From Candidatus Dojkabacteria bacterium (GTDB taxonomy: Bacteria; Patescibacteriota; Dojkabacteria; B142; OLB20), in assembly GCA_035444565.1 (NCBI GenBank), contig DAOMOX010000002.1, forward strand, positions 8,013 through 72,012: a DNA stretch of 64,000 bases. The letters are read 5' to 3'. A program made the position numbers and the translations under genes. How positions within the stretch are numbered: position 1 is the first letter of the stretch; every line of letters starts with the position of its first letter. The notes below the pieces were generated by a model. The model saw nothing but the letters and a program-made list of their open reading frames with translations, had not been told where the DNA came from and made no database searches. This document shows positions 1-64,000 of the stretch, one piece after another.

Positions 1-744
1 GGTGATATGGGGAATGTTTTAACTTTAAAGAGGAGGTGTGAATGGAGAGGTATAAGGCTCGAAATTTCAAAGGTTACATTAGAGAGTAATGATTTTATAA
101 AAGGAGATATTTACTTTATGGGTGGAGGACAAGATAACGATATGTATAAGGTCTTTGAGGATCTTAAGGATTCAAAAAACACTTTCCTAAAAGAGGAACT
201 AGAAAATAAAAAACAGTTCTTACTAATATGTGGTGGTTTTCAATTGTTTGGAAATCACTTTATCGATTTCCAGGGAAGAAATATAAATGGTTTGGGATTC
301 CTACACTTGGAGACAAAAGCACCCAGCGACAATCTTCATGATCGTTGTCTCGGAAACTTAGTGACAGAAATTGATTCTAAACACTTCAATGAGATTCAAA
401 AATATTATGGGAGTAAAGCTTCAAAATATTTGGTGGGTTTTGAGAATCATGGGGGGCAGACGTATTTCATAGATAATTCATTAACTCCACTTGGGAAAGT
501 ATTAGTTGGATCTGGCAATAATTCAAAGGAAAAAATCGAAGGTGTTCTTCATGAAAGTATAATCGGCTCATATATGCACGGTTCTTTGCTACCTAAGAAT
601 CCTCATTTAGCTGACCTAATTATTGGACGTGCCCTAACTCAGAAATATGGAGAAGAGTTCAAACTAGAACCACTAGAAGACAAGATTGAGTGGGATGCTC
701 ACAAAGCAATACTAAGAAAAATGGGAATATTAAATACTGATTAA
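1..744 (+). CDS. gatD: Lipid II isoglutaminyl synthase glutaminase subunit GatD (CobB/CobQ-like type-1 glutamine amidotransferase); 5-prime partial, frame continues off the window edge
   Basis: Near-collinear with S. aureus GatD across the glutaminase core: CGGFQ nucleophile-Cys motif, GFENHGG, HGSLLPKN. MurT would be expected just upstream, outside the window. The first ATG at nt 7 is in frame with nt 1. Confidence 0.85.
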   Translation, partial: GDMGNVLTLKRRCEWRGIRLEISKVTLESNDFIKGDIYFMGGGQDNDMYKVFEDLKDSKNTFLKEELENKKQFLLICGGFQLFGNHFIDFQGRNINGLGFLHLETKAPSDNLHDRCLGNLVTEIDSKHFNEIQKYYGSKASKYLVGFENHGGQTYFIDNSLTPLGKVLVGSGNNSKEKIEGVLHESIIGSYMHGSLLPKNPHLADLIIGRALTQKYGEEFKLEPLEDKIEWDAHKAILRKMGILNTD

Positions 745-1535
745 TCCATACCGAGAAATATTTTCTGAATTTTTTCAGGAAATTCAGCAACATCTTCGGG
801 GAAATATTTTGTCATATCTTTAATGATTTCTTCTGGTGAGGTAATGAAATTACTTTTTATCAATTTTTCTTTATACTCGTCCTTACCGATAAGTGCAAAA
901 TCTTTTACTTCTTCATTAACTCTCGATGAGATTTCATCAAGATCAAAAGATGTTTTGAAATGTGGAATTAGACGAAGTTCATCTATCACCATTTTTACCT
1001 CAGATTCAATGCTAACGTGTGTATTATCAAGGACAAAATTAAACTTACGATTGATTAATTCTTCGTCAAAAATATCAATATCATGTAATTCTCTGAAGAA
1101 CTTCTGGTTAATTTCGTCCCTATGTTTAAGGACTTCCATAGCTCCTTCACGCTCATCCTTAACTACTTTTTTAACTCTTTCTTCAAAATCACTTTTTAGA
1201 AAAATCGAGAATATTTTTGGATGTTTGCCAATTAAAAATGTTCCAATATCTGAATCAACAATAATTCTCTCCCCTTCTATTAATTTATAATCCCTATATC
1301 TATCCGCAGTTGGGCCAATAATAGGCTCAATCAAATCGTCTGATTTTGGTCTATTGAAGCCTTCTTCACTATAACCCAACTTTTTACCTACATAGCGAAA
1401 AACACTGCCCAAATACAAATTTTGATAATTGAAAAGTTTCGTGAGAATTAAAGCTAAAGATGTCGCACCACTTCCGCTCCAACCACTTATGGAGAAATTA
1501 ACAGTATTAATATCTGCGTTATATTCTGATGACAT
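741..1535 (-). CDS. Cytidylate-kinase-like P-loop NTPase (archaeal-type CMP kinase fold) with degenerate Walker A and a roughly 90-aa C-terminal extension
   Basis: N-terminus FSISGWSGSGATSLALILTKLFNYQNLYLGSVFRYVGKKLGY resembles archaeal Cmk (ITISGxPGSGKTT...LGY...G.IFR). The Walker A lysine is replaced (GSGATS), so catalytic competence is doubtful. Confidence 0.4.
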   Translation of the reverse strand: MSSEYNADINTVNFSISGWSGSGATSLALILTKLFNYQNLYLGSVFRYVGKKLGYSEEGFNRPKSDDLIEPIIGPTADRYRDYKLIEGERIIVDSDIGTFLIGKHPKIFSIFLKSDFEERVKKVVKDEREGAMEVLKHRDEINQKFFRELHDIDIFDEELINRKFNFVLDNTHVSIESEVKMVIDELRLIPHFKTSFDLDEISSRVNEEVKDFALIGKDEYKEKLIKSNFITSPEEIIKDMTKYFPEDVAEFPEKIQKIFLGMD

Positions 1536-1537
1536 AT

Positions 1538-2272
1538 CTAATTAATTAATGTTGATGATTTTAACCTTTTTTCTATAGTCTTTTCAATCCAATATCGATT
1601 TATGAAGGTAATTAGGCTCTGAGTCTCATCGTCTATATTTAGTTTTAAACTGTCAGACAATTTATTCTCAAGATAGAATTTTTGGATTTTTAAAACTCTG
1701 TCACTCACAATCTTCGCTTTTGTGTCCGACTTTGTAAGATTATATCCCAACTCATTTCCGAAAGATAGAACTCGTGTTTCATTTTCTAAGATTGATTCTC
1801 CGGATTTTATATAATTCTCGACATTCGGTGTAAAACCAGCTAAATCAAGCAGTTTCAATTCAAAGGAGCTTAACAATTGAAGGAATTTTGCTGAATTTAT
1901 AGTTGTCAATTCAAGTAAATCATAAAGTAGATTATATGCTTTAATCTCATCATCGTTTGTGGAATTTAATTTCTCTATGATTTCTAGGATGTAGAGTAAA
2001 TGATTAATTATTTTTTTGTCCTGTTTCAAATCCTGATAATCATTTAAAACTTGTACTTCCCTTAGTAAATCTATACTTTTTGTTTCATAATAAGTAAATC
2101 TTGAGTGATTGAGGAGATCGATTGAACTGCCACGCTTAGAGCTTGATTTCCCTACCCCTTTTGCAATTGTTTCAACATTTCCGTGCTTTCTTGTTAAGAA
2201 AACTACCAATTTATCGGCTTCTTGGAATTGCTTAATTTTGATTATAAATCCGTATTCGGACTTTGTTTTCAT
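1538..2272 (-). CDS. recO: DNA repair protein RecO
   Basis: N-terminal OB-fold region GFIIKIKQFQEADKLVVFLTRKHGNVETIAKGVGKSSSKR matches the RecO N-terminal pattern (G.VL..R...E.D.I..L.T...G......ARG..K..S). Length is about 244 aa. The C-terminal zinc-finger cysteines are absent. Confidence 0.6.
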   Translation of the reverse strand: MKTKSEYGFIIKIKQFQEADKLVVFLTRKHGNVETIAKGVGKSSSKRGSSIDLLNHSRFTYYETKSIDLLREVQVLNDYQDLKQDKKIINHLLYILEIIEKLNSTNDDEIKAYNLLYDLLELTTINSAKFLQLLSSFELKLLDLAGFTPNVENYIKSGESILENETRVLSFGNELGYNLTKSDTKAKIVSDRVLKIQKFYLENKLSDSLKLNIDDETQSLITFINRYWIEKTIEKRLKSSTLIN

Positions 2273-2742
2273 AGTCCTAATTTTTCAATGATGTTACTCG
2301 AGGAGAAATTATCAATTTTTTCAATAACTATTAATTCTCCACCTGCTCTTTCAATTATAGACTTTTTGTTTTCAATTCCAGAATCTCCTTTAACCACCGC
2401 AAGGTATTTAGGCTTCATTTGTAGTACGAAGTCTCTCAATTCTTCCCAAGATGATTTCCATTTATATACATAATCAATTGTTCTTACATAAGACAATGCT
2501 TCTGCCCGCTCGTCTTGAGAAAATATTGGTCTATTTAATCCTTTTCTTCTTTTTATTTCCTCATCACTTAAAATAACTGTTAATATCTTTACTGAAGGTT
2601 TTAATATTGATTTAGTTTTTGAGAAAAATCTTAAATGGCCAAGATGCAGAACATCAAAGCTGCCCGTAATTAGGGCAACTTCGTGTTCTTTAAATAACTT
2701 CAATACATCTTTTTCGTTAATTATTTTTGACATTAACCACAT
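2269..2742 (-). CDS. HxGH-motif cytidylyltransferase-like nucleotidyltransferase (RfaE/HldE domain II-like, ADP-heptose synthase-type adenylyltransferase)
   Basis: GSFDVLHLGHLRF (HxGH motif), SDEEIKRRKGLNRPIFSQDERAEALSYVRTIDYV and KGDS align to the HldE C-terminal domain / TagD-like cytidylyltransferase fold. The start overlaps the stop of the upstream tandem-NrdJ gene. Confidence 0.55.
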   Translation of the reverse strand: MWLMSKIINEKDVLKLFKEHEVALITGSFDVLHLGHLRFFSKTKSILKPSVKILTVILSDEEIKRRKGLNRPIFSQDERAEALSYVRTIDYVYKWKSSWEELRDFVLQMKPKYLAVVKGDSGIENKKSIIERAGGELIVIEKIDNFSSSNIIEKLGL

Positions 2743-5700
2743 TTAGAATAACCACAGGATCTACATAGTATACATCCTTCTGCATATTCTAAATCAGAAC
2801 CGCACTCAGGGCAATCCAACATGTCTCCAAAATGATTATCTTTCGAGTAACCGTGGCTAGAATCCTCTTCGACGATAATTGTTTGAGTTGTGACTGTAGT
2901 TTCCGCTACATATTCAATATCAGCAGGATTTTGCTCTTCTGCACTTAATGTAGGCTCAATTGGAGCATTTGACATACCATCATCAATTAATTCTTCGTTC
3001 ACTTCAGGTACTTCTTGCTCAGGGAACATCTTTATTTGTTCACGTTGTTCTTCGATGTGTTTTTTCAAGATTTTCGCGACTGCATCAGGTACTGAGTAAA
3101 TGAACATTCCACGATTCATTGTAGGAGTTGAAGTACGAATTCCTTGAAGTTGTTTTACAATCGATTCGGGTTTTATTCCAGATCGAAGAGCCATAGAAAT
3201 CATTCTACCTAATGCTTCCGTATAGCCTTGAGTGAAACTTCCGCTTTTACCGATATTTAGGAATACTTCAACAATGCCTTGGTCGTCTTCATTAATCGTA
3301 ATATAAAGATCTCCTTGCTCAGTTTTGACTTCGTAGGTTTTTCCTCTAGTTACAAGGTCTCTTTTTCTTGGCTCCAAGACATTGCGAGGCATTTGAATAG
3401 AAACTGTTTCATCGGTCTTTTCGATGGTTGTTTCTTTTTTGGAAGTTCCGACTTGTAAAGCAGGGTCTTTGCTTCCATCTCTAAAAATCGTAATGCCTTT
3501 GCATTCTAAATCGTAAGCAAGTTCGTATACTTTTGCAACATCTTGCCAAGTAGCACTATTTGGGAGATTAATTGTTTTCGAAACAGCACTATCAACAAAT
3601 TTCTGGAACACAGCTTGAATTTGGACATGAGATTCGGGTGCAATTTCATGAGTTGTGACAAATACATTTACAATGTTTGCAGGAATGTTGTATTTGTTTG
3701 CAATATCTTTCAGATGAACACCATTTGCAATCTCAGCCATAAGCTCAGGTGAATAGAAGTTGTATTTCTTGGCATAGGTGAGGAATTGCTTATCAATAAC
3801 TTCCTGGTCAACTCCACCCATTGAATTCTTCCTTCTGTAACCTAGGGAGAAAATTGGCTCGATTCCGGGATTGCAATCAGCAATTATTGAAATTGTACCT
3901 GTTGGAGCAATAGTAGTTGTACGGACATTTCGCATGTATTTCTTCTCCGTTTTCCAATTTGACTCATTGAATGCTGGGAAGTTGCCTTTTTCTTTTCCTA
4001 ATGCTTCGGAAGCGATGTGTGACTTTTCTTGTATGAATTTCATTATCTCCCCTGCTAACTTGATAGATTCATCACTACCATATGCTATCCCCAAATCTAT
4101 CAAAATATCAGCAAATCCCATAATTCCAACTCCTATATTACGAGTTTTACGAGTCATTTCTTCGATTTCTTTTATAGGATAATTATTCACATCGATAATA
4201 TTATCCAGGAACCTTACTGCGGTACTGGTTGTCTTCTCCAACTCTGACCAATTTATCATCTTCAATTTATCATTGAGGCTTAGATTGATTAAGTCGTCAT
4301 AGGAGATATTATCGGGGACATTTACAAATTTAGCAAGGTTGATATGTCCCATGTTGCATGTTTCAAATGGAATTAGGGGTTGTTCCCCACATGGATTTGT
4401 AGCATCCATTGTTCCAAGTGATGGTGTGTTGTTTTTTGCTTCTGCACGATCAAGAAAATACATTCCGGGATCACCACTTTGCCAAGCATGTTTGGCAATT
4501 CTTTCAAACATTTCACGTGCTTTTAGTACTTTGTATGTCTTATTGTCACTTGGATCAATTAAATTCCAATCCAAATCATCTTTTACGGCTTTCATAAAAT
4601 CATTACTCGCACCCACTGAGATGTTGTAATGTGTGATTGAGGTTAAATCATCCTTACATGATATGAAATCTTCAATATCTGGATGACTCGCATTCAGAAT
4701 TGCCATAGAACCTAGACCTCTGCCTCCTCTACCTTTTATGGTGTCCTGAGCACGATTAAACATACGAATATACTCCACAGGACCTGCTGCGTTTTCACCT
4801 GTTGTTTTTACCTTTGCATATGATGATCGTATCTTAGAGAAATTGAAACCCGTTCCGACTCCTCTCCTCAAACACTGAATATTCATATTTAATGTATGAA
4901 AAATCGAGTCTATTGAATCTTCTATAGGCAAAACCAGACACTTTGACATAATTGTTTCCTCACCCATACCAGCCCATAGAAGTGTTCCTCCACAGAAGAA
5001 TTTACCCTCATTCATCACATCGTAAAATTCTTTCGATACTTTCTTTCTCTTCGATGTAGTTTCACTACTTGCAACGAAATCAGCAATTCTCTGCCAGAGC
5101 TGTTCTGGAGTTTCTGTAACCTCTTCATTGTCATTCTTGTGTAGGGCTCTTTTTTCAAGAACCTGAAGTGCGTTCTCTGTCAATGAATGTAGTGTTTTAC
5201 TTTCTTTCGCCATACTTTCTTCTTGTTTGCTACTTGATAATACTTGGAAGTTCTTGGAACCGTCTCTATAGATGGTGATTCCCTTACAGCCTGATTCCCA
5301 TGCGAGAATGTATGCCTTTTTGACATCATCAATTGAAGCGTCATTTGCTAGATTAATTGTTTTGGATACCGCTGCATCTACTGATTCTTGTGCTGCAGCC
5401 TGCATCTTTACGTGCCACACTGGTTCAATATCATGTGTCGTTACAAATATTTTCTTTGCTACTTCAGGGACCTCAGGGAAACTATCTAAATGACCACCAT
5501 TATCGGCAATTTTCTTCATTAATTCTTCTGAATAAAAATCATGCTCTCTAGCATATGCCTCAAACTCTTCATTTACATAGAAGAGTGACTTTCGGTCTTC
5601 TTGACCTTCATCTTGATAGAAAGATTTTCTTTCGTATACGAGTGAAAAGATAGGTTCTATTCCACTTGATGTATTCGCAACAAGACTTAGAGTGCCTGTT

Positions 5701-7037
5701 GGAGCAATTGAACTCATCGTTGCATTTCTGACCTTTCTTCCCATTTCGTCCCATTTGCTCCCTTCAAATCCCGGGAAAACGCCTCTTTCGGTAGCTAATC
5801 TTTCTGATTCTTTTGTAGATGCTTCTTGAATATATCCGATAATTTTCTTAGTAAGATTAACTGCTTTGTTACTATTGTATGCGATTCCCATTTTGTAGAA
5901 CATGCTACCAAGACCCACAACTCCTAAGCCGAGTTTTCTAGTTTTTTCAACTTCATCGGCAATTTTCTTTAGGGGAAAATCACTAAGATCAATCATATTG
6001 TCGAGAAAGTGAGTCGCTGAATATACAGACTTCTCAAGTAAATCCCAATCTATATCAAAATTACCATCTTTTTCCACTAAATGCGTAGGAAGGACAATAG
6101 AACCTAAGTTACATGACTCATAGGACCTCAAAGGTTCTTCTCCGCAAGGGTTTGTTGCTTCTATAACGCCAAGTGGTTTTGTGGGGTTAGCGTTTTGAGT
6201 AGTATCTAAAAAGAATAAACCCGGGTCTGCACATTCCCATGCTTTTTCACAAATAAGGTCGAAGACCTCCCTTGCTCTTAAGGATTTAACTTTCTTTCCA
6301 TTTCTAGGGTTGATAAGATCGTATTCTTCATCTTCACGAACAGCATTCATAAATTCATCAGTGATTCCAACAGAAATATTGAAATTTCTAATCGTATCAT
6401 CTTGGCCTTTGAGATTAATAAAATTGATGATATCTGGATGATTTATATTAAGAATTGCCATATTTCCTCCACCTCTTTTCTTTCCTTGCAAGACTTGATC
6501 AAATGCTTGCGAAAAAGTTTTAATGAAATGAATCGGTCCTGCTGCAACATTTGGTGTACCTCCAACTTCATCACCCTTTGGTCTAATGTGTGAGAAATTG
6601 AAACCTGTTCCGCCATTGTTTTTCTGCACCAATGCAGCTTCTTTCATGGTATCGAAAATCGATTCTAAATTATCCTCAATCGGCAATACAAAACACGAGG
6701 AAAGCTGACCAGTACCATCAATATTATTTCCTGCTTCATATAAAACTCTTGAACCGGGTAAGAAGCGATTTTCAGACATAATCTGATAGAACTCCTTAGC
6801 TGTTCGTTCGACAACTCTTTGTTTCCTGGCGTCAGAACCCTTGACGTATTTTGAATCTTCAGAGGCCATTGCAGTTGCGACTCTCCAGAACATTTGTCGT
6901 GGGGTTTCGATCGCTTCTCCCTTAGAATCTTTTAGTAAATGACGTTTTTTCATCACCTCAAGAGAATTTGGAGCTATGTTTGGTTCGGGAAGCTCTTTTG
7001 GGGGATCCACGAGGCGTTGCTTATTGTTAGTCGACAT
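2733..7037 (-). CDS. nrdJ: Class II (adenosylcobalamin-type, NrdJ-like) ribonucleotide reductase with TWO complete tandem catalytic domains in one 1434-aa polypeptide, plus a C-terminal beta-hairpin/B12-type domain and a Cys4 zinc ribbon
   Basis: Domain 1 (aa about 20-600) has SSCFVLPIED, ATNPCGEEPL, YESCNLGSIVL, APTGT and ends KGITIYRDGSK. Domain 2 (aa about 615-1195) has the same landmarks: SKCLVLPIED, ATNPCGEQPL, FETCNMGHINL, APTGT, KGITIFRDGSK. The C-terminal extension has PRKRDLVTRGKTYEVKTEQGDLYITINEDDQGIVEVF...GKSG and the terminal CPECG....CILCRSCG. Confidence 0.85.
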   Translation of the reverse strand: MSTNNKQRLVDPPKELPEPNIAPNSLEVMKKRHLLKDSKGEAIETPRQMFWRVATAMASEDSKYVKGSDARKQRVVERTAKEFYQIMSENRFLPGSRVLYEAGNNIDGTGQLSSCFVLPIEDNLESIFDTMKEAALVQKNNGGTGFNFSHIRPKGDEVGGTPNVAAGPIHFIKTFSQAFDQVLQGKKRGGGNMAILNINHPDIINFINLKGQDDTIRNFNISVGITDEFMNAVREDEEYDLINPRNGKKVKSLRAREVFDLICEKAWECADPGLFFLDTTQNANPTKPLGVIEATNPCGEEPLRSYESCNLGSIVLPTHLVEKDGNFDIDWDLLEKSVYSATHFLDNMIDLSDFPLKKIADEVEKTRKLGLGVVGLGSMFYKMGIAYNSNKAVNLTKKIIGYIQEASTKESERLATERGVFPGFEGSKWDEMGRKVRNATMSSIAPTGTLSLVANTSSGIEPIFSLVYERKSFYQDEGQEDRKSLFYVNEEFEAYAREHDFYSEELMKKIADNGGHLDSFPEVPEVAKKIFVTTHDIEPVWHVKMQAAAQESVDAAVSKTINLANDASIDDVKKAYILAWESGCKGITIYRDGSKNFQVLSSSKQEESMAKESKTLHSLTENALQVLEKRALHKNDNEEVTETPEQLWQRIADFVASSETTSKRKKVSKEFYDVMNEGKFFCGGTLLWAGMGEETIMSKCLVLPIEDSIDSIFHTLNMNIQCLRRGVGTGFNFSKIRSSYAKVKTTGENAAGPVEYIRMFNRAQDTIKGRGGRGLGSMAILNASHPDIEDFISCKDDLTSITHYNISVGASNDFMKAVKDDLDWNLIDPSDNKTYKVLKAREMFERIAKHAWQSGDPGMYFLDRAEAKNNTPSLGTMDATNPCGEQPLIPFETCNMGHINLAKFVNVPDNISYDDLINLSLNDKLKMINWSELEKTTSTAVRFLDNIIDVNNYPIKEIEEMTRKTRNIGVGIMGFADILIDLGIAYGSDESIKLAGEIMKFIQEKSHIASEALGKEKGNFPAFNESNWKTEKKYMRNVRTTTIAPTGTISIIADCNPGIEPIFSLGYRRKNSMGGVDQEVIDKQFLTYAKKYNFYSPELMAEIANGVHLKDIANKYNIPANIVNVFVTTHEIAPESHVQIQAVFQKFVDSAVSKTINLPNSATWQDVAKVYELAYDLECKGITIFRDGSKDPALQVGTSKKETTIEKTDETVSIQMPRNVLEPRKRDLVTRGKTYEVKTEQGDLYITINEDDQGIVEVFLNIGKSGSFTQGYTEALGRMISMALRSGIKPESIVKQLQGIRTSTPTMNRGMFIYSVPDAVAKILKKHIEEQREQIKMFPEQEVPEVNEELIDDGMSNAPIEPTLSAEEQNPADIEYVAETTVTTQTIIVEEDSSHGYSKDNHFGDMLDCPECGSDLEYAEGCILCRSCGYSKCG

Positions 7038-7075
7038 GATAGTAAGTACGGTTACAATTAAATATAGCCGTGAGT

Positions 7076-7942
7076 TTATTTTTGCTCTTTGGTTAACTCA
7101 CGAATGAAAAAGGCAGATTTTTCAAATATTTTATATATTGAAGGTAATACTTCATCTTGTTTGATGTCTTGGAAATGTTTCCACGTGACATCTGGATTTG
7201 TCATTTTAGATTTTTCGGTATTTACTCTTGCAATGAAAAACTCAACCAGTCCTGCGAAGTCATCTCTTCCATGAAAAGATTGATCGGTGAAAGGAATCGC
7301 TCCATCCTCGATTTCAATCTCATAATCATTTTTTAAATTCTGTGCTAAATTCGCACTTAACATCTCCCATGTACTTCCGGGAAGATTTACAACATCTCCT
7401 ATCGGTAAAGTCCATAGACCGCCATCTTTCATGGAAGTATTATCTTTAACGAGCATAAATTCGTTTTTGTCATTCAGTACAATTCCTGCGACCGAGATAA
7501 AATGTAGTTTACTTTTAGTCTGTAGTGAATTATATGCAGACTCGTATATTTCATGTACTACCGGAAGTGTCTTTAATTCACGAATTTCTGAGATAGATTT
7601 CCATTCCACTTTTTCAACTTCTTCTGTTGAGGCTTTGATTTCTCCCGATTCGTATTTGGATAGAAATGCTATAGCTACCACCTTGTTCTTTTCATCATCT
7701 ACAAATTGATGAGAACTTAAGTAATTAGGATATTTAATTTTTGCTCCAGTTTCTTCTTCTACTTCTAGATGAAGGCTTTTTTCTAGTGCTTCGTATTTTT
7801 CTTTTTCATTAAAATGAAGCTCTCCAACATGATAGGAATACACACCAGGCATTATCTTTTCTTTTTTACTACGTGAAGCAATTAAAAACTTTTGTTCGTC
7901 GTTGTATACAACTCCAATAATTAATATTTTGTACTTATCCAT
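7076..7942 (-). CDS. Nudix-fold hydrolase-like protein (two-lobed), non-canonical Nudix box
   Basis: N-terminal half ILIIGVVYNDEQKFLIASRSK...PGVYSYHVGELHFNEKEKYEALEKSLHLEVEEETGAKI has the Nudix beta-grasp pattern and a LEVEEETG box, with the usual Arg substituted and the Gx5E spacing degenerate. It sits inside the RNR operon. Confidence 0.4.
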   Translation of the reverse strand: MDKYKILIIGVVYNDEQKFLIASRSKKEKIMPGVYSYHVGELHFNEKEKYEALEKSLHLEVEEETGAKIKYPNYLSSHQFVDDEKNKVVAIAFLSKYESGEIKASTEEVEKVEWKSISEIRELKTLPVVHEIYESAYNSLQTKSKLHFISVAGIVLNDKNEFMLVKDNTSMKDGGLWTLPIGDVVNLPGSTWEMLSANLAQNLKNDYEIEIEDGAIPFTDQSFHGRDDFAGLVEFFIARVNTEKSKMTNPDVTWKHFQDIKQDEVLPSIYKIFEKSAFFIRELTKEQK

Positions 7943-7949
7943 AGGATGA

Positions 7950-8402
7950 CTAATAACTTAACCAATTAAAATAATTTTTATCGTGTGCAAGTTCATCAAA
8001 GAGCTCAGCAGTTAGTGTCCTATTGAAAGATGAAATCAAGTAAGCTTCGATAAATTGTTGTGCATCTGAGTGAGATATTTCTTCAATTTGAGCGAATTTC
8101 AATGCTAACTTCTGGAAAGAAAGTTTTGGAGAATCCTCGTCAATTTGGATCTTCATTCTAAGAAATAATTTACTTTGACCAGTTGATTGAATTTCAACTG
8201 CTTTAAGGATGTTCTCTGGCTTTAAGGTAGACATTCCGATAATTACGAATTGCCAGCCCTCACTATCTGTCCAAACCTTAGTAATTTCTGTATGTTCTAC
8301 ATTAGATGTGTCGATTGTAACTCCTTGTTCCAAATCGAACTTAATTTTGTCTAATAGTTTATCTGGACTAATTTTTAATGAGTCAAATGTGATTTTTTCC
8401 AT
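7950..8402 (-). CDS. Hypothetical 150-aa protein translationally coupled to the stand-alone NrdJ (overlapping stop/start)
   Basis: Intact ORF whose start overlaps the nrdJ-3 stop at 8402. No recognisable motifs. It lies where the fused RNR carries its C-terminal extension. Confidence 0.35.
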   Translation of the reverse strand: MEKITFDSLKISPDKLLDKIKFDLEQGVTIDTSNVEHTEITKVWTDSEGWQFVIIGMSTLKPENILKAVEIQSTGQSKLFLRMKIQIDEDSPKLSFQKLALKFAQIEEISHSDAQQFIEAYLISSFNRTLTAELFDELAHDKNYFNWLSY

Positions 8403-10180
8403 TATTTTAAATTTAATACTTGTTTATCACGGCTCTTATCTCTATAGATAGTAAAGCCTTTTAATTTAAGACTAGCTGCTAATTTAAATGCCTCAATGAT
8501 GTCTTCTACTTTAGCACTTTCAGGCATGTTTATTGTTTTCGTGACGGCGTTATCCGTATGTTTTTGGAACGCTGCTTGAGTCCTGATATGCCATTCTGGC
8601 GTAATATCTCCTGCAGAGACAAATATTTTCTTGAGTTTATCAGGGACTTCTTTAATATCTTTGACACTTCCCTTTCGTGCAACTTCTTGCATGATTTCAT
8701 CTGAATAAACCCATTCCTTTTTCAATGCTTTTTCTAAGTACTTGTTCATATAAATTAGCTCCGAGTCACCGACTGTTTCCATATTCTTTCTAACATAAGC
8801 CATCGCAAAGAATGGTTCGATTCCACCGTTGCAATCTGCAACTAAGCTGGTAGTCCCAGTTGGAGCAATTGTTGTTACTGTAGAGTTTCTCATGTTCTTA
8901 TAGCCTTTCTTATCCCATCTCGATCCTTTGAAATTTCCAAAATCTCCTCTGATTTCTCCTAAATTTTGAGATGCTTCATGTCCTGTTTTCTTAATAAACT
9001 TCATCACTTTTTCAGCTAGTTCAAGAGCTTCTTCACTATCGTATTTCACACCTAATTCAACAAGCATATCAGCCCAGCCCATAACCCCTAAACCAATCTT
9101 CCTGTTTCCATATTTAACAATCTTTTCAATTTCAGGAAGTAAATGATTTGAAACTGTAATTGTGTTATCTAAGAATCTGATAGCAGTATTTATCACGAAT
9201 TCTATTCTTTTCCAATCAATTTTCTCCTCGGTAGGAATTGACAGGTTCTTTTTTGAATCAATAATGAATTTGTTCAAGACAATGGAGCCAAGATTACATG
9301 CCTCATACGGAAGTAATGGTTGTTCACCGCACTGGTTTGTAGCAGTCATTTTTCCCACATTTGGCGTGGGATTGTATCTATTAATTTCGTCAATAAAAAC
9401 GAACCCAGGTTCACCACTTCGATATATACTTTCCGCGATTTTAGTAAGTAATGCTTGTGGGTTTAAGGTTTTATAAACTTGATTTTTGAATTTCAAATCA
9501 AATGTTTTGCCATCGTTTAAAGACTTAACAAATTCGTCGGTGATTGATATCGAAATATTGAAATTTGTAAGTTGAGAATAATCTTCTTTCGCAGAAATGA
9601 ATTTCTCGATTTCCGGATGATCAATTCGTAAAATCCCCATGTGACCAGCATGTCTGACTGCTCCACGGTTTAGAATAACTTCTGATGAAAAATCGTACAA
9701 TCGCATAAACGAAATTGGTCCGCTAGCCTCCCTACCTGTTGATGTTACAACTTCATGTTCAGGTCTAATAGTCGAAAAATCATAACCGATTCCTGCACCT
9801 CTCCGATGGAGAACTACAGTATTGGCAAGAGTTGTATAAATTGATTCAAGACTATCTTCGATTGGCATTACATAACATGCTGCTACTAAGTCTTCTTTCC
9901 CTCTGTCTAAAAGTGACATACCTGATAGAAACTCCAGATTGGACTGTATTTCATAAAAATCGGCAATAATCTGCTCGAGTTGTTTCTTGGAGGGTTTTTT
10001 GTATCCTTCTTTTTTGTCAGAATTATCTGACTCGGCTCTAGATATGAAGTTTGAGACTCTTTCGAACATTTGGGAATGTGTTTCTAAAGGTTTTCCATTT
10101 TTATCAATTTTTAAATATCTCTTTTCTACTATAAACTTGGCGTTTTCTGTTAATTTGGGAGTTTTATTTTTCACAGTCAT
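8402..10180 (-). CDS. nrdJ: Class II ribonucleotide reductase catalytic subunit (third NrdJ paralog, 592 aa, no C-terminal extension)
   Basis: VAACYVMPIEDSLESIY, ATNQCGEQPL, YEACNLGSIVL, APTGT, and it ends KGFTIYRDKSRDKQVL exactly where domain 1 of the fused enzyme ends. Confidence 0.85.
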   Translation of the reverse strand: MTVKNKTPKLTENAKFIVEKRYLKIDKNGKPLETHSQMFERVSNFISRAESDNSDKKEGYKKPSKKQLEQIIADFYEIQSNLEFLSGMSLLDRGKEDLVAACYVMPIEDSLESIYTTLANTVVLHRRGAGIGYDFSTIRPEHEVVTSTGREASGPISFMRLYDFSSEVILNRGAVRHAGHMGILRIDHPEIEKFISAKEDYSQLTNFNISISITDEFVKSLNDGKTFDLKFKNQVYKTLNPQALLTKIAESIYRSGEPGFVFIDEINRYNPTPNVGKMTATNQCGEQPLLPYEACNLGSIVLNKFIIDSKKNLSIPTEEKIDWKRIEFVINTAIRFLDNTITVSNHLLPEIEKIVKYGNRKIGLGVMGWADMLVELGVKYDSEEALELAEKVMKFIKKTGHEASQNLGEIRGDFGNFKGSRWDKKGYKNMRNSTVTTIAPTGTTSLVADCNGGIEPFFAMAYVRKNMETVGDSELIYMNKYLEKALKKEWVYSDEIMQEVARKGSVKDIKEVPDKLKKIFVSAGDITPEWHIRTQAAFQKHTDNAVTKTINMPESAKVEDIIEAFKLAASLKLKGFTIYRDKSRDKQVLNLK

Positions 10181-10197
10181 AGTAATTTTTATGAAAT

Positions 10198-10671
10198 TTA
10201 TTTAGTTTTTAATTCTTTGATTGCTTGCTCGAAATCTTCAATGGTATTGAAATCTCGATAAACTGAAGCAAACAATAAGTATGCTATTGTGTCGAGCTTT
10301 TTTAATCTTGTTAATACCATCTGTCCGATTTCAGTACTTTTTACAATTGTTGTTTTACGATTGAGAAGTTTTAGTTCAATGTCATCAAGTAAGTCATCAA
10401 TTTGACTTTCTGTAAGATCGCGCTTCTTGACTGCCTTCATGATACCTTTTTTGAGTTTTTCTCGATCGAATTCTTCTACTTTCCCACTCCTTTTGTGAAC
10501 ATTTAAGCTGATTGTTTCCACACGCTCATATGTAGTAAAACGTTTCTTACAGTTCAAGCACTCTCTACGTCTCCTAGTTACACCGGATTCGTTATTGTCT
10601 CTCTTGTCGACAACTTTACTTACTACGCGATGACAGTACGGACAAATCATAATAAAATCATTATTGCGCAA
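10198..10671 (-). CDS. nrdR: Transcriptional repressor NrdR (the true start is probably the internal Met at nt 10650, MICPYCH...)
   Basis: Zinc ribbon CPYCH...CLNCKKRFTTYE and an ATP-cone (KRDLTESQIDDLLDDIE...LDTIAYLLFASVYRDF), collinear with bacterial NrdR. It lies directly upstream of nrdJ. Confidence 0.9.
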   Translation of the reverse strand: MRNNDFIMICPYCHRVVSKVVDKRDNNESGVTRRRRECLNCKKRFTTYERVETISLNVHKRSGKVEEFDREKLKKGIMKAVKKRDLTESQIDDLLDDIELKLLNRKTTIVKSTEIGQMVLTRLKKLDTIAYLLFASVYRDFNTIEDFEQAIKELKTK

Positions 10672-10704
10672 GGGAAATTAGAAAGCATGCCCCTTACTTT
10701 CAAA

Positions 10705-10751
10705 ACACAACAGCTTGTGTTGTCCAACTAGACTAACAACTATAACTTGTG
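10705..10751. promoter_or_regulatory. Candidate tandem NrdR boxes: box 1 ACACAAcagcTTGTGT (10705-10720, palindromic arms) and box 2 acaactataacttgtg (10736-10751), centres about 31 bp apart
   Basis: 16-bp ACAC....GTGT-type palindrome matching the NrdR-box shape. A second, weaker half-palindromic copy sits at the canonical roughly three-helical-turn spacing, 35-100 bp upstream of nrdR and the downstream RNR genes. Confidence 0.45.
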
Positions 10752-10820
10752 CTTGTCAAGCAAATTTACACTATTAAATGTAAAGAATTCGAAATGTTCT
10801 TTAGTGTGGCAAAGTTGAAC

Positions 10821-13415
10821 TCAATCCTCAATATTGTCCTGCAATTCCTTGATCTTAAGTAAAGCATCAAGTGGGGAAATTTCTTCAATTTTGATTTGTT
10901 TGATTTTTTCTTTTAATTCACTATCGTTTCCAGTACTAATAAAAGAGAGTTGATCTTGATAATCAATACTTTCTTCTGTGACTCTCTTCAATTGGTTTTC
11001 TTCAAGTTCTTCGAGAATATCATCTGCCCTTTGAATTACGCTATTTGGAATCCCAGAAATTTTGGCAACATATATTCCGTAGCTTCGATTAGTAAACCCC
11101 GGCAGAATTTTATGCATAAAAATTATTTTTTCACCCTGTTCATTTACTTCTACAAAATAATTCTTTACTCCAGGGAGTTTTTCTTCGAGGAGAATTAATT
11201 CGTGATAATGTGTGGCAAACAAAGTTCTAGCCTTGATTGTATTCACAATATGTTCTACTACAGCCCAAGCAATCGCAAGTCCATCGTAGGTACTAGTACC
11301 TCTTCCGATTTCATCAAGAATTATTAAAGATTTCTCAGTAGCGTTGTTCAATATGTTTGCTGTCTCAAGCATTTCAACCATAAAGGTGGATTCTCCCCCT
11401 GCAAGATTGTCTGCAGAACCAACTCTGGTAAAGATTCTGTCAGTTAAAACAATTTTGGCATAATCGGCTGGTACGAAACATCCGATTTGTGCCAAAATAA
11501 ACAAAATTGCAACTTGTCTAATATATGTTGATTTACCCGACATATTTGGTCCTGTGAGAATTACAAAATCAGTATTTCCTTGCTTAAAATAAACATCATT
11601 AGGGATAAACTGATCTTTTATTGATGACTCGACAACAATGTGACGAGAATTTTTAAACTCAGTTGTTTGACTGATGTCATCAGTGATCTCTGACCGAATC
11701 ATTTTCATTTCCAGAGATAACTTCGCAAAATTCACATAAACGTCAATTATTGAAATAGCCTTTGAATATGAAATTATCGAACTAATTCTATTTATAATCT
11801 TTTCCCGCAAATCTTCAAATATTTTATATTCAACCTCAGAGGCTTTTGACTGGGCTTCTAATACAATGACTTCCCATTTTTTCAACTCCTCTGTAATATA
11901 TCTTTCAGCATTAACTAGTGTTTGTTTTCGTATGTAGTTATCTGGTGCCTTCTGTGAATTTGATTTGCTGATTTCAATGTAATATCCGAATACTTGATTA
12001 AAGCCAACCTTTAAGCTAGAGATTCCAGTTTTTTGTTTTTCAGAAGCTTCAAGATTTTTTATGTAATCTCTTCCATTTTTTGCTTCTATGTTAATTTTAT
12101 CAAGCTCAACGTCATATCCTTCCTTGATAATATTTCCCTCTGTAATGGTTATTGCCGGCTCTTCTTTAATAGAGTTATCTATCAGGTCAACTATAAATTT
12201 TATTTCTGAATATATATTCTCGTCAGGAAGATTTTTCTGGAATATTTTTAATTCGCTATTTTTAATTTTGGTGTAAAGACTATTCGCATTGTGAAGACTA
12301 TTCTTAAAGTAGATTAAATCTCTAGCGTTTATTGCTCCCGTAGCTAATCTTGAAGTTAATCTTTCTACATCAACAATTTCATCAAGATCTGATATCAATT
12401 TCTCTAATAGTTCTCTGTTTTCAATTAATTCGCTCACATTATCGTATCTTTTCTCTATTTGTTGCTTATCTTTGAGAGGTCTAAGCAACCAATTGCGCAA
12501 AAGTCTCTGTCCCATCGCTGTCCTACAGTGATTAATTGTATTGAACAAAGAATTTTCATTATTTCCCCTCAAAGAGTAAAACAACTCCAAACTATTTATC
12601 GTGGTTTGGTCTAGGTTAATATAGTCGCTGTTCTGTTGAAGTGTGATGGTTTTTATATGTTTAAGTTCTGTTTTTTGTGTATTCTCAAGATATTTATATA
12701 GAACGCCAGCACTTGTGACTCCAACTAAATATTTCTCAATTCCGAAGGACTTAAAGGAAGAAATATTCATCTTTTCGAGTAGTAGCCTCGAACTCTTTTG
12801 AAAATCAAATTCGTAATTATCTAGATGTTGTATGGAAAACTTTGAAAGAAGAGAACGGATTGGTTCGAACTGACTTCTATTCACAATTAATTCTGCCGGT
12901 CTTATCCTGTATAACTCTTGAATTAAATCATTTGGTAATTGATTCTCCCTTGATGAATACTCATTTATTTTAAATTCACCTGTACTTAAATCACTATAGG
13001 CTAACCCCCATTTTTTTGATCTTTTCTCGTAGTAGATAACTGCTATGTAGTTATTCTCATATTCACGTAATAGATTTTCATCAAGAATTGTTCCTGCAGT
13101 AATTACTTTAACAACATCTCTTTTTACTAGCTTGCCGGTTGTTGCTGGTTCAAGTTGATCTGCTAGCGCAACTTTATTCCCATTTTTAATTAACTTGGGT
13201 AAATATTGCTTGAGAGCATGATGAGGAATACCAGCCATTGGGATCCTATTCTCAGCCTTACCGCGACCTGTTAAAGTAATTCCCAACACCTTTGAAATTG
13301 TTTTGGCGTCTTCATCAAAAGCCTCATAAAAATCTCCCAATCTAAACAAAAGGATACAATCCGGGTATTTATCCTTCAAGTTGAGGTATTGTGAATACAT
13401 CGGGGTGTCTGCCAT
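10821..13415 (-). CDS. mutS: DNA mismatch repair protein MutS
   Basis: N-terminal mismatch-binding domain (GDFYEAFDEDA), the full domain architecture, Walker A GPNMSGKST, DEIGRGTSTYDGLAIAWA, FATHYHEL. 864 aa; the stop is TGA. Confidence 0.95.
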   Translation of the reverse strand: MADTPMYSQYLNLKDKYPDCILLFRLGDFYEAFDEDAKTISKVLGITLTGRGKAENRIPMAGIPHHALKQYLPKLIKNGNKVALADQLEPATTGKLVKRDVVKVITAGTILDENLLREYENNYIAVIYYEKRSKKWGLAYSDLSTGEFKINEYSSRENQLPNDLIQELYRIRPAELIVNRSQFEPIRSLLSKFSIQHLDNYEFDFQKSSRLLLEKMNISSFKSFGIEKYLVGVTSAGVLYKYLENTQKTELKHIKTITLQQNSDYINLDQTTINSLELFYSLRGNNENSLFNTINHCRTAMGQRLLRNWLLRPLKDKQQIEKRYDNVSELIENRELLEKLISDLDEIVDVERLTSRLATGAINARDLIYFKNSLHNANSLYTKIKNSELKIFQKNLPDENIYSEIKFIVDLIDNSIKEEPAITITEGNIIKEGYDVELDKINIEAKNGRDYIKNLEASEKQKTGISSLKVGFNQVFGYYIEISKSNSQKAPDNYIRKQTLVNAERYITEELKKWEVIVLEAQSKASEVEYKIFEDLREKIINRISSIISYSKAISIIDVYVNFAKLSLEMKMIRSEITDDISQTTEFKNSRHIVVESSIKDQFIPNDVYFKQGNTDFVILTGPNMSGKSTYIRQVAILFILAQIGCFVPADYAKIVLTDRIFTRVGSADNLAGGESTFMVEMLETANILNNATEKSLIILDEIGRGTSTYDGLAIAWAVVEHIVNTIKARTLFATHYHELILLEEKLPGVKNYFVEVNEQGEKIIFMHKILPGFTNRSYGIYVAKISGIPNSVIQRADDILEELEENQLKRVTEESIDYQDQLSFISTGNDSELKEKIKQIKIEEISPLDALLKIKELQDNIED

Positions 13416-13457
13416 CGTGAAAGTAAGTGAAAGCCTATTTTATCACAATACAGTTTG

Positions 13458-13492
13458 CATAAAAAAACCCCTCCGTCGAATTGAGGGAGGGG
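13458..13492 (-). terminator. Rho-independent terminator downstream of the 401-aa secreted-protein gene (CCCCTCC...GGAGGGG stem followed by a T-run on the minus strand)
   Basis: Plus strand reads aaaaaaacccctccgtcgaattgagggaggggtt. On the minus strand this is a GC-rich hairpin followed by TTTTTTT. Confidence 0.6.
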
Positions 13493-13515
13493 TTAATCTA
13501 ATCTTTTAACATTTC

Positions 13516-14721
13516 TTAACCTTCTTTAGCACATGTTACAACTTCGACTAATGAGTAATGTGATTGATTACACTTTCGAAGACTTGAGTTCTTGACACAT
13601 GTGTCGAATTCAGCCTTTGTGTAATTTAAGTCACTTCTTAGTGAAATGCTATCGTATTTTCCTTCGAGATTTAGATAGGTAACACTACTTGGTACTCCAT
13701 CATTTACTTCAGGTGTTATATTTTTTCTACAGTATTTGAATTTACTGTATTCTGCTTTTGGATCATTAATATCCAATAGATTTACTCCATCATCCCATGT
13801 CTTGGTATTTCCAAGATCTTCACATACAGATGTCTGTGTTTTGGTTGCTGAACTTTGAAGATCATTGTATTTGATACTCACTGTATGATTCTCATTGTTC
13901 TGAACCTTAGGATTGAAAGCATTTCCAATTTGTGGATTTGTTTCTGTAGCTCCAGTCCAACCCCACATTGTTCTTACTGCAATAGGGTATTTCTTTGCAA
14001 CTGCACTTAAGTTTACCGTACCAAGATCAAAGCTTCTTTGGTTTGCCTTTGATGCTACGAATTCACCTGAGTACAACTTCTGTGTTGTCCATTGAGTACA
14101 AACTAATGGTTTGTTAGTTGGTGTAGGTGTCGCACTTGGTCTAGGTGTTGCGGTTGCTGTTGGTCTTGGTGTAGCTGTAGCCGTTGGAATTGTAGGTGGA
14201 GTTGCCGTAGGTCTTGGTGTAGATGTTGCAGTTGGAGTTGCAGGTGAACATTTCTGATCAAATTGTGTCTTTAGAATACTTAAGTTTGCATCATTAAATG
14301 GTCCTCTTACTCCATTCAGCTGGCAGTAGTCATTGTCTATTTCATAATGGCAATAATTCCATGCATCTGCTGAGTATTGGACATAAAAATCATTGGCTTG
14401 CGCTCCATCCCACTGTATCACTGAGCACCTTGTATCTACGGGATTTGGAACCTGCGCATTATTAAGAGTGACAGCTGGTCCAATTTCTACACGACCCAAC
14501 CCGCCAAGATAACCACCTACCGCAGTATTACAAGTCTTAAGTGGATTCTGATTCAACTCAGATCTTGTGATTCTACAATAATCAGCACTTCCATTTATTC
14601 CTAGAATTCCATTATCTAAAGCAATAGAAGTTTCGGTATTACTGGGCAATACCATTGCAGAAATCATAGTTATCACTATGAATGCCACTAATGTAGTGTA
14701 TCCTATTAAAAGGTTTTTCAT
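13516..14721 (-). CDS. Secreted/membrane-anchored protein: N-terminal signal anchor, six-Cys N-domain, Pro/Thr-rich linker and a Cys-containing C-terminal domain; paralog of the N-domain of the ORF at 57592-59040
   Basis: MKNLLIGYTTLVAFIVITMISAMVLPS is a hydrophobic N-terminus. DYCRITRSELNQNPLKTCN...DTRCSVIQWD...NYCHYEIDNDYCQLNG...FDQKCSP aligns with the 482-aa protein. The linker is TPTATSTPRPTATPPTIPTATATPRPTATATPRPSATPTPT. Confidence 0.6.
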   Translation of the reverse strand: MKNLLIGYTTLVAFIVITMISAMVLPSNTETSIALDNGILGINGSADYCRITRSELNQNPLKTCNTAVGGYLGGLGRVEIGPAVTLNNAQVPNPVDTRCSVIQWDGAQANDFYVQYSADAWNYCHYEIDNDYCQLNGVRGPFNDANLSILKTQFDQKCSPATPTATSTPRPTATPPTIPTATATPRPTATATPRPSATPTPTNKPLVCTQWTTQKLYSGEFVASKANQRSFDLGTVNLSAVAKKYPIAVRTMWGWTGATETNPQIGNAFNPKVQNNENHTVSIKYNDLQSSATKTQTSVCEDLGNTKTWDDGVNLLDINDPKAEYSKFKYCRKNITPEVNDGVPSSVTYLNLEGKYDSISLRSDLNYTKAEFDTCVKNSSLRKCNQSHYSLVEVVTCAKEG

Positions 14722-14874
14722 TAGTAAATAAATAAAATATAAAATATAAATAGAGATTATTCTCTATAATCATTATATCATTCAATTCAAAACTCATGTT
14801 GTAAAAAAACTTTTTTATATTTGTACTTATGATATTTCACAATTTAGGATATAATTAACATTATAGCAGTTAAT

Positions 14875-14938
14875 GCCGAGGTGGTGAAATGGCAGACCCC
14901 GCCAAACCTTCGGTTAAGGGGCAGGCACGCTCATTAAA
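14875..14938 (+). pseudogene. tRNA-Leu-like degenerate fragment A (5-prime acceptor strand plus a D-arm-like segment plus a GC hairpin; no anticodon or T arm)
   Basis: GCCGAGGTGGTGAAATGGCAGACCCCGCC... parallels the first 23 nt of the intact tRNA-Leu downstream, then diverges into a CCCC...GGGG hairpin. It is followed by an AT-rich spacer of about 30 nt. Confidence 0.4.
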
Positions 14939-14967
14939 TACAAAATACATTATAATTAGTAAATCAT

Positions 14968-15031
14968 GCCGAGGTGGCGAAATGGTAGACCCCGCCAAAC
15001 TTCGTTAGCGGGGCAAGCGCGCTCATTAAAA
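14968..15031 (+). pseudogene. tRNA-Leu-like degenerate fragment B (second copy of the roughly 93-bp fragment-plus-spacer unit)
   Basis: GCCGAGGTGGCGAAATGGTAGACCCCGCCAAACTTCGTTAGCGGGG..., same architecture as fragment A. The spacer tcattaaaatagaaaattcatctaaattagtaaaagat resembles the spacer preceding the intact tRNA. Confidence 0.4.
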
Positions 15032-15060
15032 TAGAAAATTCATCTAAATTAGTAAAAGAT

Positions 15061-15141
15061 GCCGGGATGGCGAAATGGTAGACGCGCTAGTCTTAGGAAC
15101 TAGTCCCTTCGGGGGTGGAGGTTCGAGTCCTCTTCCCGGCA
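15061..15141 (+). tRNA. tRNA-Leu (anticodon UAG), class II tRNA with a long variable arm
   Basis: Acceptor GCCGGGA/TCCCGGC with discriminator A. D-arm GCG-AAATGGTAGA-CGC. Anticodon stem CTAGT/ACTAG with loop CTTAGGA. Variable arm CCCTTCGGGGG. T-arm GGAGG-TTCGAGT-CCTCT. No encoded CCA. Confidence 0.85.
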
Positions 15142-15249
15142 TACTTAGTAAAACATAATTTTCTCCAAGTTTATTATTTTTAGGTTCTCCCTCTACGCCA
15201 AGGCTTCGAGGGATTAACCAGTTCTACGCCTCATACTTCGGCTAAATCT

Positions 15250-15273
15250 GGTTTAAGAGTCCTCTCCTCGGCA
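15250..15273 (+). pseudogene. Degenerate tRNA 3-prime-end fragment (T-loop plus 3-prime acceptor strand CCTCGGC-A) complementary to the GCCGAGG acceptor of fragments A and B
   Basis: GGTTTAAGAGTCCTCTCCTCGGCA versus the intact tRNA 3-prime end GGTTCGAGTCCTCTTCCCGGCA. The acceptor strand is the exact reverse complement of GCCGAGG. It lies 110 nt downstream of the intact tRNA, abutting the giant-gene operon. Confidence 0.35.
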
Positions 15274-15296
15274 ATAATATTATTATATGTGCCTAG

Positions 15297-18200
15297 CTAT
15301 TGGTAATACTCTAATAATAGTCTATATAATTTTATCGCTAACTCATAGTCATTATAGTCTAACAGGCCTTTTTCTTTAGCCAACTCGATTGTATCAGGTT
15401 CGACTACTCCTTCTTTACCTTGATATTTACCTTTTTTTCTATCATAACCGACATACGCAATTTTTTCTGAACCCGGCAATTTCATTAATGTTTTAGTCTC
15501 ATCTAATAGTGTTGTTAGATAAATTGGTGAATCGTTCTCCAAAGCTTTTGCGAGGAATAGTGCTATAACAGCCTGTTTTGTAGATTTATCAACCCCGTTT
15601 GATGCCTCATCTATAAACACCCATGTATCTGGATTCTCAGCCATTGCTTTGTAAATTCCTACTAATTTCCTTGCTTCCGTTTCGTATTGACTATAATTAT
15701 CACTCCCAATTGACCTGATTATCCTAGCGGCAATAGCTTTTGGTCTTTTCTTAAAATTCACATTTTCTCCTGGACAGTACCCAGATATTATAGTATGTGC
15801 AACCATAGCCGCTTCTGAAATTAGGGATGCTGACTTTCCTGCTTTTTGATTACCAATTTTTACCTGTGCAACTACATTTTCTCCTGAAAATTCTGGCGTT
15901 CCAACAGGGATATATTGATCACCTAATTCTTTTAATAAGTGAATATTGAACGAAGCACTATAACTGAGATGAGTATTTCCCGTGGAATCATAACTTGGTT
16001 TTGTAAATATCTTATTTCCCTTTAAACCGTTTTTAATTGTAAGCGCATAAAGAGCAGAAAGGTTTATACTATTTAGATGATCTATATTGCTAGAAATTCC
16101 TAGAATTGATTTTAGTTTATCTTTACCCAAATGTTCCTCTAAATCTAGAATGACAGGATTAAGATACTCTGAGAACACTTTTTCCGCTCTTTCTTTATCA
16201 TCACTTTCTTTTCTAGTTTTATCTTTGTTAAGCAATATTCTCAATACTTCAGATGAATCGGAAGTAAGTTTTTGGAGATCATCTCCACTTAAATGATTAT
16301 TTAAATTAAAGTTTAGCATCCTAGCTACATTAGGATATTTATCTTTAATTTTATAGTCATATCTTATGGCATCAGCCAACTTCATACTGAGAGAAACAAC
16401 ATTTTCTGGATTCACCAGTAATAAATCTTGTGTTTCAAGGCCAAAATCTTTCATTTGTTCCATAATCTCTTGTTCTCTTACTGAAATCCCAACAAAATCA
16501 TTACCCTCTGGTTTTGTCAAACTCAGTAAATATGAATACAACTCATACTTATCTATATAATCCATACTTCCAATACCCTGTAATGCGCGCTTTGCAAGTT
16601 TTACTCCATCGAGTCTTTCTGAAAAGTGTACAAGCCTATCTCTCAAAATATGCGAATCTTCTTGCAAAAAATCATCAATTCTTTTATGAATTTCTTCTTC
16701 GAAAAATTCGGGACCACTCGAAGATTGCTCTTTCAGGAATTCTGTAAATGCACTGGAAATCTCATTAGTATTAATTGATGAGCTATCTCGAAACATTGAA
16801 TCCATCATTATTGTGTATATATCTTTTAACTGTAGCTCATCAATTGTCTTCTCATCAAAGACTTCACTGGTAGGACTATACTCGACTTCCTGCAGTGGAG
16901 GGACAATTTCTTCGGTCCCAAACATGATTTGTTGTTTAAGTTCTTCAATCATTCTTGCAATATCTTCTGACACTCTACTACCTATTCTTTGATAAGTTTC
17001 AGGGCCAAAAGAGGAACTCATCCCCTCACGAGCTTCATGTGAGATTGGTATGATATTGACATGGTGCAATCCTGATTCTCCTAACAGATAGTCAAGTGCA
17101 CCTAATTCTTCAACATGATGCGAGGTCACAACGGTAGTTAATCCTGCTCTCTTTCTTTTCAGTAACTGAATATATTCAATCACTGAGGCTGCCAAATCAG
17201 TACCACCAGATAATAACTCGTCTGCGAAAAGAGTATCGGTATTTATTACTTCTACAAGTTCACTTATACTCTGATCTGCTAAGCTTTGGTTTGGATCTGG
17301 TACTTCGAAACCTACTCTATATATTCCATCCGTACTATTTCTTGTTGCGGAAAAAGGTCGGCTCACTTTAGCATTTGGAACCGATCTATTTCCTGGGAAA
17401 AGACTTTCGAACAATATCCTTAAAGCATAGGTTTTTCCCGAACCGGTAGGGCCACCTATTACAGTTGATGTTCCTTTCCCAAAGGCCATATTTAATAACC
17501 CACCTATTTGATAATTGGGAAGACAATTTCGTCTTGGAGTATTGGATAGTACACGACCTTCTAAGATTTCATATTCATCAGTACTTGGTTGAACATAAAC
17601 ACCAAGACTTTCTCTAAACCTTGGAATCCAATACATTCCTGCGAGCACTCCTACAAATTTATCTAGTCTTATATTATTGCTTGCAGAATCTAAGATGTTT
17701 TCTGGATTGTTAGTAGTACCCTTTAAGAAACCTAAAAGAGCACTTAACTCAGCACTTGCAGGATTTATGAATTCCTTAATAGTAACTCTTCCTGATTCTT
17801 GTTCAATACTTGAAATTTCCTCAAAGAGAATATCCAACTTTTCAAGAGCAGTAAGTGTTTGTTCATAACCTCCTTTTTCTTTGTATGTTGTGTAGTTATC
17901 GGCAGAGTAAAAACTTGGGATGAGCCTTTTAGCTCCAAAAACAGCATAATTCTCCAAAAGTTCTTTAGTTTCGGGGTCTGCTTTAGAAATAAAGTCTATT
18001 ATCACCTGAAAATCTTGATCGGTTAGATTAGCATAGTTTAAGAAATCACACAGATCTATTAATACCGATACTTCATATCTACCTTTAAATCCACTTTCTA
18101 AAGTGCTGCCCTCTACTCTATTTTCGGTGATGAAAGATTGAATTTCCCCTAAATATGAACTAGCAGAGTAAGTATTTTCTCCATCAACTGGGAATTTTCT

Positions 18201-19541
18201 AGTTTTAAAAATATCAACTGGGTAACTATCTTCTTCCGTGATTTCAACCAATGACTTTGACCAATAAGAAAACTCAAGTTTTGCCGCTTCTTTTAATTTT
18301 AACAATTTCTCATTTTCTTCCAGTTTCATTTCTACTACATCATGTACTACGACATCTGGAGCATCAGTCAAATTGTCTATACTTCTTATAATTGTATTAT
18401 TCACAGAGAATTTTGATTCGGCAGCCTTAATTAATCTCTCCATCTCCGCAGTACTATAAATATCTTTTTCTGAGAATACTTCAGCATCTGATGCGAAATC
18501 ACCTACAGCCCTAATGAAATTATTTTTATCACGAACTACATCTCTGTTCTTTAAATGTCTTCCTTCATCATAAGATAAATCACTATATAAAATACTTGTA
18601 GTATCGATATATCCTGAATCCAATGCTTCTTTAAAAAGTTTTAACACAGCTAAATGATTTCCTGGTTTAAGTGGAAAGCTGGTTGTATTTCCAGTATCTA
18701 ACCATGATTCTACAATTTTCGATTTACTTACTTCATCAAGTGAACTTACACTTTCAATCCATTTATCAGAAAAGTATGCAGCTGCATCGGGATTTAATTT
18801 TTTTAAAGTTGACTGAAAACCGAAATTTTCTGTAATTTCAAGTTCTGTAACAACAGGTATGAAGGCAAAAAACCTACTTTCAGTGAGATTGTCTATTTGT
18901 GAAATTCTATTTGCAACATCAAAATAAAAATCTATATATTTTTCAGAATTCCCAAAGTGCTTAAATCCACTCTGCATAAGCTCTACGACAAAATTAGCAT
19001 AACTATCTTTATCATCTTGTGATTCGAGTTTGTTTTTTACCCCATCATAGCCTTCTATTAGTTGAGTTATCAGAGTTTGAAATTTTGTTTCATCTTCTGG
19101 AATAAATTCAACAGCAGAAATTACCCTTTTCGTATCAGAGATAAATGAATTCAAACCATATGATCCACCTATGTTGTTAAAATAGGAAGCAGATTGATTC
19201 CCTCTTTCCTTTCTCCAAAAAGGATTTACAAATGATGGAAGATCTTCGTTACTTAAATCTAGTATACTAAGCAATCCATGCTCCCCCAAAATCGTATTTG
19301 CTAAACTTCTCTTTTCATCCACACCAAGGGCCTCAATTGCACCAATCCCTTTATGCCCAATATTAGCAATAATTTGGAGTCTCTCAGGAGCCGAGTATTT
19401 TTTTGGATTTGTTAATAACTCGAGTTGTTCACCAATTGTCCTCCGCGGAGTAACATTATTTATGTAGGTTACTCTATCAGGAGCTACAGGAGGTCCTTGG
19501 AGTATGGTTTGCATCCCTGTAAGATTTGATTCTGTACCCAT
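15297..19541 (-). CDS. Giant (1414 aa) cytoplasmic protein with two tandem MutS-domain-V-like ABC ATPase modules (module 1 canonical, module 2 lacking the catalytic His) and no mismatch-binding domain
   Basis: Module 1 (aa about 690-830, nt about 17470-17050): GGPTGSGKTYALRILF, LFADELLSGGTDLAASVIEYI, TTVVTSHHVEEL, collinear with the MutS domain V in this window. Module 2 (aa about 1225-1350, nt about 15870-15490): GNQKAGKSASLISEAAMVAHTIISGYCPGEN, RIIRSIGSDNY...WVFIDEASNGVDKSTKQAVIALFLAKALE, TTLLDET. Confidence 0.7.
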   Translation of the reverse strand: MGTESNLTGMQTILQGPPVAPDRVTYINNVTPRRTIGEQLELLTNPKKYSAPERLQIIANIGHKGIGAIEALGVDEKRSLANTILGEHGLLSILDLSNEDLPSFVNPFWRKERGNQSASYFNNIGGSYGLNSFISDTKRVISAVEFIPEDETKFQTLITQLIEGYDGVKNKLESQDDKDSYANFVVELMQSGFKHFGNSEKYIDFYFDVANRISQIDNLTESRFFAFIPVVTELEITENFGFQSTLKKLNPDAAAYFSDKWIESVSSLDEVSKSKIVESWLDTGNTTSFPLKPGNHLAVLKLFKEALDSGYIDTTSILYSDLSYDEGRHLKNRDVVRDKNNFIRAVGDFASDAEVFSEKDIYSTAEMERLIKAAESKFSVNNTIIRSIDNLTDAPDVVVHDVVEMKLEENEKLLKLKEAAKLEFSYWSKSLVEITEEDSYPVDIFKTRKFPVDGENTYSASSYLGEIQSFITENRVEGSTLESGFKGRYEVSVLIDLCDFLNYANLTDQDFQVIIDFISKADPETKELLENYAVFGAKRLIPSFYSADNYTTYKEKGGYEQTLTALEKLDILFEEISSIEQESGRVTIKEFINPASAELSALLGFLKGTTNNPENILDSASNNIRLDKFVGVLAGMYWIPRFRESLGVYVQPSTDEYEILEGRVLSNTPRRNCLPNYQIGGLLNMAFGKGTSTVIGGPTGSGKTYALRILFESLFPGNRSVPNAKVSRPFSATRNSTDGIYRVGFEVPDPNQSLADQSISELVEVINTDTLFADELLSGGTDLAASVIEYIQLLKRKRAGLTTVVTSHHVEELGALDYLLGESGLHHVNIIPISHEAREGMSSSFGPETYQRIGSRVSEDIARMIEELKQQIMFGTEEIVPPLQEVEYSPTSEVFDEKTIDELQLKDIYTIMMDSMFRDSSSINTNEISSAFTEFLKEQSSSGPEFFEEEIHKRIDDFLQEDSHILRDRLVHFSERLDGVKLAKRALQGIGSMDYIDKYELYSYLLSLTKPEGNDFVGISVREQEIMEQMKDFGLETQDLLLVNPENVVSLSMKLADAIRYDYKIKDKYPNVARMLNFNLNNHLSGDDLQKLTSDSSEVLRILLNKDKTRKESDDKERAEKVFSEYLNPVILDLEEHLGKDKLKSILGISSNIDHLNSINLSALYALTIKNGLKGNKIFTKPSYDSTGNTHLSYSASFNIHLLKELGDQYIPVGTPEFSGENVVAQVKIGNQKAGKSASLISEAAMVAHTIISGYCPGENVNFKKRPKAIAARIIRSIGSDNYSQYETEARKLVGIYKAMAENPDTWVFIDEASNGVDKSTKQAVIALFLAKALENDSPIYLTTLLDETKTLMKLPGSEKIAYVGYDRKKGKYQGKEGVVEPDTIELAKEKGLLDYNDYELAIKLYRLLLEYYQ

Positions 19542-19590
19542 AGTTTATGAAACCAAAAATTAATTAGTTATTGCAAACCACAAAGTTAAC

Positions 19591-22500
19591 TTATTTTATA
19601 GAAGCGTACATTATTTCCAATATGTAATACTGTGCAGTAGTCTCTGTGATTTGTTTTGGTAAGTCCAATTTACCAAGTCTTGATCTTAATTTTATAGTTA
19701 TTTTATTTAAAAGTTGCTGATATTCATTATTAGTAAGTTGTGCAGTTATAATCTTTGCTGCATTTGAAATTGCTGTAATTGTATTCTTTCTGACAGTATC
19801 TGCATTCGGGTCTTGATTATTCATAATCTCATTAATAATTAAGTCTAGTTCTCGTTTTAAACCAGTCCTATCTGTTTGTAATTCATTTTTAATTACATTT
19901 CTCACTAAATCTAATATCTCTTCGTTTGGCAATGTTATTTCATTAGTTGTTAAATATGCTCGTAAATTTTCGGTATTGGAATCAGTATCAATTACAGTTT
20001 CGGTTCCCATGATGGGAAGAATAGGATTGTCGACGGGTAAATCTTCTACATCCTCAGCTTCTCTTCCCACAAGTTCTTTATCTTGAGGAGATGAGGCCAG
20101 TTCTATTAACCTTTTCTCCGCGTCTGTTCTATTCTCTTCAACTAAACTAACCTTCACCACCCAGCCTTCAATCCCTCCCAAATTTTCTTCCTCTACTCGT
20201 AATTGGTATTTCCCTTCGGCTACTCCCTCATTAATTCTATCTGCAATTTTTCTTGTGGTATCACCGTCTTCTGATACATCGATGAAATCATCGACAACCT
20301 CATTAGTAAGAGTTACATATCCCATCTTCACTAGATCAGGCATGCGGTTTGCCAGATCACCAGTATCATCTATTCTTTCAATTTTATTAGATTTGAAAAC
20401 AAATTTAGAATCATCGGTTTCATCAACTGTATATACCAACCGTCCTCTTATCAAATCCAGTACTATTTCTTCGTCAGAAATTTCTGAACCTACAACAGCA
20501 TTAATCTCTTCTCTTTTGTTTTTGATAATTTCGAGTAAATCAGTTTTTTCTACAAGCCATTTCTCTTCTGATCTCTCATCTGTTACAGGAGAAAAACGGA
20601 CTTCTCTTCGACCTGAAACTATCTCATCTTTAGCATTCTCATCAAGTTGACCTCCAACCAGTTCTACTAATTCACCCAGTCTTCTCATATTGTAGTGTAA
20701 TAGTGCTCTTTTAGTAGCTTCTGCATTTTGGAATGAAAGCTCTACAGAATCTCCACTTTCACTTGTTGATTCGGTCTCAGTAAAGGGTTCTTCCTTCATT
20801 ATAGTTTCGGCTTGTTCTACGGGAATCACCAATAATTCATTAAATTTCTCTGTTAATCTCTCCTTTCCGGCAACCTTCTCTCTATCCACTTTTAATTTGC
20901 CTTTTATTTGCATAACATCTTCCGTACTAGTATCAGCGTCTTTTATAATCAATCCGGCATATTCTAATAGTTCTAAGACCTCAGCTTCGGGAAGGTTTTC
21001 ATAATCTATATTCCCTGATTCGGAAGCATCATCACTTAACCACAAAGCAGTTCTTCTATTTATTTCATTCAATACTATTCTGGTAATATTATCTGAGCCT
21101 CTAGTATCTTTTTCAATATTTCTCAATGTGTAGAGTACATTGCTTGGAAGTCTTCTGCTGAATTCATTGGAAGTAAGTCCCATATCGGGATCGTTATATT
21201 TCCCGCGTATTTCAATATAGGTATCATACACAGTAGCTCCAGGAGTTATGTCTAGGATTGTGTATTCTGCGCCTTCACTTTCAACATCAACTGCTGCTTC
21301 CGATATTAAAGGTTCTGCGACAAGGTCATTTCTATCACTTTGGTCAACCTCGGCATCAACAACTACAAATTCCCAAGCACTAATCCCATCAGGCATTTCA
21401 GGGATAGTTCTAGTCTGTAATGTAACTTCGTTATTTATTATTTTTCTAACTAAGACTTCTACAAATTTTTCTCTGAAATCATCAGGATTACTATCGGGAT
21501 TTCTTTCTGATAGATCAGATATTACTGATTCGGGTATATCCGAGGATAAAACATCATTATTTATCACTGTTTGAAGCAAACCTTGCACGTCATTTTCATT
21601 TAGTTCATCGCTAAATAAATTTTTATAACCTGCCAAAAGAGAATTTACGTATTCATCTCTATTATCAAAAGTAGGATTTCCATCAATAGCATTACTATAT
21701 ATGTAACTTCTTGAAGCTAGTAATGCTTCTTGTTCTGGTTCTAAACTAATAATTTTACTAATATCTTTATCCCGTATCCGTATATCTCCATTTAAAATCC
21801 AGGCATCATAGCCACTATATTGACTGTAATAATATGCAACTTTGCTGTTTTCTCCTATTATAGGTTGATTTAATGCTAATTCTAACTGAGAACGTATATC
21901 ATCTTTTTCCTTATATTCCCTAAATTTATCTGAAACAATAAATGTTGAATCACCAAGAACAACATCTGTTAGATCTAATAATGGCTCTTCTTCTGGAGTA
22001 GAACTAAAATTCTCAACAAGGACGTACTCATATATTCCTAGTCCTTCTAAACCAGGTATTTCTCTGGTGGTGAAAGTGTAATAATCACCCACTCTATCTA
22101 TTTCTTCAATTATAGTCTGACCAACAATTCTTCGTAACTCGTTAAGGTCTGTGATTTTATTAATACCTTTCTTCAATTTTAAAGTTTCAATAATTCCTTG
22201 TGGTAGTTCCGGTGATAATAGTCTTCCTAATATTTCTGGAATTTCATTTGTATTTTTAACGTCATTCTCTATTCTTCTAAGAATGTCCTCTCTGTCAACA
22301 ACTTCGTTCTGAGATATGTCTTGTGTATCAAATGATATTGAATACCTAATGTTTCTGTCGTAACTACTCTCTCCACTTCCTAATAAGTTTCTCGAAAAAA
22401 GAGTTCTTATCTGACCACGATTAAGATCTAGTGATGAATTATCTTTATTTGATAAAACTACCTGTTCGGAAGGATAAAATATGTGCACGTACTGAGGTGT

Positions 22501-25500
22501 TTCAAGATATATTCTTTCATCAGATAATATAAGTGGTGACCCGAGTGCCCATGATACACGTTCGAACAAATCACTATTTATAATTGCGTTCTTAATCTCA
22601 TTGTGTTGATCTTCATTAATACCCAAACCTTCTCTAAATTCTTCATCTCTAATTTTCTCTTGTCTCCGTCTATAAAGTGCGAAACCCCCAAATGCTGCTG
22701 TTAGTATTCCGAGAGTGGCGACACTTCCTATGATAAGTGGTTTTTTCATATCTTCTGGTATACCAGCATCCTCCAACATTGCATCGGTATCGACACCTTC
22801 TCCTGGAACAGGTTCCAATGGAGCTGTCGTTGGTTCTGGGGTTACAAATGGTTCGATTTCGGAAGTTGCGGTTTCTTTAACCTCTTCTGTGGGTTCTGGT
22901 GTAGCTGTAAATGTTGTCTCAGCAGTAGGTGACTGCTCTGTGGGAATAGATGTTGCGGTAACTGAAGCAGTCTCCTCTGGGGTTGTTACTGTTGTTGCAG
23001 TTAATTCTTCTTGGGATTGTTTTGCCTCAGCAGTCGGAGCCTGTGTTGTGTTTGTAGCTGTAGTCTGAGCAGTTGCTGAAGGAGTGACAGATGCAGTGGT
23101 TACTTCAACACGTGATTCAGATCTTGGCAATTGGTTTTGACCTTCTACATTATCTTTAATAAAATCTTTTACTGATTGTGGCAAATCTAGAACTGAGTAA
23201 GTCCCTTTTGATATTTGATTACCGTTACTTGTCCCAGCTACACTATATACTACTACTTCATCACCATAATTACTTCCGTCTGGCTTCATCAGCTTTACAA
23301 CTACTTCAGGCGAAGGACTATTATCTCTATTTACTATAATAAAACTCTCTTCAGTAACTACAAAATCATCACCTTCTTTGTAAATTACCGAACCATACTG
23401 GTCTGAAATCCTAGGATCCTCTAATGATTCGAAATCAAAAGCTGCTGTTGCAGTTGGTGCTGAAATTGTTGCTGTAGCTGTTTGAGTTAAGGTTGGTTCT
23501 GCAGTTGAAATTGGTGTTGCTTCTGGTTCAGCAGTGCTAGTTGCAGTAGGTTCGGGGGTTGATGTTACGGGAGGTGTTCCCTGAACATCTGAGTCTGATA
23601 GATTATTAAAAGTGTTGATGGTCGCTTGATCTACTTGGATATCTAATTTAGGATTTTCGTCAGTATCTTTTATACCCAATAAGTTAAATATATTTATATT
23701 TTTTTCATTTAAAATTTCTTGAAGTCTATTCAACATTCTGGGGTTTGTATATATTGCTACTACTTCTTCATAGGATTGTACTGACGTACTTGTGATAGGA
23801 TTCTCATCACCTTCATCTGTAGTATATAATATTCTCTCACCAAGTAAACTTTGTATGGTGCTATGTAATGTCATTAGAGCCACTGCAGGATCATCAGTCT
23901 CAACTACAGTGCCCTCAAAATTAAGAACTCGAATCAGATAGCCACTATCTTCTAATCCATCCCATCTTCCTCCATTTTCTCGTTCAATTACATCAAGTAA
24001 TGCATGTTGGGTAAGTTCTGAAAACGGTGCTAATCTTCCTGTTCGGAACTGCTCAGGTATATCAGAGTCATATCTATCTTCAATTCCAAGTTCTTTAAGA
24101 GCTTCGTATAAATGCTCAAACTTATAATCACCTTCTGGGAATCTTTCTATCGCAGAAAGTATAAGCCCGTTGACTAATAATTGAGAAATTTCCTCTCTAA
24201 TTATATCCATTCCCTCACCTGCGATTGTTTGGCCATCATTTACATCCTCATTAAAGTTCTGGAAGATACTGATTGTGTGAAATTTAAAACCATCCTCTGT
24301 GTAATTCGGGGGAGTTGTGGCAACTGAGCTTCTTTGTTCAATTATTTCTCGGTACTCATCGCCGATTGAGAAATTAATATTATTTGGAACAAAATCCTGA
24401 TTTCCGTTTAGATGAATAGAGTAGCCCATTTTACTTGCTATTTGTTCAACAAGATCATAGCTCACATTAAATTTTGTTTGCTGACCATTAATAGTTAAGT
24501 TTATTTCAATAGGATTTTCCTTATCTAATCTCTGGAATTCTTTAGGTTCTGGAGGAAATTCCTCCATTAATTTTTGTGCTTCTGTGGGGGTTGCACTCGC
24601 ATCTACTGTCGGAGCAAGGGTAGGTTCTTCTTCAACCGGCTCGGGAGTTGATACATTTCTAGTCGCTTCAGCTACTCGATCAAATATTCCTTTTATCAAT
24701 TCAATGTAATCCCCTTCTGGAACATCTGGGAATGCAGTGATAAATTCTTCTCTTGTTAAACTCTCGAAATTTTTATCATCTACTCTCTGATAAGAATTGT
24801 TTTCATACTTTTCAATGACTACATATGCCTCACTACCTTCACTAGGTCTTACAGTTAGTCGATATTCGGGATCTATATCATTGTCTGTATTTAAATAGAC
24901 ATAAATTCCATTATCTCCCTTTCCACTTACTTCTTTCATCATCCATTGACCTTTTTGATCACTGCCATTACCCAATGAATCTCCACCTTCGAAATTATCG
25001 AGTATATTTTTTCTATATTCCTCTTCATCCACGAAGTTGATCTCGGCTTCTTGAGCTTCGATTGTTCCTTCCGGAACAGGAGTAGGTCCTTCGTCACCAG
25101 TCTCTGGAGTGGCTGTTATAGTTCCTTCCTCTACCGCAGGTTCACTCGTAGCTGTAGGTGTGGTACTAGGTGGTGGAGACGTTGGAGTTGGTTCCGTACT
25201 GTTTGTTGTATCTCCCGTAGGTTCAGGTGTCGGATTTGTTACGGTCTCGGCATTATCACCTGTCACTTGTAGACTATCTGGAAGGTACTCCGCAATCTTT
25301 TGATTAGCCAATTCAACCATATCTCCTACAGAACCTGGCCTTTCTTCCTCATTGATTCTAAATTCAAGAATTCTTGTATCGGGAGGGATATTGTCTCCAG
25401 AAATTATTTCATAGTCAGAATTTACAGCTGTACTAATAAACAGTTGACCTTCAACATCTATTAATGCAACACCTTGATTCTTGATTTGTGTAGCGACATC

Positions 25501-28500
25501 ATCGCCAATTTCATTTAATGTGACGTATTTATCATTTGATGTTAAGAATTCATCCAAATCGATTTTTCCTTCTTCTATCAGTTTATCTGCTAAAGCCTTT
25601 AATCCCTCAATATCTTCAGGAATATCACCCGCATCGATTCCGTAGAAATGAGGTCCCCCGTGAAGGCTTCCTGTTATTCTCCCCGAGGAATCAGCATTAA
25701 TTTCGAGCGTGTAGTATGTTCTCTGTTCCTCTACACCTTCATTATTTATTTCGTTAAATGTTTGAGACCTCAATGCAACACCATGTTCAATTAGTGACTC
25801 TTCTGCCAATTTGTTTGATTGAGCAACTTCTTCAGATGTTGAATTTTCAGATCCACCAAAAATCGGAATGTTTGTCGTAACTACATCAGACCCTACTGTG
25901 AATTCTGTGTCAGGTATCTCCACAGTTGGAGAAACGATATCTTCAGCAGAATCGCTTTCATCTTCTACTCCATCTTCAACTTGTTCGTCGACAGTTTCCT
26001 CTGTAGTAACTCCTTCTCCGGTTGATTCATCTTGAGCAATTGGTCCAACTGCCCTCAATCTCATGTCTATACCAATATCTTCTGTCAATTCCACTAAAGA
26101 AAGCTCACTTACAATACTTTGAGGTCCAGCCATAACTGTGAATTCCGTTTGTTCTCCTATTACTGATCTGGTTTGATTGGAGCTTGTAGTTACTATTACG
26201 AATTCTCGTTCCTCTCCATCAACCTGAAGAGTGATAATAGGTAGTTCCCCTTCGTCTAATTCATTTAAGTAAGTTTGTATTTCTGATTGTAATGTTTGAG
26301 GCAAATCTGACAGACTTGTTGGTGCTGTTGTCTGAGTACCTGAAGTTCCTAACGTTGTAGAGTTGTCAACAACAGTAGACATTGAGACTGGTGAAATGTT
26401 TGTTCCAGAAATCGGCTCAAGTTCAGGTACGGTATCAGCGTCTATTGTGCGACCAAGAGTTATATCCACGGATGCTTGAGCATCTTTATAAATTTCATCG
26501 ATATGTTCTTGAGTCATCTTCCCATCTGAGAGATCTTCAGTTTGTTCAGCACTAAGCTCGACTAGGAAAATACGATTATGCGTACCAAGATTTGAATCAC
26601 CCGGAATAGTAACCAATACAAATTTGTTTTCTACAAAAGTAGCGTTTTCTCCCTCCTGTTCTACAACATTTAATATTCTAATACCTGAACCTGCTCCAGA
26701 ATCATTCAAAATTTCACCATCAACAACTCCGTTTAAAGATATAGAATATCCGCTATTTAAAACACCGGGTATAGAATCTTCTACTAAATTACCACCCTCA
26801 TTAATTATATATGGAGTTAAATCTTTGATATTACTTTCGGAGATGACGAGTTCAGAGAGCATACTATGTGGTTTCAAGACTAGTACATCTTGAGGATTTG
26901 GGTACCCAGAATTGTTATAGAATCTCTCGACCTGAGTTTCATCGCGGCTAATGGAGGCTACATCAAAATCTTCATTAGGTGAATTATGAGTATATACAAT
27001 ATTACCCAACATTGTTGTAAATGTCTGTGGCTCTCCAATTATGAGCTGAACACTTTGACCCGTACTACTTGGTAGGGTTAGTAACCCATCATTAATAAGC
27101 TCTTTTAGCTGATCCCCTGTTAGAGCTGATTGATAATGATTTAAGACATCATTCCATGTACTGAATGTAATTGAATTATTTGAGCTTAAGATATTATCTG
27201 TTGCATCTGCGACTGCATTGATTTGTTCATTAGTTAGACCTATCTCTTGTAACTGCTCAATACCCTCAGGAGATGGCATTTGATTGAGGATTTCATCTAC
27301 ATCTAAAGTTACTGGTGTATTTGAGGGAAACCTTGATAATTCAATTTCTTGTGTAAGTAAACCATCTTGAACAACCTTTTGTCCATTTTCTTCGGTGATA
27401 TCTGATTCATTTATCAGTCTCCACTGGTTATTCTCAAGAACAACCAATCCATATACAATACTACCCTCAGCTGTTGTATTATCCCCATCGATATCTACTT
27501 TTAAACTTAGCGTTCCATAAGGCAAACCATCTGTTTCATTGAAATATCCTTCAGATGGAATTTCTCCTGTAATAACTCTTCCTGTTTCAGGTAAGTTATC
27601 AAAAGGGAACGCTGTTTCACCATTTGATAAAACGACACTAGTTCCAATTTCATCTACATTTTCAATCTGAGTTTTAAAGTTATCACTATTAACTATATTA
27701 TGTAGTTCTGTTTTTAATTCATCAACGGGTCTTCCAATCCATTCATCACCTTCTAAAAATTGCGATGCATAAATAATATTGTCAGGAGCATTTCTCAAAT
27801 CTCCATCATATATAGCATTCTCTCCGTCGACATCAGGAACGACAGCATAGACAACCTGTACGACAAATTCATCCTGCGATGTTCGCATTGTTCTTATGAA
27901 CAAATCATCATCAGATGGCAATCTTTCTAAGTCTATATCGCTTACAAATAAATCTATCACTTTTGCGTGTTCAGAAGTACCTAAAATGACAGGTGAATGA
28001 TCTACATGATTATTTAATTCGTCAGGAACTGGGGCAAATATATTATCAACAACTTGATAGAATAGGATATCTTTTTCCAGATTTGCTCCCGCGATAGGGG
28101 TGTCATCAATTTTCCCACCAACTAATAATAAATCGTTTTCTTGATATTGGCTATGATTGACGTCACTAGGAATATAATTTGTTCGTACATTTAGTTCTCC
28201 TGTATCTGTTAAGCTATATGATCGCGCTGCAATAGTAATACTCTCTTCTTCTGGATGATTATTTAACCAATCCTTTACATCTCCATAAGTCCATCCAGCA
28301 TATTTGGATACTTCGCTCAGTCTATGTTCTAACTCTTCTTCTGGATTTTCTGTGTCAAGTACATTTATATCTCCAACAATTTGTTCAACTTGTTTATATA
28401 CAATTTCGGGCTCCACATCATGATCCACATCAAATCCAAAAGCAAGGCTTCCAGCATGTGTAGTTGCCGATTCAGGTGATTCCAGTTTATAAGTACCCGT

Positions 28501-30771
28501 AGCAGGGTCAAAGTGCAAAGCTCCGTAATATGTCTCAGAACCATCAGGATTCTCAACGACAGCCACTCCTCCATTTAACGGTTCGTTTAGCTCTGCTACT
28601 ACACCATCTTCACCCCAGATTTCGTGACCTTCTCTTACTACCTCAGCGACTGCCTCCCCAATACCATTTCCAGGTGTAACTTCTCCGATGCCGACGGATT
28701 GACTGTCACTGCCAGCTGGTTCATAAAGAACTTGATCAAGTATGGCAGATGTGGGTTGTTCGAAGACAGCTGCCATCTGAACTGCTATAGATGCATCTAT
28801 TCCAAATTCTTCGTGAAGTAATTTTTGTATATTACCTTCATGTTTATCAATCATCTCTGGTGTGATGCCATCTAAGAGATTGATTTGATCATCTGTAAGG
28901 GTTCTTATGGTATCCACATTTACTATTTGTCGTTCGTGTAATTCAGTTCGCTCCTCAGAGTCTGCACCCTGTATATTATGCAAAGCTTTTTGTATATCAT
29001 CAATTTTATTGCTTAACTCAACCTGTTCCAATTCGCTGATTGGCTTTTGCCAATGTTCGACGGATGAATCCACATGCTCAGCGGGTGGAGCTTCTTCTAT
29101 CACCCTACTACCTGTAGTTTCTGGTGTTTGATTATCAATATTGTTTTCTAGAGAAGTCTCCGTTAATACTGCTTCATCAGTTTGTTTAGAATCTTCTCGA
29201 TATACCATTTGCTCCACACCACCATTGTCAGCTCTATGGAATTCACCTTTCTCAACAGCATCAGCCATTGCTTGATACCTTTCGTAATCATTATGGCTAT
29301 CGACCTTATCTTGTGCAATTCTTGCTAAACTCTCCAAAGCGTCTTCGCGAACTTGAGATGGTGGTGTTTGAAGATGGTCAGCCTGGTCGACAACATCATT
29401 AGTCTCGTTTGAATCCATCCCATAACCGGAAGTTGCTGCTAGATATTCATCGAAAAAGTCATCTGAATCATTATCTCTTAAATCGTATAATTCTCCTGAT
29501 ACTACGGCTCCTGCTGGCATAAATATACTTGCCACAACTCCAGTAAGCCTGAGGGTATTTAGTGATAATTGAATTACCTTTCTTTGCTTTGGGGTCAATC
29601 TATCTAATAATCCTGCATCTGGCTCTTTATTACTAAGTAGAATTTCTGCAATTCCTTCATCCTCAAAACCTCGCACTTCTAGTATTGACGCCTGTTCAGG
29701 ATTGAGTTTCCCTTGCGAAATAAGCTCTTGTTCTTGTTGGTATTTATTCTGTAGTAATCTCCTAGCTAAAAATTCCAATTCAGTCAATGTGAGGTTTGTT
29801 CCATTATCTGCGTTGATTTGATCCAAAGCAGCTTTAGCAATTTTCTTTGTACCAGAATCAAATCCCATATTAGCGAATCTATATGCCATCTCAACTGACA
29901 TGTTCACACCTTGATCATTGGTCCAAATTACTGTACTTTCTGCTGAATGAGTAGGTAAATATGTCTTACTCTGAAGATTTTTATAACCTTTTGCCACTGT
30001 TTCGATAGAAGTAATTGAAGGTGCTGTTATATCAGTAATGTCTTCTCTTTTCTTAAGTGCGATCGTCGTAATTTCGTCAATACTCGTATTTGGGTTTAAC
30101 ACGTGTTCTGTAGTAATTAATTTGGATGCTAATTCTGATTCGTGAAGTAGTGCTACAAGCTCTCTCGGTAGGACTTTATTTAATTTGCCGTCCGTTGTGA
30201 GATTAACATATTTACTTAATACATCATTTAAACTTGCAAGGGATGCTCCATAATTTTCACCTAAAACATCAATTGACTCGCCTAAATACCTCTGAATAGT
30301 CTCAAAAACTATAAGCTGCCCATCTGCACTTAGATTTCCTTCTTTACTAAATAACTCCTTGTCACTGATTTCTAGTTCATTTAGTAGTCTATCTAGATAA
30401 TAAGCAAATGCTGCATCTTCAGTTTCAGATGTTGTATCTAATTCTGGAAGAATTTCATATATTTTATCTGCTCTCTGCACAATAGACAGAGAAGATGTCA
30501 CCTCCTTCCTTTTGGTTTTACCACCTCCTAATATTTTGAGACCTCCGATTTTAACGACTTCTGTTCTGGTATATCTCTCTCCTAACAAAACGTTATTCCG
30601 GAATTCCACGTCTGGCTTATAATCACCACTATCTAACAATAGAGGATTTTCCGTTCTGTTACCTAACAAATCTTGTGCTGCCATTGTTGCAAATACTTCT
30701 GTCATAACTCGCACATCAGGCGGGATATTTGTTGGTTTAGTGACTTCTACCACTGATCTCTCAATTCCCAT
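19591..30771 (-). CDS. Giant (3726 aa) bitopic membrane protein: N-terminal region of about 2600 aa with Thr/Pro-rich low-complexity stalks, one TM helix with an RRRQEK stop-transfer, and an acidic C-terminal domain of about 1100 aa
   Basis: Single hydrophobic segment PLIIGSVATLGILTAAFGGFALYRRRQEK (aa about 2600), preceded by a PT/TA-rich stalk (…TPEPTTAPLEPVPGEG…). Additional PT tracts sit at aa about 1390 and about 2240. No recognisable catalytic motifs and no N-terminal signal peptide. The intact 11.2-kb ORF is co-directional and contiguous with the MutS-like ATPase gene. Confidence 0.6.
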   Translation of the reverse strand: MGIERSVVEVTKPTNIPPDVRVMTEVFATMAAQDLLGNRTENPLLLDSGDYKPDVEFRNNVLLGERYTRTEVVKIGGLKILGGGKTKRKEVTSSLSIVQRADKIYEILPELDTTSETEDAAFAYYLDRLLNELEISDKELFSKEGNLSADGQLIVFETIQRYLGESIDVLGENYGASLASLNDVLSKYVNLTTDGKLNKVLPRELVALLHESELASKLITTEHVLNPNTSIDEITTIALKKREDITDITAPSITSIETVAKGYKNLQSKTYLPTHSAESTVIWTNDQGVNMSVEMAYRFANMGFDSGTKKIAKAALDQINADNGTNLTLTELEFLARRLLQNKYQQEQELISQGKLNPEQASILEVRGFEDEGIAEILLSNKEPDAGLLDRLTPKQRKVIQLSLNTLRLTGVVASIFMPAGAVVSGELYDLRDNDSDDFFDEYLAATSGYGMDSNETNDVVDQADHLQTPPSQVREDALESLARIAQDKVDSHNDYERYQAMADAVEKGEFHRADNGGVEQMVYREDSKQTDEAVLTETSLENNIDNQTPETTGSRVIEEAPPAEHVDSSVEHWQKPISELEQVELSNKIDDIQKALHNIQGADSEERTELHERQIVNVDTIRTLTDDQINLLDGITPEMIDKHEGNIQKLLHEEFGIDASIAVQMAAVFEQPTSAILDQVLYEPAGSDSQSVGIGEVTPGNGIGEAVAEVVREGHEIWGEDGVVAELNEPLNGGVAVVENPDGSETYYGALHFDPATGTYKLESPESATTHAGSLAFGFDVDHDVEPEIVYKQVEQIVGDINVLDTENPEEELEHRLSEVSKYAGWTYGDVKDWLNNHPEEESITIAARSYSLTDTGELNVRTNYIPSDVNHSQYQENDLLLVGGKIDDTPIAGANLEKDILFYQVVDNIFAPVPDELNNHVDHSPVILGTSEHAKVIDLFVSDIDLERLPSDDDLFIRTMRTSQDEFVVQVVYAVVPDVDGENAIYDGDLRNAPDNIIYASQFLEGDEWIGRPVDELKTELHNIVNSDNFKTQIENVDEIGTSVVLSNGETAFPFDNLPETGRVITGEIPSEGYFNETDGLPYGTLSLKVDIDGDNTTAEGSIVYGLVVLENNQWRLINESDITEENGQKVVQDGLLTQEIELSRFPSNTPVTLDVDEILNQMPSPEGIEQLQEIGLTNEQINAVADATDNILSSNNSITFSTWNDVLNHYQSALTGDQLKELINDGLLTLPSSTGQSVQLIIGEPQTFTTMLGNIVYTHNSPNEDFDVASISRDETQVERFYNNSGYPNPQDVLVLKPHSMLSELVISESNIKDLTPYIINEGGNLVEDSIPGVLNSGYSISLNGVVDGEILNDSGAGSGIRILNVVEQEGENATFVENKFVLVTIPGDSNLGTHNRIFLVELSAEQTEDLSDGKMTQEHIDEIYKDAQASVDITLGRTIDADTVPELEPISGTNISPVSMSTVVDNSTTLGTSGTQTTAPTSLSDLPQTLQSEIQTYLNELDEGELPIITLQVDGEEREFVIVTTSSNQTRSVIGEQTEFTVMAGPQSIVSELSLVELTEDIGIDMRLRAVGPIAQDESTGEGVTTEETVDEQVEDGVEDESDSAEDIVSPTVEIPDTEFTVGSDVVTTNIPIFGGSENSTSEEVAQSNKLAEESLIEHGVALRSQTFNEINNEGVEEQRTYYTLEINADSSGRITGSLHGGPHFYGIDAGDIPEDIEGLKALADKLIEEGKIDLDEFLTSNDKYVTLNEIGDDVATQIKNQGVALIDVEGQLFISTAVNSDYEIISGDNIPPDTRILEFRINEEERPGSVGDMVELANQKIAEYLPDSLQVTGDNAETVTNPTPEPTGDTTNSTEPTPTSPPPSTTPTATSEPAVEEGTITATPETGDEGPTPVPEGTIEAQEAEINFVDEEEYRKNILDNFEGGDSLGNGSDQKGQWMMKEVSGKGDNGIYVYLNTDNDIDPEYRLTVRPSEGSEAYVVIEKYENNSYQRVDDKNFESLTREEFITAFPDVPEGDYIELIKGIFDRVAEATRNVSTPEPVEEEPTLAPTVDASATPTEAQKLMEEFPPEPKEFQRLDKENPIEINLTINGQQTKFNVSYDLVEQIASKMGYSIHLNGNQDFVPNNINFSIGDEYREIIEQRSSVATTPPNYTEDGFKFHTISIFQNFNEDVNDGQTIAGEGMDIIREEISQLLVNGLILSAIERFPEGDYKFEHLYEALKELGIEDRYDSDIPEQFRTGRLAPFSELTQHALLDVIERENGGRWDGLEDSGYLIRVLNFEGTVVETDDPAVALMTLHSTIQSLLGERILYTTDEGDENPITSTSVQSYEEVVAIYTNPRMLNRLQEILNEKNINIFNLLGIKDTDENPKLDIQVDQATINTFNNLSDSDVQGTPPVTSTPEPTATSTAEPEATPISTAEPTLTQTATATISAPTATAAFDFESLEDPRISDQYGSVIYKEGDDFVVTEESFIIVNRDNSPSPEVVVKLMKPDGSNYGDEVVVYSVAGTSNGNQISKGTYSVLDLPQSVKDFIKDNVEGQNQLPRSESRVEVTTASVTPSATAQTTATNTTQAPTAEAKQSQEELTATTVTTPEETASVTATSIPTEQSPTAETTFTATPEPTEEVKETATSEIEPFVTPEPTTAPLEPVPGEGVDTDAMLEDAGIPEDMKKPLIIGSVATLGILTAAFGGFALYRRRQEKIRDEEFREGLGINEDQHNEIKNAIINSDLFERVSWALGSPLILSDERIYLETPQYVHIFYPSEQVVLSNKDNSSLDLNRGQIRTLFSRNLLGSGESSYDRNIRYSISFDTQDISQNEVVDREDILRRIENDVKNTNEIPEILGRLLSPELPQGIIETLKLKKGINKITDLNELRRIVGQTIIEEIDRVGDYYTFTTREIPGLEGLGIYEYVLVENFSSTPEEEPLLDLTDVVLGDSTFIVSDKFREYKEKDDIRSQLELALNQPIIGENSKVAYYYSQYSGYDAWILNGDIRIRDKDISKIISLEPEQEALLASRSYIYSNAIDGNPTFDNRDEYVNSLLAGYKNLFSDELNENDVQGLLQTVINNDVLSSDIPESVISDLSERNPDSNPDDFREKFVEVLVRKIINNEVTLQTRTIPEMPDGISAWEFVVVDAEVDQSDRNDLVAEPLISEAAVDVESEGAEYTILDITPGATVYDTYIEIRGKYNDPDMGLTSNEFSRRLPSNVLYTLRNIEKDTRGSDNITRIVLNEINRRTALWLSDDASESGNIDYENLPEAEVLELLEYAGLIIKDADTSTEDVMQIKGKLKVDREKVAGKERLTEKFNELLVIPVEQAETIMKEEPFTETESTSESGDSVELSFQNAEATKRALLHYNMRRLGELVELVGGQLDENAKDEIVSGRREVRFSPVTDERSEEKWLVEKTDLLEIIKNKREEINAVVGSEISDEEIVLDLIRGRLVYTVDETDDSKFVFKSNKIERIDDTGDLANRMPDLVKMGYVTLTNEVVDDFIDVSEDGDTTRKIADRINEGVAEGKYQLRVEEENLGGIEGWVVKVSLVEENRTDAEKRLIELASSPQDKELVGREAEDVEDLPVDNPILPIMGTETVIDTDSNTENLRAYLTTNEITLPNEEILDLVRNVIKNELQTDRTGLKRELDLIINEIMNNQDPNADTVRKNTITAISNAAKIITAQLTNNEYQQLLNKITIKLRSRLGKLDLPKQITETTAQYYILEIMYASIK

Positions 30772-31081
30772 TTGTTTTTTCTATTAATGCATAATTAAAT
30801 ATCTCCCTAACATCGGAGTTTACAGACTTAAATATATTTTCAATGTCTGTTTCATTAAGTTTTTCATTCATAAAATCTAAAAACTCAATCGTAATACCAC
30901 TTTTTAAAATATTTAACATTAGCGGTTTTTCTTCTGTTGGGAGCTTTATGAACAAATAATTAATAACTTTATTAATTAATAGAGTTCGCATAATAGAGTC
31001 TTTACTTGATAAATCCTGAGAAAAAATCACTTTAAGTAGTGCCTGATATTTATCTTTTGAATTAATTCTCTTCAATTTCAT
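30761..31081 (-). CDS. Hypothetical 106-aa protein, first gene of the giant-protein operon (overlaps the start of the 3726-aa gene by 11 nt)
   Basis: Intact ORF whose stop overlaps the start of the giant ORF. No recognisable motifs. Confidence 0.35.
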   Translation of the reverse strand: MKLKRINSKDKYQALLKVIFSQDLSSKDSIMRTLLINKVINYLFIKLPTEEKPLMLNILKSGITIEFLDFMNEKLNETDIENIFKSVNSDVREIFNYALIEKTNGN

Positions 31082-31294
31082 AAAAGTGTCGATTTAGTGT
31101 ATTTATGTAATACTTTGATATTAATGATTATATAACACATTCAAATTTCTGTGTTATGTTAATAAAGTTATTTAAATCATACAGTTTTTAATAGAAAAAT
31201 AAAGTTTTTTCTAAATCACGTTTAAATTTTTATTGTTTGAATTTACTTAAATTGAATAAAAATATAAGATGTAAATATCTTTAATAATTTCGCT

Positions 31295-31750
31295 TTGATT
31301 CCAATCATTTACGCATCAACTTCTGGCAATGTTGAGGCCACATGCCAAAGAGTTTCAGATCTACTAAATGAAGCAGGTTACGAGACATCACTTCATAGAG
31401 CAGAGAATACAGAATTCCATATCATTCAGAAATCAAACACTATGATTTTCGCAACTTCGACTTGGGAACACGGAGAATTAAACCCTTTTTTTAATAAATT
31501 ATTAAAAGAAATTGAAGCAAATGACCTAACTGGCAAGAAAGCAGCGTTTATAGGTCTTGGTGACACAAGATACGAACAAGTATTATATTGTAAAGGAATT
31601 GATATTGTGAGAGAAGCATTTTTGAAATCAGGGGGAATGGATATCTCATCTCCAATCAAAATTAACGGAGAGCCCTATCAATACTTCAACTCTACGGTAT
31701 TAAACTGGACAAATAAACTAATCGAATCACTAAAAAATGAATCAAATTGA
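31295..31750 (+). CDS. Flavodoxin (short-chain), TTG start
   Basis: IPIIYASTSGNVEATCQRV matches the flavodoxin FMN-phosphate-binding signature (T/S-x-T-G-x-T). Also ATSTWEHGE and FIGLGDTRYE. About 150 aa. It overlaps the start of the downstream oxidoreductase. Confidence 0.65.
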   Translation: MIPIIYASTSGNVEATCQRVSDLLNEAGYETSLHRAENTEFHIIQKSNTMIFATSTWEHGELNPFFNKLLKEIEANDLTGKKAAFIGLGDTRYEQVLYCKGIDIVREAFLKSGGMDISSPIKINGEPYQYFNSTVLNWTNKLIESLKNESN

Positions 31751-33476
31751 TATTAAAAGATTTTCAATAAAATTCGGAGGTGAATCAGGCCAAGGAATTA
31801 ATTCCCTTGGTGAAATATTAGCTAAGGCACTGAAAAATTCAGGTTATAAAATCTTTGGCTATAGAGAATATCCATCCTTAATTCGTGGCGGATATGCCTC
31901 ATATCAGATTGATGTCGCAAATGATTCGATTAATTCTTCAAGTCAATTTTGTGATATTCTCGTATGTTCAAGCCGTAGATCAATTTATCAATATCTGAGA
32001 GACTTGAGACCCAACGGTCTACTCATTCATACACTCACTGCAGTATCATTCAAAACTGAAGATCAAGAATTTATTTCTCAGAACAACATCCAAGTTAAAT
32101 ATGTAGATGCTTTAACTCTGGCAAAACAGCAAGGTGGTAACGCCTTGATGTCTAATATGATTTTACTTGGTGCATTGTCTGAAATCATTGGTTTAGACTT
32201 AGCTGCTGTTGAACATATTGTAAGCGAGCAGTTTGCAGATAAACCAAAACTTTTGGAAATAGATTTAAAGTGCTTGAAGGTTGGCCATGAATTAAATATT
32301 GCTGATTATCCACTAACTTTCATTAAACACGAAGGATGGCATGAATCCAAAATCATCACAGGAAATCATGCAATAGCACTTGGAGCAATTTCGGCCGGTG
32401 CCAGAGCTTACTACTCATACCCCATGACCCCCGCTTCATCGATTTTGACTTACTTGGCTGAAACATCTCACGAAAGTGGTATGTTAGTAAAACAAGCTGA
32501 GGATGAAATCACTGCAGCACAGATGGCACTTGGTTCTATGCACATAGGAACTAGAGCTTTCACCGGAACTTCAGGAGGTGGGTTTGATTTAATGACAGAA
32601 ACTATTTCATTGGCTGGGATTATAGAAACACCTTTAGTTCTTGTCCTCGCACAACGACCTGGTCCTGCAACAGGACTTCCTACTTGGACATCAGCAGGTG
32701 ACTTAAATCTAGCACTCCATGCAGGACATGGAGAATTCCCTAGAATTGTTTTATCCGCAAGTGACTTTGAGAGCGCATATTCATTAATCCAAAACGCATT
32801 TGATTTAGCCGAGAAGTTCCAGACGCCTGTCATATTGCTCACAGAAAAACAGATTGCAGAAGGTTTATACAATATTAAAGACTTGCCACGAGATTTAGAG
32901 ATTAATAGATATTTAATCTCCGAAGCCGATGTCACAGACAAGACTAATCTAAAGCGATATCAATTCAAAGAGAATGGAATCTCACCAAGATGGCTTCCTG
33001 GTAGTGATTTACCGCAATACAATGCAAATGGAGATGAACATGATGAAATTGGTGATGTCAACGAAGAGGCTCTCAATGCAAAATTAATTGCCGAAAAACG
33101 AATGAAAAAGATGAATTTGATAACACAATCACTACCAGAACCTACACTTTATGGAGACAATGATGCTGATATTACTTTCATAGGCTGGGGAAGTGTTAAG
33201 CCTGTAGTCTATGATGTCAGAAATTTACTCTCACAAAATAATAATGATTTGAAAATTAACTATCTTCACTACGATTACTTGTTCCCATTAAAAACTGAGA
33301 GATTGCTAGAAATACTTAAGACTACAAAAAGACCAGTACTAATTGAAAATAACTATTTAGGTCAACTTGGCAATCTGATTACATCTGAGACTGGATTTAA
33401 GTTTAACGAAAAATTATTAAAATATGATGGTAGGCCTTTCTTTATTGAAGACATATTAAATTTTATTAATTCTTAA
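31737..33476 (+). CDS. 2-oxoacid:ferredoxin(flavodoxin) oxidoreductase, fused gamma-alpha subunit (KorA/PorGA-like)
   Basis: N-terminal gamma-type domain FGGESGQGINSLGEILAKALKNSGYKIFGYREYPSLIRGG. Alpha domain ITGNHAIALGAISAGARAYYSYPMTPASSI, AEDEITAAQMALG, GGGFDLMTE. Confidence 0.8.
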   Translation: MNQIDIKRFSIKFGGESGQGINSLGEILAKALKNSGYKIFGYREYPSLIRGGYASYQIDVANDSINSSSQFCDILVCSSRRSIYQYLRDLRPNGLLIHTLTAVSFKTEDQEFISQNNIQVKYVDALTLAKQQGGNALMSNMILLGALSEIIGLDLAAVEHIVSEQFADKPKLLEIDLKCLKVGHELNIADYPLTFIKHEGWHESKIITGNHAIALGAISAGARAYYSYPMTPASSILTYLAETSHESGMLVKQAEDEITAAQMALGSMHIGTRAFTGTSGGGFDLMTETISLAGIIETPLVLVLAQRPGPATGLPTWTSAGDLNLALHAGHGEFPRIVLSASDFESAYSLIQNAFDLAEKFQTPVILLTEKQIAEGLYNIKDLPRDLEINRYLISEADVTDKTNLKRYQFKENGISPRWLPGSDLPQYNANGDEHDEIGDVNEEALNAKLIAEKRMKKMNLITQSLPEPTLYGDNDADITFIGWGSVKPVVYDVRNLLSQNNNDLKINYLHYDYLFPLKTERLLEILKTTKRPVLIENNYLGQLGNLITSETGFKFNEKLLKYDGRPFFIEDILNFINS

Positions 33477-33479
33477 CTA

Positions 33480-34388
33480 ATGGGTAGTTTATGCAACACA
33501 TACTTTGAAAATGGGGATGTCTCTCTGAAAGACTATTATTCTGATAATATCTATACCTGGTGCACAAACTGCGGAAATTACGGGATAGCAGCTGCCACAA
33601 AGAGAGCATTGGTTGCAGAAAACATTGTACCGAAAGATACATTTATGTGTTTCGATATTGGTTGTAATGGAAACGGCTCTGACAAAATTGGAGGATATCG
33701 ACTCCATGGACTTCATGGACGTGTAATTCCAGTCGCTACAGGAGCAGCTTTAGCAAATAGAAATATGACTGTTATAGCTTCTGGAGGTGATGGGGCGACT
33801 TTAAGTGAAGGAATTGGACATTTAGTTCACGCAATACGCTCAAACTATAATATTACATTCCTCATGCACAATAATTGCAATTACGGACTCACAACTGGAC
33901 AAGCTTCTGCTTCGACAAGACCTGGAGTACCTATGAACTCATCACCCGATGGTACGACTGCGGACACAATGAACTTTATGAACTTCGTATTAAGTCTAGG
34001 GGCATCATTTGCTGCTAGAACATTTTCTGGTAATGTAAATCAAATGACGGAAGTGATTCGCGCAGGTATAAAACACAAAGGTTTTACAGTAGTCGAGATT
34101 CTTCAAAATTGTCCCACTTATAATAAAGACACAACTCATGAATGGTACCAGGATAGAGTTTACGATACTATTGAGCTTAATGATTTTGATAACACAAACC
34201 TCGACTCAGCATTAAGTATTTCCAGAGATATGTCTGAAAGAATCGCGACTGGCATTTTATATGTAAATCCGAACTCAGTTCCATTTGACCAACGCCTGGA
34301 AAATCGTAAAGGTTATGCAACCGAACTCGTTGACGAAGTGAAAAGTTACAATGGAGTAAGTCAGGAACTTTTCAGTAGATTTATTTAG
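33480..34388 (+). CDS. 2-oxoacid:ferredoxin oxidoreductase beta subunit (TPP-binding, KorB/PorB-like)
   Basis: TWCTNCGNYG, IASGGDGATLSEGIGHLVHAIRSNYNITFLMHNNCNYGLTTGQAS (TPP-binding GDG...NN motif). Confidence 0.8.
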   Translation: MGSLCNTYFENGDVSLKDYYSDNIYTWCTNCGNYGIAAATKRALVAENIVPKDTFMCFDIGCNGNGSDKIGGYRLHGLHGRVIPVATGAALANRNMTVIASGGDGATLSEGIGHLVHAIRSNYNITFLMHNNCNYGLTTGQASASTRPGVPMNSSPDGTTADTMNFMNFVLSLGASFAARTFSGNVNQMTEVIRAGIKHKGFTVVEILQNCPTYNKDTTHEWYQDRVYDTIELNDFDNTNLDSALSISRDMSERIATGILYVNPNSVPFDQRLENRKGYATELVDEVKSYNGVSQELFSRFI

Positions 34389-34403
34389 CCTCAAGTCATT
34401 CCG

Positions 34404-34840
34404 CGTCTCTCCGCGGTTTAACCGCGGAGTCCCGTCTTTCCGTGCTTCAAGCAGGGAATCCCGTTAATTCTCTCAAACGCAATTATTGTGAAAACGGGTT
34501 CCCGTGGTTAAACCACGGGAAGACCTTGGGTTGGCGTTTTCGTGGTTGAACCACGGAATGACCACGGGAAGACTTCGAGTATTTCATTCATCTCAGCGTC
34601 TCTCCGTGGTTTACCCACGGAGTCCCGTCTTACCGTTCTTCATGCAAGGAGTCGCGTTTTTCCCTTCTTCATGCACGGAATCCCGTCAATCTATGCATTA
34701 ACTGATGAGTCCCGTATACTTTCCTTACCGCACCTACAGTAAAATCGAGATTCCGTGGTCAAGCCACGGAATGACCTCGAATATTTCGTTCTCCCCTGCG
34801 TCTCTCCGCTGTCACTCCGTGGTTTAACCACGGAGTCTCA
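34404..34840. repeat. Array of GC-rich palindromic hairpin repeats (6 copies of the TCCGTGGTTTAACCACGGA family) embedded in 2-3 copies of longer composite direct repeats (about 65 and about 110 bp)
   Basis: Perfect or near-perfect 19-21-bp palindromes at 34411-34429, 34502-34520, 34540-34559, 34604-34622, 34752-34772 and 34817-34835. The flanking motif GCGTCTCTCCG recurs three times and the motif CCACGGAATGACC...CGA..TATTTC twice. They lie in the convergent intergenic region between korB and miaA, and the region is far more GC-rich than its surroundings. Confidence 0.7.
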
Positions 34841-34847
34841 TCATTCA

Positions 34848-35843
34848 CTAAGTGCGTAGTACCCCCTCAAAACGTACTTTCATTAAGTTATACCCCCTCC
34901 TATCATTCTCAAACCATGTAATCTGCCTAGAGGCGTAATTTCTATGAGCTTGCTTCATCTTTGTTTTGGCTTCATCGAGAGTTATTTCGCCCTCTAAATA
35001 TTCAACCACTTCTTTGTATCCCATTCCCTGCATCGATTTACATTCTTTAAACCCTTTTCTCAACAGCTCTTTGACTTCCTCTACTAAGCCTTCGTTAAAC
35101 ATTTCCTCAACACGGTTATTGATCCTCTCGTATAAAAAGTCTCTATCAAACTTCGGATAATACATAATATGTGGAATCATTTTATTACTTACTTCCTTAG
35201 AATTCCCCATTTGTGCTAGTTCAATTCTACGAATCAATCTTCGTTTATTAAATCTATCACTCTCATTTAATCCTAATGCGGCTTTAGGTGAGATTTGGTA
35301 TAGATGGTCATATAATTGCTCTACTGAAAACCTTGATAAGTCACCTCTTAATATGTTATCTTTTTCAACTTTTGCTAGTGAGTAGTTTTTTAGAATTGAG
35401 TCAATATAGAGTCCAGTTCCACCAACTAATATTGGGATTTTTCCATCCTCTCTTATTTTATTTATTAACTCTTTTGTTAAGAATTGGAAATCTGCAACTG
35501 AAAAATCCTCATCGGGTTCAATGATATCAAACATGTATCCAACAACACCTGAATTTTCAATCTCATAAGCATTTATTTCGCAAACATTTTTACTTTCACC
35601 CTTTTCAACCTCATTCTCTGAATATTCTTTTATCAATTTATGGTTATTTAACATTTTAATTCCTAAATCTCTGAATCTCTTAACTTCCCCCTTGTTAGTC
35701 CCAATATCCATACCTCTGTATACCTGCATTGAGTCTGCATTGATAATCACTCCATTAATCTTTTTTGCCAAATCAATAGCATACTGAGTCTTTCCACTAG
35801 CAGTTGGTCCCGCCACTACTATTAATTCATCAAAACTGTTCAT
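34848..35843 (-). CDS. miaA: tRNA dimethylallyltransferase MiaA
   Basis: IVVAGPTASGKTQYAIDLAKKINGVIINADSMQVYRGMDIGTNK (P-loop and DSMQVY motif). 331 aa, with an insertion. Confidence 0.9.
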   Translation of the reverse strand: MNSFDELIVVAGPTASGKTQYAIDLAKKINGVIINADSMQVYRGMDIGTNKGEVKRFRDLGIKMLNNHKLIKEYSENEVEKGESKNVCEINAYEIENSGVVGYMFDIIEPDEDFSVADFQFLTKELINKIREDGKIPILVGGTGLYIDSILKNYSLAKVEKDNILRGDLSRFSVEQLYDHLYQISPKAALGLNESDRFNKRRLIRRIELAQMGNSKEVSNKMIPHIMYYPKFDRDFLYERINNRVEEMFNEGLVEEVKELLRKGFKECKSMQGMGYKEVVEYLEGEITLDEAKTKMKQAHRNYASRQITWFENDRRGYNLMKVRFEGVLRT

Positions 35844-35885
35844 TGCATCAAATTTACGCTAAATTATATATAAATATTACTGTCC

Positions 35886-36998
35886 ATGAATCACTTCTCG
35901 TATTTTACCATTGCAAATAGCATTTTTGTTCTATTATTCAATCTGATTAATACGTTTGGTATCGCTTATCTTTATAACAGGAGTGGCGGTTCTTACATTT
36001 TCTCGATTGGAATGCTCATCCTGATAAAGTTTCTGTATATAATAATTTTGCCTTTTGGGACTAAATTCATAGGTAGGATTGGTACAAAATATTCGGTTCT
36101 TATTTCAATGTTCCTTTTATTTACTTCGAACTCGGCGCTTATTTTTCTTGATAAGAGTGATATTTTTCTCTATCTATGGATAATCCTATCAGCATTATCG
36201 TATACGTTCTTCTTCCTTCCAATAGCTTTGTTCACAAGTAAATACACTAAAACTGAAACCAGAGGTGTACAGATGGGAAGAATTTATTCTACAGTATTAT
36301 TCGCAACTGCTTTTGCACCTTTGATATCAGGTGAAGTACTAAGTAAGTATTCAATAAATGGTTTCGTAGTTCTTCTCGCCGGATTAATTCTAATATCGAT
36401 ATTTTTCACACTGAGATTAGGAAACATTCATTTTGATTACAATGGAGGGTTGAAGCAATTTAGATTTAACAGATCACTAATAAGAGGTTCTTGGATTGAA
36501 GCCTGTCATTATTCAACTAGGAATTTAAGTGTATTTTGGACTCTTTATATTTTCATTTTTTATGATGAGAATTATGAAAATTTTGGCCTATTGTTAACAG
36601 CTATAACATTGTTCTCTGCCTTTATTAATATATTTGTAGGTAAATATCTAAACCAGCACAATAGAAAAGACATAATTAAAACTCAAATTATTTTCAGCCC
36701 TTTTAGTTGGATATTCCGAATCTTAGCAATGAATCCAATTGGAATCTTCTTTGCTGATGCATTTCATAGTCTAAACGGTTACATTCGAGAATCAGCTGTG
36801 GAGACCACTGCTTTTGATCTTATAAATAGAGATAAACACAAAGAAATTCTTGACGAAAAAATCGTTGTTCGAGAAATAATCATCAACATTAGCATTATTA
36901 TTACACTGCTAGCCGGAATTCTCCTCGCAACATTATTCGGAATTAAATCAAGTTTTATACTAGGGATTATTATTTCTCTAGGGTATCTATTGATTTAG
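35886..36998 (+). CDS. Polytopic membrane protein, MFS-transporter-like
   Basis: About 12 predicted hydrophobic helices. GTKFIGRIGTKYSVLISM resembles MFS motif A. No other motifs. Confidence 0.4.
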   Translation: MNHFSYFTIANSIFVLLFNLINTFGIAYLYNRSGGSYIFSIGMLILIKFLYIIILPFGTKFIGRIGTKYSVLISMFLLFTSNSALIFLDKSDIFLYLWIILSALSYTFFFLPIALFTSKYTKTETRGVQMGRIYSTVLFATAFAPLISGEVLSKYSINGFVVLLAGLILISIFFTLRLGNIHFDYNGGLKQFRFNRSLIRGSWIEACHYSTRNLSVFWTLYIFIFYDENYENFGLLLTAITLFSAFINIFVGKYLNQHNRKDIIKTQIIFSPFSWIFRILAMNPIGIFFADAFHSLNGYIRESAVETTAFDLINRDKHKEILDEKIVVREIIINISIIITLLAGILLATLFGIKSSFILGIIISLGYLLI

Positions 36999-38351
36999 AC
37001 TTTTCAGTGCTTCTTTCACTACTTCATGCTCGCTCCATGGATACTCAACCTGATCGGCTCCAAATGCAAGACTTTCTTCGTGAGCCTTTCCCGTTAAATA
37101 TACAATATCGCCTTTATCAGCAATTCTTATCGCCAACGAAATCGCATCTTTTCTACTTGTAACATCATCCGCATCGAAAGCAAAGAACGGCGCATAATCC
37201 CCCTTAGCTATTTTAGTTATTTCGGATTTAATATCTTCTAATTTTTCGATTTTATAATTTTCCGAATCTTTAAATCTTTTCGCAAGCTTACCTTTTGATT
37301 GCTCAGCATATTTCAGTATTTCATTGTTAATGTCAAAAAGTTTCTCGTCTCTTGGATCTTCTGCTGTTAAAATAGTTATATCTGAAAGTCTTGCTGATAC
37401 TTCTCCCATCTTTCGCCTTTCTTTGTCCCTCATCCCAGCACAACCGAACACAGTAATTATCTCTTGATCTGTTTTTTTAATCTCTTTTAAACTTTTTAGT
37501 GCGCTTTCGAGAGAATTAGGTGTATGAGCAAAGTCGATGATGACTGTAAAAGGTTCTGTTTGGATTACTTCCATTCGACCCTTTGGGGGGCTAAATGTTT
37601 TAAGATGCTCTGAAATGTTCTCCAAACTAACAAATTCCTTCAACAACAATATTGCTCCAAGAGAATTTTCAAGATTGTATTTTCCAATTATTGGTAATTC
37701 AAATTTTTCTCCAAGAAAATTAAACTTCAATCCTTTCACTGAATACTCAACTTCATCAACCTTACCTTTATCTACCTCTTCAACCTTAATATTTAATTTT
37801 TCTCGTGAAATCTGGTCTTTTAGCCAATTGTATGACTTCTCGTCCTCTTTATTTATAACTAGTGTAGATTTTGGCTTTAATTTCATCACCAACTCAAACT
37901 TTGCTTTTGCATAATTTTCCCAAGTTCCATGATAATCAAGATGATCGCTTTTTATGTTTGTGATAATGCCACCATCGAAGCCAACACCCCAGAGACGGTT
38001 TTGCTGCAGTCCGTTGGACGTGGACTCTAGAACAACATGAGAGACGCCTTCTTCCACCATTTGACGAAGATATTTAGGCACCATCCAAGGATCCGGCGTA
38101 GTTACGTGTAGACCAGTATCTAAATCTTTATCTCCAATTTTCGCCCCTGTAGTTGAGATGTATCCAACATTTAGACCTGAATTCTTCAGAACGTGATACA
38201 ACATCATTGTTGTTGTGGTTTTGCCGTCTGTACCTGTTACGCCTAATACTTTCAAATCTTTCGCGGGAAAGTCGTATTTATAATTTGCGTAAATAGATTG
38301 AAATAGGTGGTAGATGTTTTTAGCTTTTTGAATTGGATGCGTTTGTTGCAT
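36987..38351 (-). CDS. murE: UDP-N-acetylmuramoyl-L-alanyl-D-glutamate--diamino acid ligase MurE (short N-terminal domain)
   Basis: GVTGTDGKTTTT, HVTTPDPW...EGVSHVVLESTSNGLQQNRL (MurE TTPE...EVSSH motif), ITNIKSDHLDYHG, and the C-terminal FGCAGMRDKERR...TAEDPR (MurE GCGGDRD...DNPR). Confidence 0.8.
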   Translation of the reverse strand: MQQTHPIQKAKNIYHLFQSIYANYKYDFPAKDLKVLGVTGTDGKTTTTMMLYHVLKNSGLNVGYISTTGAKIGDKDLDTGLHVTTPDPWMVPKYLRQMVEEGVSHVVLESTSNGLQQNRLWGVGFDGGIITNIKSDHLDYHGTWENYAKAKFELVMKLKPKSTLVINKEDEKSYNWLKDQISREKLNIKVEEVDKGKVDEVEYSVKGLKFNFLGEKFELPIIGKYNLENSLGAILLLKEFVSLENISEHLKTFSPPKGRMEVIQTEPFTVIIDFAHTPNSLESALKSLKEIKKTDQEIITVFGCAGMRDKERRKMGEVSARLSDITILTAEDPRDEKLFDINNEILKYAEQSKGKLAKRFKDSENYKIEKLEDIKSEITKIAKGDYAPFFAFDADDVTSRKDAISLAIRIADKGDIVYLTGKAHEESLAFGADQVEYPWSEHEVVKEALKSLNQ

Positions 38352-38814
38352 TTCGTATACGTTTTTTTTGATTTTTTTGAATAATACTCTCTAGTTTCTT
38401 TCGAGCGCGATGTAATTTTGTTCCTACATTAGTTTCGCTCATATTTAATAAGTCTGCAATTTCTTTATTTGATAACTCTTCAAAAAATTTGTAATAAACC
38501 AAGTATTGTTCTTCCTCTTGTAAATCACGAATAGCGTTATATAACTCAACCTCTTCTTCATCTGCTTCAGCTTCTACATCGACACCAGGTATATTTGATT
38601 CGACGAAATTCACAATATCTTCTAGTGATTTCTCTCCTTTGTGTTTGTCGTTTTTTCGATAGAAGTCGATTATGTGATTTCTGGCGATCTTGAAAATCCA
38701 AGCAGAGACAGTAATACCTTGCCATTGGAAATCAGAAATAGATAATAAAACCTTTTCAAAAATTTCAGATGTAAGATCTTCGGCAGTTGTAACATTTGTA
38801 ACTCTTTTCGTCAC
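38320..38814 (-). CDS. ECF-type RNA polymerase sigma-70 family factor
   Basis: Region 2 WIFKIARNHIIDFYRK. Region 4 SNKEIADLLNMSETNVGTKLHRARKKL. 164 aa. It overlaps the murE start and sits inside the cell-wall gene cluster. Confidence 0.8.
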   Translation of the reverse strand: MTKRVTNVTTAEDLTSEIFEKVLLSISDFQWQGITVSAWIFKIARNHIIDFYRKNDKHKGEKSLEDIVNFVESNIPGVDVEAEADEEEVELYNAIRDLQEEEQYLVYYKFFEELSNKEIADLLNMSETNVGTKLHRARKKLESIIQKNQKKRIRNATNASNSKS

Positions 38815-38962
38815 AAATGCTAAAACTTTCGAATAATGTGTTTCGTAAATTTTTTCGAAATCCTTTTTACTCAGCTCTTTTTTGGCAAAGAATTTCTTTT
38901 GTCTTTTAATCGATATTAGCTTTTTAATAGGTTTTTTCTAACAAACGATAATAGGAGAATTA

Positions 38963-39766
38963 TTATACATTAATGGCAGAATTTGAGAGATTTGTTTTGA
39001 TTCGGTTTATCATTGATTTAGGAAAGCTGTATTTAAGAAACGAATAAGCTATTGACTTCAAAGCAAATTGTTCGAGTACTGCTACCGAGAATAATGCACC
39101 CGAGATGTTCTCTGAAATTGAAATCCACATCTTTCTGGGTAGAATAACTTTTTCTTTTTTATACTCAATCTTTAATTTTCCATCGGATAATGATTTAACC
39201 TTCAAATCAGCATTCTTCTGACCATAACTAAAGAAATATTCATCTTCTAGATCGATTTTCGACCGTATTTTTTCAATTAACTTTTCTTTAATGATTATTT
39301 TTCCTTCAGTAGAGTTAATTTGTGTTAATAATCTATTCGTCAGAAGTGAGTTTTCATCATAGTTCAACACTACCAGATAATGAGGGTGTACAAACTTTGA
39401 CCAATAATCTACTGTTGCTTTTTTACTAGTATCAGCATTGATTATCAATCCTTGTGGATTTGACTTGTTTCTAATTAATGCTATTAAGGCTGAAAATAGG
39501 AGGTTAATCCATTCCACACTTGATCTTTGCTTATCTTCATATCCTAAAACGTTTAAGGGGATGGATAAATCCCACCAAATATCTGCGACATTTCTTCTCA
39601 CATTCATCTTTTCTCTTAAAACTGTGTAAAGGATTTCTTTCACAATGTCAGATCCACCGATACCTAGAATGACAATCAGTTTTATTTTATGTTTTCTAAT
39701 CGCCCAACTAGACAATATAGATAAACTCCATTTTAATAATTGTCGAAACATAGAATTCCCTTTCAT
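38963..39766 (-). CDS. Hypothetical protein between murA and the ECF sigma factor
   Basis: Intact 267-aa ORF. The N-terminus KIKLIVILGIGGSDIVKE is Rossmann-like. No confident family assignment. Confidence 0.3.
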   Translation of the reverse strand: MKGNSMFRQLLKWSLSILSSWAIRKHKIKLIVILGIGGSDIVKEILYTVLREKMNVRRNVADIWWDLSIPLNVLGYEDKQRSSVEWINLLFSALIALIRNKSNPQGLIINADTSKKATVDYWSKFVHPHYLVVLNYDENSLLTNRLLTQINSTEGKIIIKEKLIEKIRSKIDLEDEYFFSYGQKNADLKVKSLSDGKLKIEYKKEKVILPRKMWISISENISGALFSVAVLEQFALKSIAYSFLKYSFPKSMINRIKTNLSNSAINV

Positions 39767-41053
39767 TTATAAAGCTCTCTCAATTTTAGCACCTAATGAA
39801 GAATAAACCCCAACTAAATCAGGATAACGTCGTAATAGTGAATCACTTCTATCCTCTAAAACTGTCTCACCTTCTGCGCTTAATGATGCAAGAAATAATG
39901 CCATTGTAGCTTGGATAATATTCGGTGCGAATATTTTTGCAGATTTGAAATTAGTTGGTCCAAATGTAAGGACTCTGTTTGGATCTGCCATAACTACTTT
40001 TGCTTTTAATTTCACAAGTTCTTCTATCCAGAACATACCGTATTCTTGGAAACTGTTATGCATAATCATGCTTCCTTTCGCTTTAAGAGCCATCACAATC
40101 ATAATCTGCATAAAATCAATTGGGAGTCCAGGCCAAGGCATTGCAAAAATCTCATAAATGTCACCTCTCACAGTTGTCTCGCATACTAATTTTTGGGTTT
40201 TTCCAACAAATAAGTCGTTTCCTTTTGTATCAACTTGCACCCCAACTTTCTGAAATGCCTGAATCATGTACTGCATGTGTTCTGGAATCGCATCTTTTAT
40301 GGTAATTTCTCCACCTGTGAGGGCTGCTGCTGCAATATATGCACCAATATCTAGATGGTCTGGAATTACTGTCCATTCTGTGCCTTTTAATTTGTCTACA
40401 CCTTCAATAATCAATCTATTTGAACCAATTCCTTCGATTTTTGCGCCCATAGCTACTAACATATTACACAAATCCTGAGTATGTGGTTCTGCAGCAGCGT
40501 TATAGATTTCTGTTACACCTGGAGTCAGAACTGCTAACATCACAAGATTTTCTGTACCTGTCACACTAGGGAACCAAGACCAGATTTTCTTGCCTTTCAA
40601 GTTCTCAGCCTCTATGTAATAACCTTTCTCTCTTTTATATTTCGCTCCCAGCATTACCATATTGTCCATAAATGCATCCAGTGGTCTTGTTCCAAGTTTA
40701 CATCCACCAGGGATAGGCATATGGGCTTTACCAAATCTAAGCAGAAGAGGTGCCATGAACATAACAGAGGCCTTAGCTTTCTGCGAAATATCTGGGTCCA
40801 TCTCGAAGGTATTTACTCCTGAAGCAACAATTTTGATAGATTTTCGATCATTCATAAATGTAACTTTACCTCCAAGTTGCCTCACGAGTTTTAACATCAA
40901 TCGCACATCTGTGCTATTTGGGATATTGTGAATGGTCACTGGTTCGTCTGTTAGTAGAGCAGCAGGTATTAGCTTCAGTATGGAGTTTTTGTTAGGAATT
41001 GGAGTAACTGCTCCATTTAGTGGAGTACCCCCTTTGATTTTATAATACGACAT
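39767..41053 (-). CDS. murA: UDP-N-acetylglucosamine 1-carboxyvinyltransferase MurA
   Basis: YKIKGGTPLNGAVTPIPNKNSILKLIPAALLTDEPVTIHNIPNSTDVRLMLKLVRQLGGKV is collinear with the MurA N-terminus. The catalytic loop Cys (PIPGGCKLGTRP) is present. 428 aa. Confidence 0.9.
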   Translation of the reverse strand: MSYYKIKGGTPLNGAVTPIPNKNSILKLIPAALLTDEPVTIHNIPNSTDVRLMLKLVRQLGGKVTFMNDRKSIKIVASGVNTFEMDPDISQKAKASVMFMAPLLLRFGKAHMPIPGGCKLGTRPLDAFMDNMVMLGAKYKREKGYYIEAENLKGKKIWSWFPSVTGTENLVMLAVLTPGVTEIYNAAAEPHTQDLCNMLVAMGAKIEGIGSNRLIIEGVDKLKGTEWTVIPDHLDIGAYIAAAALTGGEITIKDAIPEHMQYMIQAFQKVGVQVDTKGNDLFVGKTQKLVCETTVRGDIYEIFAMPWPGLPIDFMQIMIVMALKAKGSMIMHNSFQEYGMFWIEELVKLKAKVVMADPNRVLTFGPTNFKSAKIFAPNIIQATMALFLASLSAEGETVLEDRSDSLLRRYPDLVGVYSSLGAKIERAL

Positions 41054-41107
41054 TTCTTAAAGTGATAAAGTAAGTAAGAAAATAACGAGTGTTATCTTAA
41101 TATATTA

Positions 41108-42919
41108 CTAATTGTTGGAATCTTTGGGAATAGCCAAATAGTCTTTGATGGCGATAAATGTATCTAGCCATAACATTCTAGCATTATAGAAGGACAAATC
41201 TCCAACTTGAGGTTCTTCAATCTTTATCAACATGATAAATTTCTTTGAGGGCGAATTATCAAATCCAACATAAGTGGCATTTATCTCTGAAGAATATCCT
41301 GGTTTATCTCTGTAAGGAACTAATGCTGTTCCTGATTTCATGCCAATGTTATATTCACTTAAATCCTGATAGCGAGTTTCCGACAAACTTTTCTTGTAAA
41401 CAGCTCGCATGAGTTGTGCTGTAGTATTTGCAACTTTTTCATCTACAACTTGCATCAATTCTTTAGATTCAAACGTTTTAGATGTTCCATCAGTATTTAA
41501 AACCCTATCGACAACATAAGGTTGCATTCTTTTCCCTTCGTTTGCAATTACACTTATCCCTGCAATCGCTTGGAGAGGAGTCATTTGGTATCCATGCCCA
41601 TAACTGTAAACAGCGTTATCTGCATATTCCCATTTATCAGCATCAGGTAATACTCCTGTCGACTCCCCTGTGAGATCGACACCACTAATTTTACCTACTC
41701 CAAATCTCTCTAAATAATCATGGAATTCTTCACTCGACAATTTGCCTCCGATGTTTCTAAATGCCACATTATCAGATGTCACCATAGCATCTATTACATT
41801 AATTGGTTGGTTTACAGGCTTTTTATCGTAAGTACATATGCATTGTATTCGAGAATCATTACAATTTGCGTTTGGACTTGCATTTGGAGTAATAACTTCA
41901 CACCCACGATGTCCGTTTGGAAGGATAACTTCATCAAACTCTATCTTTTTCAAATCTAAAGCTGCAGCTACAGTGAAAACTTTTGCTACGGAACCGATTT
42001 CGTAAGGAGTCGTTATTGCTTTATTTCCGAATATATTCCCATCTTCTTCGTCATAGTATGTATTTGGATTAAAGTTTGGAAAATTCGTCATAGCCATTAT
42101 AGCGCCTGTCTTAGGATCCATAATGATTCCTGTAATTGACTTCGGTTGGTAATCCGTATATCCATCTTGAATTTTCTTTTCAAGTATGGCTTGAAGTTGC
42201 TTATCAATTGTAGTTACGAGTGTCATTCCTGGTTTTGCCTCAGTTTCATTTGTGTTGTCACCGAGAAATATTGAATTTCCAAAGCTATCTACCTCGCTAT
42301 TACTAACTCCTTCAATCGGTCTTAAACTTCTATCCCAAAACTGTTCTATTCCTCCTACTCCAACCGGCTCACCAAAATCATTGTAACCATAAAAACCAAG
42401 TACATGGCTTGCTAAACTACCTTCGGGATAACTACGAGAATTCACATATTCAAACCTTAGTCCTTCTAATTCATCTCCGCTTTTATCACTTTTCAGTGCA
42501 AGTAATTGATCTCTTTGGTCCACAATGATTCGATCACCAAGCTTTATCCATAATTGTTCACTATCGAGTTTTTCGGTAAGCTCTTCTTCAGTTAGTTGTA
42601 AAACTTCCGAGACTTTCCTGATAAATTCTTCTCTAGACTGTTTTCCTTTGTTTTCCGCATCTTCTAGTTCCGATTTCCAAACATAAAAATCAAAACGAGG
42701 TTCACTAAAAGTAAGCGTTGTCTCATCCTTAGCAAGAATACTTCCACGAACAGCAGGAATTTTTATTTCTCTATATCTCTCATTTGCCAATGCAATAAAC
42801 TCATCTTTATCTACAAATTGCCATTTTGCCAACGAAAAAAGAATAGCTACAAATACTAGTAGAAAACCGACAAAAATAAAACTTAATTTGTAAGAATGGA
42901 ACTTTGATGTTGCTTTCAT
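41108..42919 (-). CDS. ftsI: Penicillin-binding protein 2 / FtsI-type peptidoglycan D,D-transpeptidase
   Basis: N-terminal TM anchor, dimerisation domain, and transpeptidase motifs SVAKV (SxxK), SDN (VTSDNVAF), KSGT (MKSGTAL). Confidence 0.85.
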   Translation of the reverse strand: MKATSKFHSYKLSFIFVGFLLVFVAILFSLAKWQFVDKDEFIALANERYREIKIPAVRGSILAKDETTLTFSEPRFDFYVWKSELEDAENKGKQSREEFIRKVSEVLQLTEEELTEKLDSEQLWIKLGDRIIVDQRDQLLALKSDKSGDELEGLRFEYVNSRSYPEGSLASHVLGFYGYNDFGEPVGVGGIEQFWDRSLRPIEGVSNSEVDSFGNSIFLGDNTNETEAKPGMTLVTTIDKQLQAILEKKIQDGYTDYQPKSITGIIMDPKTGAIMAMTNFPNFNPNTYYDEEDGNIFGNKAITTPYEIGSVAKVFTVAAALDLKKIEFDEVILPNGHRGCEVITPNASPNANCNDSRIQCICTYDKKPVNQPINVIDAMVTSDNVAFRNIGGKLSSEEFHDYLERFGVGKISGVDLTGESTGVLPDADKWEYADNAVYSYGHGYQMTPLQAIAGISVIANEGKRMQPYVVDRVLNTDGTSKTFESKELMQVVDEKVANTTAQLMRAVYKKSLSETRYQDLSEYNIGMKSGTALVPYRDKPGYSSEINATYVGFDNSPSKKFIMLIKIEEPQVGDLSFYNARMLWLDTFIAIKDYLAIPKDSNN

Positions 42920-43233
42920 AGATTGCTATTGTCAGCAATTTTTGTACTTCCGTCAATCATTACGACTTCAGATTCTTTCATATCCAGGTTTTCTATACTT
43001 GTAAGGATTTCTTTCCTAGACTGAAGTTTTAATATTTCAGCTTGTTTAATTTCATTTTCAATTCGCAATCTATTTTGTTCTTCTCTAACTTGTGTAACCC
43101 TCTCACCTTGAGCTCCGACAGTTGTGAGTACGAATAATTGCAATCCAAAAAATACTAAAATCAAAGCCACTGATGTATAAAGAAGAATCTTACTATTGCT
43201 AAGTCTTTCTCTTTTTATGATGATATCTTTCAT
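42916..43233 (-). CDS. ftsL: FtsL-like small bitopic cell-division protein
   Basis: 105 aa with one TM helix and then a coiled-coil/leucine-zipper-like segment (EEQNRLRIENEIKQAEILKLQSRKEIL). Positioned between rsmH and ftsI as in dcw clusters, with an overlapping stop/start. Confidence 0.5.
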   Translation of the reverse strand: MKDIIIKRERLSNSKILLYTSVALILVFFGLQLFVLTTVGAQGERVTQVREEQNRLRIENEIKQAEILKLQSRKEILTSIENLDMKESEVVMIDGSTKIADNSNL

Positions 43234-43255
43234 ATTTCTAAAATAATATGTAAAT

Positions 43256-44170
43256 TTATATTTTCCTCATCACTCGAAGCCTTGCACTTGAACTTCTTGG
43301 ATTTGTATTAATTTCTTGCTGAGAGGGTTTAATCAACTTCTCAACAACTTCTGCTTGCCCCTTTTCCTCCATATCTCTAATGAAATTTTTCACAATCCTG
43401 TCTTCACCGGAATGAAAACTGATTACTGATAAAATTCCCTCCTGAGCAAGTGCTTCAAACGCTAGGGGCAGAAAAGTCTTCAATGCTCCAATTTCGTCAT
43501 TGACAGCGATTCTTAGCGCTTGAAACACCTTTGCTTCAGGATTCTTGTATGTGCCCTTACGTTTGTATAAGGGTACAACTTCTTGAATTAAGTGTTTTAA
43601 CTGTGTAGTTGTTTTAAAAGGTCGTGTTTTTCTGTACTCAATGATTTTTCTTGCTAATTCTTTCTCGAATTTGATGTCAGCCAAATTTTTAAACATATTT
43701 TCCAATTCAGTCTTGTAAAGTGCGTTTAACAAATCACTCGCCTTCACTCCAAGTTGATCATCCAATCTCATATCTAATTCTGTGTTTTTCAAATAGCTTA
43801 TTCCTTCAACTTGATAAATTTGATCTGTTGAAAGTCCTAAATCTGCAATAATTCCATTAAATTCCTTAATTTCTAAATTTTTTAATATCTCATCCAGGTT
43901 TCTGAAGTTCTCATTAACCAAAATGACTTGAACTTTTCCTTTGCTTAAGTCAGTACCTGATTCTTTATATCCTTCTTCAATTAGCCTTTGTTTGAAATTT
44001 TCAAGAGCTGTTTTATCAACATCCATCACCACAAGATTTCCTTTTCCATTTAGTCTTTCAAGTATCAACATTGAATGACCACCTCCTCCTAAAGTTACAT
44101 CGAGATAAGTTCCACCTTCTTTAACATCTATCGAATCAATTGTTTCTTTTAGTAGTACCGGTTTATGCAT
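43256..44170 (-). CDS. rsmH: 16S rRNA (cytosine1402-N4)-methyltransferase RsmH (MraW)
   Basis: HKPVLLKETIDSIDVKEGGTYLDVTLGGGGHS, ISFHSGEDRIVK. Confidence 0.9.
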   Translation of the reverse strand: MHKPVLLKETIDSIDVKEGGTYLDVTLGGGGHSMLILERLNGKGNLVVMDVDKTALENFKQRLIEEGYKESGTDLSKGKVQVILVNENFRNLDEILKNLEIKEFNGIIADLGLSTDQIYQVEGISYLKNTELDMRLDDQLGVKASDLLNALYKTELENMFKNLADIKFEKELARKIIEYRKTRPFKTTTQLKHLIQEVVPLYKRKGTYKNPEAKVFQALRIAVNDEIGALKTFLPLAFEALAQEGILSVISFHSGEDRIVKNFIRDMEEKGQAEVVEKLIKPSQQEINTNPRSSSARLRVMRKI

Positions 44171-44603
44171 TGCCTTTATTTAGTTTCATTAATTTCTCTG
44201 CAATATCGTCTGCAGATTTTGTAATTTTTCCAAGTCTTTGTTGCCATTTATCCAAATCCCAAATCTCAACCCAATCTTTCATTCCTAGAAATATTACATC
44301 TGTTTCAATCTGAGCAAATTCTCTTAAGCTTTGTGGTACAACCAATCTTCCTTGCTTATCCAAATCAACCTCAAATGCTCCTGCGATGATAAACCTGAAA
44401 GTGTCTCTTACTGATAGATTCAATATGGGTTCTTTTCCGATTACTCCCAATAATTGATCCCATCTAGCTTTATCGAGTAGTAATACACATCCTTCGTAAC
44501 CTCTGGCAAGTATTAAATTGTTTTCGAGCTCTATTCTTAATTTACTAGGTACTGCAATTCTATTTTTGTCTGTAAGCTTTGTTTCGTAACTTCCTAAAAG
44601 CAT
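44163..44603 (-). CDS. mraZ: Transcriptional regulator MraZ
   Basis: Duplicated SpoVT/AbrB-like halves. LLGSYETKLTDKNRIAVPSKLR and the second DKQGRLVVPQSLR motif. Confidence 0.85.
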   Translation of the reverse strand: MLLGSYETKLTDKNRIAVPSKLRIELENNLILARGYEGCVLLLDKARWDQLLGVIGKEPILNLSVRDTFRFIIAGAFEVDLDKQGRLVVPQSLREFAQIETDVIFLGMKDWVEIWDLDKWQQRLGKITKSADDIAEKLMKLNKGNA

Positions 44604-44908
44604 GGTGGTGAAAGTGAATTATGAGGAATACTTGTTCTTGATTTGATTCAAGAATAAATATTTAGTGAGCAGTTTATCCCGCCCATTCCCTGGAAAGGGC
44701 GGGATGAAGTAAAAATATTTAATAGTACAAACTTATTAAACTCATCTTGTGCAAGAAGAAGAGTTCACCACTTTTCACCACCTTTCCCCAATAGTTTATA
44801 TAATCCTGAATACTTTTTCAAGGGTTTAGGAATGGAAAATTGAGAAAATGTTTTCACACACAAATGATATATAGTTGTGATATAATATAACATATTTATA
44901 TTTATCAA

Positions 44909-45445
44909 ATGGGAGCTAAAGATAGACTAGGGTTAAATCTTGCAGAAGGTACTCAACTAGACCATAATACACCAGGCAAATCTCTTGCTAGGTGGGCAAT
45001 TGGTCATGTAGCCATTCCTGCTCTTCCAATCGTATCGTTAATGATTAAAGACATGGCGGTTCCAATGGAAACAGTTACGGGACTTGAAGGCTTTGCACGG
45101 AATGCGGGTACTATTGCTCTCATATCAATTGCTGGTGATGTTTTAGGCAGACGAGGAGCACTTCCCTTAGGAGTCGCAATAGCTGCTACAGCTGGTGCTG
45201 TAGGAATTTCTGGAGAATTCGACATATCTTCATTATTTCGACAAGATTCGTTCCCATTGTCAGTGAATGATGGATTAAATGAAGCACTAATTCTATCCAC
45301 CTATTTTTTAACAGGTATAAATTCGTACATAGCAAAAAATCGTGGAGATGTTATGGTTACATATACAATCGCGAAAATCCTTAAAGGTGCGGTAGACTTA
45401 ACAGCACGTATGCTTAATTCTTCATCTAACAGAAATGATAATTAA
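44909..45445 (+). CDS. Gly/Ala-rich small membrane protein (178 aa), first of a tandem set in a GC-elevated islet
   Basis: Hydrophobic Gly/Ala-rich segments (GTIALISIAGDVLG, LGVAIAATAGAVGISG) in an intact ORF with locally elevated GC. Confidence 0.35.
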   Translation: MGAKDRLGLNLAEGTQLDHNTPGKSLARWAIGHVAIPALPIVSLMIKDMAVPMETVTGLEGFARNAGTIALISIAGDVLGRRGALPLGVAIAATAGAVGISGEFDISSLFRQDSFPLSVNDGLNEALILSTYFLTGINSYIAKNRGDVMVTYTIAKILKGAVDLTARMLNSSSNRNDN

Positions 45446-45767
45446 CACTTTAGAATCAGGAGGTATGTATCTTGCAGGTGTATTAGCAGGGTCAGCTGTA
45501 GTAAACTTAATGGACATCAATTTTGAGCCTAAAACTATTGCTTATGGAGCAATAGGTTCAGCTCTAACATGGGGACTTGGATTCATTTTGAACAAATGGA
45601 AGTGTACACCTCTCGAAGATGATACAGCACTGATGGAACTTGCAAATGAAGCTGTACAGAGAGCAATAAATCCACGAAACCTACCTAGAGCTCTATACAC
45701 AGCTGCTGGAATGCTCGCATCTCCAGCATGGATAGCCCTAGTTCAAGCTGGTAGAAACGTGATCTAA
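45435..45767 (+). CDS. Gly-rich small membrane protein (110 aa), paralog of the 45864-46178 ORF
   Basis: Shares the motif AYGAIGSALTWGLGFI with AYGLMGSLPAWLFGKVI of the next ORF. GxxxG-type helices. Confidence 0.35.
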   Translation: MIINTLESGGMYLAGVLAGSAVVNLMDINFEPKTIAYGAIGSALTWGLGFILNKWKCTPLEDDTALMELANEAVQRAINPRNLPRALYTAAGMLASPAWIALVQAGRNVI

Positions 45768-45863
45768 TAAAGATGTTATACGTGAAATTATTAGTAATTA
45801 TAATGCAATCTTTTGCATTTAAATTAGTAAAGATAGTAAAATCTCCCAGTTATAAAAAATATA

Positions 45864-46178
45864 ATGCCAGGAGAATTTCTTACTGGAGCAGCTTACGGAC
45901 TCATGGGTAGTTTACCAGCGTGGTTATTTGGCAAAGTAATCCCGAGTGTAGAAACCGATGTCGTTTTCTCTGATAACGCTATCAAAGGTTTACCATTTTT
46001 AATTGTTGGTGGATGGATTGTTGGGAATTTAGCAAATCTCATGTTTAATGCTGGAAAGCCTGATGTAACACCAGTTCTAGATGTACAATTTCAAGGTGGT
46101 ATGATTTTGGGTTCCGCTTTAGGTTCTTTTGCTATTAGAACTTACGAAAGATATAAAAATCGACGGTTCCTAAAATGA
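45864..46178 (+). CDS. Gly-rich small membrane protein (104 aa), paralog of the 45435-45767 ORF
   Basis: TGAAYGLMGSLPAWLFGKVI and LIVGGWIVGNLANLMFNAG hydrophobic Gly-rich helices. Confidence 0.35.
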   Translation: MPGEFLTGAAYGLMGSLPAWLFGKVIPSVETDVVFSDNAIKGLPFLIVGGWIVGNLANLMFNAGKPDVTPVLDVQFQGGMILGSALGSFAIRTYERYKNRRFLK

Positions 46179-46251
46179 TTTTTAAACGCAAATCTTGATA
46201 ATACTTTTAGAATTCTCATATTATGCCCCATGTCTTAAAACCAAACATAAT

Positions 46252-46518
46252 TCAAACACTTTGTTGAAAGATATAACTACTTCCCAATCCAAGGAGAACA
46301 GAACTGATAATTTTTACTCTTTTGGGAATAGGTCTTCCAGCTATTGATTCTGGCAGACTTAATAAAGCGTACGTAAGAATAGATCCAAAACCAAACCCAA
46401 TAATAGCCATACCGGCAGTCGATTGCAATACACTCTCGAAAACATTATTTGGGGGTACTTCAGACGATGATTCCCTAAAATCTGGTGGAAATAAACTCAT
46501 ATTGTAAACGTACTTCAA
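46252..46518 (-). CDS. Small membrane protein (88 aa), hypothetical
   Basis: Two hydrophobic helices (MAIIGFGFGSILTYALLSL; IISSVLLGLGSSYIF) in an intact ORF. Confidence 0.3.
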   Translation of the reverse strand: MKYVYNMSLFPPDFRESSSEVPPNNVFESVLQSTAGMAIIGFGFGSILTYALLSLPESIAGRPIPKRVKIISSVLLGLGSSYIFQQSV

Positions 46519-46586
46519 TTAACAATTGAGCAGATTATACAACAATAGTAGTAATATACAACAAGTTTTTAAATCATAATATTGTC

Positions 46587-48383
46587 CTAGTTTATCCAGG
46601 AAATCTCCTCCGTAATTTTACTTAGCAAAGCGTCTGTTCCCACAGTAATCGACTCCTCCCTCGTTCCGCAATTGAAATTACTACTTGTCTGCTCTTTCAC
46701 AGATTCTGAGTAATATGTTTTCAGGCCCATTAGAAAGCCAAACGGAGGTACTCCACCAACTTCTACGCCATATTTTTCTTTAATAACCTCAGGTTTTTCA
46801 AATTCAAATGCTTCCCCTTCTAATTCTCGTAACTTCTCCATATTTATCTTCTCAGTTGCTGGTACACAAACCATGATATTCTTACCGGATTTTTTACCTT
46901 TCAGAATGAGCGCTTTTAGGCCTTCTTCGAGTTTAGTGCCCCTTATTTCTGCTGCTTCTTCAGATGTTTTTACTGGAGCATGTTTTTGATACTCATATTT
47001 CACACCTGCATCATCGAATAGGCTTTTAATCTTCTGAACCAACTGTGAGCCTGGAACAATTTTCCTCTTTATGCTCACAGATGCAATTCTCTTTGTATCA
47101 GAGGGGAATAATGTAGCCTCTCGAATATTATCCAAACCAAGCAACAACATAGTTAACCGCTCCATTCCCATTCCAAAACCACCGTGTTTAGGCATTCCAA
47201 ATTTGAAAATGGCTAAGTAGTCACGGAAATCATCAGGATTAAGACCTTTCAATCTTAAAGATTCCTCCATCATGTCATGTTCATGGATTCTTTGACCTCC
47301 ACTGACAATTTCAGCCTCTCTACAAAGTAAGTCGAAATAATTGGTGACTTCTGGATTTTCTTCGTTTGGGTGAGCATAGAAAGCTGTCTTTTTCCTCAAA
47401 AAATGAGTTACATAGATAAAGTCAGTTCCAAATTCTTCTCGGGCATATTTACAAAGCTCTCTCTCAGCTTCAGGTGATAAGTCAATCTCTTGTCTTTCGT
47501 CATTTCCAGTTCTTTTGTAATAGAGTTCAAGTGCCTCCCTGAAAGTAATCCTAGGGAAAGAAACACTCTCTGGAGCCAGAGCTGATTCAACTCCAAGTGT
47601 TTTCAATTCTCTAGCGTTTTTCTCATTTACACTTTTAACAATAAACTTCACAGTATTCTCAAGCATATCCATAACGTCTTCAAATCCATCTATGAATCCC
47701 ATTTCAAATTCAAACTGAGTGGCTTCTGTAAGATGTCTCCTCGTTGCGGACTTTTCCGCTCTAAAGCACTTCATCAAGGCAAATACTCTTTCATAAACAC
47801 CTACCATCATTTGCTTGTACAATTGAGCACTTTGAGATAATTTTGCTTCTTGATCGAAATAATTAACAGTAAAAAGCTCAGTTCCTCCTTCTGAGGATGC
47901 ACTAATCACATTTGGACCAAAGAATTCGGTAAATCCTTCGCTAGTTAAATATTCACGATATGCAGCGACAATAGTTGCTTGAATTTTGAAAACTGCAGAG
48001 ATTTTTTGGTTTCTAAGGGTTAGTGGTCGATAGTCTAAAATTGTGTCCATCTCTGCATTCAATTCAGGTTTATTGTATTCTACTGGCAATGGAGTCGTTA
48101 CAGGAATCTCAACTATAACTTGAGGACTTATAATTTCAACGCCAAGTTCAGCTTGTTTGGCTTCTTGGACTTTACCAGTTACAGTAATAATTGAACCAGG
48201 TTGTAGATTTTTAACCTTTTCAATCTCGTTTTTATCCTCCATTACTACCTGAACCATACCTCCCCTGTCACGAATCACCATAAAACTTATTTTCCCAAGC
48301 ACACGAACTGCATTCATCCAACCTTTTATCATCACCTCTTCTCCAATATGATCTGTAAGTTTGTTTGAAATTGATCTTTGCAT
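46587..48383 (-). CDS. aspS: Aspartyl-tRNA synthetase (archaeal/eukaryal-type class IIb core) fused to a C-terminal YbaK/ProX-family aminoacyl-tRNA deacylase domain
   Basis: N-terminal OB anticodon-binding domain. Motif 2 FRAEKSATRRHLTEATQFEFEMGF. Motif 3 GGFGMGMERL. The core ends at about aa 440. The C-terminal 160 aa are collinear with E. coli YbaK (…KNIMVCVPATEKINMEKLRE…, YGVEVGGVPPFG versus YLVGGISPLG, NCGTREESITVGTDALLSKI versus [20 protein letters not shown]). Confidence 0.8.
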   Translation of the reverse strand: MQRSISNKLTDHIGEEVMIKGWMNAVRVLGKISFMVIRDRGGMVQVVMEDKNEIEKVKNLQPGSIITVTGKVQEAKQAELGVEIISPQVIVEIPVTTPLPVEYNKPELNAEMDTILDYRPLTLRNQKISAVFKIQATIVAAYREYLTSEGFTEFFGPNVISASSEGGTELFTVNYFDQEAKLSQSAQLYKQMMVGVYERVFALMKCFRAEKSATRRHLTEATQFEFEMGFIDGFEDVMDMLENTVKFIVKSVNEKNARELKTLGVESALAPESVSFPRITFREALELYYKRTGNDERQEIDLSPEAERELCKYAREEFGTDFIYVTHFLRKKTAFYAHPNEENPEVTNYFDLLCREAEIVSGGQRIHEHDMMEESLRLKGLNPDDFRDYLAIFKFGMPKHGGFGMGMERLTMLLLGLDNIREATLFPSDTKRIASVSIKRKIVPGSQLVQKIKSLFDDAGVKYEYQKHAPVKTSEEAAEIRGTKLEEGLKALILKGKKSGKNIMVCVPATEKINMEKLRELEGEAFEFEKPEVIKEKYGVEVGGVPPFGFLMGLKTYYSESVKEQTSSNFNCGTREESITVGTDALLSKITEEISWIN

Positions 48384-48640
48384 AAAATTGATTTAAAAAA
48401 TAAAAAAGACCCTAAACTACACGTGTAGTCCAAGGGCCTATAAAAGACGGTGCCACCTTGATTCATCCTCTGAGCGAGAGGATCTCAGTGTTGTATTAAT
48501 TTGTTGTCACTTTTACTTTTCGACTCTCAAAAAATATCGAATTCCTGTAATTATGATATTACTTTATTTCTGACCTGAAGACAAGAGTTATGAGTGGCCA
48601 CTTGCTTGATCACCTGCAGCTATGTTTTCTAAAGCATCTG
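48384..48640 (-). promoter_or_regulatory. Candidate T-box riboswitch leader of aspS, with a UGGC bulge matching the tRNA-Asp discriminator G and an overlapping terminator
   Basis: The minus-strand leader reads CCUCUcgcucAGAGG (stem III-like), then AAUCAAGGUGGCACCGUC (consensus AAUUAGGGUGGNACCGCG), then GGCCCUUGGACUACACGUGUAGUUUAGGGUC plus UUUUUUAUUUUUU ending 14 nt before the aspS AUG. A GACA candidate specifier lies further upstream. Confidence 0.5.
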
Positions 48641-48914
48641 CAGCATTTATAGCCAAGTCGGTCAGACCTTTTCCTGCAGCAACTACTAAACCTCCAGCAA
48701 TAGCCGGTGATACTTTTCTCATTTCTGTGGTTCTTAATACACCAGGAGAATTTTCAGAGATAGGATTTCCTTTGCCATCATATAATCCAGGTGAGGGAGG
48801 TATATCATTCATTTATTTATAGGGTTAATTAATGTGCGAATTATATCACATTGCAACCCTTATCCCTCTTTGGAATAGTTTTATTATTAATCAGTGTCTC
48901 TTTTAAATAAATAA

Positions 48915-50111
48915 TTATTGAATTTTGTAGTATTTCTTATTTTTGTATTTCTCAGGCAAATAACTCTGATTCACCTTATTCCCTTTCTTTTCTTCCTGGC
49001 AAGGATACCTGACGTGACCTTTCCCATAACCAAAACTCTCCATTAGACTTGTTGGAGCATTTCTTAAGTGAAGTGGGATTGAATCGGGTCCGTATTTTTC
49101 CAAATCGCTTAAAGCGGAGAAAATACCTTCAGTAGAAGCAATGGACTTAGGACAAGTTGCGAGATATGTGGCTGTTTGGGCCAAAATCAGTTGAGATTCA
49201 GGCATACCTATCATACTCACAGCTTGCATACAGCTAGTTGCCAAAACCATCGCTGTAGGCCTAGCATTTCCAATATCTTCACTTGCAAAAACCAACATCC
49301 TTCTAGCTATAAACATCGGATCCTCACCCGCTTTTATCATCCTTGCAAGATAGTGCAATGTTGCATCAGCATCCCCACCTCTCATGCTCTTTATAAATGC
49401 AGAAATAGTATCGTAATGACTGTCACCTTTCTTATCGTAATAGATTGATTGTTTTTGGAGCGCAGTTTCAACCTCTTTCAAAGTAATTTTGTTAGTGAGT
49501 GATAACAAAAGCTCTAAAGTATTTAATAACGCCCTTGCATCACCATGTGACTGCTGTATGATATATTCTTTTGCTTTTTTCTCGAATTTTGTTTCCGGAT
49601 ATAATTTATCTACACGTTCAAGTAAAATCCCCAAATCTTCTTCAGACAATGAATCAAGTTTGAAAACACGAGACCGTGATAATAGTGGTGAGTTGATATA
49701 AAAAGACGGATTTTCAGTAGTAGCACCAATCATCGTGATTATCCCCTCCTCTACTGCATGTAGAAGACTATCCTGTTGTGCTTTATTGAACCTATGTAAC
49801 TCATCTATGAAGACTATTGTCTGCTTTTGAAACAAATCTCTTCGAGAAAGAGCTTTAGTAATTATTTCTCTTAATTCTTTAACACTACCTCCAACAGCAG
49901 AGAAACTAATAAACTCTGAATTCGTCTGATCAGCAAGTAGCTTGGCTATTGTGGTTTTGCCGGTTCCTGGAGGACCCCAAAAAATGAGTGAGACTAGACT
50001 GCCTTTCTCAAGCAAAACTGTTATCGGTTTACCTTTCCCCAACAAATGCTTCTGTCCCACTACCTCGGACAATTCTTTTGGACGGAGTTTTTCTGCGAGT
50101 GGTGTGCTCAT
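48915..50111 (-). CDS. rarA: Replication-associated recombination protein A (RarA/MgsA AAA+ ATPase)
   Basis: LIFWGPPGTGKTTIAKLLA (Walker A), IVFIDELHRFNKAQQD (Walker B), the sensor and the MgsA C-terminal domain (RGGDADATLHYLARM). Confidence 0.85.
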   Translation of the reverse strand: MSTPLAEKLRPKELSEVVGQKHLLGKGKPITVLLEKGSLVSLIFWGPPGTGKTTIAKLLADQTNSEFISFSAVGGSVKELREIITKALSRRDLFQKQTIVFIDELHRFNKAQQDSLLHAVEEGIITMIGATTENPSFYINSPLLSRSRVFKLDSLSEEDLGILLERVDKLYPETKFEKKAKEYIIQQSHGDARALLNTLELLLSLTNKITLKEVETALQKQSIYYDKKGDSHYDTISAFIKSMRGGDADATLHYLARMIKAGEDPMFIARRMLVFASEDIGNARPTAMVLATSCMQAVSMIGMPESQLILAQTATYLATCPKSIASTEGIFSALSDLEKYGPDSIPLHLRNAPTSLMESFGYGKGHVRYPCQEEKKGNKVNQSYLPEKYKNKKYYKIQ

Positions 50112-51394
50112 TATTTTAGACTAAAACCTTGATTTCTTAGTATTTCCTGCACTTCAGGCGATAAGTGCAGATGGTTAATTATACTACTATTTACTACTCT
50201 TGAAGTATTTGCACGAACCACAAATGGAGGCCAAATTTCAGGATATACCAAAAAGGGTTCTCTAGGTAGTAAGGTAAATTCCGAATTTTCTATCTCAGCA
50301 TTATTAGCTTGTAATATGGGGAATGCGACTCCATAAATTCCTCGGTTTTTTACATTTACCAACTCCACTCCTCCACCTGCGGCGTTTACGAGATAGAACA
50401 TTTCTGCAGAATTATTTACAAATTCTGCGTTTTTCAGAACTACAGTATTTTGTTCCACATCAAAACCATTTGAAGGCCAAATATTTATACCTTTATAAAA
50501 ACCTTCTGCATAAAGATTATTAATTTCCATAGTTGATGTTCCTGTTGCAATCATACCAACTACAACTCCCGATCTTAAACGCGAGCCATCTCTTATAATG
50601 TGAAGATTACTTAGATATGCAGAAAAAACATTAAAGAGTGAAATTCCATCACCATAAAATCTTTCTAGTCTGACATTATTAATGTCAGCTCTTTGTGCAT
50701 GCTTAACAATTATTCCTGAATACTCAACATTTAATTCTTCCTGGTAAGCACTTCTATCAACATTATCAAAGCAACTGACCCCGTTAATTTCCACTATTTT
50801 AGATGATATTTGGTCACCTCCGATATATAAAGCAGCCCTGACTGAATTGCTTGTGTCTATAGGGTTATCAACTGGATTAGCAGGGCCTTCAATGGTATGA
50901 ATCTCAATATCTTCAATGGTGACAGAACCCAAACCATTTATCAAAATACCAACATCGTTATTTATACCATCAACTCTAAATACAGGTTTGTTATTTGACT
51001 CTGCCGCTCTTATAGTAAGATTCGAATTAGTATTAATAACTAATCCCGCTGAAACCTGATGCCTTTGGTCATCGTCTAAATGCTTACTTTCAACTTCTGT
51101 GATTTGTCTACCCAGATTGTATTCTCCTCGAGTAATATTTATTTCATAATTAACCGATTCATCGACCGACTCATTTATTATCCGAACAGCACTTTCTAAC
51201 TCAACTGGATTTGTCACTGTAAAAACATGTGTGTTCAGTGCTTCATGGGATGAGGTTGTTTGTCCAGAGACCTCAGGTATGAACGCTGTAGGTAAGTTAC
51301 TAACATTCCCATTACAAGCAGCCATTCCTAACGTTAGAAGGCTTAGCATTAAAAATCTCTTGACTCTTGGACTTGTTAGAGTTTCTTGTGACAA
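50111..51394 (-). CDS. Putative lipoprotein with right-handed parallel beta-helix repeats
   Basis: N-terminal signal with a lipobox-like LTLGMAAC. Then repetitive N/G/I/V-rich beta-helix turns of about 22 aa (…NVRLERFYGDGISLFNV…, …GVELVNVKNRGIYGVAF…). Start and stop overlap the neighbouring secA and rarA genes. Confidence 0.4.
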   Translation of the reverse strand: MSQETLTSPRVKRFLMLSLLTLGMAACNGNVSNLPTAFIPEVSGQTTSSHEALNTHVFTVTNPVELESAVRIINESVDESVNYEINITRGEYNLGRQITEVESKHLDDDQRHQVSAGLVINTNSNLTIRAAESNNKPVFRVDGINNDVGILINGLGSVTIEDIEIHTIEGPANPVDNPIDTSNSVRAALYIGGDQISSKIVEINGVSCFDNVDRSAYQEELNVEYSGIIVKHAQRADINNVRLERFYGDGISLFNVFSAYLSNLHIIRDGSRLRSGVVVGMIATGTSTMEINNLYAEGFYKGINIWPSNGFDVEQNTVVLKNAEFVNNSAEMFYLVNAAGGGVELVNVKNRGIYGVAFPILQANNAEIENSEFTLLPREPFLVYPEIWPPFVVRANTSRVVNSSIINHLHLSPEVQEILRNQGFSLK

Positions 51395-51398
51395 CTTT

Positions 51399-54329
51399 TT
51401 AAACCTTATGTTTAGGTGAATTTATCAGTCCACACTTTTTGTATTTCAATCCAGAACCACAAGGACAAGGATCATTTCGGCCAATGACATGTTTATTCAC
51501 CTTAGTTTCTTCCCGAGATGTGTCATTTGTTTGAATATTTTTCCTAGCTGCTTGTTCTAACTCACGAAGAACTCTGTTGTTTTGAACATTAACCTTGGGA
51601 GCAGAAGCTTCCATCTCACGAGTTTCATTTGAGATTTCATCTATCTCCTCACTATTTGTTTCCATTTTCTTCTCTTCTCTTGGTTTTGCAACAGCTCGGA
51701 TTTTTAATATTCTCCTTGCGAACTGTGAGTTTATACTATTTATAAATTTCTCGAATAGTTGATATGCCTCGTTTTTGTACTCAACAAGGGGATCTCTCTG
51801 TGCATAACCGCGTAGACCAATCCCTTCTCTCAAATCCCCCATCGCATCAAGGTGATCTGTCCAAAGTTGATCCATAATTTGTAAATTTACAATCTTATAG
51901 ATTTCTGGAAGTGCCTCATCAAACTCCTTGTATTTAGTTTCTAAAAGATCATCAATAGTATCGGTCAATATTCTTTTGATTTTAGCAATTCCAACCTTTT
52001 CAAATTCAACTTCTAAGGATTTTAAGTCTTTATTTGAAAGCTTCGTTTCACTTACTTTCTCATATGACTTGATCAAATCTCGATCTACTGCTAAATCAGC
52101 AAAGTCATTTATTAATTTTATTTTGTCAATCTTGTCTTCCCTCTGTTCCAAGAAGTGTTCGTTTATAATAAACTCAACTTCTTGATTTAATAAATCCTTA
52201 ATTTTCAATTTGATGGTATCAAGTGCTTCTTTCGATTTTTCTTTATCATCCTTATTTAGTGCATCAGCAGACAATGAAAGTAAATTTAATCTACGGAGAT
52301 AGAAAATCTCTCTTTGTTGGTTAATAACATTATCATAGTCGACAACTCGCTTTCGAGTGTCAAAGTGAGCACCTTCCATTTTCTTCTGTGCAGTTTCTAT
52401 TGACCTTCCAATAATCTTTGACTCAATTGGCATGTCATCTGGTAATTTTGTCGCAGTCATCAACTTGCTAACGATTTCACCACCTTGAATACGCATTATT
52501 TCATCATCTAGTGCTGTATAGAATTGTGTAATTCCAGGATCTCCTTGTCTACCACCACGACCTCTGAGCTGATTATCAACACGTCTTGCTTCATGTCTTT
52601 GAGTACCTATTATATATAGTCCACCTAAATCAGTAACACCTTCGCCGAGTGGAATGTCGGTACCTCTACCTGCCATATTAGTTGCTACAGTGACAGCATC
52701 TTTCAGTCCTGCATTTGCTACAATAGAAGCTTCTCGTTCATGGAATTTCGCATTTAGTACTTCGTGCTCAACATTTTTCTTATCCAAGATCCCTGATAAA
52801 TATTCAGAGTCCTCAATCGAAGCAGTACCTACTAAAACAGGCTGTCCAGATTTGTGGATCTCCGTAATAGCTTCTGCAACTGCATTAAATTTCGCTTTCC
52901 TATCTTTATACACTTTATCTGTTAAATCTTCCCTGATAATTGGCTGGTTTGTAGGGATTTCATATGAGTCTAAATTATAGATTTTATAAAACTCCTCAGC
53001 TTCAGTCAGGATAGTACCAGAACCTCCGGAGAGAATTTTGTACAACTTGAAATAATTCTGGAAAGTGATGGTAGCCATAGTTTTGGACTCCCTTTTGATT
53101 TCTACACCTTCTTTTGCTTCTATAGCTTGGTGTAATCCTTCTGAATAACGTCTACCTGCAAGAACCCTACCTGTGAACTCGTCAACAATTAAGATCTCAC
53201 CATCTTTGATTAGATAATCATCATCAACTTTATACAAAACTTCAGCCTTAAGTGCGTTATCTAAATGGTGAGCAAGTCTATAATCCTCCCAAAGATTTTT
53301 AACTCCAAGTAAATTCTCAACATATTCAACACCTTCGTCAGTTAGGGTTACTGAACGTACTTTTTCGTCAACATTGTAATGTTTATCAACTTTGAGATTT
53401 TTCACCACTTTGGCAAACTTCTCATAGAGATCATTTGATGCCTCTGCTGGCGCAGATATTATAAGAGGTGTCCTTGCTTCATCAATCAAAATACTATCCG
53501 CTTCGTCAACTATACAGAAATATAGCTCCTTTTGTACTCTTTCTTCAATATCAAAGACCATATTATCTCGCAGGTAGTCAAAGCCTACTTCATTATTTGT
53601 CGCATATAATACATCTTGTTCGTAAGCCTCTTTCTTACTACACTCCATTAAATTAACACCTTTCATATCACTTAATTTTGATATGTCGAGGCTATCTCTT
53701 TCTTTTTTAGCATCTTCACCTTTAGTTGCTTTTAGCTGGTCATCAGGAACAAATTTATATGACGCTTGTGGAGTAATTACTCCGACACTGATTCCTAAAT
53801 CTGAAAAAGCATGTCCAGCGTATTCTCCATCACGCCTTGCCAAGTAGTCATTAACAGTAATTACATGACTTCCTCTTCCGGTCAAACCATAAAGTGCAGC
53901 TGGTAAATGAAAAACCTGTGTTTTACCTTCTCCTGTTCTTAATTCTGTCAGACTGTGACCTTTTGCTAAAATAGTTGCAGCTTTTAATTGAACAGGATAA
54001 TGTGGTTTACCTAATTTTCGTCTATTAATTTCTCGCAACATTGCGAAAAAATCCACGACGTTAGACTGTAGTAAATCTCGAACTTTCTTCTCTGTGGTGT
54101 CATATTTCTTGAACTCTTCGTTTGCTAGTGGCATTCTTGCCATCGGAGGGATAGTGTCGATTAATTCTTTTAATTCTGCCCTGATGACTTCGACTTGCTT
54201 ACGCATTTCTGAAATATCTTTATCCTTATACTCATCTTCTTTTGCAAGAATTTCTTCTACTAATGGTTCTACTTCTTTAATGGCTCTTTGATTGGGGTTT
54301 AGAAACCGTGAAAATATTCCTTTTATCAT
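51399..54329 (-). CDS. secA: Preprotein translocase ATPase SecA
   Basis: Walker A TGEGKTQV, DEAD-like DEADSILIDEARTPLIIS, and the C-terminal zinc-binding CPCGSGLKYKKCG. 976 aa. Confidence 0.95.
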   Translation of the reverse strand: MIKGIFSRFLNPNQRAIKEVEPLVEEILAKEDEYKDKDISEMRKQVEVIRAELKELIDTIPPMARMPLANEEFKKYDTTEKKVRDLLQSNVVDFFAMLREINRRKLGKPHYPVQLKAATILAKGHSLTELRTGEGKTQVFHLPAALYGLTGRGSHVITVNDYLARRDGEYAGHAFSDLGISVGVITPQASYKFVPDDQLKATKGEDAKKERDSLDISKLSDMKGVNLMECSKKEAYEQDVLYATNNEVGFDYLRDNMVFDIEERVQKELYFCIVDEADSILIDEARTPLIISAPAEASNDLYEKFAKVVKNLKVDKHYNVDEKVRSVTLTDEGVEYVENLLGVKNLWEDYRLAHHLDNALKAEVLYKVDDDYLIKDGEILIVDEFTGRVLAGRRYSEGLHQAIEAKEGVEIKRESKTMATITFQNYFKLYKILSGGSGTILTEAEEFYKIYNLDSYEIPTNQPIIREDLTDKVYKDRKAKFNAVAEAITEIHKSGQPVLVGTASIEDSEYLSGILDKKNVEHEVLNAKFHEREASIVANAGLKDAVTVATNMAGRGTDIPLGEGVTDLGGLYIIGTQRHEARRVDNQLRGRGGRQGDPGITQFYTALDDEIMRIQGGEIVSKLMTATKLPDDMPIESKIIGRSIETAQKKMEGAHFDTRKRVVDYDNVINQQREIFYLRRLNLLSLSADALNKDDKEKSKEALDTIKLKIKDLLNQEVEFIINEHFLEQREDKIDKIKLINDFADLAVDRDLIKSYEKVSETKLSNKDLKSLEVEFEKVGIAKIKRILTDTIDDLLETKYKEFDEALPEIYKIVNLQIMDQLWTDHLDAMGDLREGIGLRGYAQRDPLVEYKNEAYQLFEKFINSINSQFARRILKIRAVAKPREEKKMETNSEEIDEISNETREMEASAPKVNVQNNRVLRELEQAARKNIQTNDTSREETKVNKHVIGRNDPCPCGSGLKYKKCGLINSPKHKV

Positions 54330-54445
54330 GATCTTTTAGAATTGAAAAATAGTAGGTTTATATTAACATAAACACCAAATATTGATTATCGGGTTAATAG
54401 AAAAAACTCCAAATGGAGTTAAATATGGATAATTTATATTGATAA

Positions 54446-55168
54446 TTATATCTGAGTTGCGATTACAACGATTCTCTTCTCTGATGATCCAGCTGACCCA
54501 TCAGCTGTTGCGCATGAAATAACTTTTATAATATTCTCCTTTGATGGCTTGAGTGTAGACAAATCTCCTGCATTTCTGACAACAACTGATTTAACAGCGT
54601 AATTATAGACATTGCCTTTTGCATCGGAATAATGAATTGTGTCGCCCTCCTTTAATTGATCTAGGTTCCAAAATGATCGGGGATCATCTGCACCCCAAAA
54701 TCTTCTATGTCCGAGTAAGATTTTCTCACCATCACCTTCATAAGAGTTTGGGTAAAGCCAGGCGCCTTCATGAATTGCTTTTTCTCCATCAATTCCTTCT
54801 ATTACCGACGTTCTAACGTTTAATCGAGGAATTACTAATGTATTAATACCCATACTTTCCACAACTACAGTACTGGGAGTGTTTACAGCTGGTGATTCCT
54901 TATCAATCGAAGCATTATCTTCTTCATCTGTAGTAGCTGCCTTTACACTTGATGTTTCAGTAGGTATCTCAAAGTTAGAGTTTATAGTTTCTATAGTACT
55001 CTTGTGTTCGAAAGTAATTGGTTTAAGAGTTGACTCGCCTTTAACATTTTGTACTGGCTGTCTTTTTTCACTAAAAGAAAAAACAGCAATAATAACAACT
55101 AATACTAACAGTATCACTACTCCAGCAATTACAAGTTTTTTTGTTTTGTTTTTTAATAGATTTTCCAT
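54446..55168 (-). CDS. Sortase-family transpeptidase (N-terminal membrane anchor)
   Basis: N-terminal TM (LVIAGVVILLVLVVIIAVF). Catalytic-triad candidates LLGHR (His), IKVISCATADG (TLxTC-like Cys) and a C-terminal Arg (KRIVV), in the canonical order and spacing. Confidence 0.65.
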   Translation of the reverse strand: MENLLKNKTKKLVIAGVVILLVLVVIIAVFSFSEKRQPVQNVKGESTLKPITFEHKSTIETINSNFEIPTETSSVKAATTDEEDNASIDKESPAVNTPSTVVVESMGINTLVIPRLNVRTSVIEGIDGEKAIHEGAWLYPNSYEGDGEKILLGHRRFWGADDPRSFWNLDQLKEGDTIHYSDAKGNVYNYAVKSVVVRNAGDLSTLKPSKENIIKVISCATADGSAGSSEKRIVVIATQI

Positions 55169-55313
55169 ATATACATTATATCATAATAATTGAAAACTCT
55201 GCTCAAATTTAAATAGTCACTAATCTTCTCAACTTTGACTTCTGAAAGTAAAAAGTGTTAAAATAGTGATGCTCCCCATACTTTAGTTATCTATAGTTAT
55301 TATTTTCTTACTC

Positions 55314-57464
55314 ATGTCTAACACAAAGGCCAAAAGATATTTGCTTCTGTACACCTTTATAGTAGCAAGTATAATGTTTGTGCTACAAATTACTTTGGTA
55401 AGCTCACCATTCAAAACTGCAGAAGCTGCAATAGATGATCAATCATCTGGTTGGGATGAATGTAATGGATGGACAGAGCCTTCTTATAGAACAAATACTA
55501 CTATTAAAGTAGTAGATGGTAAAACTATTGGAGGTATGCTTCTATGTAGAGACAGAGCACTTAAAAGAGCTGAAAATGGAGAGTTCTACTATCCAGACAT
55601 GATTCCAGGTCTTTCCACTCCACCATCAGGTTCTCGAACAGCAACAACTCCAGGTACAGATAGTCAGTGGTACAAATGGGGAAAAACAGAGACAAAAGAA
55701 CATTTCTTAAGCGAAGGAACGGCATGTGGATTAGGACCAAGAGTTTGTTTACCAACTCCAACACCTACTAAAACACCAAGCCCAACTCCTACGATAAAGC
55801 CAAGTGCTACTCCTACTATAAAACCTAGCGCAACTCCTACTACAAAACCAAGTGCAACACCTACTACAAAGCCTAGCGCTACTCCTACTACAAAGCCTAG
55901 CGCTACTCCTACCACTAAACCAAGTGCAACTCCTACACCAGTAATTGTTCTTTGTAAATTAGGGGATAGAGTTGTTTACGATCAGAATAAAAACGGCATC
56001 CAAGAGATTTATGAACTTGGTGTTAGAAATATCAAGGTTGAACTATACAGTGAAGGAATGAATCTACTAGGGACTGAAGTAACAAATACAAATGGTTTCT
56101 ATGGATTTGATGAATTAGATTGTGATACTAATTATTATGTAAAGTTCTATAAACCTGCAGATTATATCTTCAGCGAACCATTTGTTGGAAACAACAGAGA
56201 ATTAGACAGCAATGCAAATGTTTCGACAGGATTATCTGACATGATTTATCTAACTGGAACCGATCTTTCAATAGATGCACTTATTTACAAAAAAGAAGTG
56301 GTAAATACACCAACACCAAGCATAACACCTACCACAAAGCCAAGTACAACTCCAACTACAAAACCTAGTGCAACACCTACTACTAAGCCAAGCGCTACTC
56401 CAACTACAAAACCTAGTGCAACACCTACTACTAAGCCAAGCGCTACACCTACAGTTGTTCCAAGTCCAACTCCTACAATAATACCTAGCCCAACACCTAC
56501 TACGGTACCTAGCGCTACTCCAACAACAAAGCCTAGCGCAACACCTACAACAGAACCATCTCCTACACCAGTGGTAATCCTCTGTAAAATTGGAGATAGA
56601 GTTGTTTACGACCAGAACAAAAATGGTATACAAGACATTTATGAACTAGGTGTAAAAAATATTAAAGTTGAACTATACGACGAACAAATGAACGTATTAG
56701 CTACTCAAGTTACAAATGATTATGGTTTCTACATTTTCGATGAATTAGTCTGTAATACAAACTATTACATAAAATTCTTCAAACCTGCAGACTATAAATA
56801 TAGTGAAGCTTACGTTGGAAACAACACAGAGCTAGATAGTAATGCAAATGTAGAAACAGGTTTATCCGAAAAAATAATGCTAATAGGAACAGATTTATCA
56901 ATTGATGCATTAATCTACAAAGAACAGATTATTGTCACACCTACTCCTTCAACCGTACCAGAAGTCACACCAACTCCTGGAGTAAAGGGTGAAGACACAA
57001 TATTCGGATTTAGTGTCGATAAAACCATTGTCGGAGATTACAAATACAATGTTGGTGAGCTCGTCACTTACAGAGTTACATTGGAAAATTCGGGTACAGA
57101 CATTATCAACAAAATAACAATGCGAGATGTTTACACAACAAATATGAGAGTAGAAGCTATCTACTTAGTACAAAATGGCACAAGGAGAAATGTTACTAAC
57201 CAATTCTTTGCTAACGACAGTGAAATGGAAAGTGGAAATATTTTACCTCGTGATTCACAAGACAGAACAAAGACTCTTGACATTACTGAAATCACTGGTG
57301 ATATGAATCCTGGTGAAAGTGCGACATTTGAATTTATTTTCAAAGCACACAGCAAAAACTCTCAAGTTTGTAACCAAGCATTTGCTAGTGCAAATAACAG
57401 ATCTGAGATTCCTTCTCAAAAGGTTTGTGTATCTGTAGATGCAGTTGTACCAGTAACTGATTAA
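55314..57464 (+). CDS. Modular surface protein: signal anchor, Cys-containing N-domain, two PT-repeat linkers, two SdrD-B-like (Cna-B-type) domains and a C-terminal DUF11-like conserved-repeat domain
   Basis: N-terminal hydrophobic YLLLYTFIVASIMFVLQITLVSS. Two copies of KLGDRVVYDQNKNGIQEIYELGV…NGFYGFDEL…YYVKFYKPADY (the SdrD B-like D-x-N-x-N-G motif). Linkers (TPTTKPSA)n. The C-terminal domain (…VGELVTYRVTLENSGTDIINKITMRD…VCVSVDAVVPVTD) is shared with the 482-aa paralog. Confidence 0.65.
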   Translation: MSNTKAKRYLLLYTFIVASIMFVLQITLVSSPFKTAEAAIDDQSSGWDECNGWTEPSYRTNTTIKVVDGKTIGGMLLCRDRALKRAENGEFYYPDMIPGLSTPPSGSRTATTPGTDSQWYKWGKTETKEHFLSEGTACGLGPRVCLPTPTPTKTPSPTPTIKPSATPTIKPSATPTTKPSATPTTKPSATPTTKPSATPTTKPSATPTPVIVLCKLGDRVVYDQNKNGIQEIYELGVRNIKVELYSEGMNLLGTEVTNTNGFYGFDELDCDTNYYVKFYKPADYIFSEPFVGNNRELDSNANVSTGLSDMIYLTGTDLSIDALIYKKEVVNTPTPSITPTTKPSTTPTTKPSATPTTKPSATPTTKPSATPTTKPSATPTVVPSPTPTIIPSPTPTTVPSATPTTKPSATPTTEPSPTPVVILCKIGDRVVYDQNKNGIQDIYELGVKNIKVELYDEQMNVLATQVTNDYGFYIFDELVCNTNYYIKFFKPADYKYSEAYVGNNTELDSNANVETGLSEKIMLIGTDLSIDALIYKEQIIVTPTPSTVPEVTPTPGVKGEDTIFGFSVDKTIVGDYKYNVGELVTYRVTLENSGTDIINKITMRDVYTTNMRVEAIYLVQNGTRRNVTNQFFANDSEMESGNILPRDSQDRTKTLDITEITGDMNPGESATFEFIFKAHSKNSQVCNQAFASANNRSEIPSQKVCVSVDAVVPVTD
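55755..55945 (+). repeat. Near-perfect tandem 24-nt DNA repeats encoding (T-P-T-T-K-P-S-A)n; a second block lies at about 56310-56575
   Basis: Visible iterations of actcctactacaaagcctagcgct / actcctactacaaaaccaagtgca in the sequence. Confidence 0.8.
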
Positions 57465-57483
57465 TAAAAGTCTAAGTAACTAA

Positions 57484-57511
57484 AAGGGTGAACTTTGTTC
57501 ACCCTTTTTTG
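57484..57511 (+). terminator. Rho-independent terminator after the 716-aa surface-protein gene
   Basis: aagggtgaactttgttcaccctt hairpin followed by ttttt. Confidence 0.7.
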
Positions 57512-57591
57512 TTAATATTTTCTATCACTCATACCTATGCACAATATGAGTACATGTATGATATAATGTATATATAGTTTTATAAAATATC

Positions 57592-59040
57592 ATGAAAAAT
57601 CTTTTAATTAGTTATACAACACTCATCACATTTATATGCATTACGATGATAAGTTCGCTTCTTATACCTAGTGATGCTAATAATTTTAAAGCATTGAGTG
57701 ATGAAACAAATGGTGTTTCCAGAAGCATTTATTATTGTAGAATGCTAAGATCTGATTTAAATCGAGACCCTCTTAAAGTATGTAATGAATTAATCGGAGG
57801 ATATATGGGTTATGATAAATGGGAGCCGAATTATCAACTAAAAATAGCTCAGAACACTACACTTCAATATTCACAGACTAATCCCCATGACACAAGATGT
57901 TCAGTCGTTCAATGGGATGTCTATGATCAAACCTTTGTTAGATATTCCGCGGATGCAAATAATTATTGTCATTACGAAGAGGGTAATAATCATTGTCTAA
58001 TAAACGGGACAAAGTCAGCTTTCAATTCTGCAGGATTAGATTTACTAAAACAACAATTTGATCAAAAGTGTGTTCCTACAACACCTACAGCTACACCAAA
58101 GCCAACAGCTACCGCTACTCCTAAACCAACCGCAACTCCGAAGCCAACAGCTACCGCTACTCCTAAACCAACTGCTACACCAAAACCAACAGCTACTGCT
58201 ACTCCAAAACCAACAGCTACCGCTACTCCGAAGCCAACAGCTACTGCAACACCAAAACCAACGGCTACTGCTACTCCGAAGCCAACAGCTACTGCTACTC
58301 CGAAGCCAACAGCTACTGCAACACCAAAACCAACAGCTACCGCAACTCCTGAACCAAGTGTCACTCCTAGCCCTACAGCTACAAGTACACCTGTACCAAC
58401 TGCAACAGCTACTCCAACACCTACATTTACACCTACTGTGACTATTACACCTACGCCAACTGTAACAGCTACATTAACACCTACGGTTACACCGACAGTT
58501 ACAATTACAGTTACACCAACGGTTACTGCAACACCAGTGATAACACCAACCCCACCTGTAATGGGTGATGATAGCGTGTTTGGATTCAATATAAGCAAAG
58601 AAGTTATTGGAAAACTGAACTATCAAGTTGGAGAGTTGATTACTTTTAACGTCAACTTCAAAAATACCGGTACAGAAGTGATTGAAAAACTATACATGAG
58701 AGATATCTATACAACAGATATGCGAGCGGAAAGTGTCACATTAGTTCATAACGAACTTAGAATAGATGTTACAAGTTTATTCTTTAAAGATATGAATGAT
58801 ATGGACACAGGAATGATTCTTCCAAAAAATCCTGTTGAACCACAAGAATTATTAAACTTAATTCAATTAACAGGCCCACTACAAGAAGGAGAGGAATTAA
58901 CACTTGAATTCACATTTAAAGCTGTAAGCAAAAATGATCTAGTATGTAATCAAGCATACACATCACCTAACGGACGAAAAGAGATTCCAAGCACGAAAGT
59001 ATGTGTTGAAATTGATGCAATCGTACCAGTAACGGATTGA
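57592..59040 (+). CDS. Surface protein paralog: signal anchor, six-Cys N-domain (shared with the 13516-14721 ORF), long (PTATATPK)n linker, DUF11-like C-terminal domain (shared with the 716-aa protein)
   Basis: [46 protein letters not shown]…[10 protein letters not shown]…[16 protein letters not shown]…FDQKCVP. The C-terminus [42 protein letters not shown]…[13 protein letters not shown]. Confidence 0.65.
58075..58565 (+). repeat. Tandem 15/27-nt DNA repeats (ccaacagctaccgctactccgaag…) encoding the PTATATPK linker
   Basis: Directly visible near-identical iterations across about 490 nt. They create spurious long antisense and alternate-frame ORFs. Confidence 0.8.
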
Positions 59041-59061
59041 GTTTTATAGAAAAAATTTTAA

Positions 59062-59090
59062 AAGGGTGGAGAATTCTTCACCCTTTTTTT
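59062..59090. terminator. Bidirectional rho-independent terminator shared by the convergent 482-aa gene and thpR
   Basis: aagggtggagaattcttcaccctt hairpin flanked by A-runs on one side and T-runs on the other. Confidence 0.65.
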
Positions 59091-59686
59091 AATTCAAAAG
59101 TTGCAAGATTAAAATAACTGGTTGTGTTATCTTTGAAAACACTGGAGATAATTTTTACTTCTGAAATCGCGAAGTTCATATTTTGAATCTCTATTGAATT
59201 TACGAAATCTTTGACTTCTCTCGTAAAACTTCTACTAGTATGACCTTTCACTCTTGCGACGGTTATATGGTTAATAAGCTTCCCATGATCTTTCTTTTTG
59301 TTTACGTCCGCTAATCCTAAATCTTTTACATTTTCATGGATAGACTTTGTTAGTTGATTTAATTCACTATCATCTTCTATCGAATAGTATAGATGTGTGG
59401 CTACATTTTGATCTGGAAAACCAAAATTTAATTTGTCAATTTTTACATCAAATGCATTCCAATCATCACAAAGTATAGAAAGATTATTTTTAATTACATC
59501 CAAGCTGTAACCAGATACACCATTTCCCATGAATTGGAGTGTAATGTGTAACTGATCTAATGGTACGAATCTGAAATTTCGTGCGTATTTCTTGAATTTT
59601 CTATTTATATCTCTAAGTTCAGATTTTATTTCTTCTGAGGGTGTTACTGCCAGAAATGCCCTATAATGTTGGTTCTCTTCAAACAT
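59078..59686 (-). CDS. thpR: RNA 2-prime,3-prime-cyclic phosphodiesterase, 2H family (ThpR/LigT-like)
   Basis: Two H-x-T/S-x motifs (DQLHITLQFMG and NHITVARVKG) with the spacing expected for 2H phosphoesterases. 202 aa. Confidence 0.65.
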   Translation of the reverse strand: MFEENQHYRAFLAVTPSEEIKSELRDINRKFKKYARNFRFVPLDQLHITLQFMGNGVSGYSLDVIKNNLSILCDDWNAFDVKIDKLNFGFPDQNVATHLYYSIEDDSELNQLTKSIHENVKDLGLADVNKKKDHGKLINHITVARVKGHTSRSFTREVKDFVNSIEIQNMNFAISEVKIISSVFKDNTTSYFNLATFELKKG

Positions 59687-60248
59687 CAGCTTCCGTTAAC
59701 TCATATTCATCATCACTGTTTCTATACAACATCGAGTATTTTTCAGACGCAATATTTCTAAATAAGAAAGCATTCTTTCCAGACATCTCCAAGCGTTCTA
59801 TAGCCTCTCCAACATGCATTGGTCTATTAGTTTCAAATTTTAGATTTTTAACAACCGGTTTGTAATCGGAATAACTGTAATCTTGCTCAACAAACTCTTC
59901 TGCAGATTCTTTTGCCTCTTTGATTTTCCATGGTTCTTGTTTTTCCCATTTTTTAAATTGTTCTTGGTATCTTGTTAATTTTCTCTTAAGTAGAACTTCT
60001 AAACTATCAATCAGTGCTTCTACAGATACTCCTCTTTCTTCAACTTTAATAAAAATATGAGGCATAGTAACATTGATTTCCATTCTATACTGTTTGTTTG
60101 GTGGATAGTTTTTATTTGAACGAACGTGTACAGTTATGCTTGTAGATTTTGAAAGCAATTCTGCATGTTTCTTTAATTTTGTATTAATATATTCCTTTGA
60201 TTTTTCTGATAATTTAAATCCCTTTTGCACATATGTTGGGTCGACCAT
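59679..60248 (-). CDS. hpf: Ribosome hibernation-promoting factor, long form (HPF/RaiA family)
   Basis: N-terminal domain (KGFKLSEKSKEYINTKLKKHAELLSKSTSITVHVRS…YRMEINVTMPHIFIKVEERGVSVEALIDSLEVLLKRKLTRY) is collinear with HPF. The C-terminal extension fits the long-HPF dimerisation domain. Confidence 0.7.
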   Translation of the reverse strand: MVDPTYVQKGFKLSEKSKEYINTKLKKHAELLSKSTSITVHVRSNKNYPPNKQYRMEINVTMPHIFIKVEERGVSVEALIDSLEVLLKRKLTRYQEQFKKWEKQEPWKIKEAKESAEEFVEQDYSYSDYKPVVKNLKFETNRPMHVGEAIERLEMSGKNAFLFRNIASEKYSMLYRNSDDEYELTEADV

Positions 60249-60282
60249 TATTTATAGAAATAATATAAAGTAGCGGGCAAGT

Positions 60283-61104
60283 TTATATGTGACCTAGTAT
60301 TATTATAACGAAAATAATCACAAATACTGCAAGATATTCGATAATTACCTTCAAATCTAGTGATTTTTCTTCGTAATGATTAACAACAGCGGTGAAGTAA
60401 TAGTATACGAAAGTTGTAAGTATAGTATGTGCGACTATTGAAATGTCAAAGTTCAGTAGCGCGAGGAATGAATTAAAGTATACCAACAACATTGCAAATA
60501 GCATCATTCCGCCTTGTTTATTTATTATATGGTATCTTGCAAGTGTTAAGTAACCCAGAATAATTAACACAGCGGTGTTCATTAATCCAGAGATAATATA
60601 TAACTCTCCCAACAGTGCTGTGACAACGAAAATAGAAAAAGCAAGCATAAATACACTCGCGATACTAATCACGTCATACACATTAGCTGTTTTATTTTCT
60701 AATTTATATTTATTCTCATAGTATGCCTTGATATTTAAAAACAGAATTGAGAATAGAACAAGTGAGATTAATGCAATTACCAAAGCCATATTAAGCTGTG
60801 AATTTGCAAAAACGAATAGAACAATACTCACAAACAATACAGTCGGCATTATTAAATGATGCACCCAATGAGCCTTCCTGTGCTTCTTACTTTTTGATGT
60901 TAATTCGAATTGATCATCAAATGTTGTAGCATAAAACTTAGTACTATAAAGTTCGAAAAGTAGAAGTGTGTATAAACTTATAGAGGCTGCGAAGTAACTA
61001 ATTGCACTAGAGGTATGCAAAATACTGTAAAGCGCCATTATCCCGATAGTTATCATCACTGCATAAATGTATGGACGCTTTGTATATTGGACTAATGTCT
61101 TCAT
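60283..61104 (-). CDS. Polytopic membrane protein, hypothetical
   Basis: Multiple hydrophobic helices. The start overlaps the stop of the CAP-domain gene. Confidence 0.3.
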   Translation of the reverse strand: MKTLVQYTKRPYIYAVMITIGIMALYSILHTSSAISYFAASISLYTLLLFELYSTKFYATTFDDQFELTSKSKKHRKAHWVHHLIMPTVLFVSIVLFVFANSQLNMALVIALISLVLFSILFLNIKAYYENKYKLENKTANVYDVISIASVFMLAFSIFVVTALLGELYIISGLMNTAVLIILGYLTLARYHIINKQGGMMLFAMLLVYFNSFLALLNFDISIVAHTILTTFVYYYFTAVVNHYEEKSLDLKVIIEYLAVFVIIFVIIILGHI

Positions 61105-62576
61105 TAGATTATTGATCCTCCGAATCCTCCCATAAATACAACTAAAATAAGAATTATCATCGCTGAGAGGTGTAGATGTGATTTACTTCGTTTGACACCG
61201 GTAAGCCCCGATCTGTGGATTACATAGAAATCGAACATAAACAATGCAAATAGTATCATTATAAATGCAAAATTGACCTGTGATTGAATACCCCCAGCAT
61301 TAATTGAGCTCAAAAGTGACCCCGAAATAATTGTTCGAATGTCATTACCTTCATAGTCTTGAGCTAAAAAAGAATTATGCTCAAATTGTCCTAGAATCTC
61401 ATTACTTGGCATTTCTAAAACAGTCTGATTTCCTGCAGAATCTTCAGCGGTAATACCTAACACGACCTCACCTTCTAATAATTTTTTAGATAATTGGATT
61501 TCCCATGAACCGTCTTCACTTTTTATAAACAAATCGCTAATTAGATTTGTAGAGACCTTTATTGTATCGTCAGCACTATATATTTTGAATTTAATCATTT
61601 CATCCTCACCTTCTCCAAGATAACTAATTTCCATCTTTTCTTGATCAATCTCTGGTGCAATAGTATCTATTGTAAAGTTCACTACAGGGGATTCATTTAC
61701 CTGTTTATCGTTTATATAACTAACGGCTTTAAGAGTTTTTGCTCCATCCTCTAGAGCTGATGGTCTGAAGCTAAAATTTTCACCTTTCGAATCAACTCTA
61801 CCAACATTAATTTCATTTATAAATATATCTATTACGCTAATGTCAGGTTTAGTACCTTTTATTTCTGGCTGATTGGTATTTAGAACGGCTCCAATTTGTG
61901 GGTCTGTGATATTTGTTCCTGGAATACTTGTAGGAACTACAGTAGGTACAGCTGTTGGTGCTGGTTTGTTTGTGGGTGTTACTGTCTTTGTTGTCACCTG
62001 AGTTACTGGTTTGGCAGTGGGAGCAGGTGCAGTAACTTTTTGTTTAGAACCAAAATGAACAACAACAATTGTATTATTTGGATTTCCTTGATAACTACCA
62101 TAAGCAAATCCGATACCTATTTCTGTGAAATTCCCACTCAATACATTTGCCCTGTGAGTAGGACTGTTCATCCAGGCATTCATTAAAGTACTACTATTCG
62201 TGAAACCCTCCCCAAGATTCTCCCCTGCATATATGTACTCATAACCAGCATTCAAGATAAAACTCCACGGAGATGTTCCAGGAGGACAATAATGATCCCA
62301 ACAGTCAGATGATAACATTGCTTGCGCTTTGTTGGTTGCTGAAGTAACTAATTGGTTGTTGACTGTGAGACCTCCAAGACCATTTGCAGCTCGATTAGAA
62401 TTGTGAAGGCTGTATAAGGTCCCTGCATCTACTGCTGCTTGTACTGTGCTCAATCCTAGTTGACCAACAACAACATTGAAAAGGAAAATAACCAATACAT
62501 AGATAACCAATACAGATCTATGCAAAAGGTATGGAGTGTAGTTGTTTTGAGAGGTTGGCAGTAAAAATCTTCTCAT
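61104..62576 (-). CDS. Secreted CAP/SCP/PR-1-like domain protein with a Pro/Thr linker, an Ig-like region and a C-terminal TM anchor
   Basis: N-terminal signal. CAP-domain motifs HNSNRAANGL, YAGENLGEGF, WMNSPTHRANVL. PT linker TAPAPTAKPVTQVTTKTVTPTNKPAPTAVPTVVP. C-terminal hydrophobic helix. Confidence 0.65.
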   Translation of the reverse strand: MRRFLLPTSQNNYTPYLLHRSVLVIYVLVIFLFNVVVGQLGLSTVQAAVDAGTLYSLHNSNRAANGLGGLTVNNQLVTSATNKAQAMLSSDCWDHYCPPGTSPWSFILNAGYEYIYAGENLGEGFTNSSTLMNAWMNSPTHRANVLSGNFTEIGIGFAYGSYQGNPNNTIVVVHFGSKQKVTAPAPTAKPVTQVTTKTVTPTNKPAPTAVPTVVPTSIPGTNITDPQIGAVLNTNQPEIKGTKPDISVIDIFINEINVGRVDSKGENFSFRPSALEDGAKTLKAVSYINDKQVNESPVVNFTIDTIAPEIDQEKMEISYLGEGEDEMIKFKIYSADDTIKVSTNLISDLFIKSEDGSWEIQLSKKLLEGEVVLGITAEDSAGNQTVLEMPSNEILGQFEHNSFLAQDYEGNDIRTIISGSLLSSINAGGIQSQVNFAFIMILFALFMFDFYVIHRSGLTGVKRSKSHLHLSAMIILILVVFMGGFGGSII

Positions 62577-62859
62577 ATTTCGAATACTTATACTAAATAT
62601 AATAGCAGAAATCAGAAAACTTGAAAGTATTCTCGTTTATTCTTCACCATGACATACGCATAAATGATATAATTAATATATACATTTATTCATTGAATTT
62701 GTGTTAATAATAGGATGAATTTTCAATAAGAAAATATGACAGGAGATTATCAAAAATTAATCAATCTTCTTGAGCAAATTGAAAGAGAAGTTGAGGAACT
62801 TGAAAAAGATATACTTAATATCTACCTCTTTCAGTAGTTGAGTGATTAATCAACCATAA

Positions 62860-63978
62860 TTACACTTTACTTCCTACAGCATCTGAGATGCTATCATATC
62901 CATCTTTTTTCAATAAATCTACGAGCCCGTGATTAATTTGCCCAATTAGTTGCGGGCCGTTGAAAATCATACCTGTAATCATTTGTACCAGATTTGCACC
63001 ATAGCAGATTTTTTCGTATGCACTTTCCGCAGAATCAACTCCTCCAACTCCAATTATTGTAATTTTACTTTTATACTTTTTGTAAGTTAATCTTATTAAA
63101 TTGTTAGATAGCTCTCGTGTTGGAAGTCCACTAACTCCGCCTCTCATATCATCTGGATAATCCTCAGTAATATATTCACTATTTCGATCTTTGTTTAAAT
63201 TTCCAATTATCACACCTGCGATCTTATGTTTAATTGCGGTTTCTACAAGCGGGTCAAATTTATCCCATGGTAAATTAATTGGCATTTTTAGATAAACTGG
63301 TTTTTTAGTTTTTATTTGTCTTAGCGAAGTTAATAAACTATCCAATCGTTCTGGTGTAGAATACGGTTCACCATAAAAAGTGTTTGGACATGAAATATTA
63401 ATTGTGTAATAGTCACCGATATTTGAATTCACTAGTTTTTCGAATGATCCCTTGTAGTCTTCTATACCCTCTTCGAATCCACTAGCTTCTACTGAATTGG
63501 TTCTGGCTATAGATACTCCCAATATATTTCCATTTGAAGATTTATAGTTATTCTTTATTTTGTCAATAATTTTATCAACACCTATGTTTTTTAATCCGTA
63601 GAAAACTACTAAACCCTTATCTTTTTTCAGTCTGTACAATCTTGGCTTCGGGTTTCCTGCGTATGGATGTAATGTCACAGAACCAATCTCTGCGAAACTA
63701 AAGCCGACACTATGAATCACTCTTATCAAATTCGCATCTTTATCAAAACCAGCAGACAATCCGATAGGATTTCTGTAAGTTAAACCATCCACTTTCTGTA
63801 CCAATTTTTCATGGTTAAAATCGAAAAGGAGCTTGGTTACAGATTTGAGGAAAGATACATTCCCTAATGTTTGTCCAACTTTTAGCATTCTATCGTGAAC
63901 ATCTTCTGGATCTTTTTTAAAAAAAATCGGTTTTAAAATTTTTTTGTAACTAATTTCAATTAAATTGGTGAGTATCAT
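62860..63978 (-). CDS. pyrD: Dihydroorotate dehydrogenase (quinone-type / family 2-like) PyrD
   Basis: NPIGLSAGFDKDAN, SFAEIGSVTLHPYAGNPKPRLYRL, the FMN/substrate loops (GGVSGLP), IIGVGGVDSAESAYEKICYGANLVQ. Confidence 0.8.
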   Translation of the reverse strand: MILTNLIEISYKKILKPIFFKKDPEDVHDRMLKVGQTLGNVSFLKSVTKLLFDFNHEKLVQKVDGLTYRNPIGLSAGFDKDANLIRVIHSVGFSFAEIGSVTLHPYAGNPKPRLYRLKKDKGLVVFYGLKNIGVDKIIDKIKNNYKSSNGNILGVSIARTNSVEASGFEEGIEDYKGSFEKLVNSNIGDYYTINISCPNTFYGEPYSTPERLDSLLTSLRQIKTKKPVYLKMPINLPWDKFDPLVETAIKHKIAGVIIGNLNKDRNSEYITEDYPDDMRGGVSGLPTRELSNNLIRLTYKKYKSKITIIGVGGVDSAESAYEKICYGANLVQMITGMIFNGPQLIGQINHGLVDLLKKDGYDSISDAVGSKV

Positions 63979-64000
63979 TTTATTAATTTTTTAACTTCAT

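Follow-up and report, generated by a model that had tools for sequence, protein, structure and literature searches.

We aimed to clarify what kind of element forms a dense cluster of GC-rich palindromes in a 64-kb stretch of DNA from a Candidatus Dojkabacteria bacterium; this whole stretch is called the window below. The original prediction for this locus had described a GC-rich palindrome cluster in AT-rich DNA, organized as nested direct repeats and located between two convergent genes. It had named a bidirectional terminator array, REP/BIME-like or MITE-like elements and a structured small-RNA array as candidate explanations, and had rejected CRISPR. The gene context was as described. The upstream gene is korB, encoding the beta subunit of a 2-oxoacid:ferredoxin oxidoreductase (POR/KOR beta; plus strand, 33480-34388, stop codon TAG at 34386-34388; Pfam domains TPP_enzyme_C and PFO_beta_C). 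Convergent with it, on the minus strand, lies miaA, encoding a tRNA dimethylallyltransferase (34848-35843; Pfam domain IPPT and NCBI name). Proteins identical to ones encoded in the window, KorB among them, have been deposited under the name Candidatus Dojkabacteria bacterium, a lineage of the Patescibacteria.

The array occupies positions 34395-34839 and is built from an oriented hairpin unit of 29 nt, of which it contains 10 full copies and 3 truncated ones, in both orientations. Its GC content is 0.50-0.52, versus about 0.33 in the surroundings. The 17-mer core CCGTGGTTTAACCACGG, searched with up to three mismatches, was found at six sites in the 64 kb (34411, 34502, 34540, 34604, 34753 and 34817), which corresponds to 12 strand-matches versus 0.04 expected, and none of 100 shuffles equalled this value. 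When the window was scanned for perfect GC-rich hairpins, five of the six palindromes in the array were recovered, and only unrelated hairpins were found outside. The nested direct repeats could be traced to a periodicity of 29 nt, with seven forward copies, and to a 45-nt linker motif that occurs twice. Some details of the original description had to be revised. Of three proposed copies of a unit reading GCGTCTCTCCG...GGAGTCCCGTC, two are complete (34403 and 34596), but the third is a truncated head only (34798-34810). Four degenerate tandem units (34434, 34627, 34656 and 34685) had been overlooked, and the array starts with a truncated half unit at 34395, not at 34404. Two ORFs of about 65 aa within the array had no match in Pfam, and the array is not coding, because the length difference between strains, 29 nt, is no multiple of three.

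The 29-nt unit consists of a GTC head, the sequence (A/T)(T/C)(T/C)CCGYG(G/C), a TTTAA loop, the sequence (C/G)CRCGG(A/G)(A/G)(T/A), and a C tail. The stem is GC-rich and 9-10 bp long, and the loop comprises 3-5 nt. Neighbouring units either abut, with the period of 29 nt, or are joined via one of two linkers, each of which is present twice; linker L1 joins unit tails, and linker L2 joins unit heads. At the korB side, the array begins with the truncated 5' half unit GTCATTCCGC (34395-34404, plus strand), which, from comparison with the alleles L034, L015, L020 and L031, looks like the remnant of a unit that lies 6 nt past the korB stop codon in relatives. It is followed by the canonical unit 1 (GTCTCTCCGCGGTTTAACCGCGGAGTCCC, plus strand, 34405-34433) and by unit 2 (plus strand, 34434-34462), which abuts unit 1 and has one stem mismatch. 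The first copy of L1 (34463-34495), an AT-rich spacer within an inverted doublet that was delimited by doublet alignment and is conserved across loci and genomes, leads to two inverted units. These are unit 3, detected as an inverted repeat and by nhmmer (GTCTTCCCGTGGTTTAACCACGGGAACCC on the minus strand, 34496-34524; E=1.8e-8), and unit 4, the tail of which is degenerate (GTCATTCCGTGGTTCAACCACGAAAACGC on the minus strand, 34534-34562; nhmmer E=1.8e-6). The head of unit 4 is abutted by a truncated half unit (GTCTTCCCGTG on the minus strand, 34563-34573). The first copy of L2 (TTCGAGTATTTCATTCATCTCAGC, 34574-34597) lies between two unit heads; it is a direct repeat with 80% identity to the second copy and is also present in L031.

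The second half of the array starts with unit 5 (GTCTCTCCGTGGTTTACCCACGGAGTCCC, plus strand, 34598-34626), which was identified by repeat analysis and nhmmer. Units 6 (34627-34655) and 7 (34656-34684) are degenerate tandem copies on the plus strand that were recognized by the period of 29 nt, and unit 8 (34685-34713, plus strand), identified by repeat analysis, is the most decayed tandem copy, with 61% identity to unit 1; the stems of these inner copies (34627-34713) have decayed. The second copy of L1 (34714-34746), again delimited by doublet alignment, connects them to the inverted unit 9 (GTCATTCCGTGGCTTGACCACGGAATCTC on the minus strand, 34747-34775; nhmmer E=5.7e-8). Then follow the second copy of L2 (CTCGAATATTTCGTTCTCCCCTGC, 34776-34799), which belongs to one direct repeat family with the first, and a truncated half unit (GTCTCTCCGCT, plus strand, 34800-34810) that abuts the head of unit 10. 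Unit 10 (GTCACTCCGTGGTTTAACCACGGAGTCTC, plus strand, 34811-34839; nhmmer E=1.1e-8) has no mismatch to the core and ends 8 nt from the miaA stop codon.

The analysis of structure and covariation that had been proposed in the original prediction was performed with an alignment of 24 distinct units. Four of the ten stem pairs (5-25, 6-24, 10-20 and 12-18) contained double compensatory changes, in which U-A and C-G or G-C and C-G were swapped with hardly any unpaired cells. In total, 89% of the stem cells were paired and 32 cells carried double changes, versus 11 in shuffles, and none of 500 shuffles matched the observed value; in controls with a slid stem alignment, 50% of the cells at most were paired. 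G-U pairs occurred once in 240 cells. Some conserved bases were asymmetric: T2 and C3 were invariant, and G1 and C27 were conserved to at least 90%. The near absence of G-U pairs, together with the presence of units on both strands, is more in line with a hairpin that is needed in the DNA, whichever the strand, than with an RNA structure. For the whole array as single-stranded DNA, a fold with a dG of -93 kcal/mol (z -8) was predicted.

A composite module recurs across loci and genomes. In this module, an A unit (GTCWTYCC...GGRAWCCCGT) is followed by about 29 nt of conserved linker and then by a B unit in the inverse orientation (ACGGGACTCC...GGAGAGAC). This A-linker-B doublet has a length of about 95-115 nt, and a hairpin of about 35 bp is predicted for it (RNA dG -49 kcal/mol, z -6.6). 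The window array can be described as two doublets that are joined by L2 and in which the B units have been amplified 2-fold and 4-fold. In relatives, the loops of some hairpins contain an inserted mini-hairpin of about 23 nt (CCTGCCCTGCCGAAAGGGAGGG), which lengthens the stem; no such insert is present in the window.

Other copies of the units, which the original prediction had proposed to search for, were indeed found at other intergenic loci of relatives. Species-representative genomes were scanned once, with TCCGNGGTTTANCCNCGGAGTC as the query, and metagenomes were also scanned once. In the relative "bacterium DTUPAT2", units were detected at two places, namely in the miaA-korB spacer, which is syntenic (L015), and by a zincin-like gene (L011). 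The metagenome scan yielded four activated-sludge contigs with units (L016-L019). The L016 array is located between the co-directional genes rmlB and rmlD, and the L018 array between divergent genes. L017 has two array sites, one of which runs on into L019 and represents the L011 locus (NUDIX/zincin). Units are thus present at five distinct intergenic loci in the Dojkabacteria lineage, at least four of them besides korB-miaA, and a transposase gene adjoined none of the five. In the source strain, a search with a unit HMM revealed no further units in the window or in about 10 kb past each end, which amounts to one cluster per ~84-94 kb. Several short-read contigs break off inside arrays, as expected for repeated DNA. 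Because the linkers are alike at unrelated loci, a composite element appears to have been copied, rather than terminators having arisen independently. The assignment of the locus to a family of dispersed hairpin repeats is well supported.

The turnover of the array was traced in the orthologous korB-miaA spacers of relatives, the flanking genes of which share 78-99% nucleotide identity. The spacer was occupied in all relatives examined and has been repeatedly rebuilt. It comprises 77 nt in L034/35, with one unit that forms a single hairpin common to both genes, about 110 nt in L015, with two units, 128 nt in L020-24, with about 2.5 units, and 190 nt in L031-33, with one doublet and one unit. 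The spacer of 430 nt in L025/26 equals the window array less one unit, and the complete array is found in a spacer of 459 nt in the window and in L027/28. L025 and L026, which are 98% identical to the window, lack exactly one 29-nt unit at about 34625-34653 (491 versus 462 nt). Judged from these alleles, the ancestral post-korB unit appears to have been split in the window, where its 5' half, GTCATTCCGC, now precedes the remaining array.

Known repeat families were compared with the units. The REP/BIME elements of enterobacteria and the REPIN doublets of Pseudomonas are mobilized by RAYT transposases, which are IS200/IS605-like Y1 enzymes; the studies on this subject reportedly include those of Gilson in 1991, Nunvar in 2010, Bertels and Rainey in 2011, and Ton-Hoang in 2012. 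The Dojkabacteria units resemble REPs in being short, GC-rich, imperfect palindromes that are exclusively intergenic and dispersed. Alternating orientations with few conserved linkers are reminiscent of BIME-2, inverted doublets that fold as long hairpins are reminiscent of REPINs, and a copy number that changes by whole units is shared with REP/BIME elements. Of the readings offered in the original prediction, the REP/BIME-like one is supported, by both orientations, the linkers, the other loci, the copy-number differences between strains, and the doublet hairpins. In contrast to REPs, the head is GTC(A/T) and not GTAG, there is no RAYT gene in the DNA searched, the copies per unit of sequence are far fewer, and new heads follow truncated half units, with the junction at the stem top. 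The unit density lies far below the copy numbers of classical REPs or of the Neisseria NTS, which speaks against a REP-like reading.

A repeat class of Neisseria was the closest published match. Chenal et al. 2025 (PMC11893778) described the NTS, CGTCATTCCCGCGMAVGCGGGAATCYRG, which contains the dRS3 repeat, and also defined a degenerate "Ssn-related motif" (SRM). SsnA is a 94-aa GIY-YIG nuclease that binds and cuts the NTS only as single-stranded DNA. Cleavage depends on the three bases that precede the palindrome and binding on the C right after it, and the loop is dispensable for Ssn, its identity and extensions being without effect (PMC11893778). In NIME arrays, dRS3 hairpins are combined with lower-GC spacers, and the number and length vary at syntenic sites (PMC1797815). 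The NTS/dRS3 SRM class had not been raised in the original prediction.

The similarity to this class extends to several features. The Dojkabacteria units are oriented hairpins, about 28-30 nt long, that have (C)GTC(A/T) as the head and ATTCC...GGAAT or variants of it as the outer stem, with a C immediately following the palindrome; the A units read (G)GTCATTCCGYGG-N5-CCRCGGAATC. Their stem and loop lengths agree with the hairpin inverted repeat of 20-50 nt by which the SRM class is delimited. G1, T2, C3 and C27 are the positions that matter for cleavage and binding of the NTS. The loop is free, and the loop inserts of about 23 nt in relatives fit the loop indifference reported for Ssn. When the SRM pattern HGTCWYN(0-2)YYVSBRHN(0-5)WNVSBRGN(0-2)RNCYNB was used for searching, an exact match was obtained at 34404-34434, i.e. 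unit 1 with one flanking base per side (0.03 expected per window), and 1-2 copies each were found in L011, L016, L017 and L018. Unit 2 had one mismatch to the pattern. With the strict pattern, one of the ten window units matched, and the other nine were 1-5 positions off, most of them 3-5, versus mostly 4-7 for background GTC sites; the units miss the pattern mainly because T/A in the CCGTGG/CCACGG stems breaks S positions. In addition, alphaproteobacterial MAGs in the genome scan contained the near-identical core GTCACTCCGCGGTTTATCCGCGGAGTC (about 25 of 27 nt), in inverted doublets fitting the SRM pattern, and the Alphaproteobacteria are a group with known SRMs. Viral contigs scanned with the unit pattern and a plasmid database queried with the alphaproteobacterial doublet gave no match. 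As in NIMEs, the units form intergenic clusters with lower-GC spacers, and the number of repeats and the length of syntenic arrays differ from strain to strain. However, the units do not read ATTCCC-N8-GGGAAT as dRS3 does, but (A/T)(T/C)(T/C)CCGYGG-N5-CCRCGG(A/G)(A/G)(T/A), with similar arms but another spacing and another inner stem. Further differences from NTS/SRM are the host, which is a bacterium of the candidate phyla radiation (CPR), the CCGYGG/CCRCGG stem with the 5-nt TTTAA loop, the low copy density, and the lack of an ssn gene in the Dojkabacteria DNA searched (the window, about 20 kb beyond, and the loci of relatives).

Taken together, the array is probably a non-coding mosaic of a 29-nt oriented hairpin repeat of a REP-like class, nearest to the NTS/dRS3 SRM in NIME arrays, and maintained at the DNA level. 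The hairpin would be selected or maintained as single-stranded DNA, and we infer that it would be recognized by a trans-acting, hairpin-specific nuclease or transposase, the gene of which would lie elsewhere in the genome. A small GIY-YIG single-stranded DNA nuclease of the Ssn type would be the foremost candidate for this enzyme, and a RAYT-type HUH transposase would be the alternative. Arrays could grow via two routes. Slippage or unequal exchange may add or remove 29-nt units, and new units may join at the top of existing 5' half-stems, so that a new GTC head comes right after a half unit. The half units in the window, L017, L018 and L031 stop after CCGYG or a variant (CCGC, CCGCT or CCGCC), and then a new GTC head begins. 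We read such junctions as unit-wise slippage, to which a putative step of joining or insertion at the top of the stem would be added. Template switching at stalled hairpins would yield identical junctions between half units and GTC heads. In addition, the hairpin beside each stop codon would probably also be the 3'-end structure of the convergent korB and miaA transcripts, a plausible secondary role.

In the SRM/NTS-Ssn system, the ssn gene, encoding a small single-domain GIY-YIG protein (cd10448), is usually flanked by repeats. Genes for Ssn-type GIY-YIG proteins or Y1/RAYT transposases were found neither in the 64-kb window nor in about 20 kb beyond its ends nor in the loci of relatives; a search for a RAYT/IS200-like transposase had been suggested in the original prediction. 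Likewise, Pfam yielded no Y1_Tnp/RAYT match in 27 window ORFs and 10 ORFs of relatives, and a GIY-YIG motif scan and an HMM built from 120 small, UPF0213-like GIY-YIG proteins found nothing in the window or in the Dojkabacteria DNA of relatives. With a consensus of small GIY-YIG proteins as the query, 7246 proteins were retrieved, many of them from Patescibacteria, but these were UPF0213-like, so that the Ssn family was not sampled by this search. There were no Dojkabacteria names among the best 120 of the 7246, no Ssn-named NCBIfam model matched the retrieved UPF0213-like proteins, and SRM hairpins were absent beside two CPR genes for UPF0213-like GIY-YIG proteins.

An alternative explanation is that the hairpins are specific to this locus and act in cis, as an amplified bidirectional terminator or 3'-end mRNA stabilizer for korB and miaA, without mobility and without a dedicated enzyme. 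A forward unit is present 6-16 nt past the korB stop codon in all six spacer alleles, the minimal allele of 77 nt has one hairpin that is shared by both genes, unit 10 finishes close to the miaA stop codon, and the hairpins are predicted to be very stable. However, the hairpins lack T-tracts, a terminator scan returned one site versus 0.9 expected, and a clear canonical terminator at 57482-57508 differs in design. Moreover, the same units and linkers are found between the co-directional rmlB and rmlD and between divergent genes in relatives, and the linkers are conserved at unrelated loci. We regard a purely cis-regulatory array as unlikely, and the bidirectional terminator of the original prediction keeps weak support, from the hairpin past the korB stop codon in every relative, against the missing T-tracts, the scan result and the other gene contexts. 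The preservation of a hairpin just past the korB stop codon over about 20% nucleotide divergence is equally compatible with a selected cis-regulatory role.

In a further reading, the Dojkabacteria repeat could be a self-targeting hairpin element, in which new units, always GTC-headed, join at the top of the 5' half-stem, after the CCGYG of an existing hairpin. The hairpin-specific single-stranded DNA enzyme behind this would differ from both the canonical Ssn and the RAYTs. We consider this quite unlikely. If it were true, single-stranded DNA that enters the cell or is being replicated might be the target of the arrays in these DNA-scavenging episymbionts, e.g. by modulating the recombination of taken-up DNA, like the NTS in Neisseria, and a new mechanism of mobilization and genome dynamics in the candidate phyla radiation would have been uncovered.

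The composite doublet raises the question of whether it is a MITE, i.e. a non-autonomous deletion derivative of a DDE insertion sequence with two hairpin units as terminal inverted repeats. The module of about 100 nt, with inverted ends and dispersed intergenic locations, resembles Correia elements (CREE), RUP and ERIC, and its conserved interior, its presence at several loci and its long hairpin would be in accordance with such an origin. However, a target-site duplication was not recognizable, and the flanks of the doublet (CCYNGAG / GCGGAGG) are themselves conserved. The basic module is the 29-nt hairpin, and single, tandem and half units are common, which is atypical of cut-and-paste MITEs. 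In addition, no parent insertion sequence or transposase turned up in the ORFs that were scanned, both of the window and of relatives. A MITE is decidedly improbable, in spite of the doublet architecture.

Even less probable, with a very low likelihood in our view, is a structured small-RNA gene array or one long structured non-coding RNA. The strong predicted structure, the compensatory stem changes, and the loop insertions that extend the hairpin instead of breaking it speak for this reading. However, units are present on both strands of one array, G-U pairs are scarce, and promoter-like sites are not enriched. In Rfam, nothing relevant was found at the gathering threshold or at E values up to 10, apart from weak noise from miRNA models. 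Furthermore, a 29-nt indel occurs at 98% identity, and the spacer is wholly remodelled between relatives. These results speak against the structured small-RNA array that the original prediction had listed. Lastly, a degenerate or orphan CRISPR array is effectively refuted and has virtually no chance of being correct, although 29 nt and an internal hairpin are typical of CRISPR repeats, since the repeat-spacer structure is missing: the units abut or share two recurring linkers in place of unique spacers, both orientations occur, and no cas domains were found in the scanned window ORFs, in agreement with the original prediction.

The genomes of CPR bacteria are very small and streamlined, and REP-like or NTS-like hairpin repeats were not described for them in the literature searched. 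Nothing relevant came up there on the repeat sequence, on DTUPAT2/JAJTYI, or on palindromic repeats, REPs or RAYTs of CPR bacteria or Dojkabacteria. The family in Dojkabacteria shows that dispersed, fast-changing hairpin repeats persist even in episymbiont genomes of about 1 Mb, and it would extend the host range of the recently defined SRM class. A cognate nuclease, provided that there is one, would have a new specificity within a family that has been proposed as a single-stranded DNA tool. At a practical level, the array explains why contigs break at these sites in metagenome assemblies, and it can serve as a marker for strain typing.

Copies of the repeat GTCACTCCGCGGTTTATCCGCGGAGTC were found to be dispersed in the alphaproteobacterial MAG Dino_bin54 (loci L005, L007, L008, L009, L012, and L014). 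This repeat is near-identical to the Dojkabacteria unit in the syntenic miaA-korB spacer of the relative 'bacterium DTUPAT2' (L015), and it has an inverted partner, with the heads of the pair pointing inward. The repeat motif is thus common to different phyla, Dojkabacteria and Alphaproteobacteria.

The window also contains a bidirectional intrinsic terminator of textbook form at 57482-57508 (AAAAGGGTGAAC-loop-GTTCACCCTTTT), which is unlike the repeat hairpins in appearance. Ordinary terminators are therefore in use in the Dojkabacteria genome, and the repeat hairpins differ from them.

In a 98%-identical strain, GACCTACTCGGTG tRNA fragments recur within an intergenic tRNA cluster about 7-8 kb past the left end of the window (L041, 17996-18763). 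After two of these fragments comes a GC-rich hairpin, CCCGCCCT...AGGGCGGG, which represents a separate family from the Dojkabacteria repeat unit. Within the window (region 14873-15142), an intact tRNA-Leu gene (15060-15142) has immediately upstream of it a pair of truncated copies similar to the 5' portion of tRNA-Leu, at about 14875-14935 and 14968-15030 and with a period of 93 nt. The pair may have been left behind by integration events, or may constitute a repeat derived from a tRNA.

In another Patescibacteria MAG (L047, 4990-5400), GC-rich inverted repeats, about 24 nt in length, flank a UPF0213-like GIY-YIG gene of 109 aa, which is located where the 5' end of an epimerase gene is duplicated. 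This arrangement looks like a small selfish insertion.

Several additional features of the window were recorded. On the minus strand, a pair of giant ORFs (1414 aa and 3726 aa; 15297-30771) takes up 15 kb of a small genome. A sortase gene (54446-55168) adjoins two ORFs packed with 24-nt tandem repeats (55314-57464 and 57592-59040; region 54446-59040), which encode Pro/Thr/Lys-rich stretches, and both ORFs probably encode sortase-anchored surface proteins. The region 2733-10671 contains a ribonucleotide reductase ORF of 1434 aa, in which the ribonucleotide reductase domains were matched twice and a TSCPD domain was also found, and which may contain an intein or represent a fusion. Its neighbours are a second ribonucleotide reductase gene (592 aa) and nrdR.

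Follow-up and report, generated by a model that had tools for sequence, protein, structure and literature searches.

We report here that the analysed stretch of Candidatus Dojkabacteria DNA (64 kb; hereafter the window) carries a gene in which a short archaeal-type aspartyl-tRNA synthetase (AspRS) is fused to a predicted aminoacyl-tRNA deacylase domain of the INS superfamily (YbaK/ProX fold). The open reading frame, aspS-edit, is complete (46587..48383, minus strand) and specifies 598 aa plus a stop codon. In its product, an 11-aa linker joins the AspRS (aa 1-433) to a C-terminal editing domain matching Pfam PF04073 (aa 445-598). We propose that this is a bifunctional enzyme, in which a non-discriminating AspRS is combined with a tethered deacylase that proofreads tRNA-Asp and tRNA-Asn; the activity, targeting and substrate of the deacylase are what we infer, and we give the proposal about an even chance of being correct. 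No paper describing a fusion of AspRS to a YbaK/ProX-type domain was found in the open-access literature, and the arrangement apparently has not been described before.

The initial annotation had recognised the fusion and had raised the concern that two genes might have been joined by a sequencing error around nt 47060-47100. Profile matches confirmed that the fusion is genuine, with PF00152 and NF003483 recognising the short archaeal-type AspRS and PF04073 the C-terminal INS/YbaK-superfamily domain. Reading of the minus strand revealed no stop codon within the 598-aa frame, and an identical protein is present in NCBI (HRN86573.1/HRP51228.1), where it is named 'aspartate--tRNA(Asn) ligase [Candidatus Dojkabacteria bacterium]'. 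When the same fusion was sought in relatives, at least 119 of the top 120 clusters of homologues (52-97% identity) proved to carry it, and so did 78 of the 80 highest-ranking loci of species-representative genomes, whose contigs were scanned with a narrow domain alignment as the query. The carriers among these 80 loci were Dojkabacteria and other Patescibacteria, many Chlamydiota, Legionellaceae, Bdellovibrionales and Verrucomicrobia. Complete genomes with the fusion include CP129470.1 (Ca. Dojkabacteria cMAG.26) and, from Parachlamydiales, OY969899.1 and CP058704.1. Because this continuous architecture recurs in independent clusters and genomes, the feared joining error is excluded. More generally, the view that the gene is an artefact of assembly or sequencing, or that the domain is a decaying remnant, is one to which we attach almost no probability: the frame is unbroken, more than 100 independent clusters and 78 species genomes have one and the same architecture, the catalytic residues are invariant, and the AF2 model is confident. 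The full-length model had a pLDDT of 88.6, with confidence lowest around the linker (64-77 for aa 430-450). The linker itself is short (ASVSIKRKIVP, aa 434-444; 47052..47084, minus strand), and among the stretches compared, the one that includes it (aa 434-467) was the least conserved (0.51).

Pfam analysis of the AspRS body identified an OB-fold anticodon-binding domain (aa 17-84; 48132..48335, minus strand; PF01336, E 3.8e-14) and a class IIb catalytic core (aa 112-433; 47085..48050, minus strand; PF00152, tRNA-synt_2, match aa 112-429, E 1.8e-79). Class II motifs 2 and 3 are present along with the OB domain. The motif 2 core reads FRAE (aa 207-210; 47754..47765, minus strand) and motif 3 reads GFGMGMERL (aa 402-410; 47154..47180, minus strand); R208, A209 and E210 in the former and G402, F403, G406 and R409 in the latter are invariant among 63 fused homologues. 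The core ends at aa 433, and solved archaeal-type AspRS chains stop at the aligned residue. Among NCBIfam models, aa 1-433 scored 501.8 bits against NF003483, aspartate--tRNA(Asn) ligase (cut-off 353), and 405.3 bits against TIGR00458 (cut-off 368.4). The best PDB match of the body is 1n9w/3kfu, the non-discriminating AspRS2 of T. thermophilus (E 1.3e-99, aa 7-432). Further inspection revealed that N24 and E79 align to W26 and K85 of T. kodakarensis AspRS, which we take to be the anticodon-discriminating residues of that enzyme. Among the 63 fused homologues, 54 have N or H at position 24 and none has W, and the absence of the discriminating residues is suggestive of a non-discriminating AspRS. 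A non-discriminating role had been raised from the outset, and the fit to NF003483 and the relationship to T. thermophilus AspRS2 are in line with it; the AspRS body is most likely non-discriminating, that is, it would charge both tRNA-Asp and tRNA-Asn. Genes for AsnRS, GatCAB and an INS-less ProRS were looked for, and none lies within the 64-kb window.

We also noted a candidate compact T-box leader upstream of aspS (48429..48571, minus strand; Rfam RF00230). It scored 26.9 bits against RF00230 (E 5.6e-4), which is under the gathering score of 93, and the RF00230 alignment indicates that it lacks much of Stem I and of Stems II/IIA-B. The T-box core, AAGGUGGCACCG (48459..48448, minus strand), is invariant in 11 leaders, and 10 further Patescibacteria loci keep the core motif together with GA[C/U] ahead of their fused aspS. 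Three pairs of the Stem I distal helix show compensatory changes; apart from this helix, RNAalifold, run on a MAFFT alignment of the leaders, returned only a helix of 3 bp within the invariant core. An intrinsic-terminator hairpin with an 11-bp stem follows (48410..48435, minus strand) and leads into the U-run UCUUUUUUAU. The CCCUU strand serves both this terminator and the T-box antiterminator, which puts the two in competition. The leader displays several traits of a T-box, namely, the conserved sequence with its UGGN bulge, terminator/antiterminator competition and a specifier matched to the gene. That specifier is GAC, for Asp (48508..48506, minus strand), and a housekeeping AspRS is therefore indicated. 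Expression of aspS would thus be controlled by a leader that senses uncharged tRNA-Asp. A two-codon Asp/Asn T-box (GAC-AAC in the window) was also considered and was rejected, because AAC is not conserved beyond the two closest relatives.

The C-terminal domain (46590..47051, minus strand) passed the profile search for the YbaK superfamily. PF04073 (tRNA_edit) matched aa 468-587 with 84.4 bits against a gathering score of 25.5 (E 8.4e-24), spanning 121 of the 123 profile positions. An AF2 model of the domain alone had a pLDDT of 90.7, and all 37 of its 37 Foldseek matches in the PDB at E<=1e-3, led by 3op6, were INS-superfamily chains (TM 0.61-0.81). The hallmarks of this superfamily are a catalytic Lys and a GXXXP motif (PMC11286415). 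The equivalent of the catalytic Lys is K490 (codon at 46914..46916, minus strand), which aligns with the Lys of 2cx5, 1wdv and 5vxb; it is conserved in 100% of 139 fused and 137 free-standing relatives, which settles in the affirmative whether the fused domain has kept this residue. The loop VEVGGVPPFG pointed out in the initial annotation is present at aa 540-549 and contains the GXXXP motif (G543-G-V-P-P547; 46743..46757, minus strand), with G543, P546 and P547 invariant. A third conserved element is the clade motif F570-N571-x-G573 (46665..46676, minus strand). In a set of 120 fused proteins, conservation reaches at least 98% at K490, G543, P546/P547 and F570/N571/G573, all of which the free-standing relatives have as well. 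Mean column conservation, measured as the frequency of the commonest residue, is similar in the editing domain (0.66) and the OB domain (0.61). Judged from its sequence, the editing domain is predicted to be catalytically competent, with hydrolysis as its presumed activity.

Comparison of fused with free-standing relatives showed that the substrate-pocket residues are identical in the two groups, and no Asp-specific or tRNA-Asp-specific adaptation was found in the sequence. What is specific to the fused proteins is a set of acidic residues (E524, E527 and E529) and a basic loop (K497 and N502). This loop and the acidic patch, together with the short linker, would suit a module that does not hydrolyse anything and instead holds the acceptor end for tRNA affinity, or passes Asp-tRNA-Asn to GatCAB. 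The YqeY-type domain appended to Deinococcus GlnRS is a comparable case, and appended tRNA-binding domains on indirect-pathway synthetases have a precedent (PMC1865053). We nevertheless regard a purely binding role as quite improbable, since the catalytic Lys, the GXXXP motif and the pocket residues are as strictly conserved as in the free-standing deacylase relatives, which is the pattern of an active enzyme.

In order to place the domain within the superfamily, a profile of its clade was scored against reference proteins. E. coli YeaK (ProXp-ST1) scored highest, with 102.8 bits, followed by 3op6 (87 bits), E. coli YbaK (55.6 bits), ProXp-x (45.5 bits), ProXp-ala of C. crescentus (5vxb; 28.1 bits) and the INS domain of ProRS (20 bits). 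In a pairwise comparison, the editing domain and YeaK were 29% identical (E 2e-16); an NJ tree without bootstrap placed YeaK in another part than the fused domains. On these comparisons, the nearest characterised relative of the editing domain is E. coli YeaK/ProXp-ST1. Its closest relatives overall are free-standing proteins of 160 aa, and free-standing forms made up about 137 of the 185 domains analysed. The proteins are small and soluble-looking and are ready for assay. Approximately 1,200 clusters (at 50% identity) match the editing domain at E <= 0.001, relatives of characterised families included.

The initial annotation had typed the domain as YbaK/ProX, acting perhaps in trans for a ProRS. 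Assignment to YbaK proper did not hold, as the domain fell below the curated equivalog cut-offs (40.4 bits against 153.25 for TIGR00011 and 12.7 against 243 for NF007951). ProXp-ala was likewise tried and rejected on its clade-profile score and on the PDB match to 5vxb (E 6e-4). These results bear on the idea that mischarged tRNA-Pro (Ala- or Cys-tRNA-Pro) is what the domain clears in trans, offsetting a ProRS that lacks INS. Membership in the YbaK/ProX superfamily speaks for this idea, as does the name 'Ala-tRNA(Pro) deacylase' that JGI has given to some free-standing relatives. Set against it are the failure of the YbaK equivalog models, the position of ProXp-ala among the most distant references and the identity of the fusion partner, which among the best 150 representative clusters was AspRS in every aaRS fusion; no fusion of the clade domain to ProRS was found in these clusters. 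We consider action on tRNA-Pro very improbable.

Further evidence on this point comes from the range of synthetases that carry the domain. One domain clade occurs on three AspRS backbones: the archaeal type, the bacterial type with a GAD domain and the bacterial type without it. Fusions with a bacterial backbone (P0156, L017 and L028) share only 27-29% identity with the window protein in the core and 47-52% in the domain; for chlamydial archaeal-type fusions, the values are 55-57% in the core and 43% in the domain. The editing domain has evidently moved between AspRS backbones, as far as these sequence identities can tell, and their incongruence indicates that it is the association of AspRS with the domain that is being kept. 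Fusion of one clade to three AspRS backbones, with incongruent identities, argues for an AspRS-linked function rather than trans-editing for ProRS, and the domain is therefore unlikely to serve ProRS in trans.

The same observations must be weighed against a more general form of trans-editing, in which a broad, ProXp-ST1-like deacylase clears, e.g., Ser- or Thr-mischarged tRNAs made by other synthetases, and AspRS contributes only coexpression, stability or a nonspecific affinity for tRNA. Such a role is consistent with the identity of the pocket residues in fused and free-standing relatives and with the fact that free-standing forms are far commoner, and ProXp-ST1, the nearest characterised family, has broad tRNA specificity and takes many tRNAs as substrates (PMC11295145). 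With an irrelevant partner, however, one would anticipate fusions to other aaRSs, and among the best 150 clusters all were to AspRS, on three backbones, with the domain retained or transferred from one to another. On balance, we find general trans-editing doubtful, though it deserves to be kept in mind.

A different possibility is that the domain safeguards the indirect route to asparagine by hydrolysing Asp-tRNA-Asn, which a non-discriminating AspRS makes by deliberate mischarging, whenever GatCAB has not converted it, sparing Asn codons from Asp. The AspRS core is compatible with this, in that it matches non-discriminating profiles, has AspRS2 of the transamidosome as its closest solved relative and carries N or H in place of the discriminating Trp. 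The fusion also occurs in Chlamydiota and Patescibacteria, and Chlamydia relies on GatCAB. Transamidosomes have also been likened to editing systems (PMC3367201). A tethered hydrolase of Asp-tRNA-Asn would, however, enter a futile cycle with its own synthetase. Moreover, no fused-specific basic residue hints that an acidic side chain is bound, E524, E527 and E529 themselves being acidic; the T-box specifier is for Asp and not Asn, with the adjacent AAC unconserved; and the fused loci show no linkage to gatCAB. We therefore judge this role to be unlikely.

Gene neighbourhoods were searched more widely, and no conserved gatCAB, tRNA-Asn or tRNA-Asp genes were found near the fused gene. In the fused loci of Chlamydiota, pnp and rpsO were the only recurring neighbours, and the few tRNAs near fused loci look incidental. 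No aspS was found beside the closest free-standing relatives (P0155 and P0162), whose neighbourhoods are unrelated. The neighbours of the fused gene are thus uninformative as to its function.

The reading that we prefer is proofreading linked to AspRS itself. The AspRS body would hold or recapture tRNA-Asp and tRNA-Asn through the OB anticodon-binding domain and acceptor contacts and would thereby lend its tRNA specificity to the tethered deacylase. By means of Lys490, which is invariant, and the GXXXP loop, the deacylase would then hydrolyse the wrongly attached aminoacyl group. By analogy with ProXp-ST1, its substrate would probably be a small polar or nonprotein amino acid. On this reading, post-transfer proofreading would extend to an eighth family of synthetases, that of AspRS. 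The fusion may not confine the target to tRNA-Asp and tRNA-Asn, because ProXp-ST1 is broad with respect to tRNA (PMC11295145).

AspRS is not regarded as a synthetase in need of editing; the fusion suggests that it is nonetheless proofread in the lineages that carry this gene architecture. An open-access literature search, whose terms did not themselves include misacylation by AspRS, returned no paper on a need for editing by AspRS. To our knowledge, no misacylation by AspRS that requires editing has been established. A bolder version of proofreading holds that AspRS truly needs a post-transfer step, in which the deacylase either polices Asp-tRNA-Asn that escapes GatCAB or removes an unrecognised amino acid (e.g., a host-derived analogue or D-Asp) from tRNA-Asp and tRNA-Asn; we advance this version tentatively and do not expect it to be the likelier outcome. 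Were its first form true, the domain would serve the indirect asparagine pathway as an inbuilt safety valve. Textbooks and current reviews recognise seven synthetase families with editing domains (PMC11295145); if the bolder version is right, AspRS would be the eighth, and translation would have a new fidelity problem. The presence of a conserved deacylase domain with intact catalytic residues on three AspRS scaffolds, which are spread over Patescibacteria, environmental Chlamydiota, Legionellaceae, Bdellovibrionales and Verrucomicrobia, implies an undescribed fidelity problem at Asp or Asn codons or, alternatively, a new point of control in the tRNA-dependent formation of asparagine. The INS superfamily has a large branch that is uncharacterised, and the fusion gives direct experimental access to the function of this branch while itself suggesting the tRNA partner.

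Several known systems can be compared with the window protein. T. thermophilus AspRS2 (1n9w and 3kfu; transamidosome) aligns with the body end to end over aa 7-432 and matches the same NCBIfam equivalog, but it stops where the linker of the window protein starts and has no editing domain. The AspRS-GatC bifunctional protein (NF009460) is also a natural C-terminal addition to AspRS with a function in the tRNA-Asn pathway; there, the appended module is an amidotransferase subunit and not a deacylase. NF009460 was among the models matched by the fused proteins, with the window protein scoring 107.7 bits, far below the cut-off of 1379.

Among the deacylases, ProXp-ST1 (YeaK), which acts on Ser- and Thr-tRNA, shares with the window domain H468, R481, G-x-K490, the G..PPF loop, FNxG and S578. 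Unlike the fused AspRS, YeaK is a single-domain protein, and it has K-C-E-A-V where the fused clade has T473-S474-E-E-A. Sequence and fold comparisons alike give lpg1207 of Legionella pneumophila (3op6) as the best solved match of the domain, with E 2.2e-11 in the former and a Foldseek E of 6.8e-12 (TM 0.73-0.78) in the latter; it is an uncharacterised, free-standing protein with only 25-28% identity to the window domain. YbaK, the Cys-tRNA-Pro deacylase, has the fold, the Lys and the GXXXP loop in common with the window domain. It works with ProRS, however, and the E. coli protein has S and D where the window domain has N571 and S578; the window domain also scores far under the curated YbaK cut-offs.

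According to reviews, members of the YbaK/ProX family other than INS are single-domain proteins, with the exception of ProXp-ala, which occurs as a ProRS fusion in some protists and has an extra C-terminal domain in plants (PMC11295145). Fusion to ProRS improved deacylation by ProXp-ala in the case of T. brucei ProRS (PMC11286415). INS-bearing ProRS and the protist ProXp-ala-ProRS embody the same principle as the window protein, that of a class II synthetase joined to an INS-superfamily deacylase. They differ from it in the synthetase, which is ProRS in those fusions and AspRS (class IIb) here; in the place of the domain, which is inserted in the case of ProRS INS, N-terminal in the case of protist ProXp-ala and C-terminal here; and in the domain itself, which here belongs to another branch of the INS superfamily than ProRS INS or ProXp-ala.

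The fused aspS gene (46587..48383, minus strand) forms one continuous 598-aa ORF. Pfam analysis revealed that its product comprises an OB anticodon-binding domain (aa 17-84), a class II D/K/N catalytic core (aa 112-429; E = 1.8e-79) and an aminoacyl-tRNA editing domain, PF04073 (aa 468-587; 84.4 bits versus a cut-off of 25.5). Residues 1-433 matched the NCBIfam equivalog "aspartate--tRNA(Asn) ligase" (NF003483; 501.8 bits versus 353) and TIGR00458 (405.3 bits versus a cut-off of 368.4). All of the motifs reported in the initial annotation were located, namely, class II motif 2 (FRAE, aa 207), motif 3 (GFGMGMERL, aa 402) and the loop of the C-terminal domain (GGVPP, aa 543). The synthetase part stops at aa 433, the exact end point of the solved archaeal-type AspRS chains, and is tethered to the editing domain by 11 residues (aa 434-444) of low model confidence and low conservation. 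An identical protein is present in GenBank (HRN86573.1/HRP51228.1, [quoted passage not shown]).

The possibility had been raised that two genes were joined by a sequencing error at nt 47060-47100. We searched 5.8 billion clustered proteins and took the best 120 clusters (52-97% identity); at least 119 of these have the same three Pfam domains at a length of ~595-605 aa, and the odd one out is a 474-aa fragment. We also scanned one genome per GTDB species, which gave 335 relatives of the domain; 78 of the 80 best loci have AspRS sequence upstream of it within the same ORF. Since this architecture recurs in both homologue clusters and species genomes, a join error is excluded, the likelihood that the fusion arose as an artefact is negligible, and the AspRS-deacylase fusion is computationally solid. 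Carriers in the species scan were Ca. Dojkabacteria and other Patescibacteria, many Chlamydiota (including Parachlamydiaceae, Rhabdochlamydiaceae and isolate HS-T3), Legionellaceae and another gammaproteobacterium, Bdellovibrionales, a "delta proteobacterium" and Verrucomicrobia. Many of these lineages are host associated or predatory. The patchy distribution, together with a core identity between phyla of ~55%, suggests horizontal transfer. In environmental Chlamydiota loci (L023-L085), the fused gene adjoins pnp (polynucleotide phosphorylase) in 17 cases and rpsO in 13; several of the MAGs concerned are recorded as "Chlamydia trachomatis," which looks like a mislabel.

The Pfam score and structural comparisons place the C-terminal domain in the INS/YbaK superfamily, as had been proposed. 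AlphaFold2 gave confident models of both the full-length protein (pLDDT 88.6, pTM 0.74) and the domain by itself (pLDDT 90.7), and a Foldseek search of the PDB gave 37 significant matches, all of them INS-superfamily chains, including 3op6, 1wdv, ProXp-ala (1vjf/5vxb), ProXp-x (2cx5), YbaK (1dbu/2dxa), ProX (8huz) and ProRS INS. Two multidomain matches, 9qzk (SadB) and 3mem (a putative signal-transduction protein), we take to carry the INS fold. The more specific label of YbaK type did not hold, with both curated YbaK models far below cut-off (TIGR00011, 40 versus 153 bits; NF007951, 12.7 versus 243 bits). When reference proteins (of which YeaK, 2cx5, 5vxb and 1dbu represent their families according to PMC11295145 and PMC11286415) were scored with a profile of the domain plus free-standing relatives, Escherichia coli YeaK (ProXp-ST1, a Ser/Thr-tRNA deacylase) ranked highest at 102.8 bits, followed by a 3op6 fragment (87), E. 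coli YbaK (55.6), ProXp-x 2cx5 (45.5), 1wdv (43.4), ProXp-ala 5vxb (28.1) and E. coli ProRS INS (20.3). BLASTP against YeaK gave 29% identity (E = 2e-16). The clade may be ProXp-ST2 or one of the uncharacterised ProXp-7/8/9 rather than ProXp-ST1 proper.

An exhaustive HMMER search of 1.84 billion representative proteins returned 1,211 clusters (E <= 1e-3), the majority of them free-standing proteins of 150-170 aa. The nearest free-standing relatives, P0155 (45% identity) and P0162, are genuine single genes with unrelated gene contexts. H468, T473, S474, R481, G488, K490, the GGVPPFG loop, F570-N571-x-G573 and S578 occur in fused and free-standing members alike, so the two groups probably have the same chemistry and pocket. 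The fused proteins additionally have an acidic motif, G523-E524..E527-x-E529-x-P531, and a basic loop, K497/N502. Other architectures also were seen among the relatives: P0186, P0231 and P0306 (448-491 aa) are each made up of three PF04073 domains in tandem and fall near Legionella lpg1207/3op6 in the tree, and P0268 (286 aa) has the odd combination of a defence-type domain, GmrSD_N (DUF262-type restriction endonuclease N-terminal), with the tRNA deacylase fold PF04073.

Fusions or fusion fragments accounted for 17 of the best 150 representative clusters, and in all 17 the partner is AspRS. Three scaffolds were found: the archaeal type of the window protein (~600 aa); a bacterial type with the GAD insertion (~745 aa; e.g., P0184, P0249 and L038 from Ca. 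Nomurabacteria; NF001750, 706-815 bits); and a bacterial type without GAD (~626 aa; e.g., P0156, P0176, L017 and L028; NF001750, 549-560 bits, split over two stretches). Members of the third group are above the NF001750 cut-off though they have the C-terminal editing domain and no GAD insertion; L017, a Dojkabacteria genome locus, has its ORF end near 4432. The core and domain histories are discordant. P0156, L017 and L028 share 27-29% identity with the window protein in the core and 47-52% in the domain, whereas archaeal-type chlamydial fusions share 55-57% in the core and only 43% in the domain. Given this disagreement, either the domain passed from one AspRS gene to another or the synthetase body was swapped with the fusion retained; under either history, selection acts on the AspRS-deacylase association. 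That association is the strongest argument against an arbitrary piggy-back fusion and against the proposal that the domain serves ProRS in trans, which we regard as highly improbable. A generic, broad-specificity trans-editing factor appears rather unlikely.

The best solved relative of the core is Thermus thermophilus AspRS2 (1n9w; 3kfu in the transamidosome), which aligns end to end (E = 1.3e-99) and is a non-discriminating enzyme. W26 and K85, the anticodon-discriminating residues of the discriminating Thermococcus kodakarensis enzyme, correspond to N24 and E79 in the window protein; of 63 fused homologues, 54 have N or H at position 24 and none has W. These features support, rather than prove, the suggestion that this AspRS is non-discriminating. 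No AsnRS, GatCAB or ProRS genes were found within the 64-kb window. Surveillance of untransamidated Asp-tRNA-Asn by the domain is a doubtful alternative.

Directly upstream of aspS lies a compact T-box leader (48410..48571, minus strand, including its terminator), with the terminator hairpin 27 nt from the start codon. The Rfam T-box match (48571..48429, minus strand; 26.9 bits, E = 5.6e-4) is below the gathering score of 93, as the leader lacks much of Stem I and Stems II/IIA-B. The T-box core AAGGUGGCACCG is invariant 75-200 nt upstream of the fused gene in the window and ten other Patescibacteria loci (L006-L009, L011-L013, L019, L022 and L038), that is, in Dojkabacteria and one Nomurabacteria genome with a bacterial-type fusion; it is absent upstream of the fused gene in Chlamydiota and other phyla. 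The specifier region keeps [G/A]U-GA[C/U]: ten loci have GAC, and L011 has the other Asp codon, GAU. In the window an AAC comes right after GAC; it was considered as a second specifier and rejected, as it is not kept beyond the two closest relatives. Compensatory changes occur at 3 of 5 pairs of the Stem I distal helix, the UGGC bulge is consistent with a G73 discriminator, and CCCUU forms both the antiterminator 3' strand and the terminator 5' strand, which thus compete. As a reduced T-box whose specifier is Asp, the leader argues that the fused enzyme is the housekeeping AspRS, responding to tRNA-Asp charging. No relevant paper on T-boxes in CPR/Patescibacteria was among the top literature matches.

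All INS-superfamily deacylases that have been characterised use two hallmarks, a catalytic lysine and a GXXXP loop (PMC11286415). In the fused domain, K490 is aligned to the lysine of the K-[STN]-L motif in solved ProX and ProXp-ala proteins, and G488, K490, G543, P546, P547, F570, N571 and G573 are at least 98% conserved in 120 fused proteins, so the catalytic lysine sought in the fused domain is kept. As a measure of conservation, the commonest residue has a mean column frequency in these proteins of 0.66 for the editing domain, comparable to 0.61 for the OB domain. A non-catalytic tRNA-binding or hand-off module seems very unlikely. We favour, at about an even balance, a model in which the AspRS body would bind tRNA-Asp/Asn and the tethered deacylase would hydrolyse a non-cognate aminoacyl ester there through K490 and the GXXXP loop. 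Hydrolysis would most likely follow tRNA release and recapture, a route suggested for class II ProRS fusions (PMC11286415). If ProXp-ST1 is a guide, the hydrolysed ester may carry a small polar or non-protein amino acid.

The G+C content of the window (32-39%) and its genes fit an origin from a Dojkabacteria (WS6, Patescibacteria) MAG. Between mraZ and aspS (44909..46518) is a cluster of small, Gly/Ala-rich and membrane-like ORFs that had no Pfam match, namely, three plus-strand ORFs of 178, 110 and 104 aa and a minus-strand ORF of 88 aa; the 110-aa ORF recurs in this position in the nearest relatives, e.g., L006. A 1434-aa ORF (2733..7037, minus strand) with two ribonucleotide reductase (RNR) all-alpha domains, two barrel domains and one TSCPD looks like a tandem duplication or fusion of RNR and is next to a third RNR (592 aa) and NrdR (8402..10180 and 10198..10671, both minus strand). 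Two adjacent giant ORFs (19591..30771, 3726 aa, and 15297..19541, 1414 aa, both minus strand) had no Pfam match at E <= 1e-4.

We found no description of AspRS fused to an INS-superfamily domain in the open-access full-text literature; the fused proteins are public in databases, named only as AspRS. Synthetases with editing domains are well known, and INS-superfamily domains are inserted in bacterial ProRS and fused N-terminally to protist ProRS. In all, editing domains occur in seven synthetase families (2024 review, PMC11295145).

What the first reader, a model, noticed from the sequence alone, without database searches (positions are those of the whole stretch)
55314..59040. Mix-and-match family of PT-repeat surface proteins (three members in the window, including 13516-14721) beside a sortase but without LPXTG signals
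The 482-aa protein shares its six-Cys N-domain and near-identical signal anchor with the 401-aa protein on the opposite strand 43 kb away. It shares its DUF11-like C-domain with the 716-aa neighbour. The 716-aa protein also has two SdrD-B-like domains. The linkers are encoded by near-perfect DNA repeats. The domain shuffling and repeat-length plasticity suggest a diversifying adhesin family. None ends in LPXTG plus a hydrophobic tail, so the adjacent sortase has no obvious substrate in the window. Only an internal LPETG occurs, in the 3726-aa giant protein, probably by coincidence.
Basis: partly seen in the sequence, partly recalled or inferred. Interest (0 to 1): 0.5.

Follow-up and report, generated by a model that had tools for sequence, protein, structure and literature searches.

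The report
Modular surface adhesins ending in VPVTD
An uncultured Dojkabacteria (CPR) bacterium encodes mix-and-match stalked surface proteins whose shared end domain always stops at the same LPXTG-like residues (VPVTD) beside an unusual sortase gene. This may be a new, tail-less way of fastening proteins to a cell surface, but it is not proven.

Summary
Three secreted proteins (716, 482 and 401 aa) share modules at about 50% identity (E 1e-57 to 1e-59). The 716-aa protein has two SdrD_B domains. The shared C-domain is a divergent CLIPPER (DUF11) Ig-like domain with the Lys/Asp/Asn isopeptide triad conserved.

Related metagenomic loci show real mix-and-match at the same chromosomal site: 0, 1 or 2 SdrD_B modules, swapped head domains, and PT-linker indels between otherwise identical genes. 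One correction: the linker repeats are perfect as peptides but only about 65-90% identical as DNA.

Both sortase-adjacent proteins end exactly in VPVTD-COOH. The terminal Thr-Asp, with at most one more residue after it, is invariant even in homologues of 25-34% identity. It is encoded by varied synonymous codons and lies outside the predicted fold.

The same sortase subfamily (His/Cys/Arg intact, fitting no class A-F model) flanks such proteins in every locus that extends far enough. This includes a rearranged locus with two sortases upstream of a 1664-aa CLIPPER protein ending VPDTDK.

My best reading (about 0.4) is that these are fibrillar adhesins carrying a tail-less sortase signal. No hydrophobic or charged tail exists, so membership of the canonical substrate class fails.

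The parts
54446..55168 (-). Membrane-anchored sortase (240 aa) of an unclassified, CPR-type subfamily. It is transcribed divergently from the 716-aa gene and lies directly upstream of secA.
   Evidence: Pfam Sortase 64.8 bits against a cut-off of 26.6. Every NCBIfam class A-F/GN model scores 28-40 bits against cut-offs of 140-166. The best PDB sortase reaches only E 5e-4. His154/Cys219/Arg232 are invariant in 29 of 29 homologues.
51399..54329 (-). secA (976 aa). This is context: sortase-secA adjacency is conserved in all related loci.
55235..55264 (+). Promoter-like site (TTGACT-18-TAAAAT with an extended TG) in the 145-nt divergent intergenic region upstream of the 716-aa gene.
   Evidence: Consensus scan only.
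55314..57464 (+). Gene for the 716-aa modular surface protein.
55314..55427 (+). 716: N-terminal signal or anchor segment carrying the LLLYT motif, with a possible AEA|A cleavage site.
   Evidence: Read from the sequence. The motif is shared across the family.
55428..55751 (+). 716: four-Cys head domain (Cys 50, 78, 138, 145) with no known family.
55734..55946 (+). 716: PT linker 1, built from [IT]KPSATPT units of 24 nt.
55947..56303 (+). 716: SdrD_B domain 1.
   Evidence: Pfam PF17210, two stretches, E 4.8e-49.
56298..56579 (+). 716: PT linker 2.
56580..56933 (+). 716: SdrD_B domain 2. It is a lineage-specific duplicate of the linker-plus-SdrD_B module, with 149 identical residues out of 195 aligned.
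   Evidence: The closest relative, L014, has only one copy.
56982..57440 (+). 716: C-terminal CLIPPER/DUF11-like Ig domain with predicted isopeptide triad K570/D605/N687 and Cys pair 686/705.
57441..57461 (+). 716: C-terminal tail AVVPVTD, followed by TAA TAA.
57482..57508 (+). Intrinsic terminator-like hairpin after the 716-aa gene.
57592..59040 (+). Gene for the 482-aa modular surface protein.
57592..57678 (+). 482: signal or anchor segment ([10 protein letters not shown]...), about 70% identical to that of the 401-aa protein.
57679..58071 (+). 482: six-Cys head domain.
   Evidence: The AF2 model is poor (pLDDT 57) and there is no PDB relative.
58063..58566 (+). 482: PT linker of 168 aa, built from PKPTATAT units.
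58567..59016 (+). 482: CLIPPER/DUF11-like domain with triad K336/D371/N453 and Cys pair 452/471.
59017..59037 (+). 482: C-terminal tail AIVPVTD followed by TGA. It is predicted to be coil outside the beta-sandwich.
59060..59087 (+). Terminator-like hairpin after the 482-aa gene.
13516..14721 (-). Gene for the 401-aa protein. It has the same signal and six-Cys head (14242-14721), a short PT linker (14104-14241) and an unrelated six-Cys C-domain (13519-14103). It has no TD terminus.
   Evidence: L016 holds an orthologue next to mutS.

Best explanation
The 716-aa and 482-aa proteins are Sec-exported, fibrillar-adhesin-like surface proteins of a Candidatus Dojkabacteria (CPR/Patescibacteria) bacterium.

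They are built on one plan. First comes a family-specific N-terminal signal segment with the motif L-[LIV]-x-Y-T. Next is an exchangeable Cys-rich head, the likely binding end. Then comes a stalk of Pro/Thr repeats, with or without SdrD_B spacer domains. Last is a constant C-terminal CLIPPER (DUF11) Ig-like domain, probably locked by a Lys-Asn isopeptide bond and a disulfide.

The constant module ends in an exposed tail, [VI]P[VI]TD-COOH. I propose this is a tail-less sorting signal for the adjacent sortase. The enzyme would cut after Thr, release the terminal Asp (or Asp plus one residue), and join the Thr carboxyl to a cell-envelope amine or to another subunit. That would leave the head displayed at the end of the stalk.

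What is shown: the architecture, the homologies, the fold, conservation of the terminus, conservation of the gene neighbourhood, and module gain, loss and swapping between genomes. What is inferred: export, the isopeptide bond, and every step involving the sortase.

The 401-aa protein reuses the signal and head on a different C-domain and is not a candidate substrate.
For: Architecture and homology.

C-domain fold:
- The AF2 model is confident (pLDDT 88.9, pTM 0.81). The last strand ends at ...VCVEID. The tail AIVPVTD is coil, and its final block has mean pLDDT 62.
- The CLIPPER triad is conserved. The equivalents of K715/D748/N806 of 9IFR (PMC12617251) are K 97%, D 98% and N 100% in profile matches.

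The terminus:
- Across 11 sequences reaching down to 25-34% identity, only 7 columns are invariant. Two of them are the terminal T and D.
- Every protein stops at D or one residue later: VPVTD, IPITD, IPVTDK, IPPTDR, VPDTDK, LNTDM, LNTDF.
- Eighteen genes use 3 Thr codons, 2 Asp codons and 3 Pro codons, with no amino-acid replacement at P, T or D.
- The TD is not a leftover inter-repeat linker. In 1296 DUF11 repeat junctions the equivalent D is only 38% conserved and T does not appear among the five commonest residues there (the fifth stands at 3%).
- The stop is real: TAA TAA followed by a terminator.

Neighbourhood:
- The sortase lies next to a TD-ending gene in the window and in L002, L003/4, L005/6, L009, L014, L015, L017 and L021, with sortase identity falling to 50%.
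- In L021 only one adhesin gene remains, and it is the sortase-adjacent one.
- In the rearranged locus L023, two sortases of the same subfamily (32-38% identity, E 1e-30 and 2e-33) lie directly upstream of a 1664-aa multi-CLIPPER protein ending VPDTDK.
- No canonical sorting signal was found in 274 kb of fetched related sequence.

Background:
- The residue after the cleaved Thr is not fixed as Gly in all sortase signals. The L. plantarum signal is LPQTXE (PMC3619620).
- Sortases are widespread in CPR, and the held paper on this does not address their substrates (PMC6744442).
Against: - Two of the three defining parts of a cell-wall sorting signal, the hydrophobic segment and the positively charged tail, are absent (definition in PMC3619620). 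I know of no sortase substrate that lacks them.
- From my own knowledge of sortagging practice, not tested here: S. aureus SrtA works poorly when the residue after Thr carries a free carboxylate.
- Distant homologues have LNTDM, LNTDF or ISTDI, without the Pro.
- P0107 has an IPDTD at an internal domain end. The motif can therefore occur where it cannot be a terminal signal.
- Most adjacency evidence comes from one syntenic clade. Even L023 keeps the sortase near secA, so the contexts are not fully independent.
- Contig ends prevented a test at L012 and L013. The L011 fragment was inconclusive.
- Only a fraction of any genome was seen, so canonical substrates may exist elsewhere.
Confidence: 0.4

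Rival explanations
1. These are the same modular adhesins, but the sortase is unrelated to them. The invariant Thr-Asp terminus would serve another purpose, such as capping the CLIPPER domain, binding a metal, or contacting an envelope or S-layer partner. The proteins would be held by an uncleaved N-terminal anchor or non-covalently. The sortase would be a housekeeping enzyme placed next to secA, acting on canonical substrates elsewhere in the genome.
For: - There is no hydrophobic or charged tail.
- Sortase-secA adjacency is conserved everywhere, so the sortase's position may be set by secA.
- The N-terminal hydrophobic segments are long (about 20-23 residues) and unusually conserved, which fits a retained anchor.
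- An internal IPDTD occurs in P0107.
- The tail's pLDDT of 62 is low but not negligible.
Against: - The tail is predicted to lie outside the fold.
- DUF11 repeat junctions do not conserve TD.
- Adjacency persists after rearrangement and after sortase duplication in L023, and after loss of the second adhesin in L021.
- No canonical substrate was seen in any fetched sequence.
Confidence: 0.33
2. The locus is a minimal sortase-assembled pilus island. The sortase would join the Thr of one subunit's xPxTD to a Lys of the next, for example the invariant Lys of the FKA motif in the CLIPPER domain. This would build a covalent fibre from the 716-aa and 482-aa subunits.
For: - The gene arrangement (a sortase plus two genes with pilin-like Ig domains) resembles Gram-positive pilus islets.
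- Lys127 of the C-domain is invariant in the 10-sequence alignment.
Against: - There is no YPK pilin motif.
- The Ig-fold matches are generic to CnaA-like domains.
- The FKA Lys is not conserved in distant CLIPPER repeats.
- In L021 a single gene suffices.
- Long PT linkers and large heads are atypical of shaft pilins.
Confidence: 0.1
3. The proteins are released or only loosely associated secreted proteins, for example host-cell-binding or matrix proteins. The terminus would be a recognition tag for a protease or a partner protein. Alternatively the exposed tail would act as a donor strand or a SpyTag-like reactive Asp that couples without any sortase.
For: - Cleavable-looking signal peptidase sites are present (AEA|A in the 716 protein), and no anchor of a known type is present.
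- CPR bacteria are known to use donor-strand exchange pili (bioRxiv 10.64898/2026.03.03.709456).
Against: - No Pam-type components were detected. The only hit is a 15-bit PamR match on another protein.
- The architecture of head, stalk and constant C-module is that of anchored fibrillar adhesins.
- Conserved sortase adjacency is left unexplained.
Confidence: 0.12

Closest known systems
Sortase-anchored fibrillar adhesins / MSCRAMMs of Gram-positive bacteria (for example SdrD)
   Same: They share an N-terminal signal, a distal binding head, a stalk containing SdrD B-type domains and Pro-rich repeats, Ig-like isopeptide-type domains, and a sortase gene nearby.
   Different: There is no LPXTG followed by a hydrophobic segment and charged tail. 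The proteins end at VPVTD-COOH. The heads are orphan Cys-rich domains. The sortase fits none of classes A-F. The organism is a CPR bacterium.
CLIPPER (DUF11, PF01345) / CLIPPER_2 (DUF7507) isopeptide domains of fibrillar adhesins (Costa et al. 2025, PMC12617251; PDB 9IFR)
   Different: There is a single, always C-terminal copy rather than a tandem stalk array. It scores below Pfam's cut-off (23.0 against 24.6 bits; the 482 protein has no hit). It carries an insertion of about 25 residues and an invariant TD terminus that ordinary repeats lack.
Variant sortase signals such as LPQTXE of Lactiplantibacillus plantarum (PMC3619620). From my own knowledge, also NPQTN (class B) and LAXTG (class E).
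   Same: The pentapeptide has the form hydrophobic-P-x-T-x, with a non-Gly residue after Thr.
   Different: All known variants keep the membrane-spanning tail. Here nothing, or a single residue, follows.
Gram-positive pilus islets (SpaA, RrgB, BcpA with class C sortases)
   Same: A sortase gene sits next to two genes encoding pilin-like Ig domains.
   Different: There is no pilin motif or E-box. The linkers and heads are large. The sortase is not class C.
Pam pili of CPR bacteria (donor-strand exchange; bioRxiv 10.64898/2026.03.03.709456)
   Same: Both are CPR-specific surface filaments or adhesins built from Ig-like folds and exported by Sec.
   Different: No pam chaperone or pilin homologues were found here. 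The Pam mechanism is sortase-independent.

Membership tests
Sortase (PF04203, peptidase C60) | Sortase domain scoring above Pfam's gathering score | tested here: met
   64.8 bits against 26.6.
Sortase (PF04203, peptidase C60) | Catalytic His, Cys and Arg | tested here: met
   H154, C219 and R232 are invariant in 29 of 29 aligned homologues. The motif is [VI]ISC[SA]T rather than TLxTC.
Sortase classes A-F and GN (NCBIfam) | Score above a class model's cut-off | tested here: not met
   The best is class D (LPxTATN type) at 40.5 bits against 140. Class C scores 39.3 against 160, class E 33 against 160 and class F 28.6 against 166.
Canonical sortase substrate (cell-wall sorting signal) | N-terminal Sec signal peptide | tested here: inconclusive
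   A basic N-region, a hydrophobic segment of 20-23 residues and plausible A-x-A sites are visible in the sequence. No signal-peptide predictor was available, so cleavage versus anchoring is unresolved.
Canonical sortase substrate (cell-wall sorting signal) | LPXTG-type pentapeptide near the C-terminus | tested here: inconclusive
   VPVTD matches hydrophobic-P-x-T-x but not LPXTG. Distant homologues have LNTD or ISTD.
Canonical sortase substrate (cell-wall sorting signal) | Hydrophobic membrane-spanning segment after the motif | tested here: not met
   The protein ends at D, followed by a stop codon and a terminator.
Canonical sortase substrate (cell-wall sorting signal) | Positively charged C-terminal tail | tested here: not met
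   Absent. A few distant homologues have a single K or R after TD.
Canonical sortase substrate (cell-wall sorting signal) | Cleavage after Thr and transpeptidation by the sortase | not testable with these tools
   This needs biochemistry or proteomics.
CLIPPER / DUF11 (PF01345) | Pfam gathering score | tested here: not met
   The 716 protein scores 23.0 bits against 24.6. The 482 protein has only a weak DUF7619 hit, E 0.021.
CLIPPER / DUF11 (PF01345) | Homology to bona fide DUF11/DUF7507 repeats | tested here: met
   The C-domain profile gives 498 hits at E<=1e-3. About 1300 repeats match in 139 proteins. The four giant hits I sampled (P0037, P0038, P0048, P0057) score 153-1472 bits on PF01345 or PF24346, and the TD-ending P0055 scores 87 and 90 bits.
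CLIPPER / DUF11 (PF01345) | CnaA-like Ig fold | tested here: met
CLIPPER / DUF11 (PF01345) | Lys-Asp-Asn isopeptide triad present | tested here: met
   The triad is K336/D371/N453 in the 482 protein and K570/D605/N687 in the 716 protein. The same profile columns are 97%, 98% and 100% conserved in distant repeats. Correspondence to K715/D748/N806 of 9IFR rests on position and spacing, not on a direct alignment.
CLIPPER / DUF11 (PF01345) | Isopeptide bond actually formed | not testable with these tools
   This needs mass spectrometry or a crystal structure.
SdrD_B (PF17210) | Pfam gathering score | tested here: met
   165.7 bits against 29.7, in two stretches.
Gram-positive sortase-assembled pilin | Pilin motif (YPK) | tested here: not met
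   Neither protein contains YPK. The E-box was not searched for.

The most novel reading that the evidence does not exclude
A CPR-specific sortase subfamily recognises a minimal, tail-less signal, [LIV]-[PN]-x-T-D followed by at most one residue, at the free C-terminus of a dedicated CLIPPER anchor domain. It is paired with a family-specific L-L-x-Y-T signal segment. If so, many CPR sortases that have no recognisable LPXTG substrates would in fact have substrates that current sorting-signal predictors cannot see.
Probability: 0.35. Interest if true: 0.75.

Novelty: new variant of a known kind. Interest (0 to 1): 0.52.

Why it matters
Sortases are reported in more than half of CPR genomes (PMC6744442). 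The CPR papers I found and read do not say what they attach, and nothing is known about how these tiny epibiotic bacteria fasten their adhesins.

A conserved, tail-less xPxTD terminus beside a distinct sortase subfamily gives a concrete hypothesis that a short peptide assay could test. If true, it would widen the definition of a sortase signal. It would explain apparently substrate-less sortases. It would also offer a very short ligation tag for protein engineering.

Even if the sortase link fails, the locus is a clear natural example of adhesin evolution by head swapping, spacer-domain duplication and repeat-number change on a constant anchoring module.

Tried and rejected
1. Word-indexed protein searches were nearly blind to this family. 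The C-domain returned one hit. The six-Cys head alignment returned nothing, not even the window's own proteins, which are in the collection. I treat this as a tool miss, not as evidence of absence. The exhaustive HMMER search rescued the C-domain.

2. The AF2 model of the six-Cys head was poor (4-sequence alignment, pLDDT 57), so I ran no fold search on it. PDB sequence searches for the head and for the 401-aa C-domain found nothing.

3. The afdb50 fold library was unavailable. The metagenome scan failed with the diverse alignment and returned only 3 close loci with the narrower one.

4. Stop-codon read-through into a hidden hydrophobic tail is rejected. The 716 gene ends TAA TAA followed by a terminator. 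In-frame translation downstream of both genes meets further stop codons within three codons.

5. The idea that TD is a vestige of the DUF11 inter-repeat linker ([AP]-D-L-x-[LVI]-x-K) was tested and is insufficient. D is only 38% conserved there and T is not among the five commonest residues.

6. Membership of the Pam pilus system is rejected. The only hit is a 15-bit PamR match on the CAP-domain protein, and that system is sortase-independent.

7. The partial gene upstream in L011 could be a sortase N-terminus, but the evidence is inconclusive (E 0.056 by BLASTP; 7 bits against the sortase profile).

8. The internal LPETG of the 3726-aa ORF lies 2,666 residues from the C-terminus and is not a sorting signal. 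The GATase_3 protein ending in LNTD is cytoplasmic, so that ending is chance.

9. A direct profile match to the 9IFR sequence was not obtained. The link to CLIPPER rests on fold and on intermediate sequences.

Full report
**1. Source and context**

The window has about 36% G+C. The same locus occurs in the MAG GCA_035445885.1. The closest named genome is a Candidatus Dojkabacteria MAG, whose six-Cys head domain is 93% identical. The organism is therefore an uncultured CPR/Patescibacteria bacterium. At least one related contig comes from an activated-sludge metagenome.

**2. Checking the observation**

- The 482 and 401 proteins share the N-terminal 216 residues at 50% identity, E 3e-57. Six Cys align between them.
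- The 482 and 716 proteins share the last 178 residues at 50% identity, E 1e-59.
- The 716-aa protein has two SdrD_B domains at 165.7 bits. Its DUF11 match of 23.0 bits falls just below the 24.6 cut-off.
- The sortase is a clear PF04203 member.
- No window ORF has an LPXTG-like motif followed by a hydrophobic tail. The lone LPETG is internal, at residue 1060 of the 3726-aa ORF.

One detail is overstated. The linkers are perfect 8-residue peptide repeats ([16 protein letters not shown]), but the 24-nt DNA units differ at synonymous sites. TRF gives 63-93% matches, and mean pairwise unit identity is 0.64-0.88.

**3. What the shared C-domain is**

An exhaustive HMMER search with a three-sequence profile gave 498 hits. 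Most were giant proteins matched up to 39 times each. The four giant hits I sampled are strong Pfam DUF11/DUF7507 arrays.

DUF11 was renamed CLIPPER in 2025. It was shown to be a CnaA-like domain with a Lys-Asn isopeptide bond catalysed by an Asp (PMC12617251). The corresponding profile columns are conserved at 97% (K), 98% (D) and 100% (N) in distant repeats. In the window they are K336/D371/N453 in the 482 protein and K570/D605/N687 in the 716 protein, next to a conserved Cys pair.

The domain is a divergent, single-copy CLIPPER domain. Formation of the bond itself is inferred, not shown.

**4. Mix-and-match, tested on related loci**

Sortase homologues of 44-92% identity and domain homologues led to syntenic loci. 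The conserved gene order is secA, sortase, then divergently adhesin 1, adhesin 2, LigT, HPF, a 273-aa membrane protein and a CAP-domain protein.

At this one site:

- Adhesin 1 has 0 (L002, L015, L021), 1 (L009, L014, P0030) or 2 (window, L003-L006) SdrD_B modules.
- The window's two linker-plus-SdrD_B modules share 149 identical residues out of 195 aligned. The closest relative has only one copy.
- Adhesin 2 is missing in L021.
- In L009, adhesin 2 keeps the signal, PT stalk and C-domain but has an unrelated, non-Cys head.
- P0034 carries an extra middle domain. P0033 joins a 401-type head to the TD-ending C-domain.
- Near-identical strains differ only in PT copy number. L003 and L017 have a 100% identical gene 1, and their gene 2 differs only by a 32-aa deletion. 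L003 and L004 differ by a 16-aa insertion plus 5 substitutions.

Short-read assembly can miscount repeats, so the copy-number differences need long-read confirmation.

**5.

Both sortase-adjacent proteins end in VPVTD, which has the form hydrophobic-P-x-T-x like LPXTG.

- Every orthologue ends [VI]P[VI]TD.
- Far more distant homologues end IPVTDK, IPPTDR, VPDTDK, LNTDM, LNTDF or ISTDI.
- In an 11-sequence alignment reaching 25-34% identity, only seven columns are invariant: Gly, the two Cys, two Asn, and the terminal Thr and Asp.
- Eighteen genes use three Thr codons, both Asp codons and three Pro codons, with no replacement at P, T or D. The stop follows at once or after one residue.
- In the AF2 model the last strand ends at ...[13 protein letters not shown] is a lower-confidence coil outside the sandwich.
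- The TD is not simply the start of a lost next repeat. At 1296 DUF11 repeat junctions the equivalent Asp is 38% conserved and Thr is not among the five commonest residues.
- Read-through is excluded.

**6. The sortase**

His154, Cys219 and Arg232 are invariant in 29 homologues. The protein scores 28-40 bits on NCBIfam class models whose cut-offs are 140-166. It matches solved sortases only at E about 5e-4. It therefore belongs to an undescribed subfamily.

It always sits upstream of secA. In locus L023, two sortases of this subfamily (32-38% identity, E 1e-30 and 2e-33) lie directly upstream of P0055. P0055 is a 1664-aa multi-CLIPPER protein ending VPDTDK, and secA follows it. A Cys-rich-head gene lies divergently upstream of the sortases.

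So the adhesin-sortase association survives gene-order change, sortase duplication and a complete change of adhesin architecture. The contexts are not fully independent, because secA stays nearby. No canonical sorting signal occurs in the 274 kb of related sequence fetched, much of which is redundant.

**7. Interpretation**

The architecture is a conserved signal, a variable head, a PT/SdrD_B stalk and a constant C-terminal module. That is the plan of a fibrillar adhesin whose constant end faces the cell.

My preferred mechanism (confidence about 0.4) is that xPxTD-COOH is a tail-less signal for the adjacent sortase. The main objections are:

- The hydrophobic and charged parts that define sorting signals are completely absent (PMC3619620).
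- Some distant members lack the Pro.
- One IPDTD is internal, in P0107.

The chief rival (about 0.33) is that the terminus has another role and the sortase serves unseen canonical substrates. A pilus-type polymerisation and a sortase-free role are less likely. The 401-aa protein shares only the signal and head and has no TD terminus.

**8. Novelty**

Modular PT-repeat adhesins, CLIPPER domains and CPR sortases are each known. I did not find the following described in the papers and profile libraries searched: a dedicated terminal CLIPPER domain with an invariant tail-less LPXTG-like end, a shared L-L-x-Y-T signal segment, and a distinct sortase subfamily, all occurring together. I rate it a new variant of a known kind. 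It has moderate interest as it stands and would be of high interest if the sortase link were demonstrated.

Noticed in passing
window 55314-55427, 57592-57678, 14620-14721; also P0055, P0105, P0107: The N-terminal hydrophobic segments of otherwise unrelated family members begin with a shared motif L-[LIV]-x-Y-T (LLLYT, LISYT, LIGYT, LLVYT, LVIYT, LVLYT). This may be a family-specific signal-peptide class, comparable in idea to YSIRK signals of Gram-positive surface proteins.
   Followed up: partly
window 14873-15059: Two partial tandem copies (93-nt period, 85% matches) of the 5' half of the adjacent tRNA-Leu gene (15060-15142), each followed by a different GC-rich stretch. Neither ARAGORN nor Rfam calls them.
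   Followed up: no
window 19591-30771 (-) and 15297-19541 (-): Adjacent ORFs of 3726 aa and 1414 aa have no Pfam match at all. The larger carries the only LPETG in the window, at internal residue 1060.
   Followed up: partly
window 2733-7037 (-): A 1434-aa ribonucleotide reductase has its barrel domain matched in two stretches and also has a TSCPD domain. Its length suggests an insertion, possibly an intein.
   Followed up: no
window 54329-54446 and all related loci: The sortase gene lies immediately upstream of secA on the same strand in every related locus, down to 47% sortase identity (L020). L023, the rearranged and more distant locus (32-38%), is the exception: the 1664-aa adhesin gene sits between the sortases and secA. 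A terminator-like hairpin lies between the two genes in the window.
   Followed up: partly
window 61104-62576 (-) and 60283-61104 (-): A CAP/YkwD-domain protein with Big_13 repeats and C-terminal membrane segments, and a 273-aa multi-pass membrane protein with no family, are conserved together in synteny with the adhesin locus.
   Followed up: no
window 7-744 (+): A GATase_3 (CobB/CobQ-like, GatD-like) protein happens to end in ...GILNTD. It has no signal peptide, so this is a chance resemblance to the TD terminus.
   Followed up: yes
L009 4681-6222 (-): The orthologue of the 482-aa gene carries a completely different head of about 200 residues, not Cys-rich, behind the same signal segment. 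The function of this head is unknown.
   Followed up: partly
L011 416-1051 (+): A minimal 211-aa family member consists of only a membrane or signal segment plus one CLIPPER-like domain ending SLNTDF. It sits just upstream of the 933-aa protein ending IPVTDK.
   Followed up: partly
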